Assembly: GCA_009993885.1 (NCBI GenBank)
Contig: JAACSN010000004.1
Coordinates: 59,106 to 123,105, forward strand
DNA from: Alphaproteobacteria bacterium
GTDB taxonomy: Bacteria; Pseudomonadota; Alphaproteobacteria; Caedimonadales; UBA9215
DNA length: 64,000 bases
Reading direction: 5' to 3'
Each line of letters starts with the position of its first letter. Within the stretch, counting starts at the first letter, position 1. A program made the translations under genes and the position numbers. The notes beneath the pieces were generated by a model. That model saw only the letters and a program-made list of their open reading frames with translations, was not told where the DNA came from and did no database searches. This document shows positions 1 to 64,000 of this stretch, one piece after another.

Positions 1-3000
1 GGCATAGAATTACCAAAATTCACCGAAGAAGACGGGCCTGAAGATTACATGCTGAAAGTGAATGAGCTTATCCAAGAGGCCAAGATCCCGAAAAAAGAAA
101 AATGGAAAGTTCGACGTTTCATCACTATAGGCCGTTTTCGTTTTGCACGCCTTGTTATGTTTCATGATCTAAGTCCGAAGAAATGGCCGAGCCATACGGA
201 TGTATCGACCAGTGAAATTGTGCAGAAACTATTTGCAGGATCTGATAGCGAACCTAGCAACGATCATGCTGACGATTACGATATAGATACACCTGAAGTT
301 GAGAAAGCCGTGCCATTGCTCATTACCTCTGCTGACGCTTCACAGCACAGTGCCTTGGTCGATGTAATGAAAGGCAAAAACATGGCTATTAAAGGACCTC
401 CAGGTACAGGAAAATCACAAACAATCACGAATATTATCGCTAATGCACTCGCGACAGGAAAATCAGTTTTGTTCTTAGCAGAGAAAATGGCCGCTTTGAA
501 TGTGGTGCATGAGCGGTTAAGTAAGGCGAATTTAGGGCCATATTGCCTCGAACTTCACTCTACAAAAGCCAAAAAAACCGAGGTACTAAAATCCATAGAG
601 GATCGTTTGAAATTAAGATCCACGAGAGGAAATACCAGTTCTCTTTCCTCAAAACTTCAAACTTTTAAACACCACAAAGATCATATCACAGAATATATTA
701 ATGCACTAAATTCTAACTTTGGTAAACAGAACAAGCCTGTCCATGATTATCTGTGGGGCGCACAGCTTCGGAAAACCCGCATTGGTGATCTCTTCTCGAT
801 AATAAGCCAATGCAAAATATCTTTTGAACAGGCCGACTTGTCCGAAAGCGAATTAAGTGCTCATGCCGGTGAGCTGGAAACAATAGTATGCCTTAAAAAA
901 CAAGTTGATGAAGAATCGGAAAACGGCAAACATCCATGGGACTTCGTTGGTAATACCGATTTAAACCCCTTCCAGCAGGATGAGTTAAAGCTGTTGATTG
1001 AAAAATGGAAAAACGAGCTTGCGAAGACCCAATCAAAACTGGAAGTCTTCAATAAGGCATTTGATCTCTCCATCGGCAATACCACGCAAGATATTAATAA
1101 GTTTTATGCCTGCCTAAATGATCTTATTAATTACGATACCAGCACATTGAATGAGGCTTTCATCGCCGATCTGGGAAATAAGGAAAAAGCGGCAGCCCTT
1201 GCTATTTTTGTTGATCGTATTCACGTTTACAGATCAGCCTTAAAAGAAATTCAATCCATGCAGAATGTGTTTGTAGCTATCGAAGATATCCAAGAGATAG
1301 AAAAGCATACACTGGTCGCAAAAGAAATTGACGCCCATAATATGACCGCACTCGACATATGGGCGCATGTCAAAAGTTTGGAAGAAGAACTCAAGCTATG
1401 GGACAGAAATCTTAAAACTCTTCTAGAGATCGGCAAAGGATTTGGTATTTCGAGAAACGAAGATCTGGACAAGATTTACGCATTGGCAGAGGTACCGGAT
1501 TATATCGCCTCCGTGCCACGCGATTATTTGCTCTTCCGAACAAACAATATTATCGATGAAACCAACGCACCACGTCTAAAAGCTGCCGCTGAGACACAAA
1601 AATGCATCCAAGAAAGTCTGAAGGATCAAGAGGAACACTATGATCTCTCAATGATGGGAGCACCCAACGAAATCCGCATGTATGCTGCAGTGCTTGATAA
1701 CGCCGGATTTTTTGCCATTCTCGATTCATCCTACCGTCAGGCAAAAAAGGTCATTACGCTGGCTTCTAAGCAAAAAGTTAAATTTGATCGAGGACAATCC
1801 GCCAATACACTGCGTGCGATCGCTGATAATAAAGAAGAAATGGAAAAGATCGAACAGGACGATCAGCTCCAGTTGATCTGTGGAGCTTCATTTAACGGTA
1901 TCAGAACTGACTTTAACAAGCTACAGCAGATCAATGAATGGGCAGCTGACGTCCGAAAACGCTACGTAGCAGGCAATGAATTTTCCCGAAATGTCCGCCA
2001 GTGGCTTTTAAAGGGTGATATGGAGGAGCTGGACTCTGTGAGAGAATTGGCAAGCGATGATCATTTTGTCGCACTGAAAAATAAAATAGCGGATATTAAA
2101 GGCAATGTCGCGCCCCACACTCCCATCAAAATATATCTAGACGGCCTGAGGAAGAAAATAGAAAAGCTGAGCATATTGAAAGATCAGCTTCAAAATATAG
2201 CCTCTGGTGAAGCGATTACCTTCGCCAATATCGCTGAGGATCTACCGCGCCTGCAAAATGCCAAGGAAGCGCGCGATACTGCCGAAAAAGACAATAGGGT
2301 TAAAAAGTTTTTTGGTGATTATTATGAAGGTGTCGAAACTAATATTGAGGATATTGATGTAACCGCTCGCTTTATAGGCGGTTGTCTGGCTATATCGAAG
2401 CTGGAGAATGTTTTTGATATTTTCTTAAACAAAGACTTTTTAAAAACATGGAAGAGCTTCAAAGACCAACTGAAAACATTGATCAATATTATTAACGCTA
2501 CAAAGAACGTTGCCACAGAAGTCGATGCCCACGCCAATATCTACTTCGACCCTCTTTTGAATGAAAATTACTGGTCAAATATAGATCTAGACGATCTAGT
2601 CAAACAGTTATCGGAAGCCTTGAACAAACCAGACGCTCTCAATCAATGGGTCAGTTTCAACGGACACTATGCCAAAGCCGCCCAAACAATTAAGAGGCAA
2701 TTGCTGCAAATATACGATCAAGAAAAGCTTAATTTTGAAACACTGCCCATGGCCTTTGAGTATATGGTTTATAGTGCCATAGCACGCGAAATTTACCACC
2801 GAAATCCGGTGCTTTTAAAAGCCAATGGCATGAGCTTGGAGAAAGCCAGAGCCAAAATTAAAGTGCTGGATCAAGAAATACTGCAGCTTCAGCAGCAAGA
2901 ACTTTGCAATAAACTCAATGCCTACAAGCCTCTGTACGGAAATGGTTATGGAAGGAGAAGCACCTGGACAGAAAGCGCGCTCATTCATAACGAAATTAAC

Positions 3001-4353
3001 AAACAGCGCCGTCATATTCCAATCAGAGATCTTATGAAGCGTGCTGCTAAGTCAATTCAAAAGACCAAGCCGTGCTTCCTTATGTCGCCATTGACCGTGG
3101 CGCAGTATCTTGACCCCGGAAAGTTTAAATTTGACCTTATTGTGATTGATGAAGCTTCGCAAATGCGCCCTGAGGACGCTTTGGGTGGTTGTGCACGTTC
3201 TAAACAAATCGTTGTTGTAGGCGACCCACAGCAACTGCCACCTACATCTTTCTTCCAATCAGCCGGAAAGGATAATGAAGACGAAGAAGAGGATTTTACG
3301 TCTGAGGCAATCATGGATATGGCGCTCTCCTCCTTCAGACCGTCTCGTATTTTGAGCCGCCATTATCGCTCTCAACATGAGAGTCTGATCGCTTTTTCCA
3401 ATTATCATTTTTACGATAAAAGCCTCGTTTTATTCCCATCTCCTATCAATAATCCAGACGAAATGGGCATAAAGCTAAAATATATCGGCGGTACTTACGC
3501 CTCAAATTCCAACATGAATGAAGTAGAGGCCATAGTAAAATCAGCTTTGGATTTCATGCGCAAACATCCTGATCGTAGCCTCGGAATTGCCACAATGAAT
3601 CAGGTGCAAAAGGATTTGATTGAAATCGAGATGGATCGAGCCTTTATTGATTACAAACACGCTGCAAAATACAAATCTAAATGGGAGAATACCCTCGAAT
3701 CATTTTTCGTGAAGAATCTAGAAAGCGTTCAAGGAGACGAACGTGATGCTATCTTTATTTCCACTGTTTACGGCCCAGATAAAAACGGAACCGTAATGCA
3801 ACGCTTTGGACCTATCAACCGCACAGACGGTTATAGACGTTTAAACGTTCTCTTTACCCGCGCAAAGAAAAACATGTTGGTTTTTACATCACTTAAACCT
3901 GAAGATATCAAAACCAGTGATAATTCCTCTCAAGGCCTAATAGCTTTAAAAGGCTTTTTAAGCTATGCGTCCAAAGGCATGATAGATCAAGGTATAGAAA
4001 CTCAGATGGATCCTGACAGCGACTTTGAAATATGGGTCAAGGAAAGACTAGAAAGCATCGGTTGCGAAGTACATCCGCAGGTTGGAGTAGCTAAATACCG
4101 AATTGATTTAGGGGTAAAGCATCCCAAATATCCATACGGTTATTTGATGGGCATAGAATGCGATGGTGCCACCTATCACTCCTCTAAATCAGCGCGAGAA
4201 CGAGATGTGATCAGACAACAAGTTTTGGAAGGATTAGGGTGGCGCATTTACCGAATTTGGTCGACGGATTGGTTTTCTAACCCAACGCAAGAGTTTGAAA
4301 AACTTAAAAACTACATTGAGACGCTTCTAAAAAATGAGGGTCTTAAAAAATAG
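1..4353 (+). CDS. SF1 (Upf1/DNA2-like, AAA_11/AAA_12-type) helicase fused to a C-terminal PD-(D/E)xK Vsr/DUF559-like endonuclease domain; 5'-partial
   Basis: The frame is open from nt 1 with no stop before the first ATG at 49. Walker A GPPGTGKS is at nt 394-417 and motif II DEASQ at nt 3148-3162. Further helicase motifs are VVVGDPQQLPP, RHYRSQHESLI, VQGDERD and LNVLFTRAK. The C-terminus reads GIECDGATYHSS..ERD..RQ..L...GW.I.RIWSTDW. Confidence 0.85.
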   Translation, partial: GIELPKFTEEDGPEDYMLKVNELIQEAKIPKKEKWKVRRFITIGRFRFARLVMFHDLSPKKWPSHTDVSTSEIVQKLFAGSDSEPSNDHADDYDIDTPEVEKAVPLLITSADASQHSALVDVMKGKNMAIKGPPGTGKSQTITNIIANALATGKSVLFLAEKMAALNVVHERLSKANLGPYCLELHSTKAKKTEVLKSIEDRLKLRSTRGNTSSLSSKLQTFKHHKDHITEYINALNSNFGKQNKPVHDYLWGAQLRKTRIGDLFSIISQCKISFEQADLSESELSAHAGELETIVCLKKQVDEESENGKHPWDFVGNTDLNPFQQDELKLLIEKWKNELAKTQSKLEVFNKAFDLSIGNTTQDINKFYACLNDLINYDTSTLNEAFIADLGNKEKAAALAIFVDRIHVYRSALKEIQSMQNVFVAIEDIQEIEKHTLVAKEIDAHNMTALDIWAHVKSLEEELKLWDRNLKTLLEIGKGFGISRNEDLDKIYALAEVPDYIASVPRDYLLFRTNNIIDETNAPRLKAAAETQKCIQESLKDQEEHYDLSMMGAPNEIRMYAAVLDNAGFFAILDSSYRQAKKVITLASKQKVKFDRGQSANTLRAIADNKEEMEKIEQDDQLQLICGASFNGIRTDFNKLQQINEWAADVRKRYVAGNEFSRNVRQWLLKGDMEELDSVRELASDDHFVALKNKIADIKGNVAPHTPIKIYLDGLRKKIEKLSILKDQLQNIASGEAITFANIAEDLPRLQNAKEARDTAEKDNRVKKFFGDYYEGVETNIEDIDVTARFIGGCLAISKLENVFDIFLNKDFLKTWKSFKDQLKTLINIINATKNVATEVDAHANIYFDPLLNENYWSNIDLDDLVKQLSEALNKPDALNQWVSFNGHYAKAAQTIKRQLLQIYDQEKLNFETLPMAFEYMVYSAIAREIYHRNPVLLKANGMSLEKARAKIKVLDQEILQLQQQELCNKLNAYKPLYGNGYGRRSTWTESALIHNEINKQRRHIPIRDLMKRAAKSIQKTKPCFLMSPLTVAQYLDPGKFKFDLIVIDEASQMRPEDALGGCARSKQIVVVGDPQQLPPTSFFQSAGKDNEDEEEDFTSEAIMDMALSSFRPSRILSRHYRSQHESLIAFSNYHFYDKSLVLFPSPINNPDEMGIKLKYIGGTYASNSNMNEVEAIVKSALDFMRKHPDRSLGIATMNQVQKDLIEIEMDRAFIDYKHAAKYKSKWENTLESFFVKNLESVQGDERDAIFISTVYGPDKNGTVMQRFGPINRTDGYRRLNVLFTRAKKNMLVFTSLKPEDIKTSDNSSQGLIALKGFLSYASKGMIDQGIETQMDPDSDFEIWVKERLESIGCEVHPQVGVAKYRIDLGVKHPKYPYGYLMGIECDGATYHSSKSARERDVIRQQVLEGLGWRIYRIWSTDWFSNPTQEFEKLKNYIETLLKNEGLKK

Positions 4354-4488
4354 AAAACTGATAATGATTGACTAAACATTAGAATAAGAAACCTTTACTT
4401 GTATTTTTTCAGAAAACGTTAAAAAATTCTATAGTTTGATAGCAACATATGAAAATTCATTTTAAGTTAATAGGGGAGGAGATAAAAA

Positions 4489-4782
4489 ATGTTGGATAAC
4501 CCCATGCACCCGAGAGAACAAAGAAGGGAGCAACGGCAAGAAGCTTTGGAACAGGCGATGAATTCAGTTAGGTGTGGTGCTAAGACACGGCAAGGAAGAG
4601 CCTGCCAATCTCCTGCAATGAAGAATGGCCGCTGTCGCATGCATGGCGGAAAATCATCGGGGGCACCTTTGGGAGGCGCCCATGGCAAATTCAAACATGG
4701 GCTCTATACGAAGACGAGCTTGAAGTTTTATGAAGATATGAAAAAGGTTCTTACGGAGACATTTACTTTAATTAATAGGTGA
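4489..4782 (+). CDS. HGGxSTG-motif small protein (phage/island-associated family)
   Basis: CGAKTRQGRACQSPAMKNGRCRMHGGKSSGAP motif. The RBS GGGGAGGAG lies upstream of the ATG. Confidence 0.6.
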   Translation: MLDNPMHPREQRREQRQEALEQAMNSVRCGAKTRQGRACQSPAMKNGRCRMHGGKSSGAPLGGAHGKFKHGLYTKTSLKFYEDMKKVLTETFTLINR

Positions 4783-4857
4783 CAGAAAAAATATTGACAA
4801 AAATAATTATATTATATATAAAAATACCCATTATTAAATATGTAAATTTGTCATTAA

Positions 4858-5388
4858 ATGAAAAAAATACTTAAAATAAAAATTTCTTTCAGTGTATTGT
4901 GGTGCATCATAGCACTACTTATCTCTAGCATGGCTGGGGCATCTAATTCATACATCGGCTTTAATCTCTCTTCTTTTTTAATTTTCTTTATCCTAATCAA
5001 TTTTCCGATTTTAATATATTGGTTGGGTTTTTGGATATGGGGCGACGGTTATTTGTTGCGTATACTATTACTTCCAGTACGCCTATATTTTTATTTCAAT
5101 CTAAAAAAATACATCCCACAACGTTGGTATGGCAAACTACCATTTCATAGGAGCTATTGGATTAGCCTCCTTTATGCAGCCCCTATTTTTCTAGGTCTCT
5201 ATCTTTTTGCTGTAAACAAAATGGCACAAGTCGACACACAGGCGCAACAAGTTACTTCGGTTAATCAACAAGGTAATTCATATGATTTCACCCTTGATGA
5301 CTTGCTTGCAGTGGATGGAAACGAACCGCAAGAGGTTGAAACATCGAAATATGATTTCACCCTTGATGATTTATTAGCAATAAAATAA
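4858..5388 (+). CDS. Hypothetical multi-pass membrane protein with a duplicated C-terminal YDFTLDDLLA motif
   Basis: Several hydrophobic segments. There is a tandem coding repeat at about nt 5279-5311 and 5347-5379. The context is AT-rich and there is no clear SD. Confidence 0.5.
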   Translation: MKKILKIKISFSVLWCIIALLISSMAGASNSYIGFNLSSFLIFFILINFPILIYWLGFWIWGDGYLLRILLLPVRLYFYFNLKKYIPQRWYGKLPFHRSYWISLLYAAPIFLGLYLFAVNKMAQVDTQAQQVTSVNQQGNSYDFTLDDLLAVDGNEPQEVETSKYDFTLDDLLAIK

Positions 5389-5539
5389 AAAAATACAGGG
5401 AGTATTTAAAATGGGAAAAATTGGCACATGGTCAACGACGCCCTCATCTAACAACCAAACGCCGCCTCATGGCTGGCCCGAAGAGCAAGCGTCATCAACT
5501 TCTTAATACTTTGCATGAGAAAACATTAGGCACTTCACC

Positions 5540-6016
5540 CTACCCCCTCCCGACATCACCAACAATAGCCTGCGCTTTATCATTGATATGGATATGTTGG
5601 ACGGTAATTTTTTGCTCATTGCCTCCCTTACCACGGCCTCTTTCTATGCTCTCAACAAGCGCCGCATAGGAACGAACGAGCTTATTGGCACCCCCAAGAC
5701 TCTTTTGCTGCTCTTCAAAGCTGTAATTGGGATTGGCAGCTCTCTTAAAGCACTCCATGGCCGCATTGTGCGTTGCTACTAATTGGGTAATCAACATCCC
5801 TTCAATTTCATTTTTTGGACCAAGAGCTTCTAGGGCATCAAGGAAACTTTCTCCGCTAACAAGGGCGTCTTTTTCAGAAATGCCCTGTAGGTTCAAACTT
5901 TGCATCATTTGGTTTACAAGGTTTTGAGTGAAGCCACTAAACTTTGAACCTGTTAACTTATGGATTTTTTCTTCCTTCAATGCTGTTACATTCGTTTCTT
6001 TGAGGTCTTGAGTCAT
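5540..6016 (-). CDS. Hypothetical island protein
   Basis: 158-aa ORF whose start overlaps (ATGA) the stop of the upstream ORF. It is co-oriented with the replication module. Confidence 0.5.
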   Translation of the reverse strand: MTQDLKETNVTALKEEKIHKLTGSKFSGFTQNLVNQMMQSLNLQGISEKDALVSGESFLDALEALGPKNEIEGMLITQLVATHNAAMECFKRAANPNYSFEEQQKSLGGANKLVRSYAALVESIERGRGKGGNEQKITVQHIHINDKAQAIVGDVGRG

Positions 6017-6300
6017 AGGTTTTCTCCTGAGTTGTTTAAGATTATATTTTGAAAGGTTTCTAATATGGTTGGGTGCGTCTCTTCCATGTAGATCAATAGC
6101 GTTTCTTGATAGACTAAACGCTCGGCTTCACTTTGAGAGAACCCCCCATCGTATTGAAGAATGCCCGCACGCTCATGATAGAGATAATTGATATCTTTAT
6201 CGTTTTGAGTGGGAACACCGGTAACAGCGGGAACAACGTCTCTAGCCTTAGGTTCTACAGTTACCACTGCCTCTTTTTGGGTGGGAATAGCCGGTAACAA
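6013..6300 (-). CDS. Hypothetical small protein with an ERAGILQYDGGFSQSEAE motif; start codon uncertain (TTG)
   Basis: The ORF is open up to nt 6441, but the only start codon in frame is TTG at 6300. As I recall, the E-R-A-x-I-x-x-Y-D-G-G...EAE motif recurs in primase-associated island proteins. Confidence 0.45.
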   Translation of the reverse strand: MLPAIPTQKEAVVTVEPKARDVVPAVTGVPTQNDKDINYLYHERAGILQYDGGFSQSEAERLVYQETLLIYMEETHPTILETFQNIILNNSGENL

Positions 6301-6463
6301 AACACCTGTGTTGTTTAATACATTACCACTTGTTACCGGTGATGTTGCATGGTGCGGTAATACATATATCCCCTTGGAATTGTTGGTATCATTGCCCTTA
6401 AAATATTTATTACCGGTGCTCCCGCTGTTCCCGGTGTTTTTTTAAGAAAGTCAAAATAGGGAC

Positions 6464-8149
6464 TCATTCCACTTCCTCCACCGCTCTATCAGAGCTAATG
6501 CAAATCATTTTTGCATTCTTATTCAAATGAGGTAGACGTGTTGTTTTTGTATATCGCCCGTCAGAATCAACCTTTAAGAGACCCTGCTTCAAAAGCTCCT
6601 TTTTAACAAATTGAGGGTCAAGCCCTTTGCAAACTTCTTTATTAAATAGGTCTGTGAAAAAGAAGAAATCATAGGAACCATCATCTTTTTTACGCCTATA
6701 CCCCGCTTGATTATAAATTCTTTCTTCAACAACATTTTCGGGAATACCTCCTATTAAGGCAAAGCGACTTAACTGGTGAGTTTCAATGAAAGCTTGAACT
6801 TGCTTTACGGCTTCATCGGCTTCATGGGAGCCGCTCCCTCCCCTTGCTTCAATGAAGCTCAAGAAACACTGCAAGATGCCTTGAGTAGCCTCACCCTCTT
6901 CATAAGGCAAAATCCCTAATTCAATAGCAAGCTCTGCTGCATAGGCCACCAAAGCAAAACGATCCGCAACACGCTTTACCTGTCCATCTGCTTTAGGATC
7001 AACATGCTTTGCAATGAAATCCTTTTTAAAATCTTCGTAAAATGTAAGTATCTCATTTTTATGTTGGCTCACATGATGCAAGAACGCTCTGATTGGTGTG
7101 CCGTAATATTGGGCTGTTGTTTGTTTAAGATGATTTGCAAGCTCTCCTCCGTCTTTAAAGCCGTTTAAGGTATCAAAGAGACGATGATCTTTACCCGCAT
7201 CAGCCAAAACATCCGCCATACGCGCCAACATTCCGGCATTTGCTCTTTTCCCTGATTCGTTCACTTTGTCGGCCAAAGAGATTTCTCCGGTGCTGAGAAA
7301 CAACAGTTTCCATGTATATTTTCTACGCAATCCCCCTTTGGCTTTGAGCCTGTTTTTACCGGACTCATTTGCCAGCATATAAGCGATTTCACCGGCTTCT
7401 TTGCCATCCACTTGCCCAAGCTCATCAAGACAGAGCAAAGCATGATTATGAGACTCAGCGACCGCTTCCAAGGCATTGCCTGTCGTCTTCCATTGTTGGA
7501 TAAATTGAGGGCTTCCCCATACGGAGGCCGCAACCGCAAGAGCCGTACTTTTGCCAATGGAGCTTGACCCTTTAAGGTGAAAGCCACCACTTTCCGCGTT
7601 AATAAGAGGAAGCAGAGGCGCTGCAAACGCACATCCAAGGGAAAAGATCAGACGGCTATTTCCTCGGCAAGGTTTAGCAACATGTTCTTTCCACTCTTCT
7701 AAGGTTCCCGCCTCCTGAAAGCCTATAAAATTACTTGTGCTACTTTGCAGATAAACCTCATCGGACTTTGGAATTGATCCGTCTGGCAAGATAAAAGAAT
7801 CCTTATGCCAGCCAATACGGGGCACACAGAGCACTTTCTTGGAAAGGGGTGTGTTCTGAAGATAGTCAGTTAGTTTGTTACGCAGGCCGCGTTTGTTGGT
7901 TATGCGAAGCCCTCGAGAAAGAAGCATACTAAAAAGATCGGAACAATCACGAGCAAAAGTATCTAGTGGGATCGTCAACTCATGACAGTGCTGATCAAGA
8001 TCAGAGAATTGAACCAACCGCCCCCAACTCTCGCTATTATCATCCCGTGTGTGGGCAAGGACTGTGATGGGAGAAGAAAGCCAGTCCTCTTCAAAATAAA
8101 GGCCGTCTTCTTTCAATGAGAAGCCACTTGGTAAAGAACCTTTTTTCAT
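6464..8149 (-). CDS. DUF927-type P-loop helicase (primase-associated replicative helicase of integrative elements)
   Basis: Walker A GSSSIGKST and Walker B-like LLCLDELG. Its start overlaps the stop of the Toprim gene. Confidence 0.8.
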   Translation of the reverse strand: MKKGSLPSGFSLKEDGLYFEEDWLSSPITVLAHTRDDNSESWGRLVQFSDLDQHCHELTIPLDTFARDCSDLFSMLLSRGLRITNKRGLRNKLTDYLQNTPLSKKVLCVPRIGWHKDSFILPDGSIPKSDEVYLQSSTSNFIGFQEAGTLEEWKEHVAKPCRGNSRLIFSLGCAFAAPLLPLINAESGGFHLKGSSSIGKSTALAVAASVWGSPQFIQQWKTTGNALEAVAESHNHALLCLDELGQVDGKEAGEIAYMLANESGKNRLKAKGGLRRKYTWKLLFLSTGEISLADKVNESGKRANAGMLARMADVLADAGKDHRLFDTLNGFKDGGELANHLKQTTAQYYGTPIRAFLHHVSQHKNEILTFYEDFKKDFIAKHVDPKADGQVKRVADRFALVAYAAELAIELGILPYEEGEATQGILQCFLSFIEARGGSGSHEADEAVKQVQAFIETHQLSRFALIGGIPENVVEERIYNQAGYRRKKDDGSYDFFFFTDLFNKEVCKGLDPQFVKKELLKQGLLKVDSDGRYTKTTRLPHLNKNAKMICISSDRAVEEVE

Positions 8150-9066
8150 GATTGCGCCCCTCCCTTTAAAACTTGCTTTCTAACGGCATACAGTCCACCC
8201 AAAACATGAAGGTCATTAAAGTCTGTTGGTTTAGACTCTCCCCTGATAGCGTCTGAAAAGTCCGGGTAAATTACTTGAGCGCTATGTTTCTTTGCAACTG
8301 CTCGGGCAGCGACTAAGCCAGTATTAACCTCTTTCCATTGATCGTTATCCGCTGCAACGGTAATAGAGAGATCAGGATATTTATGCCTAATAGCCTTTAC
8401 TACAGGCTCAAGGTTACCCGCATCAAAAGCAACCACCGTGGTAACCCTTGTCGCTTCATAAAGACTTGCTGCTGTCGCATAACCCTCACAGACATAAACC
8501 TGAGAGGACGTATCTAAAACGCCTAAGGTATGGAAGCAGCCTTTCTTCTTACCGCCGGACAAAAACTTCTTATCTCCTGTGGACGCAATAGTCTGGAGAC
8601 TCCATAACTTGCCAGAGATATCGCATAAGGGCACCACAAGGGATTTAATGTTTCCAAATCTCACGCCATAGGCTTGCACCTGCTTCTTTTGCAAATAGGG
8701 AGAAGTGCCATTTTCATTTAGACCTTTCCATAGATTAGAGGCCTCCAAAAATGCTTTGTCTTGACGATCCGTGGTCTCTTTCTTGTGGAGCTTTTTTGCT
8801 GCTTCAATACGGAAGTCTATTTCCTGTTGTTGCTGTGGCGAGGCGGTTCCCTTGATAGAAGACCACTTATAAGATTTTCCTGTTTTCCAATCACCATAAA
8901 CACCACCATAAGAGCCCTTAGTGTTTTCATATAAGACATACCAGCCGTCTTTATTGCGCCCCCCATTGCTAGAAAATCGATGAACTTTCCCGTCCGTAAC
9001 AATATCAATCGGACATTGGAGACCCTTAGTACTCATAGCCTTCTTAAACTCATTAAACATCTGCAC
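8146..9066 (-). CDS. Toprim-domain DNA primase (P4 alpha / TraC-like N-terminal part)
   Basis: GKVHRFSS..GGRNKDGWYVLY N-terminal motif. The Toprim core reads VYVCEGYATAASL...VAFDAGNL...AADND. Confidence 0.75.
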   Translation of the reverse strand: MQMFNEFKKAMSTKGLQCPIDIVTDGKVHRFSSNGGRNKDGWYVLYENTKGSYGGVYGDWKTGKSYKWSSIKGTASPQQQQEIDFRIEAAKKLHKKETTDRQDKAFLEASNLWKGLNENGTSPYLQKKQVQAYGVRFGNIKSLVVPLCDISGKLWSLQTIASTGDKKFLSGGKKKGCFHTLGVLDTSSQVYVCEGYATAASLYEATRVTTVVAFDAGNLEPVVKAIRHKYPDLSITVAADNDQWKEVNTGLVAARAVAKKHSAQVIYPDFSDAIRGESKPTDFNDLHVLGGLYAVRKQVLKGGAQS

Positions 9067-9367
9067 CTCCGTTAGGGGTGTGTTCTTTACTTTGAGGGGA
9101 ATCTTCTACACACACTTGAGATAATGGCTCTAAAGGGTGTTCCCTTGAAGGAAACATAGCGCCTATGCGCAACCCTAATTTTCCTGCAGAAGCATATTGC
9201 TTATGGGCGATCTGAGCCTCTACATTGAAAACTAGCCTTGAAACAATATCCCCAAAAGACCGGCAGTTATCAACTTGTGATAGAGGGGGGAATTTGCTAT
9301 TTTTCACTTGAAAGTCATTGGTTTGCTCGTCCTTACAGGGGGCGGGCATTTCTTTTGGGCTCGTCAT
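9053..9367 (-). CDS. Hypothetical island protein
   Basis: 104-aa ORF that overlaps both neighbouring genes. No recognisable motif. Confidence 0.4.
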   Translation of the reverse strand: MTSPKEMPAPCKDEQTNDFQVKNSKFPPLSQVDNCRSFGDIVSRLVFNVEAQIAHKQYASAGKLGLRIGAMFPSREHPLEPLSQVCVEDSPQSKEHTPNGGADV

Positions 9368-9579
9368 TATTTCACCCCTCCCTTACAAGATTTAATCCAT
9401 TCTTGGATGTCAGATTCAAGCCATCCAACACTGCGCTTTCCAATCTTTATTGGCGAGGGAAAAGAAGCCGCTTTAATATAAAGGTAAATGCTAGAACGGC
9501 TTAATCCTGTAAAAGCCTTAACGTCAGGTAACCTTAATATTTTATAACTCGGGTTGTTTTGGGAATTGTTTATGTTCAA
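9367..9579 (-). CDS. alpA: AlpA-family transcriptional regulator / excisionase-like HTH
   Basis: ILRLPDVKAFTGLSRSSIYLYIKAASFPSPIKIGKRSVGWLESDIQEWI is the typical AlpA/Xis HTH. Confidence 0.8.
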   Translation of the reverse strand: MNINNSQNNPSYKILRLPDVKAFTGLSRSSIYLYIKAASFPSPIKIGKRSVGWLESDIQEWIKSCKGGVK

Positions 9580-9676
9580 TAGAACCTCTCCTTGTTTATT
9601 AATGTTCTATAAACAAGAAGGCCATAGGCGTTTTTTGGGCGAAACACTAAAAGATATATAAAAATCATTTAGAAAA

Positions 9677-9703
9677 TCCTTGCAAACCATTGATTTGCAA
9701 GGA
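9677..9703 (-). terminator. Hairpin with a perfect 10-bp stem followed by a T-rich tract on the minus strand, downstream of the int-proximal orphan gene
   Basis: tccttgcaaa-ccattga-tttgcaagga. The minus strand continues TTTTCT. Confidence 0.45.
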
Positions 9704-9734
9704 GAAAACTTATTTTATTTTTGGGCGACTAATT

Positions 9735-10424
9735 TTATTTTTTTAGCCTAAAGCCTAATCGAGGTTTTATTTCATCTTTCCACCCCAAATTACTAAGGTG
9801 CCTCTCAATATTTTCTGATGAGCTTTCAGAAGCATCTAAAATGTTTAATGTTACTAGATAAGATAAAAAAGCTGATGCCGCCTTTTTTTTCGTGTTTAAG
9901 TTTTCGTCTTTAGTTTTACTGCTTGCTATGAAAGCATCGAGATTTTCCTTTAATATTACCTCAATATTTTTTGTTCTTTTTTTGTTTTGAAAGACCCTAA
10001 TGCCTGTAAGTTTCGAGGAGCCTATTATTCCCGAAGAGTGAACAAAATCTATTTCATCATGCTCAATCATTCTTTGAATATTTTCAGGGGCTATTCGTTC
10101 CCTAGTACGAATAGCTACATCTGCTTCCATTTCCAGTGTCCCATTCATAAATTTTTCAGCAAACTTTTTTTGAATTGAAAGCAATCTAAGATTATATAAC
10201 GCCTCCATGGGATGTTCAGCCGGATTAATTTTGCGATAATTAAAGTTTCTTTTAGCTATATCTTTGAATCTTGGGATTTGTCTATAGGTAGATTTTAAAT
10301 TTTTTATTTCCTCAGGGTGTGAGAAATACTCAAAAGCTTGATATAGAGGTAAGCGTTGTTTTAACGCGAATATCTCATAGTCTTGTCGGCTAATTAAATG
10401 TGACCAGTCTCCTGACATTATCAT
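9735..10424 (-). CDS. Hypothetical protein (AT-rich orphan between integrase and alpA)
   Basis: 229-aa ORF starting 5 nt after the integrase stop. No recognisable motifs. Confidence 0.5.
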   Translation of the reverse strand: MIMSGDWSHLISRQDYEIFALKQRLPLYQAFEYFSHPEEIKNLKSTYRQIPRFKDIAKRNFNYRKINPAEHPMEALYNLRLLSIQKKFAEKFMNGTLEMEADVAIRTRERIAPENIQRMIEHDEIDFVHSSGIIGSSKLTGIRVFQNKKRTKNIEVILKENLDAFIASSKTKDENLNTKKKAASAFLSYLVTLNILDASESSSENIERHLSNLGWKDEIKPRLGFRLKK

Positions 10425-10428
10425 TTCC

Positions 10429-11643
10429 TTACGCTGTTTTTTGAAAATTAACTAATGTAACGTTGTCTTCTCTTGAAAGAGAGGCTAGGTAATCAGCCCA
10501 CCATTGCATCATGGCTCGCCTTTCAGTAAGGCGCTGTGCGTGGTTATAAGAGGCTCTGACTTTATTGCGTTCGGCATGGGCCAATTGCAGCTCAATAACA
10601 TCTGAGTGAAAACTATGTTCATTAAGAATCGTAGAGGCCGTTGCACGAAAACCATGGGGCGTTGCTCGGCTGTGGTAACCCATACGGTATATGGCATATA
10701 AAATTGTATTTTCGCTTATGCATGTCATCGGCTTATTACGATTGGGAAAAATGTGCTCTCTGTGCCCGCTAATGGGTTCAAGCTCTTTTAAAATTGAAAT
10801 GGCTTGTGTGGAAAGAGGGACAATATGGGGCGTACGCATCTTCATTCTTTCAGCAGGAATGCGCCACTCGTTTTTCTCAAGGTCAATTTCTTCCCACTTA
10901 GCTCCACGTAATTCACCGGTACGCACAAACGTTAAGAGGAGAAGCTTAAAGGCGAGTTTTGTTTGCAGCTCCCCGTCATAATTTTCTAACTTTGAAAGAA
11001 AATCAGGCAATTCTCTTGCTTCTAAATAGGAATAATTTTCTTTTTTACGTGTTTTTAAAGCGCCCTTTAAATCACTTGAAATGTCTCTTTCGGCTCGTCC
11101 TGTGGCAATAGCATAACGAAATACTTGCCCCGTTGTTTGTAAGGCACGCTTAGCTATATCAACAGCCCCACGGCTCTCAATCTTTTTTAAGGCTGCCAGT
11201 AGTTCAGGAGCTGTAATATCTTGAACGGCTTTAAAGCCAAGAATAGGGAAAATATCTGCTTCAAGCCTCCTGAGGACATACGTTGCATGGCGTTCTGTCC
11301 AAGCCGATTTACGATCGGTATGCCATTCTCTGGCAATAATCTCAAAGGAGTTGTTTGAACTAATGTATTGAGTAAGCTTTTTTTGCTTTTTTAATTGGGA
11401 TGGATCTTGCCCGTCTGCAAGGGTCTTGCGGGCTTCGTCACGTTTTTCACGGGCTTCTTTAAGAGAGACTTCAGGATAAACACCAAAAGCAAGACGCTTC
11501 TCTTTTCCGCTATAGCGATATTTCAAACGCCAGTACTTGCTTCCGTTAGGCATAACCTCAAGATAAAGACCGGCTCCATCAGAGAGCTTTCTTGACTTCG
11601 CTTCAGGCTTCGCGGTTTTACAGACTATATCGGTTAAAGACAT
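10429..11643 (-). CDS. Tyrosine integrase, P4/CP4-57 type with an N-terminal DUF4102-like arm-binding domain
   Basis: N-terminus: KLSDGAGLYLEV.PNGSKYWRLKYRY.GKEKRLAFGVYPEVSLKEAREKRDEAR. Catalytic region: HGFRATAST...LAHAERNKVRASYNH. It lies adjacent to a tRNA. Confidence 0.9.
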   Translation of the reverse strand: MSLTDIVCKTAKPEAKSRKLSDGAGLYLEVMPNGSKYWRLKYRYSGKEKRLAFGVYPEVSLKEAREKRDEARKTLADGQDPSQLKKQKKLTQYISSNNSFEIIAREWHTDRKSAWTERHATYVLRRLEADIFPILGFKAVQDITAPELLAALKKIESRGAVDIAKRALQTTGQVFRYAIATGRAERDISSDLKGALKTRKKENYSYLEARELPDFLSKLENYDGELQTKLAFKLLLLTFVRTGELRGAKWEEIDLEKNEWRIPAERMKMRTPHIVPLSTQAISILKELEPISGHREHIFPNRNKPMTCISENTILYAIYRMGYHSRATPHGFRATASTILNEHSFHSDVIELQLAHAERNKVRASYNHAQRLTERRAMMQWWADYLASLSREDNVTLVNFQKTA

Positions 11644-11806
11644 TTGGGGGCATTTCCATTAGGGGCTCTATTGATGCCCCCATTTGTGCCCCAATATGCC
11701 CCCGGCTGTTATTAATTTTAACGGGACGTTATTGGACTAATAATATCAGAAAGGTAAGCATTGTCTAGGGATTTTGGACTTTATGAGACTTCTTTAAAAC
11801 CCAGGA

Positions 11807-11896
11807 TGGCGGATGGGGTGGGATTCGAACCCACGAAGAGCTTTCACCCTTGCCGGTTTTCAAGACCGGTGCCTTCAACCGCTCGGCCACCCATCC
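11807..11896 (-). tRNA. tRNA-Ser(UGA)
   Basis: The reverse complement folds as a 90-nt class II tRNA. The acceptor stem is GGATGGG/CCCATCC followed by G-CCA. The anticodon stem is CCGGT/ACCGG with loop CTTGAAA. It has a long variable arm and T-loop GGTTCGAATCC. Confidence 0.9.
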
Positions 11897-11920
11897 GGAA
11901 CATCCTGGTTTTAAAAGTAA

Positions 11921-11998
11921 TGGGGCGAGTGATGGGAATTGAACCCACGGCCTCCAGTGCCACAAACTGGCGCTCTAACCGACTGAGCTACACCCGCC
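11921..11998 (-). tRNA. tRNA-His(GUG) with an encoded G-1
   Basis: Reverse complement: G-GCGGGTG...CCAGT-TTGTGGC-ACTGG...GTGGGTTCAATTCCCAT-CACTCGC-C-CCA. Confidence 0.9.
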
Positions 11999-12107
11999 AT
12001 ATCCAAAGCGCATTTTTAACGCACACTTAAAGATATTATTTGTTTGTAACGCTCTTAACGCTAATCGTCAAGTAAGAAAGCGGCTTTAAGACTAGAAAAA
12101 AGCTTGC

Positions 12108-12136
12108 AAAAAACCGACCCTGATAAACAGAGCCGG
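12108..12136 (-). terminator. Rho-independent terminator-like hairpin (9-bp stem with G-U pairs, then T6 on the minus strand)
   Basis: Minus strand: CCGGCTCTG-TTTAT-CAGGGTCGG-TTTTTT. It lies about 700 nt downstream of the clpP stop and upstream of tRNA-His. Confidence 0.55.
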
Positions 12137-12828
12137 TTTCCCAACCCGGCAGTACCGTAAAGGTAAGGCCTTAACTAGTGTCCCCTCAAACGCTTGTGCT
12201 AAGGCGGCCGGGTTGTTTCTTTATGCATATCGCACTTCATATTGTCCCCGAACTTCAATCCGAGCCTAAACTATAAGATAGTTTCCGGCCCTTCTTTTAG
12301 ATCGATCTGCAATATAAAGCACCCTAGAGTGTATGACACTTTATGCAAAACACGTGAAACATCAAAAGCTTTTCAAAACAAGCATGAAAAATCCTCAAAC
12401 AGAATACGATTAGATTCGGTAAGAGCTACGTCATGCTATTTTAAAGAGGTACGAGAAAGAGAAATCGACACACGTTTAGAAAGTCCCTAGGATATTCCAT
12501 AGAACTTTTAAATTACTGATTTTTTTTCAAACTCATAGCCCTAGAAAAAGTCTTCTAAAACATTTCTATTATATATATCGACATTCTTTCTCATATGTCA
12601 AACTTTTTTTAAAAAATAATTAAAAAAGAAGGCAAAAATTATTATAAAAAGGATTCTACGCCCCTATTTTCTCAATATCTTGTAGCTTGGCGGAGGCCTG
12701 TTTTTTGAAGCGATTGTACAAAGAAGTCGGTGTGGAAGAATCAGCAGAGCTGATTGTACATAGAAAAAGACAACAAGCATCAAGCCCGTTGCCTTTAAAG
12801 CATTATATAGAGAGCAGCCCGCTACACC

Positions 12829-13461
12829 TTAAGCAGCAGCCGCCGGTGTTGGGGCTTGTGTAATGACTTCATCCACAATACCGAACTTTTTAGCTTCTTC
12901 GGCGTTTAAGAAATTATCGCGTTCCATGGCATCCTCAAGCTCCTTAACGGTTTTACCCGTATGGAACGCATAAACCTCTTGCAACTTCTTTTTAAGAGTA
13001 ATAATTTCGCGGGCATGGATTTCAATATCCGTTGCCTGACCCCGAAAACCGCCAAGGGGCTGATGAATCATTACCCGAGAATTAGGTAAACAATAACGCT
13101 TTCCTTTTTTACCGGCCAACAATAAGGTGGCGCCCATAGAAGCGGCTTGGCCAATACAAAGTGTTGCCACGTCAGGGCGAATATATTGCATCGTGTCATA
13201 CATAGCAAAGCCGGAAGACACAACACCCCCCGGAGAATTGATATACATGTAAATGTCTTTTGAAGGGCTTTCCGATTCAAGGAACAAGAGTTGCGCACAG
13301 ACAAGAGTTGACATCGCATCGTTAACCTCACCCGTCACGAAAATAATTCTTTCTTTCAACAAACGTGAGAAAATGTCATATGACCGTTCGCCTCTGGGGG
13401 TTTGCTCCACAACCATGGGAACGAGTGTATTTTGGAAAACGTCTAATGAATCTCTTGACAT
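12829..13461 (-). CDS. clpP: ATP-dependent Clp protease proteolytic subunit
   Basis: [25 protein letters not shown]; GQAASMG; MIHQPLGG. Confidence 0.95.
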
Positions 13462-13600
13462 CTAAGGCTCCTGTATAATTTTTATAAGCTGACTTTATAG
13501 TACCCTACTCTGCAAAGCTCACCAAAAGGTTTTTAATGTTATTCATAAAAAAAAGAGCGCTCAAAGCGCCCTTCAGCTTTACTATTTCGGTTTTTAAAGC

Positions 13601-14950
13601 TTAAATTTCTGCTTCGGTAACGGCCTTGACAGCTTTTTCCAAAACCTCTTGAGAGACTTTCTTCTCTTTCATATCGGCTTTTGATAAAATCAAAGCGATG
13701 ACTTTATCTTCAAAAATTGGCGCCCGTAAAGATTGTTGAGCCTCTTTATTCTTTTGGAAGTATTCCATAACTTTTTGCTCTTCACCGGGATAGCGGCGGG
13801 CTTGGTCAATAATGGCTTGTTGCAGTTCTTTGTTGGTGACTTCAACGTTATTTTTATTACCGATATCGGCCAAAATTAAACCGAGACGCACACGACGTTC
13901 TGCAATTTTATGCATTTTCTTTTCTTCGTCTGTCTCTTTTTTAGATTTCTTCGGGGCTTTTTTATCCCCTTCATCGCCAAGATCTTCAGAAGACCTTTCA
14001 GGGAGTGTAATTTGACGCACCTCATTTTCGACAAGACTCTTGGGAAGATCGATTTTCTCGCTATCAAGAGCATCTAAAACGTCTTTCTTAGCAACTAAAA
14101 ACGACATACGCTCATTTTCGGCAACCAATTGAGCTTTAATGGCATCTTCGAGTTCTTTCAAGGTTTTAAAACCCATCTTCTCACAAAAAGCATCATCAAT
14201 TTTTGGCACAATAGATGTATGGATATCTTGTAAAGTACAATCAAATGTTGCGTCTTTCCCCGCAAGATCAGCTGCAGAATAGTCTTCCGGGAAAGGCACT
14301 TCAATTTTCTTGTTTTGTCCTTTTTTCATCCCTTCAATTTGTTCTTCAAAACCGGGAATAAAATAGCCGGAACCAAGCTCAAGACTCACTCCCTTACCGG
14401 AACCGCCGGAAATAGGGCCGTCTTTTGTACGTCCTTCAAAATCAATAAAAACCGTATCTCCCTTTTGGGCAGCACGCTCTTTTTTAAGAGGTTCTGTGGT
14501 CTTATTTGTGGCGGCAATGCGATCAAGGGAATCCTTAACCATTTTTTGCTCGACATCACTGGTTAGTTTTTCGAGTTTCACTTTTTTCTTAAGATCAATC
14601 TCTTGAATTTCAGGAAGCACTTCAAATTCATAGGTGCATTCAAGGGCTTTATTCACATCATAAGAATCAACAGTAATTTGAGGTTGACCTGCCGGACGCA
14701 ATTTTTTTTCAACCAATAATTTGCGATAGGACTCATCAATCAGCGCGCGAATAACTTCAGGGCGAACATTACTTTCATAACGTTGCTGCAAAATTTGAAG
14801 GGGAGCTTTACCCGGACGAAACCCGGGAATTTTAGCTCCCTTACCGGCTTCAAGAATACGGCTTTTTACACGCATTTCAATGGCTTCGGGAGCCACGGAC
14901 ACTTGGTACGTATGTTTTAAACCGTCTACTGTATCTTTTTTGATTTCCAT
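13601..14950 (-). CDS. tig: Trigger factor
   Basis: GFRPGKAP motif and an FKBP-like middle domain. It sits directly upstream of clpP. Confidence 0.95.
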   Translation of the reverse strand: MEIKKDTVDGLKHTYQVSVAPEAIEMRVKSRILEAGKGAKIPGFRPGKAPLQILQQRYESNVRPEVIRALIDESYRKLLVEKKLRPAGQPQITVDSYDVNKALECTYEFEVLPEIQEIDLKKKVKLEKLTSDVEQKMVKDSLDRIAATNKTTEPLKKERAAQKGDTVFIDFEGRTKDGPISGGSGKGVSLELGSGYFIPGFEEQIEGMKKGQNKKIEVPFPEDYSAADLAGKDATFDCTLQDIHTSIVPKIDDAFCEKMGFKTLKELEDAIKAQLVAENERMSFLVAKKDVLDALDSEKIDLPKSLVENEVRQITLPERSSEDLGDEGDKKAPKKSKKETDEEKKMHKIAERRVRLGLILADIGNKNNVEVTNKELQQAIIDQARRYPGEEQKVMEYFQKNKEAQQSLRAPIFEDKVIALILSKADMKEKKVSQEVLEKAVKAVTEAEI

Positions 14951-15000
14951 GGGGAAGTCTCACTTTTATTGTCTGCTGATTAATATCTTTTATCAAATTA

Positions 15001-15085
15001 TGGTGCGGGCGGAGGGACTTGAACCCCCACGACGCAAGTCACTAGAACCTAAATCTAGCGTGTCTACCAATTTCACCACGCCCGC
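15001..15085 (-). tRNA. tRNA-Leu(UAG)
   Basis: Reverse complement: GCGGGCG...CTAGA-TTTAGGT-TCTAG, a long variable arm, then GGGGGTTCAAGTCCCTC-CGCCCGC-A-CCA. Confidence 0.9.
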
Positions 15086-15171
15086 AGAAACTTTACGCTA
15101 CAATGATAGCTTTTCCTTTTAATAGCTCTTTTTTTATCCGAAGGCAATGGGTTAAAGCGTTTTTTTTATCA

Positions 15172-15381
15172 TTATTCGTCCTTTAAGGGAATAATTTCAC
15201 CTGCTTCTTGCTTTTCGTGCTCTTCATCCCCGACAATCACGTATTTTCCCGTAAACCAATTACCAAGATCAATGTCTTTACACCGCTTTGAACAAAAAGG
15301 ACGATACGCTCGAATGGCTTTTTTCTTACATAAGGCACATTTTTGGGGTAATTCTTTTTTACTCGCCTCCGTATCAATCAT
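15172..15381 (-). CDS. yacG: DNA gyrase inhibitor YacG (zinc finger)
   Basis: CALCKK...RPFCSKRCKDIDLGNW. Confidence 0.85.
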   Translation of the reverse strand: MIDTEASKKELPQKCALCKKKAIRAYRPFCSKRCKDIDLGNWFTGKYVIVGDEEHEKQEAGEIIPLKDE

Positions 15382-15384
15382 TTT

Positions 15385-16518
15385 CTAGCTCCCCCCCTCA
15401 AAAATTTGTTTTAAAGACATTTCATCTTTTCGTTTTGTCATTTCCAACAAGCCTGATTTGGTCATCCCCAAGACCTGAAGGGTTGAATCCTCATAGGATT
15501 TTGCCATTTTCAGCAAGGCCTTTTGATGCTTCAAATTAGAGAGCCTTGGCAAATCGATAAGCACAATACCGCCGATCTTTCGCAAATAAAGATGTCGGAC
15601 GGACTCGTTTAAAGCCGATTGTGCAAACTCAAAACGCTCATTATCGGAGGTCAATTTCACACCGCGTGTTAACCGTATATCTCCCGGAGCCGTCGTATTT
15701 ACATCAATAGCCGTTAAGGTATGACCTTCTTCAATAATAAGATATCCGCCGCCCTTTAAAGGCACTTGCTCTTCAAGCAGAGAATTTAACCTTTCCGTAA
15801 AAAGCGTTTTCCACGACGGTTTTAAAGAAAATTCAAGACGTGATTCGGAAACATTTTTTTGTTTTAGAAAAATAACAAGATCGGCATTATCTGTGAAAAT
15901 AAGCTCTTTTTTATGTTCTAAAACATAAGATACCCAAGGCGTTTCTCCTTGGTAAATGACTTGCCCTACCTTTTCTGCAGCTTGATAATTCTCTTGAATT
16001 TCCTGCCATTGCAAGCGCACATTGTGTAGGTCTTGTGTAATATCCGCTACGTCTTTTCCATAGGAAAGACCTTTTAAAACAATTCCTTCTTCACTTTCTG
16101 CAATGGCGTTTAACGATTCAAGCGTAGAACTCCGCCAATCTTTATCTCGAATTTGAGAAGAAAAATAAATGCCTTTTTTACCCGGCGTGTAATAAAGAAA
16201 ATCCCCGGGAACAGAAATCGCATCGGATACTTCCGCATTTTTAATAAGATATTTTTCAACGAGAGGCGGACGCTTAAGCTGAACGAGAACCCGCTGTCCC
16301 GTTTGATAATTTTGTCGAGGTCGTTGTAAAAGAGCCGGTTTTTGAAGGCCGATATGCACCCAGAAGGAAGGGCCGTCCTTTGCCGTTACACGCCCTACAT
16401 AAATCGTTCCGACCAAAGGCGCTCCCGTCTCTATGAGCACATCTAGGGTTTCCCCCTCTTCTATATGAAGGCACGCAAGTCCTTGATCCGTCTTTGTGAT
16501 ATAAATACCGTTTTCCAC
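15385..16518 (-). CDS. RNase E/G-family ribonuclease (short Rng-like form)
   Basis: S1-like VGTIYVGRVTA...VHIGL; GGIVLIDLPRL; GLLEMTKRK. It lies between infA and yacG, as in other alphaproteobacteria. Confidence 0.7.
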   Translation of the reverse strand: MENGIYITKTDQGLACLHIEEGETLDVLIETGAPLVGTIYVGRVTAKDGPSFWVHIGLQKPALLQRPRQNYQTGQRVLVQLKRPPLVEKYLIKNAEVSDAISVPGDFLYYTPGKKGIYFSSQIRDKDWRSSTLESLNAIAESEEGIVLKGLSYGKDVADITQDLHNVRLQWQEIQENYQAAEKVGQVIYQGETPWVSYVLEHKKELIFTDNADLVIFLKQKNVSESRLEFSLKPSWKTLFTERLNSLLEEQVPLKGGGYLIIEEGHTLTAIDVNTTAPGDIRLTRGVKLTSDNERFEFAQSALNESVRHLYLRKIGGIVLIDLPRLSNLKHQKALLKMAKSYEDSTLQVLGMTKSGLLEMTKRKDEMSLKQIFEGGS

Positions 16519-16545
16519 GACTGATTTTACTTTACGTTTATCGGG

Positions 16546-16764
16546 CTATTTTTCACGGAAAGTAATGCGACCCTTTGTCAAATCATAAGGTGTCATTTCA
16601 ACGGTCACCGTATCTCCTTGCAAAACACGGATACGGTTCTTGCGCATACGACCCGAAACTTGTGCCAAAATTACATGGCCGTTTTCAAGTTCGACTCGAA
16701 ACATCGCATTGGGTAAAATTTCAGCCACTTTACCTTGGAATTCAATTAAATCTTCTTTTGCCAT
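16546..16764 (-). CDS. infA: Translation initiation factor IF-1
   Basis: [28 protein letters not shown]...[27 protein letters not shown]. Confidence 0.95.
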
Positions 16765-16944
16765 TTTCTCTTTTACAATTATTTATATGAAATTACCTAG
16801 TGAAGGCCGTTGCAAAAAGCTGCTTTTTTAAAAAGATTTTTACAACGGTTTCTATAGTGACATATATAAACGAATTTTATATAATAACCAAGGAGAAAGA
16901 TTTTCCAAATACCCCTTCACTCTTATCGCCACCGCAGGATTCAA

Positions 16945-17745
16945 ATGGATTTAGAACTTTTCTTTCTTAGTATTAAAGACTTTATCCAAACGTCTCCCAT
17001 GGATTTGATCGCCCTTGGCTGGTTCCTTTTTTGCTGGATCGGTTACAGCCTTATTGTGGATAATTACGTTCACAGCTCTCGGGGTTTGAGCGCCCGCATG
17101 TACCTTTACCGCATCCAATGGATGACAAATGTCCTCTCGCGGGAAAACCGTGTTGTGGATGTCAATATTGTCAGCAGCCTTCACCAAAGCATCGCTTTTT
17201 TTGCTTCTACGTCTATCTTGATTATTGCCGGTATCCTTGCCATCGTCGGTGCTTCTGATGCGGCTCTTGATGTCATTCGCGAACTGCCCTGTGCAACACA
17301 ACCGACTATCGCTATTTGGTACACAAAATTGGCTTTAATGGTTATTGTTTTTGTCTATGCCTATTTCAAATATACATGGGCTCTGAGACAATTAAATTAT
17401 GCAAACATCCTCATTGGTGCTATGCCGCAACCTAAAGAAAATATGGATGACTATATCCCCGCAAGCCGACGTGCTGCCATGGTTTTAACGATGTCGGCGA
17501 AACATATGAACAGGGGTCTGCGCACTTATTATTTTGCCCTCGGCGGCATTGCTTGGCTTCTCAATCCTTGGTTTTTTATGATTGCCACCGGCTGTATTGT
17601 TTGGATTATTTACCGTCGCGAGTTCAAATCAGATATTGTGACGGTTCTCAATATGCCGAGCGAAGAAAAAATCCTTCTGTCCGAAGCGCAATTCCAATCG
17701 GATCTCAAATCCGAAAAAAAAGCCCCTGACCGGAGCGGCGAATAA
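16945..17745 (+). CDS. DUF599-family integral membrane protein
   Basis: Multi-TM protein. The motif YFKYTWALRQLNY..ILIGAMP is recalled from DUF599. Confidence 0.6.
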   Translation: MDLELFFLSIKDFIQTSPMDLIALGWFLFCWIGYSLIVDNYVHSSRGLSARMYLYRIQWMTNVLSRENRVVDVNIVSSLHQSIAFFASTSILIIAGILAIVGASDAALDVIRELPCATQPTIAIWYTKLALMVIVFVYAYFKYTWALRQLNYANILIGAMPQPKENMDDYIPASRRAAMVLTMSAKHMNRGLRTYYFALGGIAWLLNPWFFMIATGCIVWIIYRREFKSDIVTVLNMPSEEKILLSEAQFQSDLKSEKKAPDRSGE

Positions 17746-18073
17746 CTAACCTAAAAAAATAAGTAAAAAACAGCTCTATAAAGAATTAATCTATTATTAA
17801 CACAATTGTGATAAATTTAATATATAGTCGGTTCAAAATGTTTCGGTCTAAGCGCCATAGACAAAGCCTGAGAGCGTTTTGAACCGATTATAGAAGCCTC
17901 CAAAAAGGCTAAGCTCGGCGGTTTTGGATGAGAAAAAAGTGAAGAGAAGTCGTGGAAACGTAAGCATACATTTGGTGTGTGCCTCCCGCGAAAGTCAAGA
18001 ATTTTCTTTTTTATCGCCGAAAGAGTTTTTTGCAGGGGCTTCTATATAATAATAAAAGTGGGATTTATTCTAT

Positions 18074-18769
18074 ATGTTAAGCTATGTTGTTATGATTCCT
18101 GCTATTACTATCCTCCTTCTTATCATCGGGGGTATCGCAGCTCTTTTTATCAAACCTGTTGAATTCAAAGATTCACGAACTTCTGTTTTTATTTCAATTA
18201 TGGGTAGCATTGCCGTTGTTGTACTGTCCTTTAACGTGATTCTGAACACCTTAGGACTTGAGTCACAAAATTCCATCAATAGAGCTAAATTCACCAAGGA
18301 AGCCATTGATAAATTATGGCTTTTTCCCAACCAACTTTTAAAAGAAGCCGAGCATGCCCGCCCCGAATTCATTGCAAGCCTGTATTACAACAATGCGACT
18401 TTTTATAAGTTAACAAATGGAAAAACAACGCCCTCAACCCTGCGCTCCGAGGCAGAAGAGCAATACATCACCATTGTCTTGATTCAATCTTGGGAAGATT
18501 ATTTAACCCTCCGAAATCTAGATCATACGGGTGAAATTGTTTGGCTTCATAATTTTATACAATGGGCTCAGAGCCCCTATTTAAAAAAGAAATACGATGC
18601 CATAAAATATAATTTCTCCCAAAGCACCATAGATTTCGGGGACCTCTTATTTGAATATGCCGCCCGTATCCCGGTTCCTTCAGAAAATCCTACCGTCTAT
18701 AAAGAAACCGTTGAGAAACTGCTCAAAGATACCCGTTTGCAACAGATTTTTAAAACCACGGGACATTAA
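18074..18769 (+). CDS. Hypothetical membrane-anchored protein
   Basis: Two N-terminal hydrophobic helices. No recognisable family motif. Confidence 0.5.
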   Translation: MLSYVVMIPAITILLLIIGGIAALFIKPVEFKDSRTSVFISIMGSIAVVVLSFNVILNTLGLESQNSINRAKFTKEAIDKLWLFPNQLLKEAEHARPEFIASLYYNNATFYKLTNGKTTPSTLRSEAEEQYITIVLIQSWEDYLTLRNLDHTGEIVWLHNFIQWAQSPYLKKKYDAIKYNFSQSTIDFGDLLFEYAARIPVPSENPTVYKETVEKLLKDTRLQQIFKTTGH

Positions 18770-18816
18770 TAAGCATAACTTTTCGCCGGCATCAAAAAGA
18801 AATAGTAAAATAAAAA

Positions 18817-18845
18817 TTGACACCCTGTCTTTGATAAGATACGAT
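18817..18845 (+). promoter_or_regulatory. Sigma70-like promoter candidate upstream of the first PvcA-like gene
   Basis: TTGACA (18817-18822), a 17-nt spacer, then TACGAT (18840-18845). Confidence 0.35.
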
Positions 18846-18991
18846 TTTTGAATGATGTATTTATCTTCACAACTCTTTTCTACTGATCATATAAATTGGC
18901 GCCGTTGGCGCTAAATCCCTTTTTGCTAACCTCTTGTTAGCCGCCTATACTTAAAATTTTTTCCTCGTTATAGTCATGTGTGATCAAAATC

Positions 18992-19993
18992 ATGTTAAAT
19001 TTTTTAAAAACTTTTATTTTTCTAACCGCCTTAAGCTCTTTATGTGTGGCTTCAACCTTAGGTACGGAAAACCTGTCTCGAGCCCGCCTTTTCTATAATA
19101 CCCTTAAGCCACATATTCTAACCTTTGATATTGATGCCCATGCCACCGGAGACCTCGGCCGAACAGATCTCTCACCCACCGGCACAAAACAGCTCTTGGA
19201 AAGTCTTGAAGACCTAATTAAAACGGGGGAAGAGATCCATTTCCTTTGCCTCGCCTTCCCCTTCAAATCATCTAACAAAGAGTTTTTCGTTGACGGAAGC
19301 CTACCTGATATGGCGGAGTACCACAGCTTAGAATACTTACAAAATGTAATCAAAGAACTCAAAGATGTTTATCCGAAGGTTTCTCTTACAATCATGACCG
19401 ACGGTTTATTATTTAATGATCTTTTTGGCATTCCTGATAAAGACGTTATCGCCTTTGAAAGCCGTCTAAAAACAATCATTCAAGAGTTTCCGAACTTAAA
19501 CCTGCTCACCTTGTCACAAGCTTTACAAAAAGATGCCATTTCTCTCAAAAATTTTAAAAAAGCCGGAGCAGAATATAAGCTTCCAAAACCCCTTCCCGCT
19601 TCACGCCTTAAACTCCTTAAAAAACGCATAAGACACGAAATAAATCATAAAGCCCACTCTTTTCCAAACCTGTCGCCTGAGCAACAAGATATAATGCTCA
19701 CAGATTTAGCCATGCAGCTCATCAAACGAGACGAGTACCTCAAAATATTTGTGCAACGTTCTCAAAGAAAACAAACGCTTCGCCTTTCTATTCATTATCA
19801 ATCGGACCTATCAAAAAAAATTGGTCTCAAAATAACCCCCGCTTCTCTTATTTTTCCTTGGAATGGTGTTTTTGTCGTTTCTCAAAATGGCCAAGGCCAA
19901 ATCATTCCCAAAAGCCAAGTAGATACAAAATACTATCAAAAAGAAACGAGAACCATCCGGGATCTTCCCCTATCTTTTTACCGATGGCGATAG
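18992..19993 (+). CDS. DIT1/PvcA-family (isonitrile synthase-like) protein with a predicted Sec signal peptide, paralogue 1
   Basis: Start re-called to the ATG at 18992 (MLNFLKTFIFLTALSSLCVAS). Family core: HFLCLAFPFKSSN...LPDMAE..SLEYL...YP.....I.TDG.LFNDL.GI.D..V..FE..L. Confidence 0.7.
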   Translation: MLNFLKTFIFLTALSSLCVASTLGTENLSRARLFYNTLKPHILTFDIDAHATGDLGRTDLSPTGTKQLLESLEDLIKTGEEIHFLCLAFPFKSSNKEFFVDGSLPDMAEYHSLEYLQNVIKELKDVYPKVSLTIMTDGLLFNDLFGIPDKDVIAFESRLKTIIQEFPNLNLLTLSQALQKDAISLKNFKKAGAEYKLPKPLPASRLKLLKKRIRHEINHKAHSFPNLSPEQQDIMLTDLAMQLIKRDEYLKIFVQRSQRKQTLRLSIHYQSDLSKKIGLKITPASLIFPWNGVFVVSQNGQGQIIPKSQVDTKYYQKETRTIRDLPLSFYRWR

Positions 19994-20075
19994 AGTTTCT
20001 TTAAAACTCTATAAAACCAACCTGCCTCACCACAGTACAATTTATAAAAAAACTTAAGACACTAAGGAGATTACC

Positions 20076-21293
20076 ATGTCTAAAAAAAATACTTGCCTAT
20101 TTGGCACGCCAATCCTGCTGGCTTTTTTTCTATTTTTTAACATCGAAAAAGCGAGCGCTTCCTTTGAAATTGACGAAGAGAGCCCCTCTGAAATTGAACG
20201 TCTCATTTCGCATTATAAATCGACACTTCCCACGATTGGCAACAACCTAAGTCCCGAGACTATTATTGACTTTCTTCAGCTTTTTTCACAAAAAGATGAG
20301 GTTGACGGTAGGGAAAAACTCATAAAAAAAACAAGGAAGCTTATGAAAACAAATGCCCCGCTCCATTTTATCTTACCGGGTTTTCCCTTCAAATCTTTCA
20401 ATGAAAAAAAAGTAATATCCCCGGGAGAAATTGACTTAGCCGACGTCTTAGCTTTGACAACTCTTGACCATCTTTGCCAAGAAATCGGGAAGATCTATGA
20501 GGCCGGAGCTTGCGTTACAATTATCCCCGATGCTATCCGAATTAGTTGCTTTTTAGGTGTTCAAACTCAACGTGATGACTATATTTCCAATCTTCGCAAC
20601 CTTTTGCCCTCAGAGTGCCTCCATATTAAAGAGATTCATGAATTTGAAAGTATGCCCACAACAGGAAAACCCTTAGAAGAGGTCGCCCTTTTTCTGTCCG
20701 AAAGAGACACCGACGGCATAGAAAAGGATCCTTATATTCCTTTTGTTCGTCATGAGTTAGATTGTCCCTTTTATTATAAAAAGATAAAGGAAGAGATCCT
20801 AGCAAAGGTTCGCACACAAAGGACTTTTCGAGACAGTTTCCCCGAAGAATTAAAAGAGAGTGTCCAAGAGTTATCCTATGATGAATTTGCGCTCTATTTA
20901 ACAGAAGCAATCCAAAACAATGATGAAAATCAAGAAACATATAAGGCTTTGATGCGTACTTTAAAGACACAATTTAGTCTTAAAACAATGATTAAAAAAT
21001 GTGCCTTAATCAATGCCCAAGAAGCAAAACAACTTTCGGGATATATAAGCGACCTATTTGAAGGTTACGAGAATTACCTCCGCTTATCCGTTAATCAACA
21101 CCACAAAGATATTTCACAGAAACTTCCTTTTCAAATGATTCTCGGAAGCCACATAACACCTTGGCATAATACTCTCTTTATAAACTCAAAAGAAGAGATT
21201 CTGCTAGCCTCCCGCAATAAATTTGAGGACGGTTACCTTAAGGAAGAAAGCTACCGAGGTGTGAGTATTAAATGGATTTCACAAAGTAAATAA
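20076..21293 (+). CDS. DIT1/PvcA-family (isonitrile synthase-like) protein with a predicted Sec signal peptide, paralogue 2
   Basis: MSKKNTCLFGTPILLAFFLFFNIEKASA then SF. Core: HFILPGFPFKSFN.KKV....EIDLAD..AL.TLDHLCQEI..IY..GA.V.IIPD. Confidence 0.7.
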   Translation: MSKKNTCLFGTPILLAFFLFFNIEKASASFEIDEESPSEIERLISHYKSTLPTIGNNLSPETIIDFLQLFSQKDEVDGREKLIKKTRKLMKTNAPLHFILPGFPFKSFNEKKVISPGEIDLADVLALTTLDHLCQEIGKIYEAGACVTIIPDAIRISCFLGVQTQRDDYISNLRNLLPSECLHIKEIHEFESMPTTGKPLEEVALFLSERDTDGIEKDPYIPFVRHELDCPFYYKKIKEEILAKVRTQRTFRDSFPEELKESVQELSYDEFALYLTEAIQNNDENQETYKALMRTLKTQFSLKTMIKKCALINAQEAKQLSGYISDLFEGYENYLRLSVNQHHKDISQKLPFQMILGSHITPWHNTLFINSKEEILLASRNKFEDGYLKEESYRGVSIKWISQSK

Positions 21294-21300
21294 CAAATTG

Positions 21301-21328
21301 CCACGGGGAATTCTCCGTGGTCTTTTTA
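21301..21328 (+). terminator. Terminator-like hairpin after PvcA-like paralogue 2
   Basis: ccacgg-ggaattct-ccgtgg followed by tcttttta. Confidence 0.55.
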
Positions 21329-21574
21329 TAGATTCTTTTCAAGTAAAAGAGGCACTGCAAAAGAGAGTCATTACAGTGTTTTTTGCAGCCCTGACAAGAA
21401 AAGGAGAACGAGCCTAAAGGGGCTTATGCAGAGGATTCTATAATCTTAATTCTCTTCATGAACAGAACTAAAAGAGTCTCCGCGACGCAATCGTGCGGAT
21501 ATTGTATCAACTTTAATAGACTTGAGCAAAGAACTGCACTTTCAAGACTAAGTCAAAGGCCGCCGTGACTTCTT

Positions 21575-22993
21575 TTAAGCAACAGACGTATCACCGGGCG
21601 CATCAAAATCCATACTTTCTGCGTCTAAATCCGTATCTGCCGCTGCCTTAGTCGTTTCGTTACCGGGCTTTTCTGTGATCGGTGCCGATTCCGCCGGTTT
21701 TGACACAGGTGTTGAACCTGTCGAAATACCTTGCCCTTGGAGCATTTTTTCAATTTGCTCGGTCACAAGCCATTTTACAAGAGACGGTAAATGGGTATCC
21801 AGCCAATCTTTTAGCATCGGCCGTAAAAGTTCTCGCATTAGCTCTTCAACGGTATACCCCCCGACACGCTCCGGCGTCACAGGACCCGAAGGCCCGTCAC
21901 CACCACCGCCGCTTTTTGATTTAGAGGAAAGACGGCGCGCAATATCTGCAAGTTCTGAAAAAGCGGCAGCAGATTCTGCCATTGTTTCCTTTGAAGCAAG
22001 GTCTTCCACAGGTGCTTTTGTGGCTTGCTTCAGTAGATTTTCCACACCGATCTCGAAATTACCCGCAGGTGCTTCGGGCGCGCCGACGGTCTCCGAGATT
22101 GCTTTATCAAGAAGCAAGGCTTCTGCCTCAGAGAATTTAGGCGCAGGCACACCTAGTTTTTTATCATCGGCAACAGAGTCTTTTTTTGCAACATCTTGGG
22201 CGGGCGCTTCTTGTGCCTCCGCCTCTGCATCCGTTTCATTAACAGGGGTTTCCGGCTCAGGTACGACATCACCTTCTTCAAATTCCGCAACAGTTTCTAT
22301 CGTGGTTTCAGCTTCTGCAGCATCATCGTTTTCAGAGGTATCAGGCGCGTCAAGCTCGGCCTCGGGCTCGTCCGTAGCGACGACATCTTCTTTCATTTCT
22401 TTTTCTTCACTCAAACGCTTTGGTGCATCTGCTTCTGCTTCCTCTGATGCTTCTGCTTGCTCTGAAAGTTCCTCTTTTTCAGCAGTTTCCGAGGCCGCCG
22501 CAGACACAGTTGCACCGCCCTCCTTTTGTCCCTCGTCAACTTGCGTTAACTCAATCTTCTTTATGTCAGATTCTTCAGTTTCTTCTGATTTTGTATCCGA
22601 AATTTGCGCCCCTGTTTCTTTTTTAGCAAGATTCGTAACAGAACCATCCTCTTCTAAAACTTGCGTCAAGATAAAAACATCAGCAGAACCGGACGGTTTT
22701 TTCAAAGAGGCATCCTTCCTCTCCGACTCTTTAATCAAGGTTTCTAAACTCTCTTTGGTTTTTAGGGGAACTCCCTCAGGAGCATGTTCTTTTTTAAAAG
22801 GATATTCCGCTTCTTGTCCTTCAGCTGCTCCTTGCCCGCTATCCCCCTCATTTTCCTTTTCATGAGGCTCACCAAAGTGATCAAAACCTTGTTCAAGATT
22901 TTGTTTAATCACGTTTCGAATGGAAGAAAGAGCTTCAGATACCTGTTCGTCTGTTTGGGTCTCAGGCTCTTTTCTTAGGGCATTTTGAGTCAT
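21575..22993 (-). CDS. popZ: PopZ-like pole-organising protein (DUF2497) with a greatly expanded acidic linker
   Basis: N-terminal helix SEALSSIRNVIKQ. C-terminal TVEELMRELLRPMLKDWLDTHLPSLVKWLVTEQIEKML. The roughly 330-aa middle is E/D/A/T/S-rich. It lies directly after tolC. Confidence 0.7.
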   Translation of the reverse strand: MTQNALRKEPETQTDEQVSEALSSIRNVIKQNLEQGFDHFGEPHEKENEGDSGQGAAEGQEAEYPFKKEHAPEGVPLKTKESLETLIKESERKDASLKKPSGSADVFILTQVLEEDGSVTNLAKKETGAQISDTKSEETEESDIKKIELTQVDEGQKEGGATVSAAASETAEKEELSEQAEASEEAEADAPKRLSEEKEMKEDVVATDEPEAELDAPDTSENDDAAEAETTIETVAEFEEGDVVPEPETPVNETDAEAEAQEAPAQDVAKKDSVADDKKLGVPAPKFSEAEALLLDKAISETVGAPEAPAGNFEIGVENLLKQATKAPVEDLASKETMAESAAAFSELADIARRLSSKSKSGGGGDGPSGPVTPERVGGYTVEELMRELLRPMLKDWLDTHLPSLVKWLVTEQIEKMLQGQGISTGSTPVSKPAESAPITEKPGNETTKAAADTDLDAESMDFDAPGDTSVA

Positions 22994-22995
22994 AA

Positions 22996-24510
22996 CTATT
23001 CCTTTACGTCGATAGATTCGGGAGCCCTAAGGTCACCGGTTCCAATCAATTTAGTCGATATTTCATCGGTATAAAGAGCCACATTATGGCGAGCAACGGG
23101 TAAGCCCAACTGTTCGGGCAGTAACCCGCCATAAACGGAAATCAGTTGATAAACCGCCACTTGATAATCCCGCTCTCTTTCAACAAGTTGCACCTGAGCA
23201 TCCACAAGACGTTGCTCTGCAATTAAGGTATCTGTTAGGGTTTGCTCGCCCACAAGATACTCTTGACGTTTACCCTCAAGGCTCAACTGAGCCGCTTCAA
23301 TTTGAAGTTCTGTTTGTTTAATACTATCTTCTAAAGAGATAACGGATTGAAGGGTTGACCGTGCAGTTCGCAACAATTCCAAACGCGCCTGTTTAACCGC
23401 ATTTAAAGCTTGGTAACGTTGCTGATTCGCCCGACGTACGCCGGACCATGCCGTGCCTGCTTGATACAAAGGCACAGTTATACTAACCCCGACGGTTCCT
23501 GTGTTTGTATAACCGAATCCGGTCTGTTTAGCAGTCGCTCCCTCATGGAAAGCGCTATTGGTTTGCGTGTTACTTTTTTGACGAGAACCTGTTGCCGAGA
23601 GGTCAACACTCGGAAGCAACGTTCCTTCCGAGACGCCGACAGCAGCCCTTTGAGCCTTTTCAGCAAAGATCGCCTGTTGTAAGCCGGGAGCCTCTTTCAA
23701 AGCCAAGGCATTCAATATCTCTAACGTTTTCGGCAACTGCTCTTTGGGAAGGATAAAGGCCGGTTTTTTAAGAGATTCCGGAACATTAGCGCCGATAACT
23801 TGTGCGTAAGTTGCTTGCGCCGTAACAAGAGCCGATTCAGCCGTTAAACGAACAGCGACAGCCGCCGCCAACTGGGAACGCGCTTCGGCAACATCAGTAC
23901 GTGTTTTTTCACCGACATCCTCTTGGGCTTTAACCTGAGCGACAATACGCTCTCGAAAACTCACACTGGCTTCCCTGTAACGCAAGATTTCATATGCTTT
24001 CCAAAGATCCAAATAAGCCCTAACAGCGCTTAATAAAACGTTTTGTTCAACACCCACGAATTTCATATGCGCCGCACTCACATCAGCTTTTGCTTTGGCA
24101 ACGGCATAGGAGGTTTGTCCGCCCTTAAAGAGATTTTGTTGAACAGTCGTTTGAAGACTTAGAGTATCGGTTGCCGTGTTACTACGACCCCGTCGAACGG
24201 GCTGTATTGCTGTTGACTTCCCGTTGGAAAGCGCTTTTTGATGCTCTCCCGATCCTCTTAACGTAATGGTCGGCAACCACCCGGCTCGTGCTACAGGAAT
24301 AGCTTCAACGGCAGCATAATATTCCCGAAGCCCCACATGAATATCCGGGTTATTTTGATAAGCCTCAGCAAGCGCCTCTATAAATTGCCGGTCTTTAGAA
24401 GACGCCTCCTTCGGCAAAGGCGTCGGGGTAAGCGCTTGTTCAAAAGCATAGGTAGGCGTTCCGGAGGTAACGCAGGCTAGGAAAACGGCTAAGGTACTCT
24501 TTTTAAACAT
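22996..24510 (-). CDS. tolC: TolC-family outer-membrane channel
   Basis: Start re-called to MFKKSTLAVFLACVTS (a TAATG overlap with the rhodanese stop). It has two tandem OEP repeats and typical TolC helices. Confidence 0.9.
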   Translation of the reverse strand: MFKKSTLAVFLACVTSGTPTYAFEQALTPTPLPKEASSKDRQFIEALAEAYQNNPDIHVGLREYYAAVEAIPVARAGWLPTITLRGSGEHQKALSNGKSTAIQPVRRGRSNTATDTLSLQTTVQQNLFKGGQTSYAVAKAKADVSAAHMKFVGVEQNVLLSAVRAYLDLWKAYEILRYREASVSFRERIVAQVKAQEDVGEKTRTDVAEARSQLAAAVAVRLTAESALVTAQATYAQVIGANVPESLKKPAFILPKEQLPKTLEILNALALKEAPGLQQAIFAEKAQRAAVGVSEGTLLPSVDLSATGSRQKSNTQTNSAFHEGATAKQTGFGYTNTGTVGVSITVPLYQAGTAWSGVRRANQQRYQALNAVKQARLELLRTARSTLQSVISLEDSIKQTELQIEAAQLSLEGKRQEYLVGEQTLTDTLIAEQRLVDAQVQLVERERDYQVAVYQLISVYGGLLPEQLGLPVARHNVALYTDEISTKLIGTGDLRAPESIDVKE

Positions 24511-24836
24511 TAATATCTCTTTATCGTTGGATCTATTTCTTGGGCCCATGCATCAATACCGCCCACCAGACTTCTTACTCTAGCAAATCCATACATCTCT
24601 AGCAATCGGCAGACTTGAAAACTTCTAACGCCGGAATGGCAATAGATAACAATATTTTTATCCTTCTGCAATTCCTCATAGCGCGTCGTCACGTCTTCCA
24701 TAGGGATGTGGCGGCAATTATAATTTATTTTTGCAATGTCACGCTCGTTTTCCTCACGTACGTCCAAAAGGATAAAATCTTCATGCTTATCCATCATTTC
24801 CTTTAAATCAGAAACAGTAATTAGATTTTGTGACAT
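24510..24836 (-). CDS. Rhodanese-domain sulfurtransferase
   Basis: LLDVRE..E.....I......IP...........KD..IV.YCHSGVRS active-site loop. Confidence 0.85.
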   Translation of the reverse strand: MSQNLITVSDLKEMMDKHEDFILLDVREENERDIAKINYNCRHIPMEDVTTRYEELQKDKNIVIYCHSGVRSFQVCRLLEMYGFARVRSLVGGIDAWAQEIDPTIKRY

Positions 24837-24858
24837 TATAAAATACCTTTACGCTTTA

Positions 24859-25533
24859 TTATAAATGGAATTCGTTTTTTTTATTAAAAGCTGCCAGCCT
24901 TGGAGCAACGGCTTCAAATAAAGATATTTTTGTATATGTTTTCCCGTGTCGCTCAAAATAAACAGCCCGTGAGGTCTGTTGATCGGAGGACTCAAAAAGC
25001 GGTTCATAAGTAAACAGCCTGCCTCCTTCATTCAACTGCTCCAATATGGAAAAAGGTATGTCGGCTACGGCTCCTTCAATAAAAATAAAATCATAGGGGC
25101 TGTGCAGGGGGACGCCTTCAACCAAAGCCCCTTTCGCAGGCGTAATAGAGGTAGAGGAAAACTCTCGGATATTCTCAAGAAGGATCGAATAGAGAAGGTC
25201 GTTTTCTTCAAGACACACAACCGATCTTGCAAGATAGCTCAAAATAACCGCTCCGAATCCCGTCCCGCCGGCCACATAAAGAACACGATGTTTTTTTGTC
25301 ACATTAGCCGCTTGTAACAAGCGCATTAAAGACAGAGAGGATAGAGCTTCTCGTCCCTCAACAGGCAACTTCACATTTTGGTCACAATAGGATAGAAAGC
25401 TTGACGGAGCGGGGATAAACTTCTCACGCCACACTTCTTCAAAAGCATGGAGAAGGCGTTGATCGGTCAATTTATTGGGTAAAAACTGCCGAAATAACAT
25501 ATTTTCATGGGCACGTTTAAAATCTTTTACCAT
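24859..25533 (-). CDS. Protein-L-isoaspartate O-methyltransferase-family protein
   Basis: SAM-binding motif VLYVAGGTGFGAVILS. The pcm-rhodanese-tolC arrangement is typical of alphaproteobacteria. Confidence 0.8.
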   Translation of the reverse strand: MVKDFKRAHENMLFRQFLPNKLTDQRLLHAFEEVWREKFIPAPSSFLSYCDQNVKLPVEGREALSSLSLMRLLQAANVTKKHRVLYVAGGTGFGAVILSYLARSVVCLEENDLLYSILLENIREFSSTSITPAKGALVEGVPLHSPYDFIFIEGAVADIPFSILEQLNEGGRLFTYEPLFESSDQQTSRAVYFERHGKTYTKISLFEAVAPRLAAFNKKNEFHL

Positions 25534-25646
25534 AAGTCTTTGGCTTTCAAATTAGAAAAAAAATTAAAGTATTTGTTCATTCTAACCCTAAAATAACCCG
25601 AGGAAAACAGCTAAAAAGAAGAAAAAGATATTGCTTGTTTAACACC

Positions 25647-26849
25647 TTACAAAATATTTTTACCCGTTTCCGTTTCCCCTCCCCGATTAACGATTGTAAA
25701 AAGCGTCATCGTGCTCAGAGCAATAAAAACCATAATGATCATACCGACGTTGCGAAAAGAGTCTTGATAAAAATAACCGGCCACTTGAAGGCTTAAAGCA
25801 GCAAAGAGAAGGCGTCCCCCTTGCATTAAAGCAGCAATACGTCCTTTTGCCCGCGGCATAACCTCTAACAAAATAGGATACAATATTGCACTTGGGGCGA
25901 TACTCGCAATCACAAATACAAGAAAAGCAAGCGTAATCACAATAGGGTCAAAACTATCTAAAAAAGAAACCGTCCCAAGGCTCATAAACCCGAAAACAAA
26001 CATATATCCGGAAATCTTAAGCATCTTTAGCTGATCATACCGAGCAACAACCATACCGAATAAAAGGCTTCCGATCGCAAATACAAATGCTAAAGCACCT
26101 TGGTAATATCCAAAATGCTTTAGGCTAACACCCAAAGCCCCCATATATAATAAAGGTGACATACCGACAAAAACCCAATAAGGCGTAAATTGCAGGATAA
26201 AATGCGTTATACCCAGCCTAAGAGGCTCCGATCTAAGTATGTTAAAATAACCCTCCCCGGGAAAATTTTCTTTTGGCTTGGTTTGCGGGTATAAGGGAAC
26301 AAAAAACAGAGCCATAAAGAAAGCGAGAATACCGAGTATAAGCAAAGCTGCAAAATTCCCCTGCCAATGAAAATAAAGAGTTATATAGCTTCCGATCACA
26401 GGGGCAACCCCAACCGAAGCATTCATAATTCCATTAAGAATCGCGAATAAAGATTGTTGCTTTTTCAAAGGATATAGATCCGCGATGATCAAAAAACTTA
26501 AAATAGCAGGGGCGGCAATTCCCAGCCCTTGCATAAATCGTCCCACAAGCAAAAAAGAATAAAAAGGAGCCATCAAACATAAAACACTCCCGACGATAAA
26601 AATCATGAGGCCGACGAGGATGATAGGTTTGCGCCCATAATAATCAGCTAATTCTCCGACAAAAAACAAACTCAAACAGTAGCCTAAGAAATTAACAGAT
26701 AATAAGCTTTCCACCAAAAAAGGCGTAAGATTGAAACTGTTTTGCAACTCGACAAAACCGGGCACAAATAAATCAAGCTCCATACCTGCAAGCATATCCG
26801 TTAAAATAACGGCACTTAAAAGCAACATCTTGGAAAAAGCCTGTTTCAT
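25647..26849 (-). CDS. MFS transporter (Bcr/CflA-like drug-resistance subfamily)
   Basis: About 12 hydrophobic segments. Loop motif GELADYYGRKPIIL. Confidence 0.85.
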   Translation of the reverse strand: MKQAFSKMLLLSAVILTDMLAGMELDLFVPGFVELQNSFNLTPFLVESLLSVNFLGYCLSLFFVGELADYYGRKPIILVGLMIFIVGSVLCLMAPFYSFLLVGRFMQGLGIAAPAILSFLIIADLYPLKKQQSLFAILNGIMNASVGVAPVIGSYITLYFHWQGNFAALLILGILAFFMALFFVPLYPQTKPKENFPGEGYFNILRSEPLRLGITHFILQFTPYWVFVGMSPLLYMGALGVSLKHFGYYQGALAFVFAIGSLLFGMVVARYDQLKMLKISGYMFVFGFMSLGTVSFLDSFDPIVITLAFLVFVIASIAPSAILYPILLEVMPRAKGRIAALMQGGRLLFAALSLQVAGYFYQDSFRNVGMIIMVFIALSTMTLFTIVNRGGETETGKNIL

Positions 26850-26974
26850 GAACTTTCCTTACTGAAAAACTCTCCAAGGTATATTATGGAATTCATTAAA
26901 TAATTGAGTATGGCTTCTCATACGGCCTAAAAAATATCAATAAGAAAACGGGGTCTTTCAGGCAATATGCAAAA

Positions 26975-27688
26975 TTAAGGCGTCGTTGGATTAAAAGCCC
27001 GAGGAAGCCATTGGTGTCCCTGACGGGGTGTTAAAGCATAGACTTGTTTTCGAGCGGGAAAAGCGACAACACCTCCTAACTTTTTGGAGAACAAGGGGCC
27101 GTATTTCTCGAAGGTAGAAGAAAATTTCAAAGTTAAAAGACTTGTACCGGGAGGAGCATACAAACAATAGCGGGGTTTTAAGGGCATAAAGTTTGCCCGT
27201 TCAAGAACATCATACAATTGATGCCCCGTATAAGGCGTCCCATAACCGAGAGGGGTTGTGGTTGTTTGCGCCCACGCAGAACGTCTGTTGGGCACAATCA
27301 CAAGAAGCTCGCCTCGATCACTTAAAACCCGCCAACACTCCTCAAGGATTTTTTGCACCTGATCCGAATACTCCAAGGCATGGCATAAAAGCAAGCGATC
27401 TACGGACTTGTCTTGCAAAGGCCATTGCGTTTCTTCGACAAGAGCCGTTAAATTCTTTTTGTTTTTCGGCCAAGCTCGTGCTCCTTGGGGAGCCGGCATC
27501 AGGGATAAAATACGCTCTGCTTCTCCTTCAAAAAGACCCAAATAAGGATGGCAAAAACCGAAACCTGCAACAACTTCTCCCTTAACATCGGGCCATATTG
27601 TCTCAATTGCGGCTGTGATTTTACGTTGGACGAGAGTGCCAAGATTAGAGTGGTAAAAGTTTTTTAAACGCTCGGCATCTACCCACAT
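26975..27688 (-). CDS. Class I SAM-dependent methyltransferase (conserved alphaproteobacterial core gene)
   Basis: FY.S.LG......I......WPDVKG..V.G.G...PYL; LMPA.QG...WP; VDRLLL.HALE; W.RVL...G.L...VPNRR. As I recall, this matches the family usually found next to gloB. Confidence 0.8.
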   Translation of the reverse strand: MWVDAERLKNFYHSNLGTLVQRKITAAIETIWPDVKGEVVAGFGFCHPYLGLFEGEAERILSLMPAPQGARAWPKNKKNLTALVEETQWPLQDKSVDRLLLCHALEYSDQVQKILEECWRVLSDRGELLVIVPNRRSAWAQTTTTPLGYGTPYTGHQLYDVLERANFMPLKPRYCLYAPPGTSLLTLKFSSTFEKYGPLFSKKLGGVVAFPARKQVYALTPRQGHQWLPRAFNPTTP

Positions 27689-27695
27689 AAAGAGA

Positions 27696-28508
27696 CTATC
27701 CTTTTATCTTTCCGTCAACGGTATAATCCACCCGCGCTCGCACAATTTTACCTTGTTTGTATTCTGTTTCCGATCTCAACGCGCCATTGGGATAATAATC
27801 TCGATCCGTTCCCACTTTCAACCCGTCATCGTATTCTTCAATTCTTTGCAATGCCCCGTCGGGAAAAAAGATTTTCTGAAATCCATGTTTAATCCCTCGC
27901 ACATATTCACACGTTTTGACCAAATGTCCAAGCTTATCATAATGCTCTGCAACGCCTTGTGTTTCACCAAGAACCTTGGGGAATTTTGTAATAACATTTC
28001 CTTGGTTATCATATTCAATGCTCAATCCATGGGGTTGATTATCCTCATACATCGTCATAGAGGTAACCCGACCTCGCTCATAGGCTTCCACAACGCCATG
28101 CATCACATCGTTGCGATAAAACACTTTACGAGCCATTTCCCCTTTGACATTATATTCAATGGCAGGCCCGTCTTTTACATCATTAATATAAGTTGCCTTA
28201 AGGTAGATCACCCCCCCGAGATAAAACTCGCAAATCCCGTTGCGCATGCCGTTTTCAATGACAAGTATTTCTTGTAACGCCCCCGTATTCTCATCGAGAA
28301 TCTGATGCACACCGTCATCCAAGGGTCGTTCTGCCTCGGCCTTGCGCCGGGCATCTTCATCAGCAATGGCTTTATCAACCTGCGCCGTAATCAAAGCGGC
28401 AAGAGCAACGGCCGGAGGGACTTCAGGGAGCGTTTTTGACTCGGGAGCAGCTTCATCAGTCACTTCTTCTTCTTTAAAATTCATATCATGGGCTGATTTT
28501 TCAACCAT
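27696..28508 (-). CDS. MORN-variant (YwqK-like) repeat protein, encoded directly downstream of vgrG
   Basis: Start re-called to the ATG at 28508 (RBS AAGGTGA 5 nt upstream; MVEKSAHDMNF). It has at least 6 repeats of the type G.....Y...G.......Y..G..HG, for example DYYPNGALRSETEYKQGK. Confidence 0.7.
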   Translation of the reverse strand: MVEKSAHDMNFKEEEVTDEAAPESKTLPEVPPAVALAALITAQVDKAIADEDARRKAEAERPLDDGVHQILDENTGALQEILVIENGMRNGICEFYLGGVIYLKATYINDVKDGPAIEYNVKGEMARKVFYRNDVMHGVVEAYERGRVTSMTMYEDNQPHGLSIEYDNQGNVITKFPKVLGETQGVAEHYDKLGHLVKTCEYVRGIKHGFQKIFFPDGALQRIEEYDDGLKVGTDRDYYPNGALRSETEYKQGKIVRARVDYTVDGKIKG

Positions 28509-28521
28509 ATTTTTCACCTTG

Positions 28522-31275
28522 TTACGTAATAACTGTAAAACTGGAAACTGTGAATGTGGTTGCACTCGCCGTCACAGTCATGGAACCGCCGGAGGTTATC
28601 GTGTGACTGCCGCCGGAGGTTAAGCTAATGGAGCCGCCGGCCGTAACAGAAGTTGCCCCTCCCGAAGTCAAACTAACGGATGATCCTGCGGTTCCCGTTA
28701 TACTTGAGCCTGCCGTAACGGAAGTGCTTGAACCAGAAGTCGTGCTGATGCTTGAACCGGCTGTAACACTCGTACTACTTCCCGAGGTTGCGGTAATTTT
28801 TCCACCCGCCGTCATAGAAATGTCACCGCCCGCTTTCACACTAATATTACTGGCAGCCGTTACATTAATATTTGCCCCGGATTTAACATTTATGTCATTT
28901 GCGGCCGTTACATTAATATTATCTTTACCCACAATGTTAATGTTACCCGTTACTGTTAGATTATAAGTCTCGGTATAAGTTCCGTAATAATGTCCCGTTA
29001 CATCTTCCGTTTGGTTTCCCGCTTCAAGGGTCAGGGTTGAATTTCCCGATTGAAGGGTTATAATACGATTACCCAAATCAATCATAAGGCGTTGATTTCC
29101 CTTTTTCAAACGGGTAACTTCATTTCCTTGATCGATCAAAGTTCCCTTATTACCGAGATCAATTTTAAGCTTTTTATTGCCCGTCTCGATACACATAAGA
29201 TGATTGCCCGTATGAATATACGTTTTATCATCTCCGGTAATAATTTCATGGGTATTGTCACCTGTTGCAATAACCGTATGACGGTTTCCTTTGATGATTT
29301 TATGGAAATCATTTCCTTCTTTAAGGACAACTTCACGGTTTCCTTTAATGATGGTTTTGCGATCGTTACCCTCTTTAAAAACTCGGGACATCGTTCCCTT
29401 ATCGTGCTGGTATTCCGTTAGTCCTTCTTTGATATAAGTCGTGTCCCGAATGGGTCCGTTACCGCTCATAAAAGAGGTATAGCGACTTCCGGTTGAAAGC
29501 TCTAAGATATCGTCTCCGGCACCGGCGGGAAGATCTTGCCCCTTTGGCGTGGTTTTAGGCACCGCAGAGCCGCCGCCTTTCAAAAGGACGTTACGGTCTC
29601 CATGGTCAAGCACAAGCCACTTAGACCCTTTTTCAATATGCTTTGTTTCCGTTTCAATTGTGTAGCTGTCATCATCTTTTTCAGCCCGTTTATAAACTTG
29701 TTCTTCACCGGTTTTATCCTCAAAACGGTGTTCGTTGAACTTTTCGGGTCCCGCAGGAAAAATACTGGATTTTGTTTTAAAACCGCTTTTTGTCGGTGTG
29801 AATTCACCGGTCACGCGTTCCGGCAAATAAGGAGGCATATTATCCGAGTTATATAAACTTCCTGTAACCACGGGACGGCTCGGGTCACCGTCAAGAAAGT
29901 TCACCATCACTTCCATACCGATGCGAGGCGTAAAAAGCACACCCCAGTTATTACCGCCCCAGCCTTGTTGCACGCGAATCCAACAGGAACTCGTATCATC
30001 ATTAGGCCATTGACGATCCCATTTGAATTGTACTTTGATACGGCCGTATTCATCGGTCCAAATTTCCTCACCAACCGGGCCGGTTACAATAGCCGATTGG
30101 ATACTCTCAATTTTCGGACGCGGGGTTTTTCGAGGCGGGCGATAAATAACGCTATCCTCAAAAGCCTTAAAACTATTGCGGTATAAATAGCTCCGTTCTC
30201 GAATATCCCTGTCTTCATGGAGATCCGGTTCCACGCCGCTTTGCACTTCATGGGTGATACGATGAATCACATACTTTTTACCCATCATGTCGGCGCGATG
30301 GTGTTTGGCCAGCAAAAAACTGCCCCCGTTTGTCAGATAAGGCGCAATGGATTCGCCCGTTATATATTTTTGCAAGGCTTGTGCTTCTTCAAGACGCAGT
30401 TTTATTAAAGCCTCTAAGCGTCCTTGAGCAGGAATGTCTTCATGATCGACCTGCCCCGGATATTCATATAAATCCCCCTTCAACGTTTCTTGGACAGGGC
30501 CGGCCATATCCATAGAATACAACTTCATGCTCGCCGTCTTCATATTATAATCGTTGGCTGCATGGGATAAAGAAGCAACACGTTCGCTAAAATCACATTG
30601 ATAAAGGGTATTTAAAAAAGCCTTGTCGGGAGAAGAATCCGTATAGCTTAATTGCTCACTACCGACGCAAGGTTGAAAAGCCGTCGGAGCATCTGCCAGA
30701 ATCAGGGTATGTTTTCCCTGTTCATGTTTGAAAAAATAAAAGACGCCTTCCTCTTCCATTAAACGACACACAAACTCAAAATGTGTTTCATTATACTGCA
30801 CGCAGTATTCCCTTATAACCTGACCGCAGGTTGTGGTTTGAAACAAAACATCCGTCACACCGTGTTCCGTTAGAACCGTTTTAATAATATCCAAGGGTTT
30901 TTCATTTTGGAAAATACGACAATCGCTAGAAAGCGTTAAGAGCCAAAGTTTCGGGTAAACCTTTAATTCATACCATGTAACTTCATTCGCATTGGGGTCT
31001 GAAGTTGCATACTGCATAAAATGCCCGACGATCCCGTGGAAATAGCGGTCTCCGTCCTGAAGCTTTATGGCAAAGGTGACTTCTTTTCCGACAATACTGT
31101 CAAAGCTAATATCAGGCGAGGGTGAAGCCACATGAGCCTCGATCACAAACAGTTCGTCAATACCTTCGTGAACCTTCATACGCCGCATATTTAATAAATC
31201 GGGATCCCCCAAAGGATGATCAATGGTTATTGTTGCCTCAAACTGTGTTAGCTGTGTTCCTCTTATGCTTGACAT
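28522..31275 (-). CDS. vgrG: Type VI secretion spike protein VgrG
   Basis: VGEEIWTDEYGRIKVQFKWDR; SCWIRVQQGWGGNNWGVLFTPRIGMEVMVNFLDGDPSRPVVTGSLYN; NEHRFEDKTGEEQVY. The C-terminus has a long beta-helix repeat region. Confidence 0.92.
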   Translation of the reverse strand: MSSIRGTQLTQFEATITIDHPLGDPDLLNMRRMKVHEGIDELFVIEAHVASPSPDISFDSIVGKEVTFAIKLQDGDRYFHGIVGHFMQYATSDPNANEVTWYELKVYPKLWLLTLSSDCRIFQNEKPLDIIKTVLTEHGVTDVLFQTTTCGQVIREYCVQYNETHFEFVCRLMEEEGVFYFFKHEQGKHTLILADAPTAFQPCVGSEQLSYTDSSPDKAFLNTLYQCDFSERVASLSHAANDYNMKTASMKLYSMDMAGPVQETLKGDLYEYPGQVDHEDIPAQGRLEALIKLRLEEAQALQKYITGESIAPYLTNGGSFLLAKHHRADMMGKKYVIHRITHEVQSGVEPDLHEDRDIRERSYLYRNSFKAFEDSVIYRPPRKTPRPKIESIQSAIVTGPVGEEIWTDEYGRIKVQFKWDRQWPNDDTSSCWIRVQQGWGGNNWGVLFTPRIGMEVMVNFLDGDPSRPVVTGSLYNSDNMPPYLPERVTGEFTPTKSGFKTKSSIFPAGPEKFNEHRFEDKTGEEQVYKRAEKDDDSYTIETETKHIEKGSKWLVLDHGDRNVLLKGGGSAVPKTTPKGQDLPAGAGDDILELSTGSRYTSFMSGNGPIRDTTYIKEGLTEYQHDKGTMSRVFKEGNDRKTIIKGNREVVLKEGNDFHKIIKGNRHTVIATGDNTHEIITGDDKTYIHTGNHLMCIETGNKKLKIDLGNKGTLIDQGNEVTRLKKGNQRLMIDLGNRIITLQSGNSTLTLEAGNQTEDVTGHYYGTYTETYNLTVTGNINIVGKDNINVTAANDINVKSGANINVTAASNISVKAGGDISMTAGGKITATSGSSTSVTAGSSISTTSGSSTSVTAGSSITGTAGSSVSLTSGGATSVTAGGSISLTSGGSHTITSGGSMTVTASATTFTVSSFTVIT

Positions 31276-31277
31276 TG

Positions 31278-32480
31278 TTAAAAAGCAACCTCCAATTCAT
31301 AATGAGTTCCAGCAAAGGATCCCCCGTTAAACTCGCTAAATCCGCTATTTTTAGCAGGCTTTTTAAATTTAATTTTGATCCCCCGCATGAAAGATTCACG
31401 CAGTTCTTTAAATCTTTTACTATACTCTCGGTCTAATTGAGTAAGGCGTATGTACTGCCCTTCTCTTTTTACAAGGGGGTTAAGCCCGCGAAATTCCGGT
31501 TTATAAATCTCATCAAAATCCGCTCCGTCGACCACACTGTAAAAACGGAAGGGTTGACGACACTGTATTAATAATCCGTGAATCACCCTGTCCTTTATCT
31601 GCATAAGTTTTTGCAGCACGGCTTTATCCGTCCCAAAACGAATTTCTTTCACGGTTAAGACATCCAAATCAACGGCTCTCTTCATCGCAGCCGCAACCCA
31701 GCGATTCACAACATAATTTTGAGGAGCGCCCCAATACCGTTCCGTAAAATAAAGAGACAAAGCACCTAACTTTGCAGCAGACTTTTCCGTTACAAAAAAC
31801 CATTTTCCTTCCTCGAAACGCAAATCATCCATGATCCGCGCAATTTCCCTAAGGGTTAGTAATTTATAAGAATAGGCCAACCTTAGCGTCATTTCAATTT
31901 CAATGGCAGAGAGAAAAGGAGGGTTTTGGTAAAGAGCACCAAACTCCTTATTAAGGGGATCAACATCTTCGGCTGATATGTTGGCCTTCATTAACCAAGG
32001 CTCAAGTCCTACGGTTTTCAAATAAGCGCTATGAGCTGCTAAATAATAAGGTTTGTCGGAATTCTTAGGACGCAAAAAAAGCGTTCCTTGGTGAGAAAAA
32101 ACAGAATGTGCAACCGGCTCAAGCATGCCGGAAATTTGCTCTTTTAAAGGGCGTTTAAAACGCTTTAAAATCACGTAGACCCCCAAAGCATGATCAAACA
32201 AACTATAAGCCGGAAGAGATCTGAAATAGCGACTGGGTCCTGCATTATCTATAAAACGCATCCGTTTTATAGCGGGATGATTAATTAAGGCCTTAACCAA
32301 ATTATTATCCACGACGACATCCCCGTAAAGAGACGTAATTGTTGATTGCGTCTTATTTTCTTGAGGAGCGGTGGTTTTTACTTCCTGAACTGTAAAGATC
32401 AAAACGAAAAAGGTGCAAACAAAGCACCAAAAACCGCGATGTTTCTTTTCTGTGAGCCTGTGATTTTGCAAACGTAACAA
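31278..32480 (-). CDS. Membrane-anchored or secreted HD-fold (COG1078-like) protein with a degenerate catalytic dyad; TTG start
   Basis: The family signature P.IKRMRFIDNAG......SLFDHALGV is present, but the expected LLHD.GHGPFSH reads MLEPVAHSVFSH. Hydrophobic N-terminus GFWCFVCTFFVLIFTV. SD GGAAGAGG lies before the TTG. The stop is 2 nt before the vgrG ATG. Confidence 0.55.
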   Translation of the reverse strand: MLRLQNHRLTEKKHRGFWCFVCTFFVLIFTVQEVKTTAPQENKTQSTITSLYGDVVVDNNLVKALINHPAIKRMRFIDNAGPSRYFRSLPAYSLFDHALGVYVILKRFKRPLKEQISGMLEPVAHSVFSHQGTLFLRPKNSDKPYYLAAHSAYLKTVGLEPWLMKANISAEDVDPLNKEFGALYQNPPFLSAIEIEMTLRLAYSYKLLTLREIARIMDDLRFEEGKWFFVTEKSAAKLGALSLYFTERYWGAPQNYVVNRWVAAAMKRAVDLDVLTVKEIRFGTDKAVLQKLMQIKDRVIHGLLIQCRQPFRFYSVVDGADFDEIYKPEFRGLNPLVKREGQYIRLTQLDREYSKRFKELRESFMRGIKIKFKKPAKNSGFSEFNGGSFAGTHYELEVAF

Positions 32481-32786
32481 AGCAACCTCTTCCTGTGTTC
32501 TTTTACCGACTCACCCTTTAAAGTGCGACTCCTTGCCTATAGTGTGCCACAGGATTCCGAAATCACAAAAGCACAAAACGTTGATTTTTGAAAATAAAAC
32601 GAACAAATTGTCTTTCCCACAAATCAAAAGTCTTCTTACTTATCAATTGCTTGACAATAACTTCATATAATTTTAGACAATTACTTTTTATTATTAAGTG
32701 TTTTTAAATTGTAAATTCAATATTCATTAGCAGAAAACAATTAGCATCAAAATATAAGAAAAAGTAAACAGGAAGGGAATAGGAAA

Positions 32787-33089
32787 ATGAATAAAAAAAT
32801 GTTTGCAATATCGTTCGTTATTTTAGCGCTCGCAAGCGGTTCCGGTTTTGCCGATTATACAAAAAAAGAGCTCCCTACCCCCGAGAATACGGAAGAAAAA
32901 CCACCGCTTACACAACAACCGCTTACTTTACCCTTTAATAAATTATCAAATGAGATCGTTCATCGTTATGAAGCACGCCGCAAAATCATAGACGACAGCA
33001 AGACTTCGGAAAATGAACAAGAACGCCTTCAAGCCTCCAAAGAGCGCTTTAAAAAAGAAAAAACCTATCTTTTAAGCGGCAAGTTCTAG
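32787..33089 (+). CDS. Small secreted hypothetical protein
   Basis: Signal peptide MNKKMFAISFVILALASGSGFA. RBS GGAAGGGAATAGGA. Confidence 0.5.
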   Translation: MNKKMFAISFVILALASGSGFADYTKKELPTPENTEEKPPLTQQPLTLPFNKLSNEIVHRYEARRKIIDDSKTSENEQERLQASKERFKKEKTYLLSGKF

Positions 33090-33253
33090 GGATCAAAACA
33101 TCCCTCTTAAGTTTTTACAAAAAACTCATAAGGGTGTCCTGTGATGTAAGTGTTCATTCGCAACCGTTACATGCGAACACCGGCAACAAAGCCTATGTTG
33201 TATAGGTTAGAGCACAGCAATAATGTCCGAGTTTTTTTTAAATCGACTATATA

Positions 33254-33844
33254 GTGGAACTCATGGCACAGATCGTCTATAGTGCCCGAATGTTAGATTT
33301 TGATTGGCGTACCTTAGAACTTGAAAAGCGAGACACTCGCCCTTGTGACCATCTTGGCTGTGACCAAGAGGGATTGTTCCCCGCACCCAAAAATGTGCAC
33401 AACTTAGCGTCACGCTATTACTTTTGCCTCGAGCACGTTAAAGCCTATAACGATCAATGGAATTATATTGATCAAATTAGAAGCACGGGCAGCTCACCGG
33501 ATGAGGCCGATTGCCGACAGCACCATCCGTTCAAACGGCACGGTAAGCCCTTTTCACGTTTCTTTTACCAAGCCCCCAATGATCCTTTCGGCATGTTGGG
33601 CGATGATGAAGAAAACGGCCATACGCTGCCGCCGACTCAAAAAATTATTTCCCCTAAAACGAAAGAGGGCAAAGCCTTTGTTGCTCTGGAACTTTCTTGG
33701 CCGTTTACGGAGGCAGACCTTAAACAAGCTTACAAAACGTTAGCCAAGAAATATCATCCCGACCTCAATCAAGACGACCCCTCAGCCGTTGAGAAATTCA
33801 GAGAAGTCAAAGAATCCTACGAACTCCTTAAAATACTCCTTTAG
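33254..33844 (+). CDS. Conserved alphaproteobacterial J-domain protein (C-terminal DnaJ domain)
   Basis: R.C.H.GC...G..PAPK.......[14 protein letters not shown] at the N-terminus. J-domain [17 protein letters not shown] at the C-terminus. The start may be the ATG at 33263. Confidence 0.8.
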
Positions 33845-33956
33845 AAAATTAAAAAATAAAGAAAAGATGCAACTAAATATGAATAATAAATTCATATTTT
33901 TTTAATTTATTGCGGTCAATGTTAAGAATACACATCACTTAAAAAGGAATGTAATC

Positions 33957-34328
33957 ATGAGACGCCGAATAACCTTTACCTTCTTAAGCATCGCAGCCCT
34001 TACTTTAGTTGTTCCGCCCCATGGCTATGCCAAACAACAGGCCTGTGCAGATTTCGAAAAACATTTTAAAAAGCTCGCCGACCTGGAAAAAGAGTTCTCC
34101 TCCCTCAAACGCCAAAAATTAGACATGGAAGGGTCAAGGGCTCTTATCAAAGAAGCAGGGACTGATTTGCTCGAGCTTCGCATTCCTTTAGTGGCCATGG
34201 ATCCTCCAAAAGAGCGTCCGAACCACCTTGAAAAATGTCGCAGCGCTTCGGAGGAATTCACCAAAGACCTTCCGGACGCCCAAAAATCCTTGGCGGAATT
34301 AAGGGCATTCGGCCCCATGTTAGGCTAA
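33957..34328 (+). CDS. Secreted hypothetical protein
   Basis: Signal peptide MRRRITFTFLSIAALTLVVPPHGYA. Preferred over the antisense ORF 34025-34318. Confidence 0.5.
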   Translation: MRRRITFTFLSIAALTLVVPPHGYAKQQACADFEKHFKKLADLEKEFSSLKRQKLDMEGSRALIKEAGTDLLELRIPLVAMDPPKERPNHLEKCRSASEEFTKDLPDAQKSLAELRAFGPMLG

Positions 34329-34718
34329 TTAAAAAAGTACCCCTAATACGGCTCTTATAAGCTTTAAACCCACAAAAAAACCAATAATGCTTAAAGAAAA
34401 AACAAGAACGGCAAATAAAGAAGCCATACCGTAATCATTTTTTTCCACAAAAAGAGCAAACTCTACGGAAAAGGCAGAAAAAGTCGTAAAACTCCCTAAA
34501 AATCCGGATACTAAAAAATAACGCATATTTTGTGACGCCGGCCAATAAAAAGCCATAAGCTCTGTCAAAAGACCCATCATAAAACAGCCGAAAATATTCA
34601 CAAATAAAACTTGAGCCGACATCCCCATAAAAAGAGACGGTAAGAATTTTCCAACGGCAACACGCATAACAGCGCCTGCCGCTCCCCCCAAAGCAATCAC
34701 ACTATAATTCATAATCAT
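34329..34718 (-). CDS. crcB: Fluoride ion channel CrcB
   Basis: GGAAGAV.R; GFLGSFTTFSAFS.E; four TM segments. Confidence 0.85.
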   Translation of the reverse strand: MIMNYSVIALGGAAGAVMRVAVGKFLPSLFMGMSAQVLFVNIFGCFMMGLLTELMAFYWPASQNMRYFLVSGFLGSFTTFSAFSVEFALFVEKNDYGMASLFAVLVFSLSIIGFFVGLKLIRAVLGVLF

Positions 34719-34751
34719 CTGAAATTCCTAATCTTTTCCCGATCAAAAAGT

Positions 34752-35594
34752 TTACAATATTTTTTGATAAAACCCTTGTGTATTTGCAAAAACTTTAAAT
34801 TGACTCGAAAGACTTAGAAGAGCATCTCCAAAGCCTAGAATTAAATAGCCGTGGGGCCTGAGTGATTTTTCAAAATTCTTAATAATTTTCTCTTGAAGGT
34901 CGGGCATCCGGTAACTTAATTGATTACGAAACACCACAACATCATAGGCTTCCTGAGGGGGTTCCGAATCATAAAAATTCGTATTTTGAAAGGTAATGAG
35001 TTCTCGTACCTCGCTTCGAACACTATAATCATCCCCATTCCTCTTTAGTCCCTGCCCGTAGAGCCCGAAAGTTACCTCATCAATCTGATCGGCGTCAAAG
35101 ACCGCTGTTTCGGCTTGTTCAAGAGTGCTATTACTTGTATCCGTTGCATGCACGTGAAGTTTCCACCCCCTAAGCTCTTTTCTATGGACATTAAGCAAAA
35201 GAGCCAAACTATAAGCTTCATAACCCTCTCCGCACCCGGGGACCCAAACAGATATTTTTTTACGGCTACTATTTTGGTTAATGAGTTGAGGTAAAAGAGT
35301 GTTTTCAAAAGCTTTGCACATACCGACGCTTCCCAAAAAAGTCGATTGCGGGCGCAACAAAAGAGATTCAATAGCCGCAATAGATTTTGTATTTCCTTTA
35401 ACGGCCTGCTGCAGGAGCTGATCTCCGCTTTCCAATCCCAATTTTAACGCTATTTTTTTAAGTCCGTTCAAATTTTCAATAATCATTTCTAAGGAGAGGC
35501 GTGCGTGTCGTTCCTTATGAAAAAAATCAACGCACTCTTCGGCAGGGCTCTTTTGTTTAACAAAAGAATTTTGTGTTTCTTGAGCTTGCGACAT
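34752..35594 (-). CDS. CheR-like SAM-dependent methyltransferase
   Basis: Start re-called to MSQAQETQ (the upstream part of the ORF is AT-rich and low-complexity). Motifs: SVWVPGCGEGYEAYSLALLL...; VVVFRNQLSY. Confidence 0.7.
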   Translation of the reverse strand: MSQAQETQNSFVKQKSPAEECVDFFHKERHARLSLEMIIENLNGLKKIALKLGLESGDQLLQQAVKGNTKSIAAIESLLLRPQSTFLGSVGMCKAFENTLLPQLINQNSSRKKISVWVPGCGEGYEAYSLALLLNVHRKELRGWKLHVHATDTSNSTLEQAETAVFDADQIDEVTFGLYGQGLKRNGDDYSVRSEVRELITFQNTNFYDSEPPQEAYDVVVFRNQLSYRMPDLQEKIIKNFEKSLRPHGYLILGFGDALLSLSSQFKVFANTQGFYQKIL

Positions 35595-35726
35595 CTCAAT
35601 CTTCCTGTTTATTGATATATAAAAGCATATATAATAAAAATATAATTTATTTATGATTAATAAAAAACAAAAACACTCGGAAATAAAACAACAAAACAGC
35701 AACACATTGTTTTTCCTCATAAAAAA

Positions 35727-35752
35727 ACCTCTCGCTATTTTGAGAGGTTTTT
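35727..35752. terminator. Bidirectional terminator-like hairpin
   Basis: aaaaaaacctctc-gctatttt-gagaggttttt. A second 11-bp-stem hairpin lies at about 35763-35793. Confidence 0.55.
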
Positions 35753-35825
35753 AGAAAAAGTTAGCGTAAAAACAATCAAAACGTTTTTACGCTTTCAAAC
35801 GCTACCGCTACAAAGGCCAAGTTTC

Positions 35826-36104
35826 TTAGTTGCCGTCCCCTGCGCCGCCCTTACCTATTTCGTCATAGGTTTCACGTTCCGTATTATCCGGATCGATGCT
35901 AACCGTATTAGGCTCTATTTCAGCGTCAGCCCCTCTTTCGACCTTTGCAAGACATTCGCTCATTTCCCGTTTACTCAAAGAAAAGTGCGCTTCACAATTA
36001 TTGCCCCAGTCCGGCTGACGAGATTCACAGCCTGCTATAAACAAAAGGGAGGCTACCGAGGCCACGGAGAGTGTAGACGAGAAGTTAAAAGTTATTCTTT
36101 TCAT
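35826..36104 (-). CDS. Small lipoprotein (hypothetical)
   Basis: The signal peptide ends in the lipobox LFIAGC. Confidence 0.55.
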   Translation of the reverse strand: MKRITFNFSSTLSVASVASLLFIAGCESRQPDWGNNCEAHFSLSKREMSECLAKVERGADAEIEPNTVSIDPDNTERETYDEIGKGGAGDGN

Positions 36105-36276
36105 GAGGATATCCCTATTTAGTGAACAATGTTATTCTCTAGCAGGATATGGATAGAAAGAAAAATTGTCAATGGACTTCCAAAGGCAAAAGCAGGATAA
36201 AGAGAAAGAAACACCAAAAGTAACAACGTCAAAAGGAACAAGGGCTGCAAACAGAAAAAAGGCGAAAGGCCGAGAT

Positions 36277-36353
36277 ATGGTAGCGAAGGAGGGACTCGAA
36301 CCCCCGACACGCGGATTATGATTCCGCTGCTCTAACCAACTGAGCTACTTCGC
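36277..36353 (-). tRNA. tRNA with CAU anticodon (elongator Met, or Ile2 if lysidine-modified)
   Basis: Reverse complement: GGCGAAGTAGCTCAGTTGGTTAGAGCA-GCGGA-ATCATAA-TCCGC...GGGGGTTCGAGTCCCTC-CTTCGCT-A-CCA. It lacks initiator features. Confidence 0.85.
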
Positions 36354-36505
36354 CAAAAGTGGATAGGGTAATAAATAACCTCCTCTTTTTACAAAGTCAA
36401 GTCTACAGTCTGCAAAAAACACATATTTCGTCAACAATAAATTAACGATAATTTAAACTATTAATGAAATACTAAAATAGTATAATAACACCGGAGTTCT
36501 TTCAA

Positions 36506-37339
36506 ATGGCCATATCATCAACTAACAATATAAAATTAGGATTAATATTCATAAAAGAGAATTTTGGCAGTATTTGGCTTATGACTTTTAAAGTCATGCT
36601 AACTGCAATCCCCCTCTTTTTCACCTTAGGCTTTACTGTTGCAGCCCTAGGCGGGCTTGACCTCTTAACAAACATAACAATGTCGGGAGAACCTCCCGCC
36701 CCCGCAATAGGTGAAGCAATCGCCGGCCTTAGTACCGGCAGCATACTCATCGCCGTCCTTATTAACGGTATTGCACTGCTTCTCCCCCTACTGGCGACAA
36801 TGGCTATGATGGTCGCGATCATACGCAGCATTGTTTTTAATGAAAAACTTGATAGGTCTATTTTATCAAAGCTCTGCAACAAAACGGTTCTAAGGGTTTT
36901 CGTAACAGAAATCATCATCGGCCTTCTCTTCTTAGTTATTGGTGCGATCCTTATAGGGATAACCTCCTTGGCTTTTGCGTCGGTACTCCAAGGCTTATTC
37001 TTTAGCTTTATGATCATGGTTCCGGTGTTTATTTACTTGCTCCTTCGCGTTTCCCTTATCCCCATTGGCGTAGCCGTCGGTGATATTCAATCGGTATCGG
37101 AAGCTTTACCCAAGACAAAAGGACAAATTTTCAATGTCTTTAAGGTCTTTGTATTATCATTCTTGATTTCGATGGGACTTCAACTTTTAATACGGCTTTC
37201 AACTCTTACGATGACCATGGAAGGGACGGGAATGATGATGATCGGCGCCATTCTGCTCTTGGTCGTTTTTGTGATTATTGTGCCGTTTTACCAAATCGGA
37301 AACACAGCCCTGTCGCACTTATATAAAAAAATTAGGTAA
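36506..37339 (+). CDS. Hypothetical polytopic membrane protein
   Basis: About 6 hydrophobic helices. Preferred over the antisense ORF 36502-37017. Confidence 0.6.
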   Translation: MAISSTNNIKLGLIFIKENFGSIWLMTFKVMLTAIPLFFTLGFTVAALGGLDLLTNITMSGEPPAPAIGEAIAGLSTGSILIAVLINGIALLLPLLATMAMMVAIIRSIVFNEKLDRSILSKLCNKTVLRVFVTEIIIGLLFLVIGAILIGITSLAFASVLQGLFFSFMIMVPVFIYLLLRVSLIPIGVAVGDIQSVSEALPKTKGQIFNVFKVFVLSFLISMGLQLLIRLSTLTMTMEGTGMMMIGAILLLVVFVIIVPFYQIGNTALSHLYKKIR

Positions 37340-37369
37340 GTAAGAGAAAACAGATCATCACATAAAAAA

Positions 37370-37394
37370 GCCTCCTGTCCCAAGGAGGCTTTTT
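37370..37394. terminator. Bidirectional terminator between convergent genes
   Basis: aaaaaa-gcctcc-tgtcccaa-ggaggc-ttttt. Confidence 0.65.
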
Positions 37395-37411
37395 CAACAG
37401 AACAAGGAGGA

Positions 37412-38014
37412 TCATCCCTTCAATTCTCGGTAATAAACAGCAAAGAAATGTTGCGTAACGACACCATCTCCCACTGCGTCATACAAGGACGGCAGATCGG
37501 ATAATTTGATACTTTCTCCCCCTTCCAACTCAAAAGTTCTATCCTCTGCCTCAAAAACGGGGAGCTCGGGCACAACGGGCACCAAAAGTTCATATAAAGC
37601 CCAATACTCGGGATCAAATGCCAAGGGTGAAGATCTCACAAATAACTTAGCCCCTTCCGTTTGCAGTCCCGCAAGCACAGACGGTCCGACTTCTTCTGTT
37701 GCCGCAACTTCATAAGTACGTTCATGAAAAACACGTTGTCCTAAAGGTGCCTCTGTGCCCAAGGGAAGGAGGCTTGTATAAACATCATTGAGTTTTGCCG
37801 TCACATCAAAACACACATACCGGCGTGTTTCTGTTTTGTATTGCCCTTTTTCATCAGGAGAGCCTTGTAATCCGCTAAAACAGTCTCTCAAGGTCGCCAC
37901 ATCCGCATCGACATCAAAGCGCAGAGCATCGGATCCCCCTGCCGTGCCTATAAAAAACGTCATTAGAACGCCGGCAAGAAAGGCATTTTTTTTATACTTA
38001 AAGATATTGGTCAT
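37412..38014 (-). CDS. Secreted hypothetical protein
   Basis: Signal peptide MTNIFKYKKNAFLAGVLMTFFIGTAGGSDA. Confidence 0.5.
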   Translation of the reverse strand: MTNIFKYKKNAFLAGVLMTFFIGTAGGSDALRFDVDADVATLRDCFSGLQGSPDEKGQYKTETRRYVCFDVTAKLNDVYTSLLPLGTEAPLGQRVFHERTYEVAATEEVGPSVLAGLQTEGAKLFVRSSPLAFDPEYWALYELLVPVVPELPVFEAEDRTFELEGGESIKLSDLPSLYDAVGDGVVTQHFFAVYYRELKG

Positions 38015-38298
38015 GTTTTTCCTCCTGTTTTTTTTAACAGCCTACCCCATAATAAAAAAACTTAAAAGACCTCTCAAAAAGCAGAGATAAATTTAACTTG
38101 AACCATCCCCTGTATTAAGGTCATAAAAATGTTAGCCCACTATGCTTGCGCACTATATGTTAGCACTATAGGCACTTCAGCACCTCTGCTCGAACAACTT
38201 ACCTTTTTGCTAAAATTTAAATTAAATATTGCAAATCAACACAAAAGATTTTTTAAGGCTTTTCCGGCCTAAAGAATATTTATCTTTTCAGGCGAATT

Positions 38299-39813
38299 GT
38301 GTACACTAAAAATCATAATAGAATAGAGCGCATGACTCCCTTTTTCAGAAGCCTTTTTTTGATTTTTTTTGTGGCGACGATTGCACAGCAAAACGCGGCC
38401 CTTTGCGCAAAGACAAAAAGGCACGGTCCTGTTTATGCCGCTATTGTTATAGACGATTATACCGGGACTATTCTCCATAAAACCAATGTTGACTCTCGAA
38501 CCTACCCGGCTTCTCTTACAAAAGTCATGACCCTTTATCTTCTCTTCGAGGCTCTTAAACACAAAAAAGTGACTCTTAATACGAAAATGAAAGTTTCTAA
38601 ACATGCCTCCGATCAAAAACCTTCAAAACTTTGGTTAAAACCCAATACCACCTTAAGCGTTAGAGATGCTTTGCTGGCGTTGACCGTCAAATCGGCAAAT
38701 GATGTCGCGGCTGTTGTGGCAGAACATTTAGGCGGAAGTGAAAAGAAATTCGCAGATCTGCTCACAAAAAAAGCAAAAGCTCTCGGCATGCATAATACGA
38801 CTTTTAAAAATGCTTCCGGCATGCCTAACCGCGAGCAAGTCACTACCGCAAGGGATATGGCGACTATGTTTCGTGCCCTACACCGCCATTTTCCCGATTA
38901 TTATCGCTATTTCAAACATAAACACTTTACCTTTCGAGGACAAAAATATCGCGCCCATACAAGCCTTCTCGGGCGCTGTCACGGGGTGGACGGTGTTAAA
39001 ACGGGTTTTATCAATGCTTCCGGCTTTAATTTGGTTGCCTCTGCAAAACGTGAAAACACGCGCCTCTTTGCCGTTGTCATGGGCGGAAAAACAGGCGTAT
39101 GGCGCGATAGGCGTATTGAAAACCTTATTAATCAATATTTTCCCAGAGCGTTAACCTTAAATAAAAATCGTCAAAAAACAGCTCTCGAGGATCCCTTCTC
39201 CCAAGAAGATATGCTCTGGGTTGAAAACTTTGTCCCGCCCCATAAACCGCACCGATTGTCCCCCGACATACCGGCAGAGAAAGAGCCCGAAAGCCTTATG
39301 GCGGATAAGACCCGATTTGAAACCCTTGTAGCCCAAAATTTTTCGACGCCGACCTTGGAAGTCGTTAGCACCCCCGAAGCGTCCTGCGACATAGCATCCG
39401 AGGTCAGCCTTGAAACACATGACGATCAAAAGGAACTTCTTAATGCATCCCTTTCCCCCTCCGATGATGAACCGGAAAGGGTTGCGGGGCTCCCGTCTCG
39501 CCATGATGCAGCGCTTTTAAATAACATCATTAAAAACGAGAGTTATGACGATATTAGCGGCGAAAATGCACCGGTCAAGACATGGGCGGCACAATTTGGC
39601 GCCTTTACTAAAGAATCCGATGCCCAAGATAAAGCCGATCTTATTGTGACCCTCATCCCCAATTTACCGGGTACAATCACAGTAACGCCTGCTCAACATC
39701 GCCGCACCCCTCTTTACCGAGCACGCCTTGTAAATATCACAAAAGAAGACGCTGAAAAGGTATGTCGAAAAATGCGTTTCCATGATATTCCCTGTTTGCC
39801 CTTAAAAAATTAA
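38299..39813 (+). CDS. Serine-type D-Ala-D-Ala carboxypeptidase (PBP5/6, peptidase S11) with a C-terminal SPOR domain
   Basis: SxxK motif PASLTKVMT, an SGN-type motif, KTGF. The C-terminal WAAQFGAF....A......L..........YRARL is SPOR-like. The start may be the ATG at 38332. Confidence 0.85.
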   Translation: MYTKNHNRIERMTPFFRSLFLIFFVATIAQQNAALCAKTKRHGPVYAAIVIDDYTGTILHKTNVDSRTYPASLTKVMTLYLLFEALKHKKVTLNTKMKVSKHASDQKPSKLWLKPNTTLSVRDALLALTVKSANDVAAVVAEHLGGSEKKFADLLTKKAKALGMHNTTFKNASGMPNREQVTTARDMATMFRALHRHFPDYYRYFKHKHFTFRGQKYRAHTSLLGRCHGVDGVKTGFINASGFNLVASAKRENTRLFAVVMGGKTGVWRDRRIENLINQYFPRALTLNKNRQKTALEDPFSQEDMLWVENFVPPHKPHRLSPDIPAEKEPESLMADKTRFETLVAQNFSTPTLEVVSTPEASCDIASEVSLETHDDQKELLNASLSPSDDEPERVAGLPSRHDAALLNNIIKNESYDDISGENAPVKTWAAQFGAFTKESDAQDKADLIVTLIPNLPGTITVTPAQHRRTPLYRARLVNITKEDAEKVCRKMRFHDIPCLPLKN

Positions 39814-40019
39814 GTTAGACAAATATACCCCTTGAAATTCTCTGCAATTCTGAGTATGTTCTGGGAGTATAAGAAATCAACATCACCCGTTTAACGGGGC
39901 AGACGATTTTTTAGCGGATAATTTTCAGCCCCTTTCTCTTATTTGAAAGACAGCAGAAAAAATCCGTAGACTTATCCGAATGATAGCCTTTAAAGGTTAT
40001 ACGGATGAATGTAGCATGT

Positions 40020-40094
40020 TGGGGTGTAGCCAAGCGGTAAGGCAGCGGTTTTTGGTGTCGCCATGCGCAGGTTCGAATCCTGCCACCCCAGCCA
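40020..40094 (+). tRNA. tRNA-Gln(UUG)
   Basis: TGGGGTGTAGCCAAGCGGTAAGGCA-GCGGT-TTTTGGT-GTCGC...GCAGGTTCGAATCCTGC-CACCCCA-G-CCA. Confidence 0.9.
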
Positions 40095-40207
40095 TTCTAA
40101 AAATGATTGAAATTCATTTGCCTTCGCCCTGCAATTTTTGTTGACGCGGAGTAGGAAATTACTGTATCAGTCTTAGTACTGGTTCAATTTGAGTGAGAAA
40201 CGTAAAA

Positions 40208-40672
40208 ATGAAAACATTTTCACTTCGTAAAGAAGATGTAAACAAAGAGTGGTTTGTTGTTGACGCACAGGACGTCGTTCTTGGGCGCCTTGCTGCTATT
40301 ATTGCAACACGTATTCGCGGCAAGCATAAGCCGACATACACCCCCCATATCGACTGTGGTGATCATATTATCGTTATTAATGCGGATAAAGTTCGTATGA
40401 CGGGCAAGAAAACTGCCGATAAGGTTTATTATCGCCATACAGGCTATCCGGGCGGAATTAAGTCGGCAACTGCCGGTGAAGTTCTAAGCGGTAAATTCCC
40501 TGAACGCGTTTTAAAAAAAGCCGTCGAGCGCATGCTTCCTAAGGGACCTCTTGGTCGTCAAGTTTTCACAAATCTGCGCGTTTATACAGGATCGGAACAT
40601 CCTCATGCAGCCCAGAACCCACAGGTTCTTGATGTAGCTGCTATGAACGACAAGAATAAGCGGAGCAATTAA
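40208..40672 (+). CDS. rplM: 50S ribosomal protein L13
   Basis: Start re-called to [20 protein letters not shown]. Also [18 protein letters not shown]. Confidence 0.93.
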
Positions 40673-40674
40673 TT

Positions 40675-41196
40675 ATGACTGAACAAAAAATTGGCCTTGA
40701 AGACCTAAAATCAGCCGTCGAGGGCACCGTTGCTCCGGCGACAGTCGCTCAAGCCGCTGCTAAAATTTCACAAACTTCCCCTGGGGTTCGTGAGCCTAAA
40801 ATTGATGCTCTTGGTCGCTCTTATGCAACAGGTCGCCGTAAAGATGCCACCGCACGTGTTTGGATCAAAGCCGGTTCCGGTAAAATGATCGTAAACGGCC
40901 GTGATTATACACAGTATTTTGCTCGCCCTGTTCTTCAAATGATCCTTAACCAACCTTTTCAAGTTGTACGTCGTGAGAATCAATTCGATATCATGTGCAC
41001 GGTTAAAGGCGGCGGACTTTCCGGACAAGCCGGTGCCGTAAAACACGGTATCAGTCGCGCTCTTACTTATTATGACCCTGAAACACGGGCAGAACTTAAA
41101 AAAGCCGGTCAATTAACACGCGATAGTCGTGTGGTTGAACGTAAGAAATACGGTAAGGCAAAAGCCCGTCGTAGCTTCCAATTCTCTAAACGCTAG
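40675..41196 (+). CDS. rpsI: 30S ribosomal protein S9
   Basis: GRRK.A.ARVW...G.G...VNG; GGG.SGQAGA..HGISRAL; RD.R.VERKK.G..KARR..QFSKR. Confidence 0.93.
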
Positions 41197-41250
41197 TTTT
41201 TATTCGAGCGCCCTTTATATCGCTCCGAGAATCACCGGCACCATAAAAAA

Positions 41251-41276
41251 ACCCGCCTTTTTTGGCGGGTTTTTTG
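41251..41276 (+). terminator. Rho-independent terminator after rpsI
   Basis: acccgcc-tttttt-ggcgggt-ttttt. Confidence 0.75.
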
Positions 41277-41592
41277 TTGCTTTTTCTTATCTAAATCTTT
41301 TAAAGCATGCACTCAGAAAGACGTTAAGAGAGAGATCTTGAAATTATATAGTTATTCCAAAAAGGATCTTGGGCGTCGTTTCTGTGAGCCTCCCATAAAC
41401 AAGGCCTCATTTCCGACCTCTAGCCTTGAATTTTTTAAAAAAAACTATAAAACCTGAAGAAACTCAGAAAAGAACATTAACGTTTTATTAATATTTATAG
41501 TGTTTAATAAAAACATCGATATGGATGATAATTCAATTTATTTTTAAAGTACTGCCCTATTACAATATAATAAACTCAACAGGGGAAAGAAT

Positions 41593-42288
41593 ATGTTAAA
41601 ACGCACAGCTTTTATATCAACCTTTATAATATCCTTATTTTTATTAAACTCTCTCTCATATGCTCACGTTGTTCGCGTTACCAACGGAACAAACGAAAGC
41701 ATTGCCTTTGACATTAACGGTGTTGCAGTAAGCGGCGGCTCAATGATGCAAGGGAAAATAAAACTAATATTCGAGCCGAACAAAAAAATATGGGACATAA
41801 ATAAGGCACAAAGCACCACTTATTACAAGAATGCCGGCGCAGTGCCCCTACATGAATTTTCAAGTGTTAGAAAACCTATTCTTGAGCCGGGTCATACAGC
41901 TGTCTTAGAATTTACAGATATTGACTCAGGAGTTTGTTTTGACTTTTCTAATGTTGCCGTCGGCCTAAAAAGCAAGGGGTATTCCATGAGAGCCCGTGAA
42001 ATTAAATTTGCTGACTCCGATGAATTTGGAAAAGTTATGGACTCTGTTGAAGGCATGGGAACTGATATCTCCGGCATCGGAGAAGGTGTCGGTGCATTGG
42101 GCGGTAAAGCAAAAGCTGTCGGAGCTGCGTTGCAAGGCATTGGCGGCTTATGGGGGAAAATTTCATCAGCTGCAAAAGGAAGCGGATGCCGAAATATCTC
42201 AATGGTCGTTATAAAAACCGATATTTCCGGAACACCTGAAGAAGGCCTAAAACTGGGAGATACGCTTGGTGTTTTTGTCCTAAGGTAA
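41593..42288 (+). CDS. Secreted hypothetical protein with a Gly-rich C-terminal part
   Basis: Signal peptide MLKRTAFISTFIISLFLLNSLSYA. RBS AGGGGAAAG. Preferred over the antisense ORF 41892-42356. Confidence 0.5.
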   Translation: MLKRTAFISTFIISLFLLNSLSYAHVVRVTNGTNESIAFDINGVAVSGGSMMQGKIKLIFEPNKKIWDINKAQSTTYYKNAGAVPLHEFSSVRKPILEPGHTAVLEFTDIDSGVCFDFSNVAVGLKSKGYSMRAREIKFADSDEFGKVMDSVEGMGTDISGIGEGVGALGGKAKAVGAALQGIGGLWGKISSAAKGSGCRNISMVVIKTDISGTPEEGLKLGDTLGVFVLR

Positions 42289-42453
42289 AATCTTAATTCA
42301 TCTAAAAAAAGCCCTTTATGTAATTCATACGGGGCTTTTTGATATAGTCCTTTCAAAAACGTTCAGAGCCTAGACACCGGAACTTATGTTTATAGCTGCC
42401 GAGTGTAAGGACGATGTCCGAGATTTTTTGGAATACCGGTACTATAAATCGTA

Positions 42454-42759
42454 TCACTTCTCGGATAGCAAAGAGGAAACACTATTCCACATAAGGCGTT
42501 TAGCCGCCTCATTGTCGATATTGTATTTCGGATAAAGCTCCATAAAGACAAGTAAATGGTGATGATAAAGTTGAAAGGAGGAGTCTCTATTCTGAATCGT
42601 ACACGCTTCTCTCATGCCGTTTAGAGCAGCCTTTAAATCATTCGGCAGCACGAAAGAAGGACGGCTTTCTTCGGAATCTTCCCCGTTATTTATAGGACTG
42701 GCCTTTGTATGATTAAAAGCCAGTAAAGCTATGGCTGTGACTATATATCTATATTTCAT
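42454..42759 (-). CDS. Small secreted hypothetical protein
   Basis: Signal peptide MKYRYIVTAIALLAFNHTKA. Confidence 0.45.
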   Translation of the reverse strand: MKYRYIVTAIALLAFNHTKASPINNGEDSEESRPSFVLPNDLKAALNGMREACTIQNRDSSFQLYHHHLLVFMELYPKYNIDNEAAKRLMWNSVSSLLSEK

Positions 42760-42899
42760 AATAATCTCCCTCGTTGCTTATTTTTTCTGCTTTTGAAAAA
42801 GAAAGAAGCTCATGATTTTTCAAAGTCAGCACCCCTATTTTTACCTGAATAATACTTAACTGACAAGACCGCCCTTAGATCTCTCTCCTATCTTGGAGG

Positions 42900-42956
42900 A
42901 ACAACCCATAAAAAAAGGAGCCTCGCAGAGCTCCTTTTTGATAGGTAAAAAGCTAT
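42900..42956. repeat. Copy A of a duplicated ~57-bp terminator-containing segment (paired with 43834-43891)
   Basis: AACAACCCATAAAAAAAGGAGCCTCGCAGAGCTCCTTTTTGATAGGTAAAAAGCTAT. Confidence 0.75.
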
Positions 42957-43098
42957 TTAGAAGAGCAGAGAAAAAATCATTTCTCTATTAAAGCATCCGC
43001 TGATAGCCGAAAAAAAGTCTGCTGGCTACGTATATTAAGCGTATAGCCCTAAGAATGAGACTCTTTATAAAAGTGCGTTTATCATTTTCCTAAAAATT

Positions 43099-43665
43099 TT
43101 AATGCTGCGGCTGCCAGTCTAACCCTTTTTTCACATAGAGTTTTCTAAGCATTTTCTCCCAAGAAGATTGGGTCGCATGAAGTGCAATAACCCACAATTT
43201 ATATAACCAAGCATAATCTGCTTTCGTGTAAAGACCTGCATATCTAAGCCCCGCTTGAAATCTACGAAGACCTTTCCCTCTTTTTAAATTCGCCTTTAAC
43301 ACAGGAGATTTTGTAAGCAGAGGATATTTTCGGGAAAGCTCAGTAATGCAATCAGCTACCTTTTTCCCCACCTCATGCGAAAGATTTCTTTCTAAAAACG
43401 CCCTCGTATAAGGCGTATGAATATGTGGTGTCTTAGATTCAATCTTATAAACAGTGCTAGTTTCTACTAAATATTTTTCAATATGCTTAAAAACATTCCT
43501 AATTGAAGGTTCGGCACTTTCTGAAGAGCTTGTGTCTATAGAAAAAATTTGAGGTTTAAGTATATATTCATATTCTGAATCAATTATCATATAAGATAGA
43601 CTTTTATTACTACTGTCCCATTGAATTGCAATCGTTACTGTTTCTTCTGTCTTTACTTCTTTCAT
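43099..43665 (-). CDS. Hypothetical orphan protein, bracketed by the duplicated lon terminator
   Basis: 188-aa ORF with an extremely AT-rich upstream region (43666-43830). No recognisable motifs. Confidence 0.5.
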   Translation of the reverse strand: MKEVKTEETVTIAIQWDSSNKSLSYMIIDSEYEYILKPQIFSIDTSSSESAEPSIRNVFKHIEKYLVETSTVYKIESKTPHIHTPYTRAFLERNLSHEVGKKVADCITELSRKYPLLTKSPVLKANLKRGKGLRRFQAGLRYAGLYTKADYAWLYKLWVIALHATQSSWEKMLRKLYVKKGLDWQPQH

Positions 43666-43833
43666 AATATTTCCTTATTTAATTTTACTAATATATTATT
43701 AATTATTACATGTTACAATTATTAATAATATATTATAATTATATTGCAATACTTTAATTTTAGTAAATGAAAACTATTTTTATAGAGCTTTCATTATTCA
43801 AAGCAACTTATGTATATATTGTTAATTATTTCT

Positions 43834-43891
43834 AACAACCCATAAAAAAAAGGAGCCTCGAAAAGCTCCTTTTTTACAGGTAAAAAGCTAT
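43834..43891. repeat. Copy B of the duplicated segment; functions as the lon terminator
   Basis: AACAACCCATAAAAAAAAGGAGCCTCGAAAAGCTCCTTTTTTACAGGTAAAAAGCTAT. It lies about 25 nt downstream of the lon stop. Confidence 0.75.
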
Positions 43892-43916
43892 GAAAGCTCT
43901 GAAACGGAAGCCTCTC

Positions 43917-46328
43917 TTAATGAGCTCGCGTCTCGTCGCCCCTTGCATGGTCTTTTTTTGAAGACGGTTTAGGGGGCGTCCACACAACAGATTTTGGCTT
44001 CCTAACCAAGGCATTTGCAAGCACTTCTTCAACGGTGGCCACAGGAATGATTTTAAGACCTGCTTTTATCTTTTCCGGAATTTCCGTTAAATCTTTTTCG
44101 TTATCCTTAGGGATTAAAACCGTTTTTATACCGCCGCGATGGGCTGCCAGCAACTTTTCTTTTAACCCTCCAATGGGTAAGACACGGCCTCTTAGGGTAA
44201 TTTCTCCGGTCATGGCCACATCACGCTTGACGGGAATGCCCGTTAGCATAGAAACAATTGACGTACACATGGTTACACCTGCAGACGGCCCGTCCTTTGG
44301 TGTGGCGCCTTCAGGAACGTGGATATGGATATCATTTTTTTCAAACACAGGCGGAATAATACCGAAATCCGTTGACCGTGAACGGATATAACTGGCTGCT
44401 GCTTGAACGGATTCTTGCATCACTTCACCAAGCTTTCCGGTAATAATCATCTTGCCTTTACCGGGTAACATCACCGCTTCCACAAAGAGAATATCGCCGC
44501 CGGCCTCGGTCCAAGCAAGGCCGGTTGTGGTTCCCACCATGTCCTTAGTTTCAGATACACCGTATTTAAAGCGCGGAACACCAAGATAAGTTTGTAAATT
44601 ACGTTCCGTAATTTTAATGGTTTTCTTGGATTTCGTGGTTAAAATTTCTTTGATCGCCTTACGCAATAGTTTTGAAATTTCACGCTCCAAATTTCTCACA
44701 CCGGCTTCCCGTGTATAATGGCGCAGAATATCCCGCAATGCATTTTCAGAAATGCTCCACTCTTTATCGGCTAACCCGTGGCGTTCCATTTGTTTTGGAA
44801 TCAAGTAACGCAGAGCAATTTGCACTTTTTCATCTTCCGTATACCCGGAAAGACGAATAATTTCCATACGATCAAGAAGAGGTTGAGGCATATCAAGGCT
44901 ATTGGCCGTTGTCACAAACATCACATCGGACAAGTCATAATCAACTTCAAGATAATGGTCATTAAAAGCCGTATTTTGCTCAGGATCCAAGACTTCCAAA
45001 AGAGCCGAAGCCGGGTCACCGCGCCAATCGCTTCCCATTTTATCGATCTCGTCCAATAAAAAGAGAGGGTTAGACGAGCCTGCTTTCTTCATTCCTTGAA
45101 CGATTTTTCCCGGCATGGCGCCGATGTAAGTGCGGCGATGGCCTCTAATTTCAGATTCATCCCGCACGCCGCCAAGGGCCATACGAACAAACTTTCGCCC
45201 CGTCGCACGGGCGATGGATTCTCCAAGGGAAGTTTTACCGACACCCGGAGGGCCTACAAGACAAAGGATAGGGCCTTTAACTTTGCCAACACGAGACTGC
45301 ACGGCCAAATATTCAACAATACGTTCCTTAACCGTTGTAAGGCCATAGTGATCTTCATCTAAAACTTCTTGAGCAACGACAATATCTTTTTTGACTTTGC
45401 TCGGTTTATTCCAAGGAAGACTCAACACCCAATCCAAATAATTACGCACAACCGTTGCCTCGGAAGCCATAGGATTCATGGCCTTAAACTTCTTAAGTTC
45501 TGCTTTAACTTTCTCGCGTGCTTCTTTGGATAACTTGACGCCTTTCAGCTTTTTCTCGAATTCTTCCGCATCACTTAAGATATCGCCGTCTTCGCCCAAT
45601 TCCTTTTGAATCGCCTTCATTTGCTCATTCAAATAATACTCGCGCTGAGACTTCTCCATCTGGGTTTTGACACGACCCCGAATGCGTTTTTCAGCTTGCA
45701 TCACACTGATTTCAGTCTCCATAAACGCACAAATGGCCTCAAGACGTTCTGTGACGTTAATGATTTCAAGAACCTTTTGTTTATCAACAACTTTAATGGT
45801 CAAGTGAGATGCCAAAGTATCCGCCAGTTGATGGGGTTCATCAATTTTTGCAACGGAAGCCAAAGATTCCGGCGGGATTTTAGGATTTAACTTAAGGTAT
45901 TGTTCAAAAACATTAATGGCATTTCGCATATGCGCTTCGGCTTCAGGATTCACTTCATCCACATCAGGCTTGATGATTTCTACATCCGCAACAAAATATC
46001 CCTCTTTTTTAGAGAGTTTAAAAACATGGGCTCGTTGTTCGCCTTCAACAAGAACTTTCACCGTTCCGTCAGGTAACTTCAAAAGTTGCAAGACCTGAGC
46101 AACAGTTCCCATTGTATAAAGATCTTTTCCCTTTGGCTCTTCGAGCGCAGGGTCTTTTTGCGTAACCAGCAACACCCGTTGATCCTTGAGCATGACCTCT
46201 TCAAGGGCATTCACGGATTTCTCGCGTCCCACAAAAAGCGGCACAATCATATTCGGGAAAACAACAATATCCCTTAAAGGTAAAACGGGTAAGCTGTTTT
46301 TAGTAGGGAGTTCAAGGTTTTTTGCCAC
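43917..46328 (-). CDS. lon: ATP-dependent Lon protease
   Basis: [12 protein letters not shown]; [11 protein letters not shown]; DEIDK; the catalytic segment PKDGPSAG; 803 aa. Confidence 0.95.
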
Positions 46329-46457
46329 GTTATTTCTCTCTTTATTCTTATAAATACTATAGGGCCATTTTTATAGGAAGCGCCTTTTGTCTCAAAGACT
46401 CTATACAAAAAGGGCCTTGCAAGGCCCCTCTTCTTTCTTAAAAAAAACAGCAGGCGC

Positions 46458-47735
46458 TCATGCTAGGGATTTTGCAGCTTTCTTAGGCGCTGCTTTTTCC
46501 TCTTTCTTATATACTAGCAAAGGTTTCCCTGTTCCATCAATAACTTCTGCATTAATAATCACTTCTTCAAGATCATCCTGCCCCGGGATATCATACATGG
46601 TTTCAAGCAGAGCTATTTCCATAATGGAACGCAATCCGCGTGCACCTGTTTTACGTCGGATCGCTTTTTTAGCGATCGCCTTTAAGGCCGATTCATTAAA
46701 GGTTAATTTCACACCTTCCATTTCAAACAGCTTTTCATACTGCTTAATCAAGGCATTTTTAGGTTCCGTCAAAATTTGAACCAACGCCTCTTCATCAAGA
46801 TCCGTTAACGTTGTAACAATGGGCAAACGACCGATAAACTCGGGAATCAAACCAAATTTCACAAGGTCTGTGGGCTCAATACCCGTCAATAACTCACCGA
46901 TACCGGCGTCACTTTCATCTCGAACTTCTGCACCAAATCCCATACCGGCGCCTTTATCACGCTGGGAAATAATCTTTTCAATACCCGCAAAAGCCCCTCC
47001 GCAAATAAAGAGGATATTAGAAGTATCTACCTGTAGAAACTCTTGCTGGGGATGCTTACGCCCGCCTTGAGGCGGCACAGAAGCAACGGTTCCTTCCATA
47101 ATTTTGAGCAAGGCTTGTTGCACACCTTCACCGGAAACATCTCGGGTAATCGAAGGGTTATCGGATTTGCGAGAAATCTTATCTACCTCATCAATATAGA
47201 CAATACCGCGTTGAGCTTTTTCAACATTATACTCTGCGGCTTGAAGCAATTTCAGGATGATATTTTCAACGTCTTCTCCCACATAACCGGCTTCGGTCAA
47301 GGTGGTTGCATCAGCTATGGTGAAAGGAACGTTTAAAATACGAGCCAATGTTTGCGCTAAAAGCGTTTTACCGCAACCCGTCGGTCCTAAAAGCAAAATG
47401 TTAGATTTTTGCAGCTCAACCTCGGCTGTGCCTTGCATATGATCAACGCGCTTATAGTGATTATAAACCGCAACAGAAAGGACACGCTTTGCCTCGTCTT
47501 GACCGATCACATAGTTATCAAGATGTTCTCTAATCTCACGGGGGGTCGGTACCTTATCCTCATGGCCGCCAAGAGGACTCGCTTTGTTTTCCTCACGAAT
47601 AATATCAATACACAGATCAACACATTCATCACAAATGAACACATTGGGCCCTGCGATTAATTTTTTCACCTCGTGTTGGCTTTTTCCACAAAATGAACAA
47701 TGGAGTACTTCTTTGTCTTTATCTGATTTGCTCAT
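46458..47735 (-). CDS. clpX: ATP-dependent Clp protease ATP-binding subunit ClpX
   Basis: Start re-called to [30 protein letters not shown] (zinc-binding domain). Also [11 protein letters not shown]; IVYIDEVDK. Confidence 0.95.
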
Positions 47736-47967
47736 ATCGAACCGCCTTTTTCTTATTCTAGTAGTACCCGAATCTTGTCCATGACAAAAGTGTTTTTTAT
47801 ACTTCTTAGTCTCTATAACCTTACTATGCCAAAAAGTTAATAACAAAACGTTAACAAATTCACTAAAATTTTATTTTTTTTAAAAAAATCCTTATAAATC
47901 CTCATTTAATTCACCTAAATAGAAAATTAACCTTTTTTGATTACGATAGAAATAGATAAATAAGAAA

Positions 47968-49851
47968 ATGGTAAATCAGATGAAATTAATATTTAAATCA
48001 TTTTTAACATTGGCAATATTAATCGCAAATTTCTCACAAATAGATTGCCTTGCAAAACCGGCAAATAAAACAAGCATCAATCTAATAAAGCCTGCCGATC
48101 CTAAAACAGAAACCAAAGACGAACTCCTTCAAGAACTTCTCCCCAAAGAAGAGATAACAGAGTTTGACATCACAACACAAGAAAGTCCTCTTGATGTCGT
48201 TCGATCTGCCGAAACCTTAGAAGATTATGTACAGCCCTACGGCTTTAAAAATCCTCCCTCAAAAGAAGACCGCCTTTTACAAGAAAAAGGCCTGCAAATT
48301 GCCCCGGCAGAACTGGATAGACTTTTATATCCTCGTCCCGGAAAAACACAGGAAGAGGAGGAAAGCCCCCTCGCGTCAAAAGCACTCCTGAAATTAGACT
48401 TAAAGGGACAACAAGAAAACCTCGAGCCCTTTCAAATGGCTCGTAATCAAGCCTTAGTTCAAGACCTCGGCAACGGAGAGTTTGAAGTCGATGCAAGCTT
48501 TGAGCGTCAAATCCCAACATTAATTGATATGAACAAACTGGCCTATGCCATCGGAAAGCGCGGTACGTTAGACGGAGAATACGATAAACTCATAGATAAA
48601 TTAAAAGGAAATCTCAAAATAAGAGGCTGGGAAATCGAAGAATTTGCAGGCAAAACCGGCAAAGGAAACAAAAAAGACGATATCCCGGGTTTTGTCGCCT
48701 ATAACAAAGAACAAAATGTCATGACCGTTATTGTGAGAGGATCACAAACACGGGAAGATGATGACGGCTCCCCCGATTGGGAAGTTAACTTTGACGCTCA
48801 GCTCATCGACTTTCCCTTCGGTAAGGTTCATGGCGGTTTCTATAATCGTACAAAAGCCATGTTGCCCAATATTCAACGAGCCATGAATCGTTTTATTGAT
48901 GACTTGGATAACGAAACAAAATCTAAAATCAAAGTCGTTGTAAGCGGTCATAGCCAAGGAGCTGCCCTTGCGTCTATCCTTATGCCTCTTTTAGCGGAAA
49001 TTTACACGGCCAACGGAAAATTTGGCTCCAAGTTTAACAATGCCCTGTCAAATGTTTTTCAAGGCTACTTTATTTCAACACCTCGCGTATACTCGGGAGA
49101 TAGCGCCGTTAACTGGATTAATAGCGTCGTCGGAGAACATAATATGATTCGACAAAATGTCACGGGCGGTATTCTTGCAGACCCCGTTCCCGTTGGTTCT
49201 CCCGGGCGCACGATGACTGCTCTCCTAAGTCTTATACCCTTTTTCGGAGAAGGACTTGCCGAGAAATACGGCGGCGACAAGGGAACCAGATCCGTCGGCT
49301 ATTTAGCGGCAGATTGGTCTGGTGATGTGCTAACCCGTCAACTCGGAAATGATGCCTTAAGCCTTGTCGCAAGACGCGCTAAAGGCTATTTCTGGAATCG
49401 TTGGGATATCCTTGTAGATGCCGCAAAGAAGCCTTGGCATCTTCTTACCTTAAAAACACAAAAGAAACTCTTTACACAACTTATGTTAGAACCCGTCAAG
49501 GACGGCCTAACAACGCTGGTGGCTCCTTTACACTATGGCTCCACGAACTCCGGGGTTGAGGAAGGAGAAGGTTTGTTTAGGCGGGATATTGTTGCAGGTT
49601 ATAACGATAGCTCCCCCACCATGGCCGAACTGCTGGCTCAAGGCTTTCAAAAGAAAAAATCGGAGAGAGAAGGTCTCAGCGGCTTTATTCGAGGCGGCAT
49701 TGAAGAAGCAGCCCGACAAAAAGCAAATCTCCCCGACCTTGCTGCCGTTGCTTCGGGCATAAAAACAACTGTCACAGATGCGGCTAAAACAGTAGCAGGC
49801 GGCCTAAAAAGTGCTTTTTCCGGATTCAAAAAGAAACTCTTCGGACTTTAA
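47968..49851 (+). CDS. Secreted class-3 lipase-family (alpha/beta hydrolase) protein
   Basis: Signal peptide (M)KLIFKSFLTLAILIANFSQIDCLA. Nucleophile elbow VVVSGHSQGAALAS at nt ~48945-48959. It is preceded by RGS....D...DW..N and HGGF, typical of Lipase_3. Confidence 0.75.
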   Translation: MVNQMKLIFKSFLTLAILIANFSQIDCLAKPANKTSINLIKPADPKTETKDELLQELLPKEEITEFDITTQESPLDVVRSAETLEDYVQPYGFKNPPSKEDRLLQEKGLQIAPAELDRLLYPRPGKTQEEEESPLASKALLKLDLKGQQENLEPFQMARNQALVQDLGNGEFEVDASFERQIPTLIDMNKLAYAIGKRGTLDGEYDKLIDKLKGNLKIRGWEIEEFAGKTGKGNKKDDIPGFVAYNKEQNVMTVIVRGSQTREDDDGSPDWEVNFDAQLIDFPFGKVHGGFYNRTKAMLPNIQRAMNRFIDDLDNETKSKIKVVVSGHSQGAALASILMPLLAEIYTANGKFGSKFNNALSNVFQGYFISTPRVYSGDSAVNWINSVVGEHNMIRQNVTGGILADPVPVGSPGRTMTALLSLIPFFGEGLAEKYGGDKGTRSVGYLAADWSGDVLTRQLGNDALSLVARRAKGYFWNRWDILVDAAKKPWHLLTLKTQKKLFTQLMLEPVKDGLTTLVAPLHYGSTNSGVEEGEGLFRRDIVAGYNDSSPTMAELLAQGFQKKKSEREGLSGFIRGGIEEAARQKANLPDLAAVASGIKTTVTDAAKTVAGGLKSAFSGFKKKLFGL

Positions 49852-49918
49852 ATTAATTAACTTTTTATTAACTAAATAAGCATGAATATACATCTGGGAC
49901 TTTATATAGGAAAATAAA

Positions 49919-50857
49919 ATGGATAAAAAATATCTACTCACAACAGCTTTAGGTCTTGTCTTTATGAGCGGTTATGTTCATGCAGCAGTTACGCCTCACC
50001 CTTGGGTTCAAAAGGTTGTGGATGAAATTACAAAATACGGGCAAAGCGAAGCCTGTGCCGACGGGCGTGCCTTAAGAAAAGGGCACAACAACTGTTCGAC
50101 AAAGGACGGAGCTTCCATTGCAAAAATTGTTTGTACAACCCATGACCATATCTATCGTGAAAAATTTGAAAAAGGCCAGTGTGGTGTAAAATCAGCTAAA
50201 ATGTTTGGCGGTGTTGATGATGTCGGTGCCTATTTTGAAAGGGCAATCGACCTTGGAAAAGCCGATGCCATTGCCCTTGCTTGCCAAACACCGTTGGCAC
50301 AACTCAGAGGAAAACTCAAAGAAGTTGCTGAAAAGAAATGTGACGGCAACGGCGGTGTCAAACAAGCTGCGCCTGCACGCCCTGCGGCTGCGGCTCCTAT
50401 GCTCAAGCCTTCCGAACTTAAAAAGGGGGCAGGGTATATGGACGAACTCATGAAAGTTCTAAGGGACGGCCCTAAACTAAAGCCTGTCAATAGAAGGCTC
50501 AGCATCGGTGGTGCGTCAAAAACAACTACTGCAGGCGCGCCTTTGACTCTGGAGGCTGTTACGATTCCGGAAATTACAGACCCTGTCGTTAAGCAAGATC
50601 TGCTTACAGCAGCCGATCAGCTTAATAAGTCACTGCAAGCCCTTGTACAAGTCCTTGATTCAGGTGAAGCCGTACAAGCTGTCGGGCTTGATACCCTTAA
50701 CACCCTTACTCAAAAACTCAAAGGCGCGACAACACAACAAGAACTTGCAGCAGTTGTGAAAAAAAGTAACGATGAAGTCGTTGGGTGGACATCAGAAAAA
50801 GCCAAGAATAAACAATTGTTAGATAGCATGCGCAGCAAACCCCTCTTTGCGGAATAA
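49919..50857 (+). CDS. Secreted hypothetical protein with a Cys-containing N-domain, an Ala/Pro tract and a WH2-like motif
   Basis: Signal peptide MDKKYLLTTALGLVFMSGYVHA. WH2-like motif YMDELMKVLRDGPKLKPV at nt 50435-50488. Confidence 0.5.
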   Translation: MDKKYLLTTALGLVFMSGYVHAAVTPHPWVQKVVDEITKYGQSEACADGRALRKGHNNCSTKDGASIAKIVCTTHDHIYREKFEKGQCGVKSAKMFGGVDDVGAYFERAIDLGKADAIALACQTPLAQLRGKLKEVAEKKCDGNGGVKQAAPARPAAAAPMLKPSELKKGAGYMDELMKVLRDGPKLKPVNRRLSIGGASKTTTAGAPLTLEAVTIPEITDPVVKQDLLTAADQLNKSLQALVQVLDSGEAVQAVGLDTLNTLTQKLKGATTQQELAAVVKKSNDEVVGWTSEKAKNKQLLDSMRSKPLFAE

Positions 50858-50959
50858 GGCTCTATTTTACGATAACCTTAGAGGCAGCTTTTTAAAAGAA
50901 AGCTCTCGGCTCACAAAAAAGGCCGAGGGCTTTCGTTTTTTGGAGAGATTCCCCTCCTC

Positions 50960-52285
50960 TCATTCGGCATATAAATCGGCTCGTGTACCGGGGAGGCCTG
51001 AAGAGCCTTTGTCTTTGCTACGCTTGGTTGCAACCACTTGATAAAGCAAAATTGACCCGCTCCAAAAACCAAAAGAAACACCCGCTAAATAGGAAAGCCA
51101 CATACGATATTTCTCAAGACCAACGGCCTTAATCGCAGCTTCTTTATTGGATGATAAGCGTTGGCACCAGAGTTTGCAGGTCAAAGCGTAATGCTCTCTC
51201 CAACCTTCCACATCATGAATTTCAAAACCGTAGGCTTCCATAGCTTCAAGGGTTGTCGCGATGGGTGCTAATTCCGAACCGGGAAAAATATATTTTAAAA
51301 TCAGGCGCTTTTCCGGCGTAATAGATCGGGCACGCTTTTTATTCGCCTTAGCACGCCGCGCAATACCATGATTTAAAAAGGTTCCGTTGTCCCTCAAAAG
51401 CGAACGCACCTTCTTAAAATATTCCGGGAATTTATCTAAACCGATGTGTTCAAACATCCCGATGCTTGAAATACGATCATATTGACCGTCAAGGGTAATA
51501 TAATCTCGGATCTCAAGTGTCACCCGGTCTTGCAAACCCAAGTCTTTGACCTTGGCCGTTGCATAATCATATTGCGTTTGAGACAAAGTCACGCCGTGAG
51601 CCTTAACACCATAGTTCTTGGCGGCATAGCACACCAAAGCCCCCCAACCACACCCGATATCCAAAAATCTATCTCCTTTTTGCAAGCGTAATTTCCGGCA
51701 AATCATCTCGAGCTTATCCGTTTGGGCTTGCTCAAGGGAGGTAGACCAATCTTTAAAATAAGCACAGGAATACAGCATTTCAGGATCCAAAAAGAGTTTA
51801 TAAAACGCATTACTCACATCATAATGAAACTGAATAAAATCCTTGTTGTTACGCTGTTTATCGTCAAAGCCCGTTTCATCTTTTGCGTACCCGTGATCCA
51901 ACCGAGGCTTGAAACTTTTCACCAATAAAAAGGGCCACAATTTTTTTATAATAAAAAACTTATCCAGCTTTTTAAGATCCTTTTTCTTAGTACTGTTCCT
52001 TAGGGTTTGAATAAAATCCATAAGATCCTCGCCCCCTTCAATGAGAATATTTCCACACGCATAATGACGCATAATAGTTTCAAGATTAGGATGCTTTAAA
52101 AGAGAGGCAATAACGCCCTTATGGGCAACGGTAAGGGTCAAATCTGATTTACCGACTTCACCTAAAGGTATTTTTGAACCGTCCCATAAAATCACCGTAA
52201 TAGGAGCCTGAAGGGCTTCGGCCACATAGGATAAACAGTCCTTCAAGGACTTAATTAATTTCTCATCGGAGAAAATTGAACACAT
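50960..52285 (-). CDS. cfa: Cyclopropane-fatty-acyl-phospholipid synthase-family methyltransferase
   Basis: HYD.SN.FY.LFLD..M.YSCAYF; FLDIGCGWG; ISSIGMFEH.G. Confidence 0.88.
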   Translation of the reverse strand: MCSIFSDEKLIKSLKDCLSYVAEALQAPITVILWDGSKIPLGEVGKSDLTLTVAHKGVIASLLKHPNLETIMRHYACGNILIEGGEDLMDFIQTLRNSTKKKDLKKLDKFFIIKKLWPFLLVKSFKPRLDHGYAKDETGFDDKQRNNKDFIQFHYDVSNAFYKLFLDPEMLYSCAYFKDWSTSLEQAQTDKLEMICRKLRLQKGDRFLDIGCGWGALVCYAAKNYGVKAHGVTLSQTQYDYATAKVKDLGLQDRVTLEIRDYITLDGQYDRISSIGMFEHIGLDKFPEYFKKVRSLLRDNGTFLNHGIARRAKANKKRARSITPEKRLILKYIFPGSELAPIATTLEAMEAYGFEIHDVEGWREHYALTCKLWCQRLSSNKEAAIKAVGLEKYRMWLSYLAGVSFGFWSGSILLYQVVATKRSKDKGSSGLPGTRADLYAE

Positions 52286-52387
52286 TAATCGATACTCCTA
52301 AGGGGGTTTTACGTATGGCATGTAAGTCTGATAAATACTCTATAGAAGCACAAAAAGAGCGTGTAAAGTCAAATGCAATGTCTCTTC

Positions 52388-53191
52388 TTATAAGCCCAGA
52401 ACATTACGCATGTTATAAAGGCCCGGTTCTTGGGTCACAACCCACTTTGCCGCTCTTACCGCTCCCCCGGCAAAAACTGCTCGTTTGAGCGCTCTATGGG
52501 ACAAAGTAAGCATTTCTTCTTGTGACGTAAAAAGAGCGCTATGGTCTCCGATCACACCGCCGCCTCGAAGGACGGCAAAACCGATCTCGCCCGGCTTTCG
52601 TTCTGTTTGCTTTTCTCCCCGGCAATCAAAGGAGGCCACAGAATCAAAGGGTACTCCCCTCCCCCGTGCTGCAAAATCGCCCAAGGTCAGAGCTGTTCCC
52701 GACGGGGCATCTTTTTTATGACGGTGATGCATTTCAAGAATTTCAATATCAAAATCTTCTCCCAAGAGGGCAGCTGTCTTTTCTACTAAAGCATTGAGAA
52801 CCGTAATCCCAAGACTCATATTGGTATCGTAAACCACGGGCACCGCACGGGCTAATATTTCCATTAACAGATGATCTTCACGAGCCAATCCCGTTGTCCC
52901 GATAACAAGAGGCGTTTGCATTTCAAGGGCTTTTCCTAAAAAGCCCGTTGTTGCCGTCGGCAGGGTAAAATCAATCATCACATCGGCTTTTTGAAAGGCC
53001 GAGGATAAATCACTTTGGTAAAGCGCCGATCCATATAAGGGATTTTTGAGGCCAAGTGGTTTTCCCTCAAGATCGTGCCCTTGACGCACCAGTGCCGAAC
53101 TTAAAAGCGTTTCGTTATCTTCACAAATCACTTTCATGAGCTCTTGACCCATACGGCCGTTTGCGCCTAACACTCCGATATGACAAACCAT
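52388..53191 (-). CDS. dapB: 4-hydroxy-tetrahydrodipicolinate reductase
   Basis: GANGRMG; DFT.P; E.HH..KKDAPSGTA. Confidence 0.9.
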   Translation of the reverse strand: MVCHIGVLGANGRMGQELMKVICEDNETLLSSALVRQGHDLEGKPLGLKNPLYGSALYQSDLSSAFQKADVMIDFTLPTATTGFLGKALEMQTPLVIGTTGLAREDHLLMEILARAVPVVYDTNMSLGITVLNALVEKTAALLGEDFDIEILEMHHRHKKDAPSGTALTLGDFAARGRGVPFDSVASFDCRGEKQTERKPGEIGFAVLRGGGVIGDHSALFTSQEEMLTLSHRALKRAVFAGGAVRAAKWVVTQEPGLYNMRNVLGL

Positions 53192-53322
53192 AAAACAGCT
53201 CCTAGTTTTGCATAATTATAGCATAACACCGTCAAAAACCCTATAAAGGATTTGATAGGAAGCGCCGGTCTGTGTTAGGCTTTTAAAAATCCCAAAAGTC
53301 CGATAGGTAAAGAGAATATCAA

Positions 53323-53589
53323 ATGTTTAAAGCCCTTAAGATCATTTTATCCGTTTTCATTGCCCTCATAGTAACGGTTTTTGCCGTTAAAAACAGCCGT
53401 GTGGTTGCCATTGATCTTTGGCCTCTGCCCTTGCAATTTAAACTCACTTTGTCCCTTGTCCTTATTGGCACCTTTACGGTCGGAGCCCTTGCCGGAGGCC
53501 TTCTTGTGTGGATTTCCCAAATCAGCAAACGCTTTTTAAAGCCCGCTGAAAAAGAATCCCGCCATACCCTTCCCCAAGATTTAAACTAG
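53323..53589 (+). CDS. LapA-domain (DUF1049) inner-membrane protein
   Basis: Two TM helices. FAVKNSRVVAIDLWPL is typical of the family. Confidence 0.6.
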   Translation: MFKALKIILSVFIALIVTVFAVKNSRVVAIDLWPLPLQFKLTLSLVLIGTFTVGALAGGLLVWISQISKRFLKPAEKESRHTLPQDLN

Positions 53590-53770
53590 TCTCTTGGAGT
53601 GATAAAAGGCGACATCGAAATGCCGCCTTTTCTTTTACGGTTTTAGTCTTCTCTCTATTGTGAGTGATATTGGCAAAAGACATTCCACAAACGGTCAGGC
53701 ATATTTTTAGGTTGTGGCATTTTCTCAATGGGGTGAAGCCAAGGTAATGTAGTTAAATGCAAGCCGGAGT

Positions 53771-53821
53771 AAATAAAATGGGTAATCCCCCAGCATAGCT
53801 GGGGGATTACCCATTTTATTT
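53771..53821. terminator. Perfect 21-bp-stem hairpin between convergent genes (bidirectional terminator candidate)
   Basis: aaataaaatgggtaatccccc-agcatagct-gggggattacccattttattt. Confidence 0.6.
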
Positions 53822-53838
53822 AGACATCTCCCTCCCCG

Positions 53839-55503
53839 TTAGAACTGTAGGGGTCTCGGATCTTGCGTAAAGCCCTGATAAGCGGTTTTATCCGCCTTAG
53901 AAATGCTGGTATCTTCGTAAAAAGGTTCATCCTCATTTTCAATGATTGTTGCCCGTAGAAAAATCACCAGCTCTGTTACGGTGCGGTCATTGGATTTCCC
54001 CTTAAAAAGCTCACCCAACAAGGGCACATCCTCAATTTCAGGCACGCCGTCCCTTTCGTTACTCGAACGCTCTTCCATCAATCCCCCCACAACAACAATC
54101 TCACCGGAATTCATGGATAAAATAGAATCCAGTTCGCGCACTTGGACTTCCGGCACCAAGGATTGAAGAGCTTGATTCGAGGCAATACCGACGGCCGGAT
54201 CAGGGACTTCCCTTGAGATCTGTGAAATGGTCGGGCGTAACGTCATGATAATACGACCGTTTTCGCTAATACTGGGATGAACATACATCATCAATCCAAT
54301 GGGAACGGTTTTGACATCGCTTGAATAATAGGTACGTTCTTGTTTATCAAAATAACTGTGTTCCCGCGTATAATTCAGCTTGAAATACACCTTATTCTTA
54401 GCGACCTTTAAAACAGCCGGATTATTATTCATAACCGTTAAGCGCGGATTCGACAGCGTTCGAACGGTTCCAAAATGGTTGAGCAAACTCAAGAGCCCCG
54501 TGATCTTTTGCGCATTTCCTCCAAGGGTAAAAACATTGCGAGGGGGCGGCAAAGTCTCATTCAAATGCCCCGGTGTTGCAATGTCTCCCAAAGGCATTTG
54601 CAAGACAAAATCGCCCTTAAGAGCGTTCCAATTAATACCTGTTTTAAACTGATCCTTAAGATTGACTTCCACAATTTTAGCTTCGATCAAAACCTGACGC
54701 TCAATACTTTTTTGTAAAATATCAAGATAACGCCTTAGTTGTTGGTGCTTGGCTTGCGTTGCATAAATAGAAATAATGCCCGCTTGTTTATGAATACTGT
54801 ATTTTCCTTGGGGAGGTTGATCGCCGTTTGCGGCAACGTCAGAAAAGTCATTTAAAATAATAGAAAGGTTATCGCTTAATTCCTCCCAGAAATCCGTCTT
54901 GGTTTCCGCCGTTAAATACGTATTCGAGCCGTTATCTTCATCGGGGCGTGTACCCCCTTCAAGGGTTGTAAAAACATCTGTTGCAATGGACAAGCGATTG
55001 CGGTTGGCCCGTGCCATCAACAAGAATTGTAAATTATAATTGTGAGCAAAAGGCGTGTCTTTTTCGATGCGTAAAATGGAATTATTAATACGATATCGCA
55101 ACCCTTGAGAGCGGCAAATTTCATCCACCACATCAATCATAGGACGTCCCGTTGCATGTAAAGTTGTTCCCCCTGTGACTTGCGGATCAATAATAATATC
55201 CACCCCAATTTGCTGGGCCAGCGCTAAAAAGAGCTCTTTCAACGGAACACTATTGGTTACCGTGACGGTCACATCTTTTTTAAAGGCAAGAGGAATGGGA
55301 GGAGGCGTATAAAAGGAAACGCGTTTTTTCTTATGCCGTTTTTGGAAAGGTTGAACAGGCGCCTTTGTTAATTGATCATAATCTTGTTTTTGATAAGCCA
55401 ATTTCGGATCATGGTATTGCCATTCTTTACGGGTATCACAACTGCTCAAGAAAAAAGCAGAAAAAAGCCCTAGAAAAAGAGTAAAAAATGCCTGCCTGTC
55501 CAT
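53839..55503 (-). CDS. Secretin-family outer-membrane lipoprotein (MshL/PilQ/GspD-like)
   Basis: Lipobox FFLSSC. C-terminal secretin core: LSNPRLTVMNN.PA...V......F; VP.LG.LF......R...ELVIFLRATII. Confidence 0.8.
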   Translation of the reverse strand: MDRQAFFTLFLGLFSAFFLSSCDTRKEWQYHDPKLAYQKQDYDQLTKAPVQPFQKRHKKKRVSFYTPPPIPLAFKKDVTVTVTNSVPLKELFLALAQQIGVDIIIDPQVTGGTTLHATGRPMIDVVDEICRSQGLRYRINNSILRIEKDTPFAHNYNLQFLLMARANRNRLSIATDVFTTLEGGTRPDEDNGSNTYLTAETKTDFWEELSDNLSIILNDFSDVAANGDQPPQGKYSIHKQAGIISIYATQAKHQQLRRYLDILQKSIERQVLIEAKIVEVNLKDQFKTGINWNALKGDFVLQMPLGDIATPGHLNETLPPPRNVFTLGGNAQKITGLLSLLNHFGTVRTLSNPRLTVMNNNPAVLKVAKNKVYFKLNYTREHSYFDKQERTYYSSDVKTVPIGLMMYVHPSISENGRIIMTLRPTISQISREVPDPAVGIASNQALQSLVPEVQVRELDSILSMNSGEIVVVGGLMEERSSNERDGVPEIEDVPLLGELFKGKSNDRTVTELVIFLRATIIENEDEPFYEDTSISKADKTAYQGFTQDPRPLQF

Positions 55504-55670
55504 AAAAGTGTGATTCTTTTCTTATACTTATGAAGCATCATACCACACTGTAAAAACAATCATCCTAAAAAATATAGAAAAGATAAGAAAGAAAAAAGAG
55601 CCCCTCAAAGTGAAATGAGGAGCTCTCTTGGATCGAGGTCTTAAAGACCTCTCTAAAACTATTTGGGGTT

Positions 55671-56102
55671 TTATGCTGTTGCTGCAGCAGGCATTGTTTC
55701 TTGATCGGCTGAAACTTCTTTTTCACCCTTAGGTTTTGCAGAAGGATCACGATCAATAAATTCGATATAAGCCATAGGCGCATTATCACCATAGCGATAT
55801 CCTGCTTTGATAATGCGAAGATAACCGCCCGGACGATCCGCATAACGCTTAGCAAGCACATCAAGAAGCTTTGTTGCCGTTTCGTTGCTACCGAGTTTTG
55901 AAATCAATTGACGACGCGCGTGCAATGTATTTTTCTTGCCCAATGTAACCAATTTTTCAACAATTGGACGCAAGTCTTTTGCTTTGGGGACGGTTGTCTT
56001 AATTTGCTCAAACTGAATCAATGACTTTGCAAGGTTTGCAAACATTGACTTACGATGGGCAGAAGGACGGTTAAATTTACGACCGCTAAGTCCGTGACGC
56101 AT
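55671..56102 (-). CDS. rplQ: 50S ribosomal protein L17
   Basis: MRHG..GRK..R...HR..M..NL...L...E.I.TT..KAK. Confidence 0.95.
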
Positions 56103-56125
56103 GGTATTCTCCTAAACTCTAAATC

Positions 56126-57139
56126 TTAATAATTATCTTCAAGCTTACGGGAAAGCTCATCAATATTTTCCGGCGGCCACTCAGGAACCAACAAACCGAG
56201 CTCAAGCCCCATATCCACCAAAACCTCACGGATTTCGTTCAAGGATTTACGACCAAAGTTCGGTGTACGCAAAAGCTCTGATTCTGTTTTTTGAACCAAA
56301 TCACCGATATAAACAATGTTCTCATTCTTTAAGCAGTTTGCAGAACGAACGGATAGCTCAAGCTCTTCAACTTTGCGAAGAAGATTACGATTAAAGGGAA
56401 GCTCTGTTGCTTCTTCCTCAATCAATTCATCTTCAGGCTCTTGGAATGTCACAAACTGAACCAGCTGATCTTGAAGGATACGAGCAGCAAGAGCCACAGC
56501 ATCTTCAGGCTTAACGGAACCGTTTGTCTCAACATCAAGGATTAACTTATCAAAGTCAGTTTTTTGACCGACACGGGCAGCTTCCACTTTAACGGAAACA
56601 CGCTTTACAGGACTAAAAAGCGCATCAACGGCAATATGTCCGATAGGCGAATCATCTTTTTTTAGCTGAGCTGCCGGCACATAGCCTTTACCCGTCTCAA
56701 TGGTCACTTCCATATTCAAAGAAGCCCCTTGATCCAAGTGGCAGATCACAAAATCAGGATCAAGAAAAACGACATCGCCTGTTTCTTCAAAATCAGAGGC
56801 CGTTACGACACCCGGTTTCTTAACGGAAAGCTTAACTTTGCGCGGAGCGTCCGAATTCTTGCGAATGGCAAGACTTTTCAAATTTAAAATGATCTCGGCG
56901 ACATCTTCCAATACACCGGGGATGGTGGAGAATTCGTGCTGAACACCTTCGATCCGAATACCTGTAACCGCTGCACCTTGCAAAGAAGAAAGCATCACAC
57001 GACGCAAAGCCGTTCCCAATGTCATACCGAAACCACGCTCAAGGGGTTCGGCTATAATGGAACCGCGACGGGTTTCGTCCTTTGACTTAACATTAAGCTT
57101 ATAAGGCTTAATAAGGGATTGCCAATTTTTTCTAATCAC
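56126..57139 (-). CDS. rpoA: DNA-directed RNA polymerase alpha subunit
   Basis: GFG.TLG.ALRRV.LSS..G.A; C-terminal domain [13 protein letters not shown]...I..IGDLV. Confidence 0.95.
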
Positions 57140-57193
57140 TTAACTGCTCCTAAAAAAGTCTTCTTAACCACAATGCGTGGTCTACAAATTTAT

Positions 57194-57586
57194 TTATACG
57201 CGGCGACGGTTCGGGGGACGACATCCGTTATGGGGCACAGGGGTGCAATCACGAATAGACGTTACGGTCAAACCAAGGGCATGCAAGCCGCGCAAAGCAG
57301 ACTCACGACCGGAACCGGGACCCGTCACTTCAACATCAAGGGTTTTAAGCCCGTGTTCCATGGCTTTGCGACCGGCATCCTCAGCCGCCATTTGAGCAGC
57401 ATAAGGTGTTGATTTACGAGATCCTCGGAATCCCATGGCACCGGCCGTTGACCAAGAAATCGCATTTCCTTGTGCATCGGTAATTGTAATCATTGTGTTG
57501 TTAAAAGTCGCACTAATATGAGCAACACCATTACTGATGTTTTTACGCTCGCGGCGACGTACTTTCGTTGCGGATGGCTTTGCCAT
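57194..57586 (-). CDS. rpsK: 30S ribosomal protein S11
   Basis: G.AHI.ATFNNT.ITITD..GN...W...G..GF.GSRKSTP.AAQ. Confidence 0.95.
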
Positions 57587-57616
57587 ATTTTTAAAACCCT
57601 ACGTTAGCTAACTTAC

Positions 57617-57985
57617 TTATTTCTTTTTACCTGCAATGGCAACGGCCTTACCACGACGCGTGCGCGCATTGGTGTGGGTACGTTGACCGCGAACAGGCAA
57701 TTTTTTGCGATGACGAAGCCCCTTGTAACAACCAAGGTCTGTAAAACGCTTAATATTCATAGAAACTTCACGACGAAGATCACCTTCTACGCGATAATTG
57801 CTTTCAATATACTCACGGATCTTTAGAATTTCATCGTCTGTCAATTGATTCACACGACGTTTATCCTCAATGCCGACATGATCACAGATCAATTTGGCTT
57901 TATGCGGACCAATACCAAAGATATAGCGCAAACCAATTTCAACACGTTTTTGGCTTGGGATGTTAACACCTGCTATACGAGCCAC
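57617..57985 (-). CDS. rpsM: 30S ribosomal protein S13
   Basis: Start re-called to the GTG at 57985 (AAGGAG RBS; (M)ARIAGVNIP). Also [18 protein letters not shown]. Confidence 0.92.
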
Positions 57986-58072
57986 TCTCTTCTCCTTTTT
58001 AAACAATAGTTAATGACGATAAATAAGAATATTTGGGGCAAAAGTCAAGCCCTAAATGTTTTTCTTTTTACC

Positions 58073-58738
58073 TCACACTGCCTTTTTCGTTCCCTTAAAG
58101 GCTTTAATTTCATCTTTTATAAAATCAAAAATCTTTTTGGGGTCTTGATCCCCGTCAACGGTAAGAATCTTTGTCGTTTCCTCAAAGTGTGCCAAAAGAG
58201 GCTCGGTCATTGCCCGATAAGTCTCTAACCTAAGTTCAATGGCTTCGGCCGTATCGTCGGCTCGAACATCAAAATGTTCACCTTGACAAACATCACAAAC
58301 GCCTTCTTTTTTCGTCGGCTTGAAATATTTATTATAAATTGCCCCGCAATCCTTACAGGCATAACGCCCCAGAATTCTTTTTTTGATAACACCGTCGGCA
58401 ACCTCAAGTCGAATAACCAAATCAACTTTCTGAGATTTCTGAGCCAGCATTCTCTCGAGCACTTGGGCTTGATTTAGGGTTCGAGGAAAACCGTCAAAAA
58501 TATATCCCTCTGCAGAAGCATCATAAGCCCCGTCTAATAAAGATATAATAACATCATCAGACGGAAAACTTCCCTTATCCACAGCCTCTTTAATAAGGCG
58601 TCCTGTGGTACTTCCCGAAGCAATTTCGGCGCGCACAAGGTCGCCCGTACTTAATTGTTTATAACCGAAGGTCTCAACAATTTCTTTTGCCTGCGTGCCC
58701 TTACCGGAGCCCGGAGCCCCAAAGAGGATAATATTCAT
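58073..58738 (-). CDS. adk: Adenylate kinase
   Basis: GAPGSGKGTQA; a Cys4 lid (CKDCG...CDVC). Its position after secY is typical of alphaproteobacteria. Confidence 0.93.
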   Translation of the reverse strand: MNIILFGAPGSGKGTQAKEIVETFGYKQLSTGDLVRAEIASGSTTGRLIKEAVDKGSFPSDDVIISLLDGAYDASAEGYIFDGFPRTLNQAQVLERMLAQKSQKVDLVIRLEVADGVIKKRILGRYACKDCGAIYNKYFKPTKKEGVCDVCQGEHFDVRADDTAEAIELRLETYRAMTEPLLAHFEETTKILTVDGDQDPKKIFDFIKDEIKAFKGTKKAV

Positions 58739-60075
58739 CGGCGTTTCCCTTTTTTAGGGCGTGTCCTGCCCGTCAGCCCTTGATACTGATGCGAAATCAA
58801 ATGAGACTGGATTTGCGTTACCGTATCAATGGCGACACTCACCACAATTAAAAGGCTGGTTCCGCCAAGGTAAAGAGGAATAGCATAGTTATTCATTAAC
58901 ACAATGGGGAAGGCACAAATGACCGCCAGATAAATAGCACCGACAACGGTCAAGCGGGTCAAAATATAATCCAAGTAGGTCGCCGTATGCTCTCCGGGAC
59001 GATAGCCCGGCACAATAGCGCCTGCTTTTTTGAGGTCTTCTGCTTTCTCGGTCGGGTTAAAGACAACGGAGGTATAAAAGAAAGCAAAGAAGACGATCAT
59101 GGCCACAAACAAAAGCAAATATAGCGGACGACCGTACCCCATATGAACCAAGAAACTTGCCAGAAGGCTATCCGGATCCACATTTGTTGAAAAACCAGCA
59201 ATGGTTTGCGGAATCATCAACATAGCACTTGCAAAGATCGGCGGGATAACACCGGCCGTATTCAATTTAAGAGGCATATGCGTATTATCTCCGCCATATT
59301 GACGATTCCCCACCACACGTTTCGGGTAGGTAATATGAACGCGACGTTGCGCCCTTTCAACATAAACAATGAAAATGAGAGTCGCAGCAATCACCAGCAT
59401 AATCATAAAGATCAAAAAGGCTGAAATTTGGCCTGTTCGCCCAAGGTCAAACAATTGTCCCAAAGCTCCCGGCATACCGGAAACGATACCCGCAAAAATA
59501 ATCAAAGAAATACCGTTACCGACACCACGAGACGTAATTTGTTCACCCAACCACATGAGGAACAAAGTCCCGCCCGTTAAGCTGAGAACCGAGGAAACCC
59601 TAAATAAAAAGCCCGGATCAATTACGGGACTCCCCTGCATACTTTCAAGCCCGACGGTAATACCGAAAGACTGCACAAGAGCTAAAAGCACCGTACCGTA
59701 GCGCGTATACTGGTTAAGTTTCTTACGGCCGGATTCGCCTTCTTTTTTTAGAGATTCCAGTTGAGGCACAACGGCTGTCATCAACTGCACGATAATGCTG
59801 GCAGAGATGTAGGGCATAACACCCAAGGCAAAGATCGCCATATTTCCAAGAGCACCTCCGGAAAATTTGTCTAAGAGACCTAAGACACCGCCTGAGTTAC
59901 GCTGTGAAATAGCTTGCATAAGTTCAGCGTCAATGCCCGGAAGAGGCAAATAAGCTCCAAGGCGAAACACAAGAAGAGCGGCCAAGGTAAACCATAGCCG
60001 CTTTTTCAAATCGTCTGCTTTAGAGAACGTGGACCAGTTAAAATTAGCAGCTAGCTGCTCTGCTGCAGATGACAT
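58735..60075 (-). CDS. secY: Preprotein translocase subunit SecY
   Basis: 10-TM profile. Motifs: GI.P.I.ASII.QL; GEQIT..G.GNG.S. Confidence 0.95.
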   Translation of the reverse strand: MSSAAEQLAANFNWSTFSKADDLKKRLWFTLAALLVFRLGAYLPLPGIDAELMQAISQRNSGGVLGLLDKFSGGALGNMAIFALGVMPYISASIIVQLMTAVVPQLESLKKEGESGRKKLNQYTRYGTVLLALVQSFGITVGLESMQGSPVIDPGFLFRVSSVLSLTGGTLFLMWLGEQITSRGVGNGISLIIFAGIVSGMPGALGQLFDLGRTGQISAFLIFMIMLVIAATLIFIVYVERAQRRVHITYPKRVVGNRQYGGDNTHMPLKLNTAGVIPPIFASAMLMIPQTIAGFSTNVDPDSLLASFLVHMGYGRPLYLLLFVAMIVFFAFFYTSVVFNPTEKAEDLKKAGAIVPGYRPGEHTATYLDYILTRLTVVGAIYLAVICAFPIVLMNNYAIPLYLGGTSLLIVVSVAIDTVTQIQSHLISHQYQGLTGRTRPKKGKRR

Positions 60076-60099
60076 GGTGTCTCCCTATTCTTTTTATGA

Positions 60100-60588
60100 T
60101 TATGCAGAAGCTGCGGGTGCAGGCTCCACATGAAGTTGCTTTACGCTACCTTTTGCTTTTTCAATGGCGGCAACAGCTGATTTTGTTGCTTTTGAGACAA
60201 CAAGATTTAAGGCTGTTTTTAGCTCACCGTTTCCAAGAATTTTTACGTTCTCGCGTGCAGGGCGCACAAGACCGGCTGCTTTAAGAGTTTCAATGGTAAT
60301 CTCTTTTCCGGCATCCAATTTTTTAGCATCAACGGCAGCTTGCAAGTCAGAGAGATTCAACTCGCCAAAAACTGTTTTGAAGTCTTTATTATTAAAACCA
60401 CGCTTCGGCATACGCATATATAGAGGGTTTTGTCCCCCTTCAAAGCCTTTGATAGCCACACCGGAACGGGACTTTTGACCTTTTACACCACGACCACACG
60501 TTTTACCGACGCCTGATCCTTCACCACGTCCAAGACGTTTTGACTTAAGGCGTGCGCCTTGATTATCTTTTATTTCATTCAGTTTCAT
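60100..60588 (-). CDS. rplO: 50S ribosomal protein L15
   Basis: MKLN.......R....R.GRG.GSG.GKT.GRG.KGQK.R. Confidence 0.93.
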
Positions 60589-60611
60589 ACTGACACCTAC
60601 TCTATTAGAAA

Positions 60612-60806
60612 TTACTTCGTTTCAATGATCTCAACAAGATGTGCAACCTTGTTAATCATACCGCGAACGGAAGGTGTATCCTCAAGTTCACGAACCCGAC
60701 CAATTTTATTTAGACCCAAACCAACGAGAGTTTGACCTTGATCCTTTGGACGACGAATGGCACTACGGATTTGCTTTACCGTTACTGTTTTCTTAGCTTT
60801 ACTCAT
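60612..60806 (-). CDS. rpmD: 50S ribosomal protein L30
   Basis: [10 protein letters not shown]......TL.GLGL.KI. Confidence 0.9.
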
Positions 60807-61371
60807 TGTCTTCTAATCCTTTAAGTTCAGCAGAAGCCGTCTTAGATCCGGCTTCACGACGGGTAATAATCTCACCAACTTTTTTAGAGCGTTTTAAAGC
60901 TACTTCACGGGGAGATTGAATCGCTTGCAAAGCATTTAACGTTGCGCGAACCAAGTTAGAACGGTTGTTACTGCCAAGGGACTTGCTTACAACGTCTGAA
61001 AGACCAAGAGCCTCAAATACGGCGCGCATCGCACCACCGGCAATAATACCCGTACCGACGGGTGCTGGGCGCATAATAACGCTTGCCGCACCGGCTCTCG
61101 CCGTAATATCGTGATGGAGCGTACGTCCCTCACGCAAAGGAACACGAATCATGCTTTTTTTTGCTTTTTCCGTTGCCTTACGCACAGCATCGGGAACTTC
61201 ACGGGCTTTACCCGTTGCGAAACCTACGCGGCCTTTTCCGTCTCCCACAACAACAAGTGCAGTGAAAGAAAAACGACGACCACCCTTAACAACCTTAGCA
61301 ACACGGCCAACGTTAACGAGTTTCTCAACGATTTCAGAATCTTGTTCAGGTCTAGTATTTTGACGTGCCAT
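60799..61371 (-). CDS. rpsE: 30S ribosomal protein S5
   Basis: [36 protein letters not shown]. Confidence 0.93.
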
Positions 61372-61386
61372 TTTTTCTTCTATCCT

Positions 61387-61746
61387 TTAAAACTTTAAGC
61401 CGGCGGCGCGAGCAGCGTCAGCGACAGCCTTCACACGACCATGGAACAAATATCCTCCACGATCGAAAACAACTTGATCAACGCCCTTTGATACGGCACG
61501 TTCGGCAAGCATCTTACCGACGGCAGTCGCGGCTTCAACGTTTCCTGTTGATTTAGCCTTTGCCATGGACTTGTCCATAGTAGAAGCCGCAACAAGAGTC
61601 GAACGCTTTGTATCATCTATGATTTGAGCATAGATATGGTTGTTTGAGCGGAATACGGACAAGCGTGGCAAACCGTTACGGCGGGCTGCTAACTTGTGTC
61701 TGTTACGTCGTGAGCGACGCGCTAATTTATCTTTAGATGTAAGCAT
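61387..61746 (-). CDS. rplR: 50S ribosomal protein L18
   Basis: RL.VFRS..HIYAQ.IDD......AS; FDRGGY.FHGRVKA.AD.AR..GL.F. Confidence 0.93.
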
Positions 61747-61751
61747 GTTTA

Positions 61752-62285
61752 TTACTTCTTCTTACCTTCTTTACGCAAAATATATTCATTTTCGTACTTA
61801 ACACCTTTGCCTTTATAAGGCTCGGGAGGACGATAACTTCTAATATTTGCTGCAAATTCACCAACTTTTTGACGGTCGGCACCACTAATCGCAATTGATG
61901 TCGGTTTTTCACAAACAACTTGGATATCACCGGGGATATCAACAACAACATCATGACTGAAACCGAGGTTCATCACAAGAGTACTTCCTTGAACCTGAGC
62001 ACGATAACCGACACCGTTTACTTCCAAACGCTTTGTAAAGCCCTCGGAAACACCTTGTATAAGGTTTCGAGCAAGACGTTGAGTCGTCCCCCACATTGTG
62101 AGAGAGTCCTTTGCCTTGGAGCGCGGTTGCACAATAAGGCGGCCGTCTTTCAATTCAACAATAACCTCTTCGGAAATCGGCATTGAAAGCTGACCGTTTT
62201 TGCCTTTGGCTTGAAGGATGTTACCTGCAATGTTGCAGTCAACGCCTTGGGGTATTTCTACCGGATTTTTTCCAACTCTTGACAT
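61752..62285 (-). CDS. rplF: 50S ribosomal protein L6
   Basis: MSR.GK.P..IP.GV; L...GVGYRA; [10 protein letters not shown]. Confidence 0.93.
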
Positions 62286-62287
62286 AA

Positions 62288-62686
62288 TTAGAATACCCTA
62301 CAAATAATTTCGCCGCCAATATTTTGAAGACGTGCTTCATAATCGGGCATGACACCCTTTGACGTTGAGATAACATAAACACCAAGACCGCCATGAACTT
62401 TAGGCATGTCTTTACAAGAGCTATAAACACGACGGCCGGGTTTCGACACACGTTTAATCTCGGAAAAAACGGGGCGACCGTCGAGATATTTTAGCTCAAC
62501 ACGAACCTCATTTTGATTCGTTTCAGTCGGGGTTGTTTTAAATCCGCGGATATAACCTTCAGATTCCAGAACCGCTAGAACCGCTTCCTTTGCCTTAGAG
62601 GACGGGGCAACAAAATGCCCGTGACCTGCGGCTGCAGCATTACGAATTCGTGTTAGCAGATCTGCTATTGGATCACTCATACTCAT
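62288..62686 (-). CDS. rpsH: 30S ribosomal protein S8
   Basis: Start re-called to MSMSDPIADLLTRIRNA. The ORF-track N-terminal extension overlaps rpsN and is not credible. Confidence 0.93.
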   Translation of the reverse strand: MSMSDPIADLLTRIRNAAAAGHGHFVAPSSKAKEAVLAVLESEGYIRGFKTTPTETNQNEVRVELKYLDGRPVFSEIKRVSKPGRRVYSSCKDMPKVHGGLGVYVISTSKGVMPDYEARLQNIGGEIICRVF

Positions 62687-62699
62687 GATATTGTTCCTA

Positions 62700-63005
62700 C
62701 TACCAGCTTGATTTAGTGACGCCGGGGAGCATACCGTTAGAAGCCAGTTCACGTAAAGCAATACGTGACATGTCAAACTTACGATAATAACCACGGGGAC
62801 GACCTGTGATAGCACAACGGTTACGGATACGAACCTTTGCGCCGTTTCGGGGGAGTTCTGCCAACTTCAAAGTTGCTTGGAACCTCTCCTCAGGGGCAAG
62901 ATCACGATCCATAACGATCGTTTTCAAAGCCGCACGGCGGTTCGCAAACTTTGCAACTTTCTTGCGACGAGACTTATTCTTTTCGACTGCACTTAGTTTT
63001 GCCAT
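62700..63005 (-). CDS. rpsN: 30S ribosomal protein S14
   Basis: MAK.S..EKN..R...V.KF..RR; R.RNRC..TGRPRG.YRKF..SRI.LRE....G..PGV.K.SW. Confidence 0.93.
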
Positions 63006-63017
63006 TTGCTTCCTCTA

Positions 63018-63560
63018 TTACTTTTTAATAAAAGGCATGTTAAAAGCCGATAAAAGCTCTTTTGCCTCTTCATTTGTATTTGCGGTTGTCACAAATACGA
63101 TATCCATTCCACGCATTTTGTCTACTTTGTCGTAGTCAATTTCAGGAAAAATGATATGTTCTTTGATACCCATAGCATAATTACCGCGACCGTCAAAACT
63201 TTTTGGTGAAATACCGCGAAAATCTCTAATACGAGGCATCGCAACGTTAACCAAACGATCCAAGAATTCATACATACGCGCTCCGCGCAATGTTACCTTA
63301 GAACCGATAGCCATTTCCTCACGCAATTTAAACCCGGCAATAGATTTTTTTGCCATGGTTGCAAGAGCTCTTTGACCTGCAATCGCCGTCATTTCTTCAA
63401 CAGCCTTGTCAACAACCTTACGATCGTTAACAGCTTCACCAAGCCCCATGTTGAGAACAATTTTCTCAAGCTTTGGCGCCATCATACTATTTCTATAACC
63501 GAACTTTTTAATAAGATCGGCTTTAATTTTACTCTCATACAATTCACGAAGACGTGTCAT
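63018..63560 (-). CDS. rplE: 50S ribosomal protein L5
   Basis: L...Y......L...F.Y.N.M..P.L.KIV.NMG.GEA. Confidence 0.93.
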
Positions 63561-63585
63561 GACAACTACTCTTTATCTATCTAAA

Positions 63586-63909
63586 CTATCTATCTAAAAC
63601 TTCACCGGATTTCTTAGCAAAAAGTACTTTTTTGCCATCGTCTTGGATTTTCTTACCGACGCGTGTCGGCTTATTATCCTTAGGATCCAAATGCATCACA
63701 TTAGAAACATGAATAGATCCTTCTTCACGGATGATACCGCCTTCGCTTCCGGGAGTCGCCTTCTTATGAAGAGTGCGCATATTAACACCCTTTACAGTCA
63801 CACGTTCACGCTTGCGGTCAACGGCTGTAATCTCACCCGTCTTGCCTTTATCTTTACCGGTAAGAACAGCGACCATGTCGCCCTTTTTTACATGTAATTT
63901 ATTACGCAT
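63586..63909 (-). CDS. rplX: 50S ribosomal protein L24
   Basis: KKGD.V.V..GKDKGK.GE; KOW motif. Confidence 0.93.
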
Positions 63910-64000
63910 TATAGCACCTCCGGAGCAAGAGAAACAATTTTCATAAAGTTCTTAGCTCGCAATTCACGAACAACCGGGCCAAAAATACGTGTGCCTAGGG
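63909..64000 (-). CDS. rplN: 50S ribosomal protein L14, 3' end only (runs off the window)
   Basis: The reverse complement ends ...[26 protein letters not shown]. There is a TAATG overlap with the rplX start. Confidence 0.85.

Follow-up and report, generated by a model that had tools for sequence, protein, structure and literature searches.

In the surveyed literature, isonitrile synthases are enzymes of secondary-metabolite clusters, with ribulose-5-phosphate as a substrate and, in most cases, a dioxygenase as a partner; in the canonical reaction, the nitrogen of tryptophan or tyrosine is joined to a carbon of ribulose-5-phosphate, giving an alpha-isocyano acid (PMC7949033). What, then, is the role of two adjacent genes whose products have the fold of these enzymes, carry predicted export signals and are encoded apart from any dioxygenase partner? 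The two genes, designated A and B, lie in a 64-kb stretch of alphaproteobacterial DNA (the window, by which we mean the whole of the DNA analysed). Such a signal-bearing, dioxygenase-free pair points to a so far undescribed role beyond the cytoplasm for an enzyme that is normally cytosolic: if the proteins are exported, either the chemistry can take place there with substrates supplied by the host, or a new extracytoplasmic reaction has been gained by the fold. The signal-bearing A/B module, which forms its own sister clades and extends beyond this genome, is newly described here.

The assignment of both products to the DIT1/PvcA family, originally made from sequence motifs, was upheld by profile searches. 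Against Pfam PF05141 (DIT1_PvcA; gathering score 26.4 bits), A scored 132.3 bits (E 3e-38) and B scored 106.9 bits (E 1.7e-30, residues 88-385), both past the gathering score, and the quoted family motifs were found as HFLCLAFPFKSSN and PDMAEY in A and as HFILPGFPFKSFN and IDLADV in B. AlphaFold models of A (pLDDT 90.5) and B (pLDDT 92.5) matched the isonitrile synthases PIsnA and PvcA best in the PDB, A with 9dhm and 3e59 at TM 0.66-0.79 and B with E ~3e-13 and TM up to 0.71; at E<=0.001, the only fold matches for the two models were 9dhm, 9dh4 and 3e59. B exceeds the 273-position length of the Pfam profile because of extra helices at about residues 230-300. The two proteins are, as had been proposed, distant tandem paralogues, with 27% identity over 85 residues in a BLASTP comparison (E 7e-9). 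Both fall far under the cutoff of 600 bits for the NCBIfam PvcA equivalog NF045653 (A 64.6, B 43.4 bits), which marks them as relatives within the family and not as PvcA orthologues. A shares 99% identity with P0001 and 73% with DD412_06130 of Holosporales UBA9215; B shares 90% with P0011 and 66% with DD412_06125 of UBA9215. Members of the two subfamilies have no NCBIfam model scoring above cutoff and are mostly named as hypothetical or as generic Dit1/isonitrile-synthase proteins.

The two genes look like one transcription unit, judging from promoter-like sites upstream of A, a Shine-Dalgarno sequence read directly before B and a terminator-like hairpin after B (Table 1). The first promoter match lies at the start coordinate given in the original prediction. 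A hairpin stands between this match and gene A, so that the second, more proximal site may be the promoter in use; the hairpin itself is probably the terminator of an upstream orphan gene (18074-18769). The neighbours named in the original prediction, a membrane-anchored orphan and popZ/tolC, were recovered as this orphan together with TolC and a protein of the PopZ family/DUF2497; the orphan product is hydrophobic in N-terminal segments and matches no Pfam entry. The orphan was considered as a part of the module and rejected, since it was seen beside the pair in no other contig than the near-identical L001.

Table 1. Features of the A/B locus, in window coordinates
Feature	Position	Strand	Remarks
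Sigma-70-like promoter match TTGACA-17-TACGAT	18817-18845	+	10/12; consensus match only
GC-rich hairpin followed by T-run	18896-18914	+	Terminator-like scan: 8 pairs, 5 G-C
Second promoter-like site TTGCTA-17-TATACT	18923-18951	+	9/12; ~40 nt upstream of gene A start
Alternative in-frame start of gene A, GTG	18980	+	
Gene A, A-type predicted-exported isonitrile-synthase-fold protein	18992-19993	+	333 aa, PF05141
Predicted Sec (SPase I) signal peptide of A, MLNFLKTFIFLTALSSLCVA followed by S	18992-19051	+	Heuristic n/h/c analysis
Shine-Dalgarno AAGGAG	20064-20069	+	6 nt upstream of gene B ATG, read from sequence
Gene B, B-type predicted-exported isonitrile-synthase-fold protein	20076-21293	+	405 aa, PF05141
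Predicted Sec (SPase I) signal peptide of B, MSKKNTCLFGTPILLAFFLFFNIEKASA followed by S	20076-20159	+	Heuristic n/h/c analysis
Intrinsic-terminator-like hairpin with T-run	21300-21331	+	9 pairs (6 G-C); 7 nt after gene B stop

The predicted lack of a nearby PvcB/IsnB-type partner was confirmed with a custom HMM trained on the dioxygenase halves of proteins in which synthase and dioxygenase are fused. This model recovered PvcB/IsnB beside canonical synthases at the Providencia and Breoghania control loci (E 1e-62 to 1e-67) and had no match within the 64-kb window or at any A/B locus. Pfam scans of the neighbouring window ORFs likewise found no TauD, P450 or NRPS domain, in agreement with the claim that NRPS and tailoring genes are missing nearby.

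Export was assessed by a heuristic n/h/c analysis that looked for a positive n-region, an uncharged h-region with 7-16 hydrophobic residues and small residues at -3/-1, in the absence of a twin-arginine motif or lipobox. Calibrated on all 60 window ORFs, which include exported and cytosolic types, the heuristic flagged TolC, a PBP5-like carboxypeptidase, a secretin and a lipase, and left trigger factor, ClpX, Lon, RpoA and the ribosomal proteins unflagged. A and B show all of these Sec/SPase I features, and the original suggestion of Sec-type signals on both proteins thus holds at the level of prediction. The signal of A comprises the n-region MLNFLK (K6), the uncharged h-region TFIFLTALSSLCV and C-V-A followed by S after residue 20, and residues 1-21 have pLDDT <50 in the AlphaFold model; that of B comprises the n-region MSKKN (K3K4), the h-region TCLFGTPILLAFFLFF and A-S-A followed by S after residue 28 and then an acidic stretch, with flank charges of +3 on the N side and -4 on the C side, and the segment is kept in all close homologues of B (P0011-P0018). 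A lipoprotein assignment for A was rejected because the Cys is not conserved among homologues (Y in P0003), the -1 residue being Leu, and Tat export of A and B was rejected as the twin-arginine motif is absent.

The N-terminal segments are a property of the wider family. Among the relatives, 45/55 of A type and 37/43 of B type possess a hydrophobic segment, which is conserved in position and not in sequence; among canonical synthases the figure is 10/62. The flank charges fit an N-in/C-out orientation (A, 34 to 3; B, 36 to 0). In some relatives the N-terminus is instead lipobox-like or anchor-like, so that differing targeting segments stand at the same position, and the charge asymmetry is ambiguous in a few with long anchor-like N-termini. 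A search for conserved Cys pairs specific to the exported clades, a possible sign of periplasmic disulfides, found none. Taken from their sequences, A and B are predicted to cross the inner membrane by cleavable Sec signals.

Phylogenetic placement, a check proposed with the original prediction, put A and B in two deep sister clades of ~55 and ~45 representatives at 50% identity (about 100 for the whole A/B family), with the A clade clean (55/55) and the A+B clade apart from canonical synthases. The two clades have diverged from each other to about 20% identity and have their own signatures, seen as DID (46-48), E156, R212 and G292 in the product of gene A and as Y47, L51-P52 and T129 in that of gene B; they share E where canonical synthases hold an invariant D. 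For the survey of gene pairs, a pair was defined as an A-type gene (DID, R for the canonical F, PW[HN]G) adjoining a B-type gene (YxxxLP, extra helices), each partner with an N-terminal export or anchor segment, and the window pair shows every one of these elements. On contigs that permit the comparison, A and B adjoin each other in at least 13 distinct low-GC bacterial lineages; the flanks are unrelated between the 13 lineages, and only A and B are held in common. The conserved unit is therefore the A/B pair and not a single gene. A third conserved neighbour was sought over the 13 loci, and only generic ABC-ATPase similarity was found (5/13), which was taken as paralogue noise and not as a further member of the module.

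Gene order is inverted in L015, L022 and L033, and in L031 the place of A+B is taken by A+A'. Frameshifts have split B in L005-L007 and L013, with A intact there, and the module is fragmented in Holospora curviuscula; it is thus dispensable in some lineages. In the genome studied here, the pair is under purifying selection, with dN/dS about 0.2 (0.195 for A and 0.222 for B, relative to Holosporales UBA9215). The nearest named relative is a Holosporales MAG, and one related A/B pair adjoins an ATP/ADP translocase (TLC) gene; on this genomic evidence, the source bacterium is classed as a Holosporales-type obligate intracellular organism. The pair-bearing genomes are reduced and low in GC, and at least some belong to host-dependent organisms.

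Residues were assessed by family-wide conservation over the family invariants (K, S and N of FPxKSxN; second K; D..E; Y; DG; Y; F; D/E; R; RLSIH; K; TPWH). Both proteins keep K, S and N of FPxKSxN, D of PDxxE, Y, D of SDG, and also R and S of RLSIH, K, P and W. In A, the canonical invariants K415, F587 and H793 are replaced by F99, R212 and N291; in B, K415, G457, R722 and H754 are replaced by V113, A153, E316 and N340. The histidine losses are complementary, N291 of A replacing the histidine of TPWH and N340 of B that of RLSIH, and most members of the wider clades keep both histidines (H754 in 96% of A, H793 in 88% of B). With several canonical invariants altered, activity or substrate may differ from those of known synthases, or one partner may be inactive.

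The reading we favour, although we rate it slightly below an even chance, is that A and B would cooperate as a two-component extracytoplasmic enzyme with isonitrile-synthase-type chemistry on probably host-derived substrates. According to this proposal, two anciently diverged paralogues of the DIT1/PvcA/IsnA fold would be co-transcribed and moved over the inner membrane via cleavable Sec signal peptides, and the mature proteins would act outside the cytoplasm, in the periplasm or possibly further out, as a hetero-oligomer or in consecutive steps. A primary amine (Tyr, Trp or another) would be condensed with a ketose phosphate (ribulose-5-phosphate or a sugar phosphate like it) at its carbonyl carbon, yielding an isonitrile or its hydrated N-formyl form. 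To our knowledge, the condensation needs neither ATP nor a redox cofactor, and so could run in the periplasm. Given an obligate intracellular life, the most plausible source of substrates would be the host cytosol, through the outer membrane, and with a PvcB/IsnB-type dioxygenase absent, what stays at the bacterial surface would be a simple compound of the isocyano or N-formyl type. We infer the physical or functional cooperation of A and B, their catalytic competence, and the nature and source of the substrates; that ribulose-5-phosphate, a cytoplasmic metabolite, is present in the periplasm is speculative. The original suggestion of a non-canonical extracytoplasmic or host-directed use is strengthened by the conservation of a signal-bearing pair, by its own sister clades and by purifying selection, with export itself a prediction. 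It is tempting to go further and view A/B as an obligate two-subunit, cofactor-independent isonitrile/N-formyl synthase of the periplasm that gives rise to an isonitrile-bearing molecule or surface modification. In this more specific and rather doubtful form of the proposal, the substrates would be host-cytosol metabolites or amines of the bacterium's own envelope, and the product would serve metal capture or the inhibition of host metalloenzymes at the host-symbiont interface.

The residue and pairing data bear on two alternatives, in which A and B are either no longer enzymes or do not work together. Each protein lacks three or four residues whose invariance among canonical synthases is 97% or more, a histidine being one of them in each case. 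These losses and the low PvcA equivalog scores could mean that the exported proteins have been re-used as a periplasmic ligand-binding or structural pair, for example to bind host amino acids or sugar phosphates for uptake or sensing. Yet most of the invariant polar residues (K,S,N,D,E/D,Y,D,R,S,K,W) are kept across ~100 diverged representatives, the histidines persist in most of the wider clades, and no consistently linked transporter or sensor gene was found among the pair loci, which makes this decidedly unlikely. Marginally better placed, although still unlikely, is the idea that A and B are independent, partly redundant or specialised synthases that form no complex and make their own extracytoplasmic products in the manner of AmbI1/AmbI2 and WelI1/WelI2. 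Tandem IsnA duplicates do exist, with I2 reported as functionally redundant (PMC4236562), and both the A+A' arrangement and the loci with a split B beside an intact A would be in keeping with it. Against independence, deeply diverged A and B have stayed adjacent in 13 lineages despite complete turnover of the flanks and even inversion of their order, the loss of a different invariant histidine in each partner is hard to square with self-sufficient enzymes, and the IsnB partner of the cyanobacterial case is absent.

Two further alternatives concern where the proteins act, and we consider both very improbable. The N-terminal segments might be uncleaved anchors or start-codon artefacts, such that catalysis faces the cytoplasm and uses cytoplasmic Tyr/Trp and ribulose-5-phosphate like ordinary synthases, the dioxygenase being encoded elsewhere or unneeded. 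Both known substrates are indeed cytoplasmic, long uncharged segments (22 residues or more) with positive residues on both sides occur in several A-type relatives, and yeast Dit1 functions without a 2OG dioxygenase (PMC7345447). However, the positive n-regions, h-regions of only 13-16 hydrophobic residues, small -3/-1 residues and acidic stretch after the B site form a pattern that predicts cleaved N-in/C-out signals in the window proteins. A start-codon artefact is further countered by the presence of the segment in about 85% of A/B members and its rarity in canonical synthases, and by the perfect Shine-Dalgarno sequence before the B ATG that includes the signal. At the other extreme, A and B might, after Sec export, pass the outer membrane by a secretin-dependent pathway or in vesicles and act as effectors within the host cell, turning host Tyr/Trp and ribulose-5-phosphate into a toxic or metal-binding isonitrile. 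The organism is Holosporales-like, both substrates are abundant in host cytosol, and the window holds a secretin gene (53839-55503) and other exported hydrolases; but the pair has no linked operon for type II secretion, and the lipobox-like or anchor-like N-termini of several relatives imply retention in the bacterial envelope, not release.

Should the two-subunit form of the favoured proposal be correct, isonitrile biosynthesis outside the cytoplasm would be seen for the first time, and A/B would be the first hetero-oligomer in this enzyme family. On any reading, A and B define two sequence-distinct subfamilies and offer a concrete, testable target in organisms with almost no molecular host-interaction factors known. 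Rhabduscin, found at the surface of insect pathogens, inhibits host phenoloxidase. Together with the capacity of isonitriles to bind transition metals (PMC5974471), this precedent raises the possibility that an envelope synthase could be a general host-interaction device of Holosporales-like endosymbionts.

Among characterized systems, the L-tyrosine/L-tryptophan isonitrile synthases PvcA, IsnA and PIsnA (PDB 3e59, 9dh4, 9dhm) have a fold in common with A/B (Foldseek E 1e-13 to 1e-17, TM up to 0.79 for A), along with the core motifs FPxKSxN, PDxxE, xDG, RLSxH/N, K and TPWH/N. The A/B proteins differ from these enzymes in their predicted Sec signals, the canonical proteins mostly being without an N-terminal hydrophobic segment; in lacking the adjacent or fused Fe/2OG dioxygenase of canonical PvcA/IsnA-type clusters; in having FPFKS where PvcA/IsnA/PIsnA have FPAKSPN; in forming separate clades with their own signature residues; and in occurring as an obligatory-looking pair. 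Yeast Dit1 works with the P450 Dit2, whereas no P450 was found among the scanned window ORFs around A/B. This PF05141 member resembles A/B in that it serves spore-wall N-formyl-tyrosine synthesis without a 2OG dioxygenase and its product ends in a cell-envelope structure; it differs in being placed in the spore cytosol, where A and B both have predicted export signals (PMC7345447). A parallel for the tandem arrangement comes from AmbI1/AmbI2 and WelI1/WelI2 of the hapalindole-type clusters, adjacent isonitrile-synthase paralogues that are likewise kept together across strains (PMC4236562). Both of these duplicates closely resemble IsnA and PvcA, belong to large biosynthetic clusters with IsnB (I3), with I2 reported as redundant (PMC4236562), and have no reported export signal. 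A and B, in contrast, are about 20% identical, carry predicted export signals, and stand alone amid housekeeping genes with complementary residue losses.

Proteins A and B, the two signal-bearing isonitrile synthase-fold proteins of the window, both belong to PF05141 (DIT1_PvcA), as the original prediction proposed, scoring 132 and 107 bits, respectively, against a Pfam threshold of 26.4. On the NCBIfam PvcA-orthologue model they reach 65 and 43 bits, far under the cutoff of 600, and NCBIfam holds no model specific to the A or the B clade. A PDB sequence search matched only PvcA (3e59) and PIsnA (9dh4, 9dhm, 9dhn), and the confident AlphaFold models (pLDDT 90.5 for A, 92.5 for B) gave significant Foldseek matches only to PvcA and PIsnA structures, with class I tyrosyl-tRNA synthetases and cyclodipeptide synthases as faint distant relatives. 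The proposed distant similarity between the two is borne out by 27% identity over 85 residues.

Promoter-like sites upstream, an AAGGAG 6 nt before the ATG of gene B and a terminator-like hairpin downstream show that the interval originally singled out frames a plausible two-gene transcription unit, as read from these signals. The hairpin between the promoter-like sites is probably the terminator of the upstream orphan gene. Between the window and the near-identical contig L001 (JGI Ga0100381_1000054), gene A (L001 10001-11002) differs at three nt, all nonsynonymous (R/K, A/D, P/S, residues 212-225) and too small a set to interpret; gene B shows no difference.

Features of the window
Feature	Position	Strand	Remarks
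Helicase	49-4353		1434 aa; C-terminal MTES_1575 restriction-endonuclease-like domain
DUF927 protein	6464-8149
Toprim protein	8146-9066
Tyrosine integrase	10429-11643		abuts both tRNA genes
tRNA-Ser	11807-11896
tRNA-His	11921-11997
Promoter-like site 1	18817-18845
Hairpin	18896-18914		between both promoter-like sites
Promoter-like site 2	18923-18951
Alternative GTG, gene A	18980		in frame
Gene A	18992-19993	same as B	ORF, 333 aa
Gene B	20076-21293	same as A	ORF, 405 aa
Terminator-like hairpin	21300-21331		with T-run, after gene B stop codon
PopZ-family/DUF2497 protein	21575-22993		472 aa
MORN-repeat protein	27696-28565		flanks VgrG
VgrG spike protein	28522-31275		DUF2345 tail
Orphan	31278-32480		400 aa; flanks VgrG
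Class-3 lipase-domain protein	47968-49851		627 aa
Secretin-domain gene (PF00263)	53839-55503		lipoprotein-like N-terminus (…FFLSSC↓D)

Sec-type signals had been proposed for both proteins, and the analysis agrees: the N-terminus of A reads MLNFLK/TFIFLTALSSLCV/CVA↓S and that of B MSKKN/TCLFGTPILLAFFLFF/NIEKASA↓S, after which B has an acidic stretch. These calls come from a home-written n/h/c and (-3,-1) heuristic calibrated on the window's own proteins, which was positive for TolC, a PBP5-like carboxypeptidase, the secretin and the class-3 lipase and negative for trigger factor, ClpX, Lon, RpoA, adenylate kinase and ribosomal proteins. The evolutionary pattern is the stronger argument for export: an N-terminal hydrophobic core is present in 45 of 55 A-type and 37 of 43 B-type relatives versus 10 of 62 canonical synthases (PvcA/IsnA/PIsnA-like enzymes), and positive charge is greater on the N-flank than on the C-flank in 34 versus 3 A-type and 36 versus 0 B-type cases. 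Lipobox-like sequences or longer anchor-like segments occupy the same position in a few relatives, as expected if extracytoplasmic location is conserved rather than a particular sequence. A survey of PF05141 architectures describes single-domain, dioxygenase-fused and NRPS-fused forms only (PMC5974471), and a literature search found no paper connecting the family with signal peptides, the periplasm or Holosporales. The novelty lies in the predicted location, the seemingly obligatory pairing and the setting, both genomic and ecological; the fold is already known, and so, probably, is the type of chemistry.

Both proteins have few close homologues (10 clusters for A and 11 for B among 5.8 billion sequences), and they include the adjacent DD412_06130 (A) and 06125 (B) of the Holosporales MAG UBA9215, against which dN/dS is 0.195 for A and 0.222 for B. 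A profile search of 1.84 billion representatives returned 1836 family members, the best 163 of which were scored with separate A and B HMMs and split into about 55 A-type and 43 B-type sequences, plus two B-type recognised later; canonical synthases in this set scored equally poorly on both. In a neighbour-joining tree the A clade is perfect (55/55) and is recovered in 93% of 30 bootstrap replicates; the A and B splits are partly circular because the labels came from HMM scores, and the only two "misplaced" sequences proved to be B partners. The A+B clade stands apart from the canonical enzymes, a placement of the kind suggested that does not depend on that labelling.

The A and B genes lie side by side in every case where the contig permits it. 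Thirteen distinct lineages show this arrangement (the window together with L001; L002, L005, L008, L011, L012, L013, L014, L015, L016, L022, L028 and L030), and the order is inverted in L015, L022 and L033. All-against-all comparison of flanks identified the pair as the sole element common to these loci, whose GC is uniformly low (32-46%). Directly downstream of the distant L028 pair lies an ATP/ADP translocase gene (TLC, PF03219; L028 10548-12095), a hallmark of obligate intracellular bacteria that marks this lineage as an energy parasite. L031 (34% GC) carries an A+A' tandem (1084-3149) whose N-termini are long and anchor-like; it lacks a B-type partner, lies near CT398-like, SpoIID and M48 peptidase genes, and may represent a different, perhaps chlamydia-like, lineage with a module variant. 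In some lineages the module is decaying. Two overlapping ORFs stand in place of a single B gene beside an intact A-type gene in L005-L007 (L005 5392-6725) and L013 (2827-3925); recurrence in the three independent samples of L005-L007 makes a real frameshift or pseudogene more probable there than an assembly error. In the intranuclear symbiont Holospora curviuscula NRB217 the module likewise appears to be decaying, both members being fragmentary (L019 4614-6779): one is a B-like ORF whose motif has degenerated to FPFAKS; the other is A-like and broken into an N-terminal half and, after it, a detached C-terminal piece.

The comparison of both clades with 66 canonical synthases covered the columns that are conserved to at least 80% in the latter. 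At the position of an invariant canonical D both clades carry E, a shared derived character. Both histidines are usually present in the wider clades, so that their complementary loss characterises the Holosporales sub-lineage.

Canonical conserved residues in A and B of the window
Residue	A	B
K, S, N of FPxKSxN	kept	kept
Second K (column 415)	F99	V113
D..E of PDxxE	kept	E to D123
Y (column 444)	kept	kept
D-G of SDG	kept	G to A153
Y (column 485)	F155	kept
F (column 587)	R212 (R in 87% of A clade)	kept
R (column 722)	kept	E316 (lost clade-wide)
R, S of RLSIH	kept	kept
H of RLSIH	kept (H268)	N340
K (column 765), P, W of TPWH	kept	kept
H of TPWH	N291	kept (H364)

Nine fused synthase-dioxygenase proteins supplied the dioxygenase halves for an HMM that recovers IsnB/PvcB, the usual Fe/2-oxoglutarate dioxygenase partner, at E 1e-62 to 1e-67 beside canonical synthases at Providencia and Breoghania loci. 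The HMM matches nothing in the 64-kb window or at any A/B-pair locus, and Pfam scans of 36 window ORFs yielded no TauD, P450 or NRPS, so the suggested lack of a PvcB/IsnB partner and of an NRPS nearby holds. The upstream neighbours are DUF599 and, after it, an orphan protein whose N-terminus contains hydrophobic segments; downstream follow a PopZ-family protein, TolC, rhodanese, PCMT and an MFS transporter, and further on VgrG. Owing to the great length of its acidic, low-complexity middle, the PopZ-family protein far exceeds the 167-position PopZ profile in size.

Elsewhere, the segment from the helicase through tRNA-His is a probable integrated mobile element, whose integrase and Toprim genes recur on L001. 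The VgrG region, about 7 kb from the pair, may encode cargo or an effector together with a type VI secretion spike. The secretin gene adjoins ORFs resembling a putative ribosomal-protein/secY/adk cluster, with no other secretion-system genes seen beside it in the window. The lipase-domain protein, with its signal-peptide-like N-terminus, is a candidate secreted hydrolase.

The simplest reading is that an ancestral isonitrile synthase gained an export signal and duplicated, that the copies became interdependent, and that the pair would act outside the cytoplasm of host-associated, reduced-genome bacteria; export, cooperation and activity are predicted. That A and B are two independent enzymes rather than a complex is unlikely, considering their adjacency across lineages together with their sequence divergence. 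A role as non-catalytic binding proteins, to be weighed against both the substituted and the retained canonical residues, is less probable still. The anchor-like segments of a few relatives bring to mind anchored enzymes facing the cytoplasm, which, with the flanking charges as they are, we regard as very improbable, and we give as little weight to secreted effectors targeting the host, the host-associated setting notwithstanding.

For an exported, cooperating pair the chemistry would be feasible in the periplasm, since, to our knowledge, the canonical reaction requires neither ATP nor a redox cofactor. That reaction links the amino nitrogen of Tyr or Trp with a ribulose-5-phosphate carbon (PMC7949033); the missing piece, the ketose phosphate, could come from the host if the bacterium lives in host cytosol. 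Lacking a dioxygenase, the pair would yield a simple isocyano or N-formyl compound, as does yeast Dit1, which also works without a dioxygenase but is cytosolic (PMC7345447), unlike A and B with their predicted export. Tandem synthase paralogues also occur in cyanobacterial hapalindole clusters; those, however, are close duplicates accompanied by IsnB, one reportedly redundant (PMC4236562), whereas A and B are distant from one another and have no IsnB in the window.

Follow-up and report, generated by a model that had tools for sequence, protein, structure and literature searches.

A vgrG–MORN_2 gene pair of a probably dispersed Holosporales T6SS, preceded by a gene for a predicted exported pseudo-HD protein

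The locus lies in the window, i.e., the whole 64-kb stretch of DNA that was analysed, which belongs to a Holosporales lineage and whose closest genome is the Holosporales MAG UBA9215 (85–91% identity for all four proteins of the locus). The Holosporales, an order of Alphaproteobacteria, live as intracellular symbionts in protists. Four closely spaced minus-strand genes encode an HD-like protein, VgrG, a MORN_2 (YwqK-family) protein, and a methyltransferase (Table 1), and the coordinates and gaps given for them in the earlier note were borne out when the junctions were read directly from the sequence. The HD-like/vgrG junction is TAA-ca-ATG (2 nt), the vgrG/MORN junction consists of TAA, 13 nt, and ATG with an AAGGTGA Shine–Dalgarno sequence, and the MORN/methyltransferase junction of TAG, 7 nt, and ATG. 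A GGAGG is located inside the 3′ end of the HD-like gene, 5′ of vgrG, and the two genes may be closely coupled in translation; the methyltransferase gene, being co-oriented and separated by 7 nt, is probably co-transcribed with the MORN gene. The AT-rich intergenic region is the sole gap of more than 13 nt 5′ of the unit, and it carries a single sigma-70-like match (32697-32670). Promoter and terminator scans over 26.7–33.3 kb yielded match counts not above those of shuffled sequences; the promoter is presumed to lie in this region, and the operon structure with co-transcription of the unit was deduced from gene spacing.

Table 1 Genes and intergenic features at the locus
Feature	Position in window	Strand	Source
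HD-like gene, 400 aa, TTG start	31278-32480	-	ORF list
vgrG, 917 aa	28522-31275	-	ORF list
MORN_2 gene, 270 aa from ATG; 289 aa from upstream GTG	27696-28508	-	ORF list
Methyltransferase gene, 237 aa	26975-27688	-	ORF list
AT-rich intergenic region, 5′ of HD-like gene; presumed to hold the promoter of the four genes	32481..32786	-	
Small secreted-protein ORF, divergent from HD-like gene	32787-33089	+	

The second gene had been named an unambiguous VgrG, which was confirmed by Pfam (Phage_GPD, 8e-79; Phage_base_V, 1e-13; Gp5_trimer_C, 4e-9; DUF2345) and by NCBIfam TIGR03361 (511 bits; cut-off 186). The protein comprises a gp27-like hub, a gp5 OB fold, and a long C-terminal beta-helix reaching the last residue; no toxin domain was detected in it by Pfam, and repeat sequence continues to the final residue. 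By its domain content, the window protein is a full T6SS-type VgrG/TssI spike without a toxin domain. It is full length and shares 98%, 90%, and 85% identity with the orthologues from three related genomes, and its nearest named relatives are all from Holosporales (Caedimonas varicaedens, 46%; Finniella, Odyssella, and Paracaedibacter, ~40%). A contractile-injection-system or phage origin of this VgrG was rejected on account of the TIGR03361 score and the lack of tail genes nearby.

VgrG was the sole T6SS family in Pfam scans of 48 window ORFs, none of which matched DUF4123, DUF1795, DUF2169, or PAAR; a PAAR-motif scan of the 64-kb window found no ORF, the genes adjoining vgrG gave no Pfam/NCBIfam adaptor or PAAR match, and no recognised effector or immunity family was found by Pfam/NCBIfam at the locus. 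The reported absence of other T6SS genes and known adaptors from the window therefore held, and other T6SS families were likewise missing from the up-to-10-kb flanks of 12 related loci. In Holosporales, the T6SS core genes have been described as scattered over at least four loci, among them [ywqK-vgrG], named in Ca. Bodocaedibacter vickermanii, Paracaedibacteraceae, and Caedimonadaceae (Midha et al. 2021, PMC8163844), and a YwqK-family protein is encoded beside VgrG in all diplonemid endosymbionts (Cytomitobacter/Nesciobacter: George et al. 2019/2020, 10.1101/719211). According to a review, nearly all Holosporales other than Holospora retain the T6SS, which is non-standard in this order (PMC11909080); the apparatus is reported to be non-canonical, without recognisable TssJ and Hcp. 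Because the system is split over four or more loci, a lone vgrG–MORN pair is the expected arrangement, and the absence of tss genes from one 64-kb window is uninformative. By analogy with these systems, the pair most likely serves a T6SS encoded elsewhere in the genome, in line with the earlier suggestion of a vgrG set apart from the other T6SS genes; the proposal of an uncharacterised VgrG-centred module gives way to the published order-wide layout.

The third gene product matched Pfam MORN_2 (40.7 bits; cut-off 29.6). Its AF2 model (pLDDT 85), built on a shallow four-sequence alignment, has a disordered N-terminus, one long helix (residues 32–60), and about eight MORN beta-hairpins, and the top Foldseek matches were MORN1 of Toxoplasma, Trypanosoma, and Plasmodium as well as junctophilin, so that its designation as a MORN-variant repeat protein was correct. 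As a word-indexed homologue search, which is insensitive for repeats, had returned 3 proteins, homologues were collected by tblastn and profile searches over the loci and by a metagenome pattern scan. In the profile search, MORN orthologues scored at least 217 bits, every one of them following vgrG, and generic MORN_2 proteins scored at most 147 bits, none of them near a vgrG; generic MORN_2 proteins without vgrG also made up 31 of the 34 sequences from the pattern scan, which are repeat-level matches and not orthologues. The proteins downstream of the Caedimonas and Odyssella vgrG genes matched the window MORN protein both by tblastn (7e-21 and 3e-9) and by profile (287 and 259 bits). An orthologue directly follows vgrG at loci L001, L003–L006, L010, L013 (Caedimonas), L014, L015 (Odyssella), L016–L018, and L051, and the lone pair is found among housekeeping genes in Caedimonas (L013), a MAG (L014), Odyssella (L015), L018, and at the P0032 locus. 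The MORN_2 gene is thus a conserved downstream partner of vgrG in Holosporales, and the statement that it is not a usual vgrG partner was wrong, given the published [ywqK-vgrG] and its recurrence in Caedimonas, Odyssella, and MAGs.

The window shares with other Holosporales [ywqK-vgrG] loci that vgrG abuts the YwqK/MORN_2 gene away from other tss genes in housekeeping DNA, and both genes are orthologous to the Caedimonas and Odyssella pairs. It differs from them in the co-oriented upstream gene for a predicted exported pseudo-HD protein, which is added in the window subclade, and in the downstream methyltransferase gene, which is added in the crown group. In addition, the MORN protein of the window clade has an N-terminal extension of ~60–95 aa (disordered segment plus long helix) that is lacking in the Caedimonas and Odyssella versions of 215–231 aa. 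Orphan or auxiliary vgrG islands of Proteobacteria consist of vgrG, an adaptor gene (e.g., DUF4123, DUF1795, or DUF2169), and effector and immunity genes, in this order. The window resembles these in the distance of vgrG from a main cluster and in a conserved small downstream gene whose product probably binds the spike; unlike them, it has no recognised adaptor, PAAR, effector, or immunity family, and unlike strain-variable islands the vgrG–MORN pair is vertically inherited core equipment of Holosporales. In Paraburkholderia phymatum T6SS-b, a YwqK-family gene (Bphy_5986) also directly follows vgrG (Bphy_5985), there within a complete cluster and with a PAAR-like gene next (PMC8356804), whereas the window has neither PAAR nor cluster.

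We therefore consider the locus, with a probability of roughly 0.75, an ordinary vgrG plus MORN/YwqK spike locus of the published, dispersed Holosporales T6SS, which corrects its reading as an orphan island or a new system. VgrG would trimerise as the tip of the T6SS machine. The MORN protein is presumably cytoplasmic, having no signal peptide, and has been kept with vgrG across families amid changing surroundings; for these reasons it is proposed to bind the VgrG beta-helix tip, most likely as a cargo or cap that would be delivered with the spike. Eukaryotic MORN proteins bind membranes, and a delivered MORN protein might similarly bind host membranes. The methyltransferase would be a chromosomal neighbour that is read through in the same transcript.

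The pseudo-HD protein is the sole undescribed part of the locus, and no earlier description of an HD-like partner of vgrG or T6SS was found in a literature search. The 400-aa protein had no Pfam match, including HD, and no NCBIfam match, and phmmer gave weak matches to 2hek and 2o6i. Its AF2 model (pLDDT 79.5, pTM 0.77) retrieved EF1143, 2hek, and SAMHD1 from the PDB with Foldseek (matches including 4lrl and 3irh; E about 1e-9, TM 0.5–0.6), and the modelled structure is that of a SAMHD1/dGTPase-type HD fold. Like the SAMHD1, EF1143, and Aquifex 2hek dNTP triphosphohydrolases, the protein retains the first His and the GH..SH histidines (H125, H130); unlike them, the metal-binding H..HD..D is changed to H97..E121-P122..I193, with Glu-Pro in place of His-Asp and Ile or Leu in place of the last Asp. 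Two of the four metal ligands appear to be lost, which points to either a pseudoenzyme or an enzyme whose chemistry has changed. L120, E121, and H125 are invariant across 18 members of the HD-like family, and a hydrophobic N-terminus with an AXA-like site is present in most of them. The relatives with solved structures are cytoplasmic, in contrast to the export suggested by the signal-peptide-like N-terminus of the HD-like protein, which is probably Sec-dependent. Fold, substitution, and hydrophobic N-terminus agree with the description of the upstream protein as a degenerate HD-fold protein. A paralogue at L002 (30% identical) retains GHSLGV/LLHDCSH/CADRIEY and passes Pfam HD. A profile search with the HD-like family yielded 335 representatives at E<=1e-30, to which neither NCBIfam scans nor cluster-name look-ups assigned a name; in a motif census, HHDD was intact in 137/154 aligned sequences and the N-terminus hydrophobic in 113/154, and decay of the motif was seen in the window clade and its nearest representatives, P0143–P0148. 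Judged by these profile matches, the HD-like protein branches off a large family of motif-intact HD proteins, which are hydrophobic at the N-terminus and probably exported.

The HD-like gene is positioned directly 5′ of vgrG in 9 of the 14 loci carrying it, with gaps of 2–81 nt, and these include L003 and L051, the two most divergent vgrG-linked loci. Such linkage exceeds that of a casual neighbour and therefore leaves room for a direct T6SS role. The protein may accordingly be thought of as a dedicated T6SS component of the subclade, either a periplasmic accessory of the non-canonical apparatus or a periplasmic immunity-like decoy; motif decay in this clade and in P0143–P0148, set against a largely intact family, fits a new non-catalytic role, and so does the review's verdict of a non-standard T6SS fit an additional accessory. 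Signal peptides are found on several T6SS accessory proteins and on immunity proteins that counter effectors acting in the periplasm, an analogy that would accommodate export of the pseudo-HD protein. We nevertheless regard this explanation as unlikely. The gene persists after loss of vgrG–MORN in L007, L011, and L050 and stands alone in L002 and L012, which argues for a function independent of this vgrG copy; it was not found at the vgrG loci of Caedimonas, Odyssella, and other Holosporales reported to have a T6SS, and neither Pfam, NCBIfam, nor Foldseek matched the protein to a T6SS-related fold or family. We infer a binding protein of the envelope or the extracellular space whose expression accompanies that of the spike, rather than loaded cargo. 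In a more specific and still more doubtful scenario, one subclade of Holosporales co-opted the Sec-exported pseudo-HD protein as a dedicated partner of the non-canonical T6SS, acting in the envelope or extracellularly, maybe as a periplasmic docking or decoy component working with the VgrG–MORN spike; if so, it would represent a novel type of T6SS accessory protein that arose from an inactive nucleotide hydrolase. What was found is a previously undescribed clade of predicted exported pseudo-HD proteins that is repeatedly encoded 5′ of vgrG, yet outlives deletion of the vgrG–MORN pair.

Publications on Holosporales label the MORN/YwqK protein an immunity protein (PMC8163844; 10.1101/719211), from which it would follow that VgrG is the effector and that the MORN protein guards the symbiont or co-resident symbionts. 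This is improbable here, as VgrG ends in a plain beta-helix, no toxin-like gene was adjacent at any locus examined, and the label is based on the name, no experiment having been found in the literature search. The name itself has a basis: the MORN_2 family includes Bacillus subtilis YwqK, the antitoxin/immunity protein of the LXG deaminase toxin YwqJ, and the window protein shares its MORN_2 repeat architecture. In contrast to the YwqK/YwqJ pair, it has no adjacent cognate toxin gene and its partner is a toxin-less VgrG; the lack of a neighbouring toxin gene makes immunity a less likely role than binding to the VgrG tip. The alternative to the immunity label, which lacks a matching toxin, is a VgrG-bound cargo or cap that would mimic host MORN proteins.

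The fourth gene product is a class I SAM-dependent methyltransferase (Pfam Methyltransf_11) without an NCBIfam equivalog. It is 59–97% identical across this Holosporales clade, so that its conservation holds for the clade, whereas the description as a pan-alphaproteobacterial housekeeping gene was not confirmed. The gene is located 3′ of the module in L001, L004–L006, L010, L016, and L017, directly 3′ of the HD-like gene where vgrG–MORN is missing (L007, L011, L050), and is absent from the L003, L051, L013–L015, L002, and L012 loci. The earlier note had taken the HD-like, vgrG, and MORN genes for a three-gene accessory island inserted in front of this core methyltransferase. In favour of such an island, the three genes do travel together at two deep-branching loci without the methyltransferase (L003, L051), and the context of the triad varies between lineages (preceded by L28-DUF378 in L001 and L010; DnaJ-like/CheR in the window; followed by ferritin or CcmH in L003 and L051).

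The base composition, however, is like that of core genes (GC3 of the block 0.38–0.41 vs 0.33–0.47 for core genes, GC likewise equal), and no mobility genes were found flanking the block. The integrase at 10429-11643 belongs to a tRNA-Ser element of its own, some 15 kb from the block, for which reason a link between this integrase/DUF927 primase/helicase element (1–11.7 kb) and the module was rejected. All four proteins co-diverge, their identities (HD-like/VgrG/MORN/methyltransferase, in %) falling in parallel through the relatives from 96/98/98/97 over 85/90/84/91, 84/85/76/89, 73/60/54/83, and 64/49/53/66 to 53/52/46/63. Moreover, L011, which is syntenic with L001, still contains remnants of both lost genes between the HD-like gene and the methyltransferase gene, namely a piece of VgrG (46% over 41 aa, E 4e-10) and the C-terminal end of MORN (11/14 residues), so that vgrG–MORN was deleted there. 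Remnants of VgrG or MORN were searched for at L007 and L050 between the HD-like and methyltransferase genes and none were found; for these two, the losses are read from the HD-like tree, in which the vgrG-less loci are nested inside vgrG-bearing branches. The arrangement was inherited vertically and deleted several times in relatives, and close relatives have lost vgrG–MORN on at least three occasions. By the L011 remnants, the island reading is largely refuted and has become quite improbable; the relatives without vgrG are deletions. In other Holosporales families, the vgrG–MORN pair occurs without the HD-like gene, which makes the order-wide conserved unit one of two genes, not three.

That vgrG–MORN works without a T6SS, as a repurposed spike or a decaying relic after loss of the core apparatus in this lineage, would suit the repeated losses, which look like weak selection, and the lack of tss genes in 64 kb, but is highly improbable in view of the full-length vgrG with its close orthologues in three genomes, the T6SS reported in almost all Holosporales (PMC11909080), and the dispersed system, for which one such window is uninformative (PMC8163844). 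The repeated clean losses of vgrG–MORN, with scars in one lineage, represent natural knock-outs for comparisons of T6SS decay in symbionts.

Four minus-strand genes in the window (table below), all four ORFs being present as the earlier note had described them, form what is, at roughly three in four, the spike locus of a dispersed Holosporales T6SS. At the junctions, read directly from the sequence, the HD-like and vgrG genes are 2 nt apart (TAA-ca-ATG, with GGAGG within the 3' end of the HD-like gene), vgrG and the MORN gene 13 nt (TAA to ATG, with AAGGTGA before the ATG), and the MORN and methyltransferase genes 7 nt (TAG to ATG). The sole sizeable gap is the AT-rich spacer 5' of the unit (306 nt). 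Since matches in consensus promoter and terminator scans of the module region were no better than in shuffles, it is the spacing that suggests a single transcription unit. A conserved ORF without family (L004 77%, L005 59% identity), encoding 100 aa with a clear signal peptide (MNKKMFAISFVILALASGSGFA), lies divergently across the spacer.

Features of the window and of related contigs (L numbers)
Sequence	Positions	Strand	Feature	Remark
Window	31278-32480	-	HD-like protein, 400 aa	ORF, TTG start
Window	28522-31275	-	VgrG, 917 aa	ORF
Window	27696-28508	-	MORN protein, 270 aa	ORF; 289 aa from upstream GTG inside vgrG 3' end
Window	26975-27688	-	Methyltransferase, 237 aa	ORF
Window	32481-32786		AT-rich spacer	
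Window	32787-33089	+	Signal-peptide ORF	
Window	49-11896		Integrated mobile element	
Window	49-4353		AAA_11/AAA_12 helicase, 1434 aa	fused to MTES_1575 restriction-endonuclease-like domain
Window	6464-9066		Toprim and DUF927 primase-helicase pair	
Window	10429-11643		Tyrosine integrase	
Window	11807-11896		tRNA-Ser	
Window	18980-21293		Two DIT1_PvcA-domain genes	tandem
Window	47968-49851		Lipase_3 protein	
Window	53839-55503		Secretin	
L001	6773-8407		Lipase_3 gene	
L011	7604-8755		Lipase_3 gene	
L001	11284-14316		vgrG	
L010	5762-9976		vgrG	
L001	18312-21140		T2SS-E/F-type ATPase and platform genes	
L012	1-2377		T2SS-E/F-type ATPase and platform genes	
L002	10001-11098		Degenerate HD-like gene	
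L002	13141-14277		Intact-motif paralogue	

The 917-aa protein matched Pfam Phage_GPD (8e-79), Phage_base_V, Gp5_trimer_C, and DUF2345 as well as NCBIfam TIGR03361 (511 bits, cut-off 186), and is a T6SS VgrG. Beta-helix repeats fill its C-terminal 350 residues up to the final one, and no toxin domain was present as judged from Pfam and NCBIfam matches and the sequence. The closest named relatives belong to the Holosporales (Caedimonas varicaedens, 46%; Finniella, Odyssella, and Paracaedibacter, about 40%). Among 48 window ORFs scanned with Pfam, VgrG was the sole T6SS family matched, and DUF4123, DUF1795, and DUF2169 gave no match; a scan for the PAAR motif likewise returned no ORF in the window. 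These results bear out the claim that other T6SS genes and adaptors are missing there. The VgrG orthologues of L010 and L001 carry unusual N-terminal extensions, which may be real or mis-called starts: the former was called at 1404 aa, its alignment to the window VgrG beginning about 466 residues in, and the latter has an acidic stretch (EEDEDDSSSGGGDDDDDDD) among its first ~100 residues.

The downstream protein had been called a MORN variant, with which its Pfam MORN_2 match (40.7 vs 29.6 bits) and its AlphaFold model (pLDDT 85; disordered N-terminus, one long helix at 32-60, about eight MORN hairpins) agree; the top PDB matches of the model were MORN1 of Toxoplasma, Trypanosoma, and Plasmodium, and junctophilin. 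A lone vgrG amid housekeeping genes, directly followed by a gene for a 215-231-aa protein, was found in Caedimonas (L013), a MAG (L014), Odyssella (L015), L018, and the P0032 locus (JGI 3300047160); tblastn (7e-21, 6e-15, 3e-9) and profile scores (259-288 bits) show these proteins to be homologues of the MORN protein in the window. As an unbiased check, metagenome contigs were scanned with the MORN alignment, yielding 34 loci: vgrG was directly upstream in 3/3 MORN orthologues (E <= 1e-20) and 0/31 generic MORN_2 proteins, with clearly separated scores (at least 217 vs at most 147 bits). In the P0032 locus, whose VgrG is 51% identical to that of the window, a 335-aa family-less protein, which could be a further divergent HD-like member, is encoded 20 nt upstream of the pair.

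A YwqK-family protein (MORN_2 family) adjoins VgrG in all diplonemid endosymbionts (George et al., 10.1101/719211). According to a 2025 review (PMC11909080), nearly every Holosporales genome, Holospora excepted, retains the T6SS, which is probably non-standard, recognisable outer-membrane-complex and inner-tube genes apparently being missing. Because of these reports, vgrG with a MORN/YwqK neighbour and without nearby tss genes is the expected arrangement for Holosporales, and the MORN protein is not the unusual partner it had been taken for, its orthologues directly following vgrG in other Holosporales, as in the published [ywqK-vgrG] locus (Midha et al. 2021, PMC8163844), which is one of at least four separate loci over which T6SS core genes are reported to be spread in this order. 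Similarly, a YwqK gene follows vgrG in the T6SS-b of Paraburkholderia phymatum (PMC8356804). The core of the locus is thus already known, and the window adds a member from an uncultured lineage.

For the HD-like protein, Pfam and NCBIfam gave no match and 2hek, an HD protein, a weak alignment. Foldseek matched its model (pLDDT 79.5, pTM 0.77) to E. faecalis EF1143, Aquifex 2hek, and SAMHD1 (E ~1e-9). An intact paralogue on L002 (30% identical, BLASTP 2e-47) passes Pfam HD and keeps GHSLGV/LLHDCSH/CADRIEY, where the window protein has FDHALGV/MLEPVAH/SAIEIEM, i.e., H..HD..D has become H..EP..I; L120, E121, and H125 are invariant in 18/18 family members. N-termini in the family alignment are variable and hydrophobic, many ending in AXA-like sites, and the protein is probably Sec-exported. 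Fold matches, lost motif, and N-terminus uphold the call of a degenerate, membrane-anchored HD fold. Searching 1.84 billion representatives with a profile gave 1199 relatives at E <= 1e-3 (335 at E <= 1e-30). In a motif census of 154 aligned sequences (the window protein, five members of its family, and 148 of the top 150 profile matches), 137 had canonical H..HD..D and 113 a hydrophobic N-terminus, degenerate motifs (EP, EY, RY, AF, QC, or NP replacing HD) occurring mostly in the clade of the window protein and the representatives closest to it (P0143-P0148). Because of this distribution, the protein would be a pseudoenzyme or have altered enzymatic chemistry, and a putative offshoot of a large, uncharacterised family of HD proteins that keep the motif intact, have hydrophobic N-termini, and are probably exported. 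On L002, the degenerate gene is within 3 kb of the intact paralogue, whose N-terminus is also signal-like, and no vgrG is near the pair.

Gene order in loci with the degenerate HD-like gene, and percent identity to the window protein (HD-like/VgrG/MORN/methyltransferase)
Locus	Gene order	Identity
Window	HD-like, vgrG, MORN, methyltransferase	
L016	as window	96/98/98/97
L004	as window	85/90/84/91
L005	as window	84/85/76/89
L006	as window	73/60/54/83
L001	as window	64/49/53/66
L010	as window	53/52/46/63
L003, L051	HD-like, vgrG, MORN	
L007, L050, L011	HD-like, methyltransferase	
L002, L012	HD-like alone	

The gene adjoins vgrG in 9/14 loci carrying it, including that of P0145, one of the divergent degenerate members, which on L051 comes right before vgrG and MORN. 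This count is suggestive, and the gene for a predicted exported pseudo-HD protein, repeatedly preceding vgrG, is the undescribed part of the locus. A dedicated T6SS role, which this adjacency would favour, is nonetheless unlikely, as the gene outlasts vgrG-MORN deletion, stands by itself in two loci, and is missing where other Holosporales families have vgrG.

Over the six compared loci, divergence runs in parallel for all four proteins, and the module genes (GC 0.41-0.47, GC3 0.38-0.41) match core genes such as those for Lon, TolC, and RpoA in composition. L011 shares the gene order of L001 (Na/H exchanger, FliI-like ATPase, P5CR, Lipase_3, L28, DUF378); its HD-like/methyltransferase interval contains only a 65-codon ORF, and encodes a fragment matching L001 VgrG 699-739 (46% over 41 aa, E 4e-10) and, in another frame, the final 14 MORN residues (11/14 identical, E 3e-4), which are scars of an internal vgrG-MORN deletion. 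Rooting a neighbour-joining tree of the HD-like proteins on the intact paralogue places vgrG-bearing loci on every major branch, with vgrG-less loci nested among them; therefore, the HD-like/vgrG/MORN triad is ancestral to the subclade, in which vgrG-MORN has gone three times or more, a count that is approximate for a distance tree without bootstrap. What is conserved over Holosporales is the pair of vgrG and MORN, to which the HD-like gene has been added upstream in this subclade; the adjacency of the methyltransferase is more recent still. Composition, co-divergence, scars, and tree contradict a three-gene island inserted before the methyltransferase, which is rejected; of the earlier interpretation, the spike set serving a T6SS whose genes lie elsewhere stands, and the insertion and the unusual partners do not.

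In such a spike locus, VgrG would make the trimeric tip and the MORN/YwqK protein, cytoplasmic and always linked to vgrG, would act as VgrG-bound cargo or cap, which is more plausible than an immunity protein because of that location and linkage and because no toxin is encoded beside it. The modelled eukaryote-like MORN sheet suggests binding of a host membrane or protein. The pseudo-HD protein would be co-expressed and exported by Sec, and the methyltransferase (Methyltransf_11 class I by Pfam; no NCBIfam equivalog) would be a read-through neighbour. Class-3 lipase domains are found in some T6SS lipase effectors, e.g., V. cholerae TseL, and the large Lipase_3 protein of the window is therefore a candidate effector; in L001 and L011, only ~1.5 kb separates a Lipase_3 gene from the HD-like gene downstream of it.

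The best genome match was Holosporales bacterium UBA9215 (85-91% identity across all four proteins), and metagenome contig L016 was 96-98% identical. The window is an ordinary chromosomal stretch (trigger factor, ClpP/ClpX/Lon, RNase E/G, rpoA-secY-ribosomal proteins, DUF2497-tolC-pcm, dapB, and others). Its secretin and the T2SS-E/F genes of related loci fit the reduced T2SS/type IV pilus system that has been reported for Holosporales. The mobile element lies beside tRNA-Ser and tRNA-His and also holds several family-less ORFs. The DIT1_PvcA pair (isonitrile synthase/pyoverdine-dityrosine biosynthesis) is unexpected for a reduced endosymbiont-type genome.

Follow-up and report, generated by a model that had tools for sequence, protein, structure and literature searches.

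A cysteine-rich orphan protein, predicted to be exported by a Nucleicultrix-like bacterium, and its conserved central island resembling the WH2 consensus

Bacterial WH2 assemblers such as VopL/VopF, TARP, Sca2, BimA and RickA rely on WH2 motifs arranged in tandem and/or on oligomerisation, carry true poly-proline tracts, and are exported through type III secretion systems (T3SS) or as autotransporters. The WH2 motif (PF02205), as found in WASP, N-WASP, WAVE, WIP and verprolin, consists of a short helix followed by L-[KR]-x-V, and is in itself a low-information motif. A WH2-like helix may also be described from a few conserved hydrophobic residues rather than from a profile, as done for the Legionella pneumophila protein MavH, which binds actin experimentally (PMC10381072). 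MavH is an effector of a bacterium that infects amoebae, secreted by the type IV system, and has both a CPI motif and a PI(3)P-binding domain, which cluster it on membranes. In the infectious form of Holospora obtusa, a nuclear symbiont of the Holosporales, periplasmic proteins bearing signal peptides come into contact with the host or are secreted into it, and an 89-kDa protein of the invasion tip reportedly carries two actin-binding motifs (PMC9866348). The molecular determinants of Holospora infection have been described as only partly understood (PMC11909080), and a literature search retrieved no paper linking WH2 to the Nucleicultrix/Holosporales group.

The protein described here, 312 amino acids long, is encoded at positions 49919 to 50857 of the window, the whole stretch of 64,000 nucleotides that was analysed; all the features reported lie on its plus strand. 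Similarly to VopL/VopF, TARP, Sca2, BimA and RickA, it comes from a host-associated bacterium and has a proposed WH2 motif beside a Pro-containing tract. Unlike them, it has one candidate motif only, and an Ala/Pro linker devoid of proline runs. Features of autotransporters or of T3SS substrates were looked for in the 312-aa protein and not found, the export signal being of the Sec type and the AlphaFold2 (AF2) models lacking a beta-barrel domain. A single helix with few conserved hydrophobic residues is reminiscent of MavH. In contrast to MavH, however, the protein has a Sec signal peptide, a putatively disulfide-rich domain and none of the MavH modules, and no homology is claimed. The comparison with the 63-kDa PRP1 and the 89-kDa protein of H. 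obtusa is by description only: all have a signal peptide and belong to Holosporales symbionts, but they differ in size, and the host is a ciliate in one case and an amoeba in the other.

Nine homologues were found by searching 5.8 billion proteins, among which one annotated as hypothetical in Candidatus Nucleicultrix amoebiphila (P0004, 61% identity) and one protein from a Nucleicultricaceae MAG. When 1.84 billion representatives were searched exhaustively by profile, only 13 clusters emerged at E<=1e-3. A genome scan for related loci, in which a 10-sequence alignment was the query, led to 3 genome loci, and added MAGs of Holosporales and of Nucleicultricaceae, together with one MAG that is labelled Thiotrichales. 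Pfam and NCBIfam scans of the 312-aa protein, used as a whole, in halves or as the isolated motif, yielded no meaningful family. The best matches, bMG3 (E=0.04-0.13) and Sigma70_r3 (E=0.09), were taken as chance, and the same was concluded for Erv1/ALR (E=0.8), the sole PDB sequence match of the family profile. No common family emerged when all 21 family members were scanned with Pfam. The family thus appears to be an orphan restricted to Nucleicultricaceae/Holosporales. Since its relatives come from N. amoebiphila, Nucleicultricaceae and Holosporales, the window derives from a Nucleicultrix-like bacterium of an obligately host-associated lineage. This lineage consists of obligate protist symbionts, N. 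amoebiphila inhabiting the nuclei of amoebae (PMC11909080).

The 21 members share a common plan, in which a signal peptide is followed by a six-Cys domain of ~120 residues, an Ala/Pro linker in which the tetrapeptide PARP is found, an amphipathic helix with a proline at its end, then the elements '+phi[ST]phiGG' and 'IPE', and finally long C-terminal helices. The order of the elements (helix, Pro, loop, GG element, IPE, long helix) is kept down to ~20% identity. In three paralogues (P0007-9) the N-terminal domain is retained and the C-terminal half is another one, containing internal repeats; helix, island and C-terminal helices have been exchanged there as one block.

The gene is preceded by an AGGAAA-type ribosome-binding site. 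Residues 1-22 (49919 to 49984), as read from the sequence, make up a typical Sec signal peptide (MDKKYLLTTALGLVFMSGYVHA, followed by AV), with the n-region MDKK, a hydrophobic core and an AXA-like site, the predicted cut falling between VHA and the next Ala. An equivalent N-terminus is present in 21/21 family members; in the AF2 model, obtained with the 21-sequence alignment (mean pLDDT 71.6), the signal peptide has pLDDT below 50. Residues 23-146 (49985 to 50356) are predicted to fold into an all-alpha domain (pLDDT 85-94 at 25-148) with six cysteines, C46, C59, C72, C88, C122 and C141, invariant in 21/21 family sequences, and we infer that these form three disulfides. The signal peptide and the Cys-containing domain noticed in the preliminary description are hence both confirmed, and together mark the protein as a predicted exported one. 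The surroundings of the gene give no hint of an export route other than Sec. Foldseek searches of PDB and BFVD with both AF2 models gave no match below E=0.1. A lead to Group XIV secreted phospholipase A2, prompted by the motif C-x-x-H-D-x-x-Y-R (VCTTHDHIYR vs CARHDFGYRN), was rejected at the domain level: the hhalign alignment of the N-terminal domain with Streptomyces PLA2, verified to be identical to 1FAZ, spans 14 columns only (probability 1.7%), PLA2 is missing both among the Pfam matches and among the top 50 Foldseek PDB matches, and the His-Asp pair is deleted in the distant members P0010-P0020.

The domain is followed by a flexible Ala/Pro-rich linker, residues 147-163 (50357 to 50407), with pLDDT below 50 at 151-159. 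The motif PARP occurs family-wide within it, and the length is variable, the linker being expanded in P0014 and P0011. The sequence quoted earlier, AAPARPAAAAPMLKPSELKKGAGYMDELMKVLRDGPKLKPVNRR, is found at residues 150-193. The Ala/Pro tract noted in it is there, but APARPAAAAP is short, has zero proline runs and does not qualify as a poly-proline tract of the profilin type; the lead-in is truly proline-rich in P0014 (PARPATAPPPRAIPSRPAPPQRPAPRPS). Residues 164-183 (50408 to 50467) are predicted as an amphipathic helix in both AF2 models (pLDDT 69-83, and 69-75 in the model from the 21-sequence alignment), and what had been read as the WH2 helix is the C-terminal part of it. The WH2-lookalike core, YMDELMKVLRDGPKLKPV, covers residues 173-190 (50435 to 50488), and the 15-residue string originally aligned with the WH2 consensus corresponds to residues 176-190. 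Orthologue identity delimits a conserved island, GYMDELMKVLRDGPKLKPVNRRLSIGG, at residues 172-198 (50432 to 50512). Residues 186-211, including PKLKPVNRRLSIGG, have pLDDT below 50, so that the helix is flanked by two low-confidence segments (151-159 and 186-211), to be read as a proxy for disorder only. The stretch NRRLSIGG, next to LKPV, aligns with a GKVTIGG-type element present throughout the family. The C-terminal region, residues 222-306 (50582 to 50836), is predicted to be helical (pLDDT about 71-80), with helices at 222-247, 258-269 and 273-306 that follow the family-wide pattern K..LL.AA..L...L.

Among 7 orthologues, mean identity is 0.87-0.89 within the island, as high as in the N-terminal domain (0.86), and drops to 0.62-0.76 in the island flanks and to 0.64 in the C-terminal helices. 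Outside the N-terminal domain, the best-conserved 15-mer is GPKLKPVNRRLSIGG. The core of the motif is retained also in P0010 (YMEELRRVLQEGPKLKPV) and P0014 (YMDELRIVLKNPQLRPV), at an overall identity of 23-29%. The motif is therefore not a stretch left to drift while the rest of the protein is preserved, and the WH2-like segment, conserved as strongly as the N-terminal domain, is functional in some sense. Invariant in the motif alignment are M174, E176, L177, V180, L181, P185, L187 and P189, and 3/5 of the WH2-invariant positions coincide with family invariants (L177, L181 and L187); G184 is kept in 6/7 sequences. As in WH2, a helix, here a predicted one, is followed by a Gly and by L-[KR]-x-V at the canonical spacing (L181+6=L187); in the tetrapeptide L187-K188-P189-V190 the Leu is invariant, the basic residue conserved, and the last position occupied by V or M. 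There are also differences. The second leucine of the 'LL' pair, invariant in 8 verified WH2s, is replaced across the family by M/M/K/T/T/R/R. P185, after the Gly, and P189 fall where canonical WH2 has no proline, the latter at the third position of LKKV, which is K, R, S or N in the control WH2s. Moreover, the conserved block continues 8 residues past LKPV, and the predicted helix spans ~20 residues. An alternative register, Y173-M174..L177, is conserved, but entails a 9-residue linker. Many members have no LKxV, and the helix persists in distant ones which have lost it, as P0011 (VYLDALKLALTQPQQLTP) and P0020 (VYIQALKKVLKEPKPH); therefore, the helix is ancestral to the family, and LKPV a feature specific to a subclade.

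Profile searches lend no support to WH2 membership. At E<=10, Pfam WH2 (gathering threshold 23.1 bits) matches neither the whole protein nor segments of 55, 32 and 24 aa, whereas the positive controls WASP, N-WASP (both motifs), WAVE1/2, WIP, WIRE and Vrp1 score 35-52 bits, and thymosin beta-4 14 bits. Scored with a WH2 model of our own, for which thymosin beta-4 was added to the verified controls, the candidate and its orthologues reach 0-4 bits, which does not raise them above background segments from the other proteins of the window, though the model sets the candidate in the right register (RDGPKLK vs rkGiqLK). A closely similar profile of the same controls without thymosin (A4) retrieves from PDB INF2 (7e-8, 35 bits), MIM (1.6e-7), Cobl (7.5e-4, 22 bits), the bacterial VopL (1.8e-3, 20.9 bits, to be set against the 0-4 bits of the present motif) and Spire (0.04, 16.6 bits). 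In the reverse direction, profiles of the family motif (A2 and A5) retrieved from PDB no WH2 chain at E<=10. A word-index search of the 5.8 billion proteins with the motif-only alignment gave zero matches, missing the family itself as well, and so says nothing about the presence of the motif in other architectures. In the comparison of the motif with the WH2 alignment, hhalign aligned 15 columns, LMKVLRDGPKLKPVN against LLDQIRQGIQLNKTP, with probability 2.8% and P=0.016. By every profile criterion tested, the protein is outside the WH2 family.

The in-register match to LLxxIxxGxxLKKV is real, and hhalign agrees on it, but chance may account for it. The minimal pattern [LIVM][LIVM]xx[LIVM]xxGxxL[KR]x[VT] is expected 0.037 times per window (2e-6 per residue), that is ~1 time per proteome of ~0.5 million residues, as encoded by a genome of this size; the canonical pattern, with K/R/S/N at the third position of LKKV, is not matched by the candidate, which has Pro there. 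No second WH2-like match was found inside the 312-aa protein. A far better WH2 look-alike, in P0018, ALLAEIKKVKSNLRKV, scores 21 bits on our model, and is presumably the site of the single Pfam WH2 match of the family, which is below threshold (E=0.026). As it lies inside the C-terminal helix common to all members, it exemplifies how WH2 matches arise by chance in the Lys/Leu-rich helices of this family. The resemblance is thus apparently confined to the bare consensus.

On these grounds, the explanation that we prefer, and regard as probable by a modest measure, is that the island is an integral part of the C-terminal module of the family, within an exported protein of the envelope or of the host interface, and that its likeness to WH2 is coincidental. 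The protein would be confined to the lineage, exported by Sec and built of two modules, its bearer being an intracellular symbiont similar to Nucleicultrix. Once exported, and freed of the signal peptide, it would display an N-terminal all-alpha domain locked by three disulfides, to which the Ala/Pro linker would tether a C-terminal module starting at helix 164-183. The helix would be followed by an invariant Pro-x-Leu-x-Pro turn, by the '+phi[ST]phiGG' element, here NRRLSIGG, and then by the long helices. The presumed WH2 would correspond to the end of the ancestral helix and to the turn, and serve as a structural or, possibly, partner-docking element. Since the N-terminal domain is common to paralogues with a different C-terminal half, it would be the constant part of the protein, and the C-terminal module the exchangeable, presumably ligand-specific part. 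The likeliest site of action would be the bacterial envelope/periplasm or the bacterium-host interface, a localisation for which the release of periplasmic proteins into the host by Holospora provides a precedent.

Some observations count against a structural role of the island. The pLDDT below 50 from LKPV to NRRLSIGG is what is seen in a linear motif folding upon binding rather than in a packed element of a domain, the degree of conservation exceeds what one would expect of a turn that merely connects, and a host-associated lifestyle combined with export favours a target in the host.

The main rival explanation sees in the segment a working WH2-like motif of high divergence, whose helix, residues 173-183, would fit the barbed-face cleft of G-actin, with LKPV running along the surface. 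According to this view, the protein would be released from the periplasm or the bacterial surface into the cytoplasm or nucleoplasm of the amoeba. A single WH2 would sequester or cap actin, and nucleate it only if clustered on the bacterial surface or oligomerised through the C-terminal region, in the way MavH is clustered on membranes. The positions which count are those of the canonical register, L177 (-4), L181 (0), G184 (+3), L187 (+6), the basic residue 188 (+7) and V190 (+9), and hhalign selects the same register. The motif is maintained in the orthologues, in P0010 and in P0014, which adds to it a proline-rich lead-in, and the predicted helix has a low-confidence segment after it and a flexible linker ahead. 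The host-associated lineage (Nucleicultrix, Nucleicultricaceae, Holosporales) fits as well. So does the fact that MavH binds actin by a single helix which is profile-negative (PMC10381072), and that Holospora proteins equipped with a signal peptide reach the host from the periplasm, one reportedly with actin-binding motifs (PMC9866348). Low information content is, after all, proper to WH2. Against this stand the lack of hydrophobic conservation at position -3, the invariant Pro at +4 and +8, and the negative outcomes of Pfam WH2, of our own model and of the reverse PDB search, whereas the bacterial VopL motif is recovered by a comparable profile. In addition, the helix is older than LKPV in the family. 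The Sec signal and the putatively disulfide-rich domain come with no secretion-system context around the gene, and Nucleicultrix has been reported to enter nuclei at mitosis, and not by means of actin tails (bioRxiv 10.64898/2026.08.23.746248). A divergent WH2-like function of the motif is accordingly improbable in our opinion, and the overall chances of an actin binding of the WH2 type look low. The most explicit version, an extremely divergent G-actin-binding WH2 peptide in a Sec-exported family private to Nucleicultrix-like nuclear or intracellular amoeba symbionts, and released into the host from periplasm or surface in the manner of the Holospora periplasmic proteins, is rather unlikely. 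Actin binding by the candidate motif should be seen as a minority possibility.

The island may alternatively be a different host-directed linear motif, the basic stretch KLKPVNRRLSIGG being a site for a basophilic kinase or a basic targeting patch, once the protein has been released into the host. A phosphorylation or docking site of the PKA/AGC type, R-R-x-S-hydrophobic, would be preceded by a generic docking helix. The sequence NRR[LIM]S[IL]GG is invariant in 7/7 orthologues, falls within the best-conserved 15-mer outside the N-terminal domain and in a segment with pLDDT below 50, and resembles Kemptide (LRRASLG). However, RRxS is found in the subclade only, being replaced by RGRLNS in P0010, RDGKVILGG in P0014 and GKVTIGG in distant members, and an ancestral '+phi[ST]phiGG' structural element is therefore to be preferred to a kinase site; as RRxS-hydrophobic is of very low information (by a rough estimate, 1 per window is expected), and host exposure is hypothetical, this alternative is quite doubtful. 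The remaining probability is assigned to something else.

Whatever the role of the island, an exported cysteine-rich orphan protein with a conserved central island is a real entity, and a protein which is conserved, lineage-private and endowed with a peptide-like island is a reasonable candidate for the host interface. Should the island bind actin, the WH2-like sequence space would be extended by a variant in which prolines frame the leucine of LKxV, and the Holosporales would gain their first actin-targeting factor defined at the sequence level. Nuclear actin could be its target, and it would help in understanding how nuclear symbionts cope with the actin of the host, possibly that of the nucleus. 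Should it not, the case is one for caution, because matches to the minimal WH2 consensus are expected about once per small genome, and may be conserved even for unrelated reasons.

The adjacent lipase noticed previously is encoded directly upstream, by a class-3 lipase gene (47968 to 49851, plus strand), whose product of 627 aa has a signal-peptide-like N-terminus, a GHSQG nucleophile elbow and a Pfam Lipase_3 match (1.5e-8). The 67-bp gap between the two genes contains neither promoter-like nor terminator-like sites, for which reason lipase and 312-aa gene may be co-transcribed; this is possible, on what is weak evidence. The pair, located between ClpX and DapB, is kept only in the closest relatives (the P0001 and P0002 loci), and is absent at the N. 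amoebiphila (P0004), P0006 and P0020 loci. The pairing is a genus-level arrangement rather than a conserved functional unit, and the lipase is best considered a neighbour, with no functional link claimed. Other genes of the window are mostly housekeeping (Lon, ClpX, DapB, RpoA, Adk, SecY, ribosomal proteins), plus one lone secretin. No secretion-system genes flank the 312-aa gene in the window or at the N. amoebiphila locus, and composition and GC content around the gene are unremarkable, with no sign of a horizontally acquired island. The proposal of a small host-manipulation locus, advanced in the preliminary description, is consequently weak, the adjacency of the lipase being limited to the relatives with 78% and 95% identity and the neighbourhood being otherwise housekeeping. 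At the N. amoebiphila locus, the neighbours are a glucosaminidase, a small hypothetical protein, a branched-chain amino-acid transporter and TyrRS. In the window, the 312-aa gene is followed on the 3' side by a hairpin (50919 to 50933) which, with the adjacent T-run, makes up a sequence resembling an intrinsic terminator (50919 to 50943, plus strand).

The six-Cys N-domain of the WH2-like gene product is not confined to proteins with this C-terminal architecture. The paralogues P0007, P0008 and P0009 (locus L012, 3924-4361, and locus L013, 5836-6270) share the domain and carry another C-terminal half, composed of 2-3 copies of a repeat unit (for example AKAVYxAIxxLxNxKITxxMAVEAANxA). Judging from these sequences, the N-domain seems to act as a carrier whose C-terminal modules can be exchanged.

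Immediately after LKPV, the WH2-like protein features the sequence NRRLSIGG (window 50489-50512, residues 191-198), which by sequence match is a perfect basophilic-kinase consensus (PKA-type R-R-x-S-hydrophobic, Kemptide-like), invariant in 7/7 orthologues. Since distant members of the family carry GKVTIGG or RDGKVILGG at the equivalent position, the element is probably an ancestral structural one. The WH2 look-alike NKSALLAEIKKVKSNLRKVDQ, found at residues 226-246 of the distant member P0018, scored 21 bits with the WH2 model built in this analysis. Pfam WH2 gave one match in the whole family (E=0.026), not assigned to a specific member, and presumably corresponding to this site. The P0018 sequence lies inside the C-terminal helix common to all family members, and is therefore most likely a chance look-alike.

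Within the N-domain, the motif C-x-x-H-D-x-x-Y-R (VCTTHDHIY-R; window 50132-50158, residues 72-80) mirrors CARHDFGYRN, the catalytic motif in secreted phospholipases A2 of group XIV. Residues H75, D76 and Y79 are invariant among 10 close relatives, and the stretch is deleted in distant family members. Comparison of the N-domain with group XIV PLA2 by hhalign aligned 14 columns only, with a probability of 1.7%.

In loci L001 (689-3040) and L004 (3863-6313), the L25, peptidyl-tRNA hydrolase and YchF genes are found a few kb upstream of the N. amoebiphila orthologue and of the distant member P0020, respectively, the latter from an unclassified Pseudomonadota MAG. The shared trio suggests that the position downstream of these genes is ancestral, and changed in the lineage of the window.

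The gene carrying the PLA2-like motif adjoins a lipase gene (window 47968-49851, + strand). In its 627-aa product, the N-terminus is signal-peptide-like and the nucleophile elbow reads GHSQG; the Pfam Lipase_3 match spans residues 255-349 only, leaving long N- and C-terminal extensions without annotation. On the other side, a cyclopropane-fatty-acyl-phospholipid synthase gene (window 50960-52285, - strand; Pfam CMAS, 1e-89) separates the WH2-like gene from dapB, both in the window and in L010, the relative with 95% identity. Loci L007 and L008 of the 78% identical relative lack it, which makes this a recent gene gain or loss. A secretin gene (window 53839-55503, - strand; Pfam Secretin, 2.6e-35), encoding a lipoprotein-like N-terminus (..FLSSC), is surrounded by housekeeping genes, and no other secretion or pilus genes were seen nearby; in L010, the gene calls at the corresponding place are a TPR protein and a secretin of 392 aa. 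The start of the window (49-4353, + strand) holds a very large, 1434-aa ORF.
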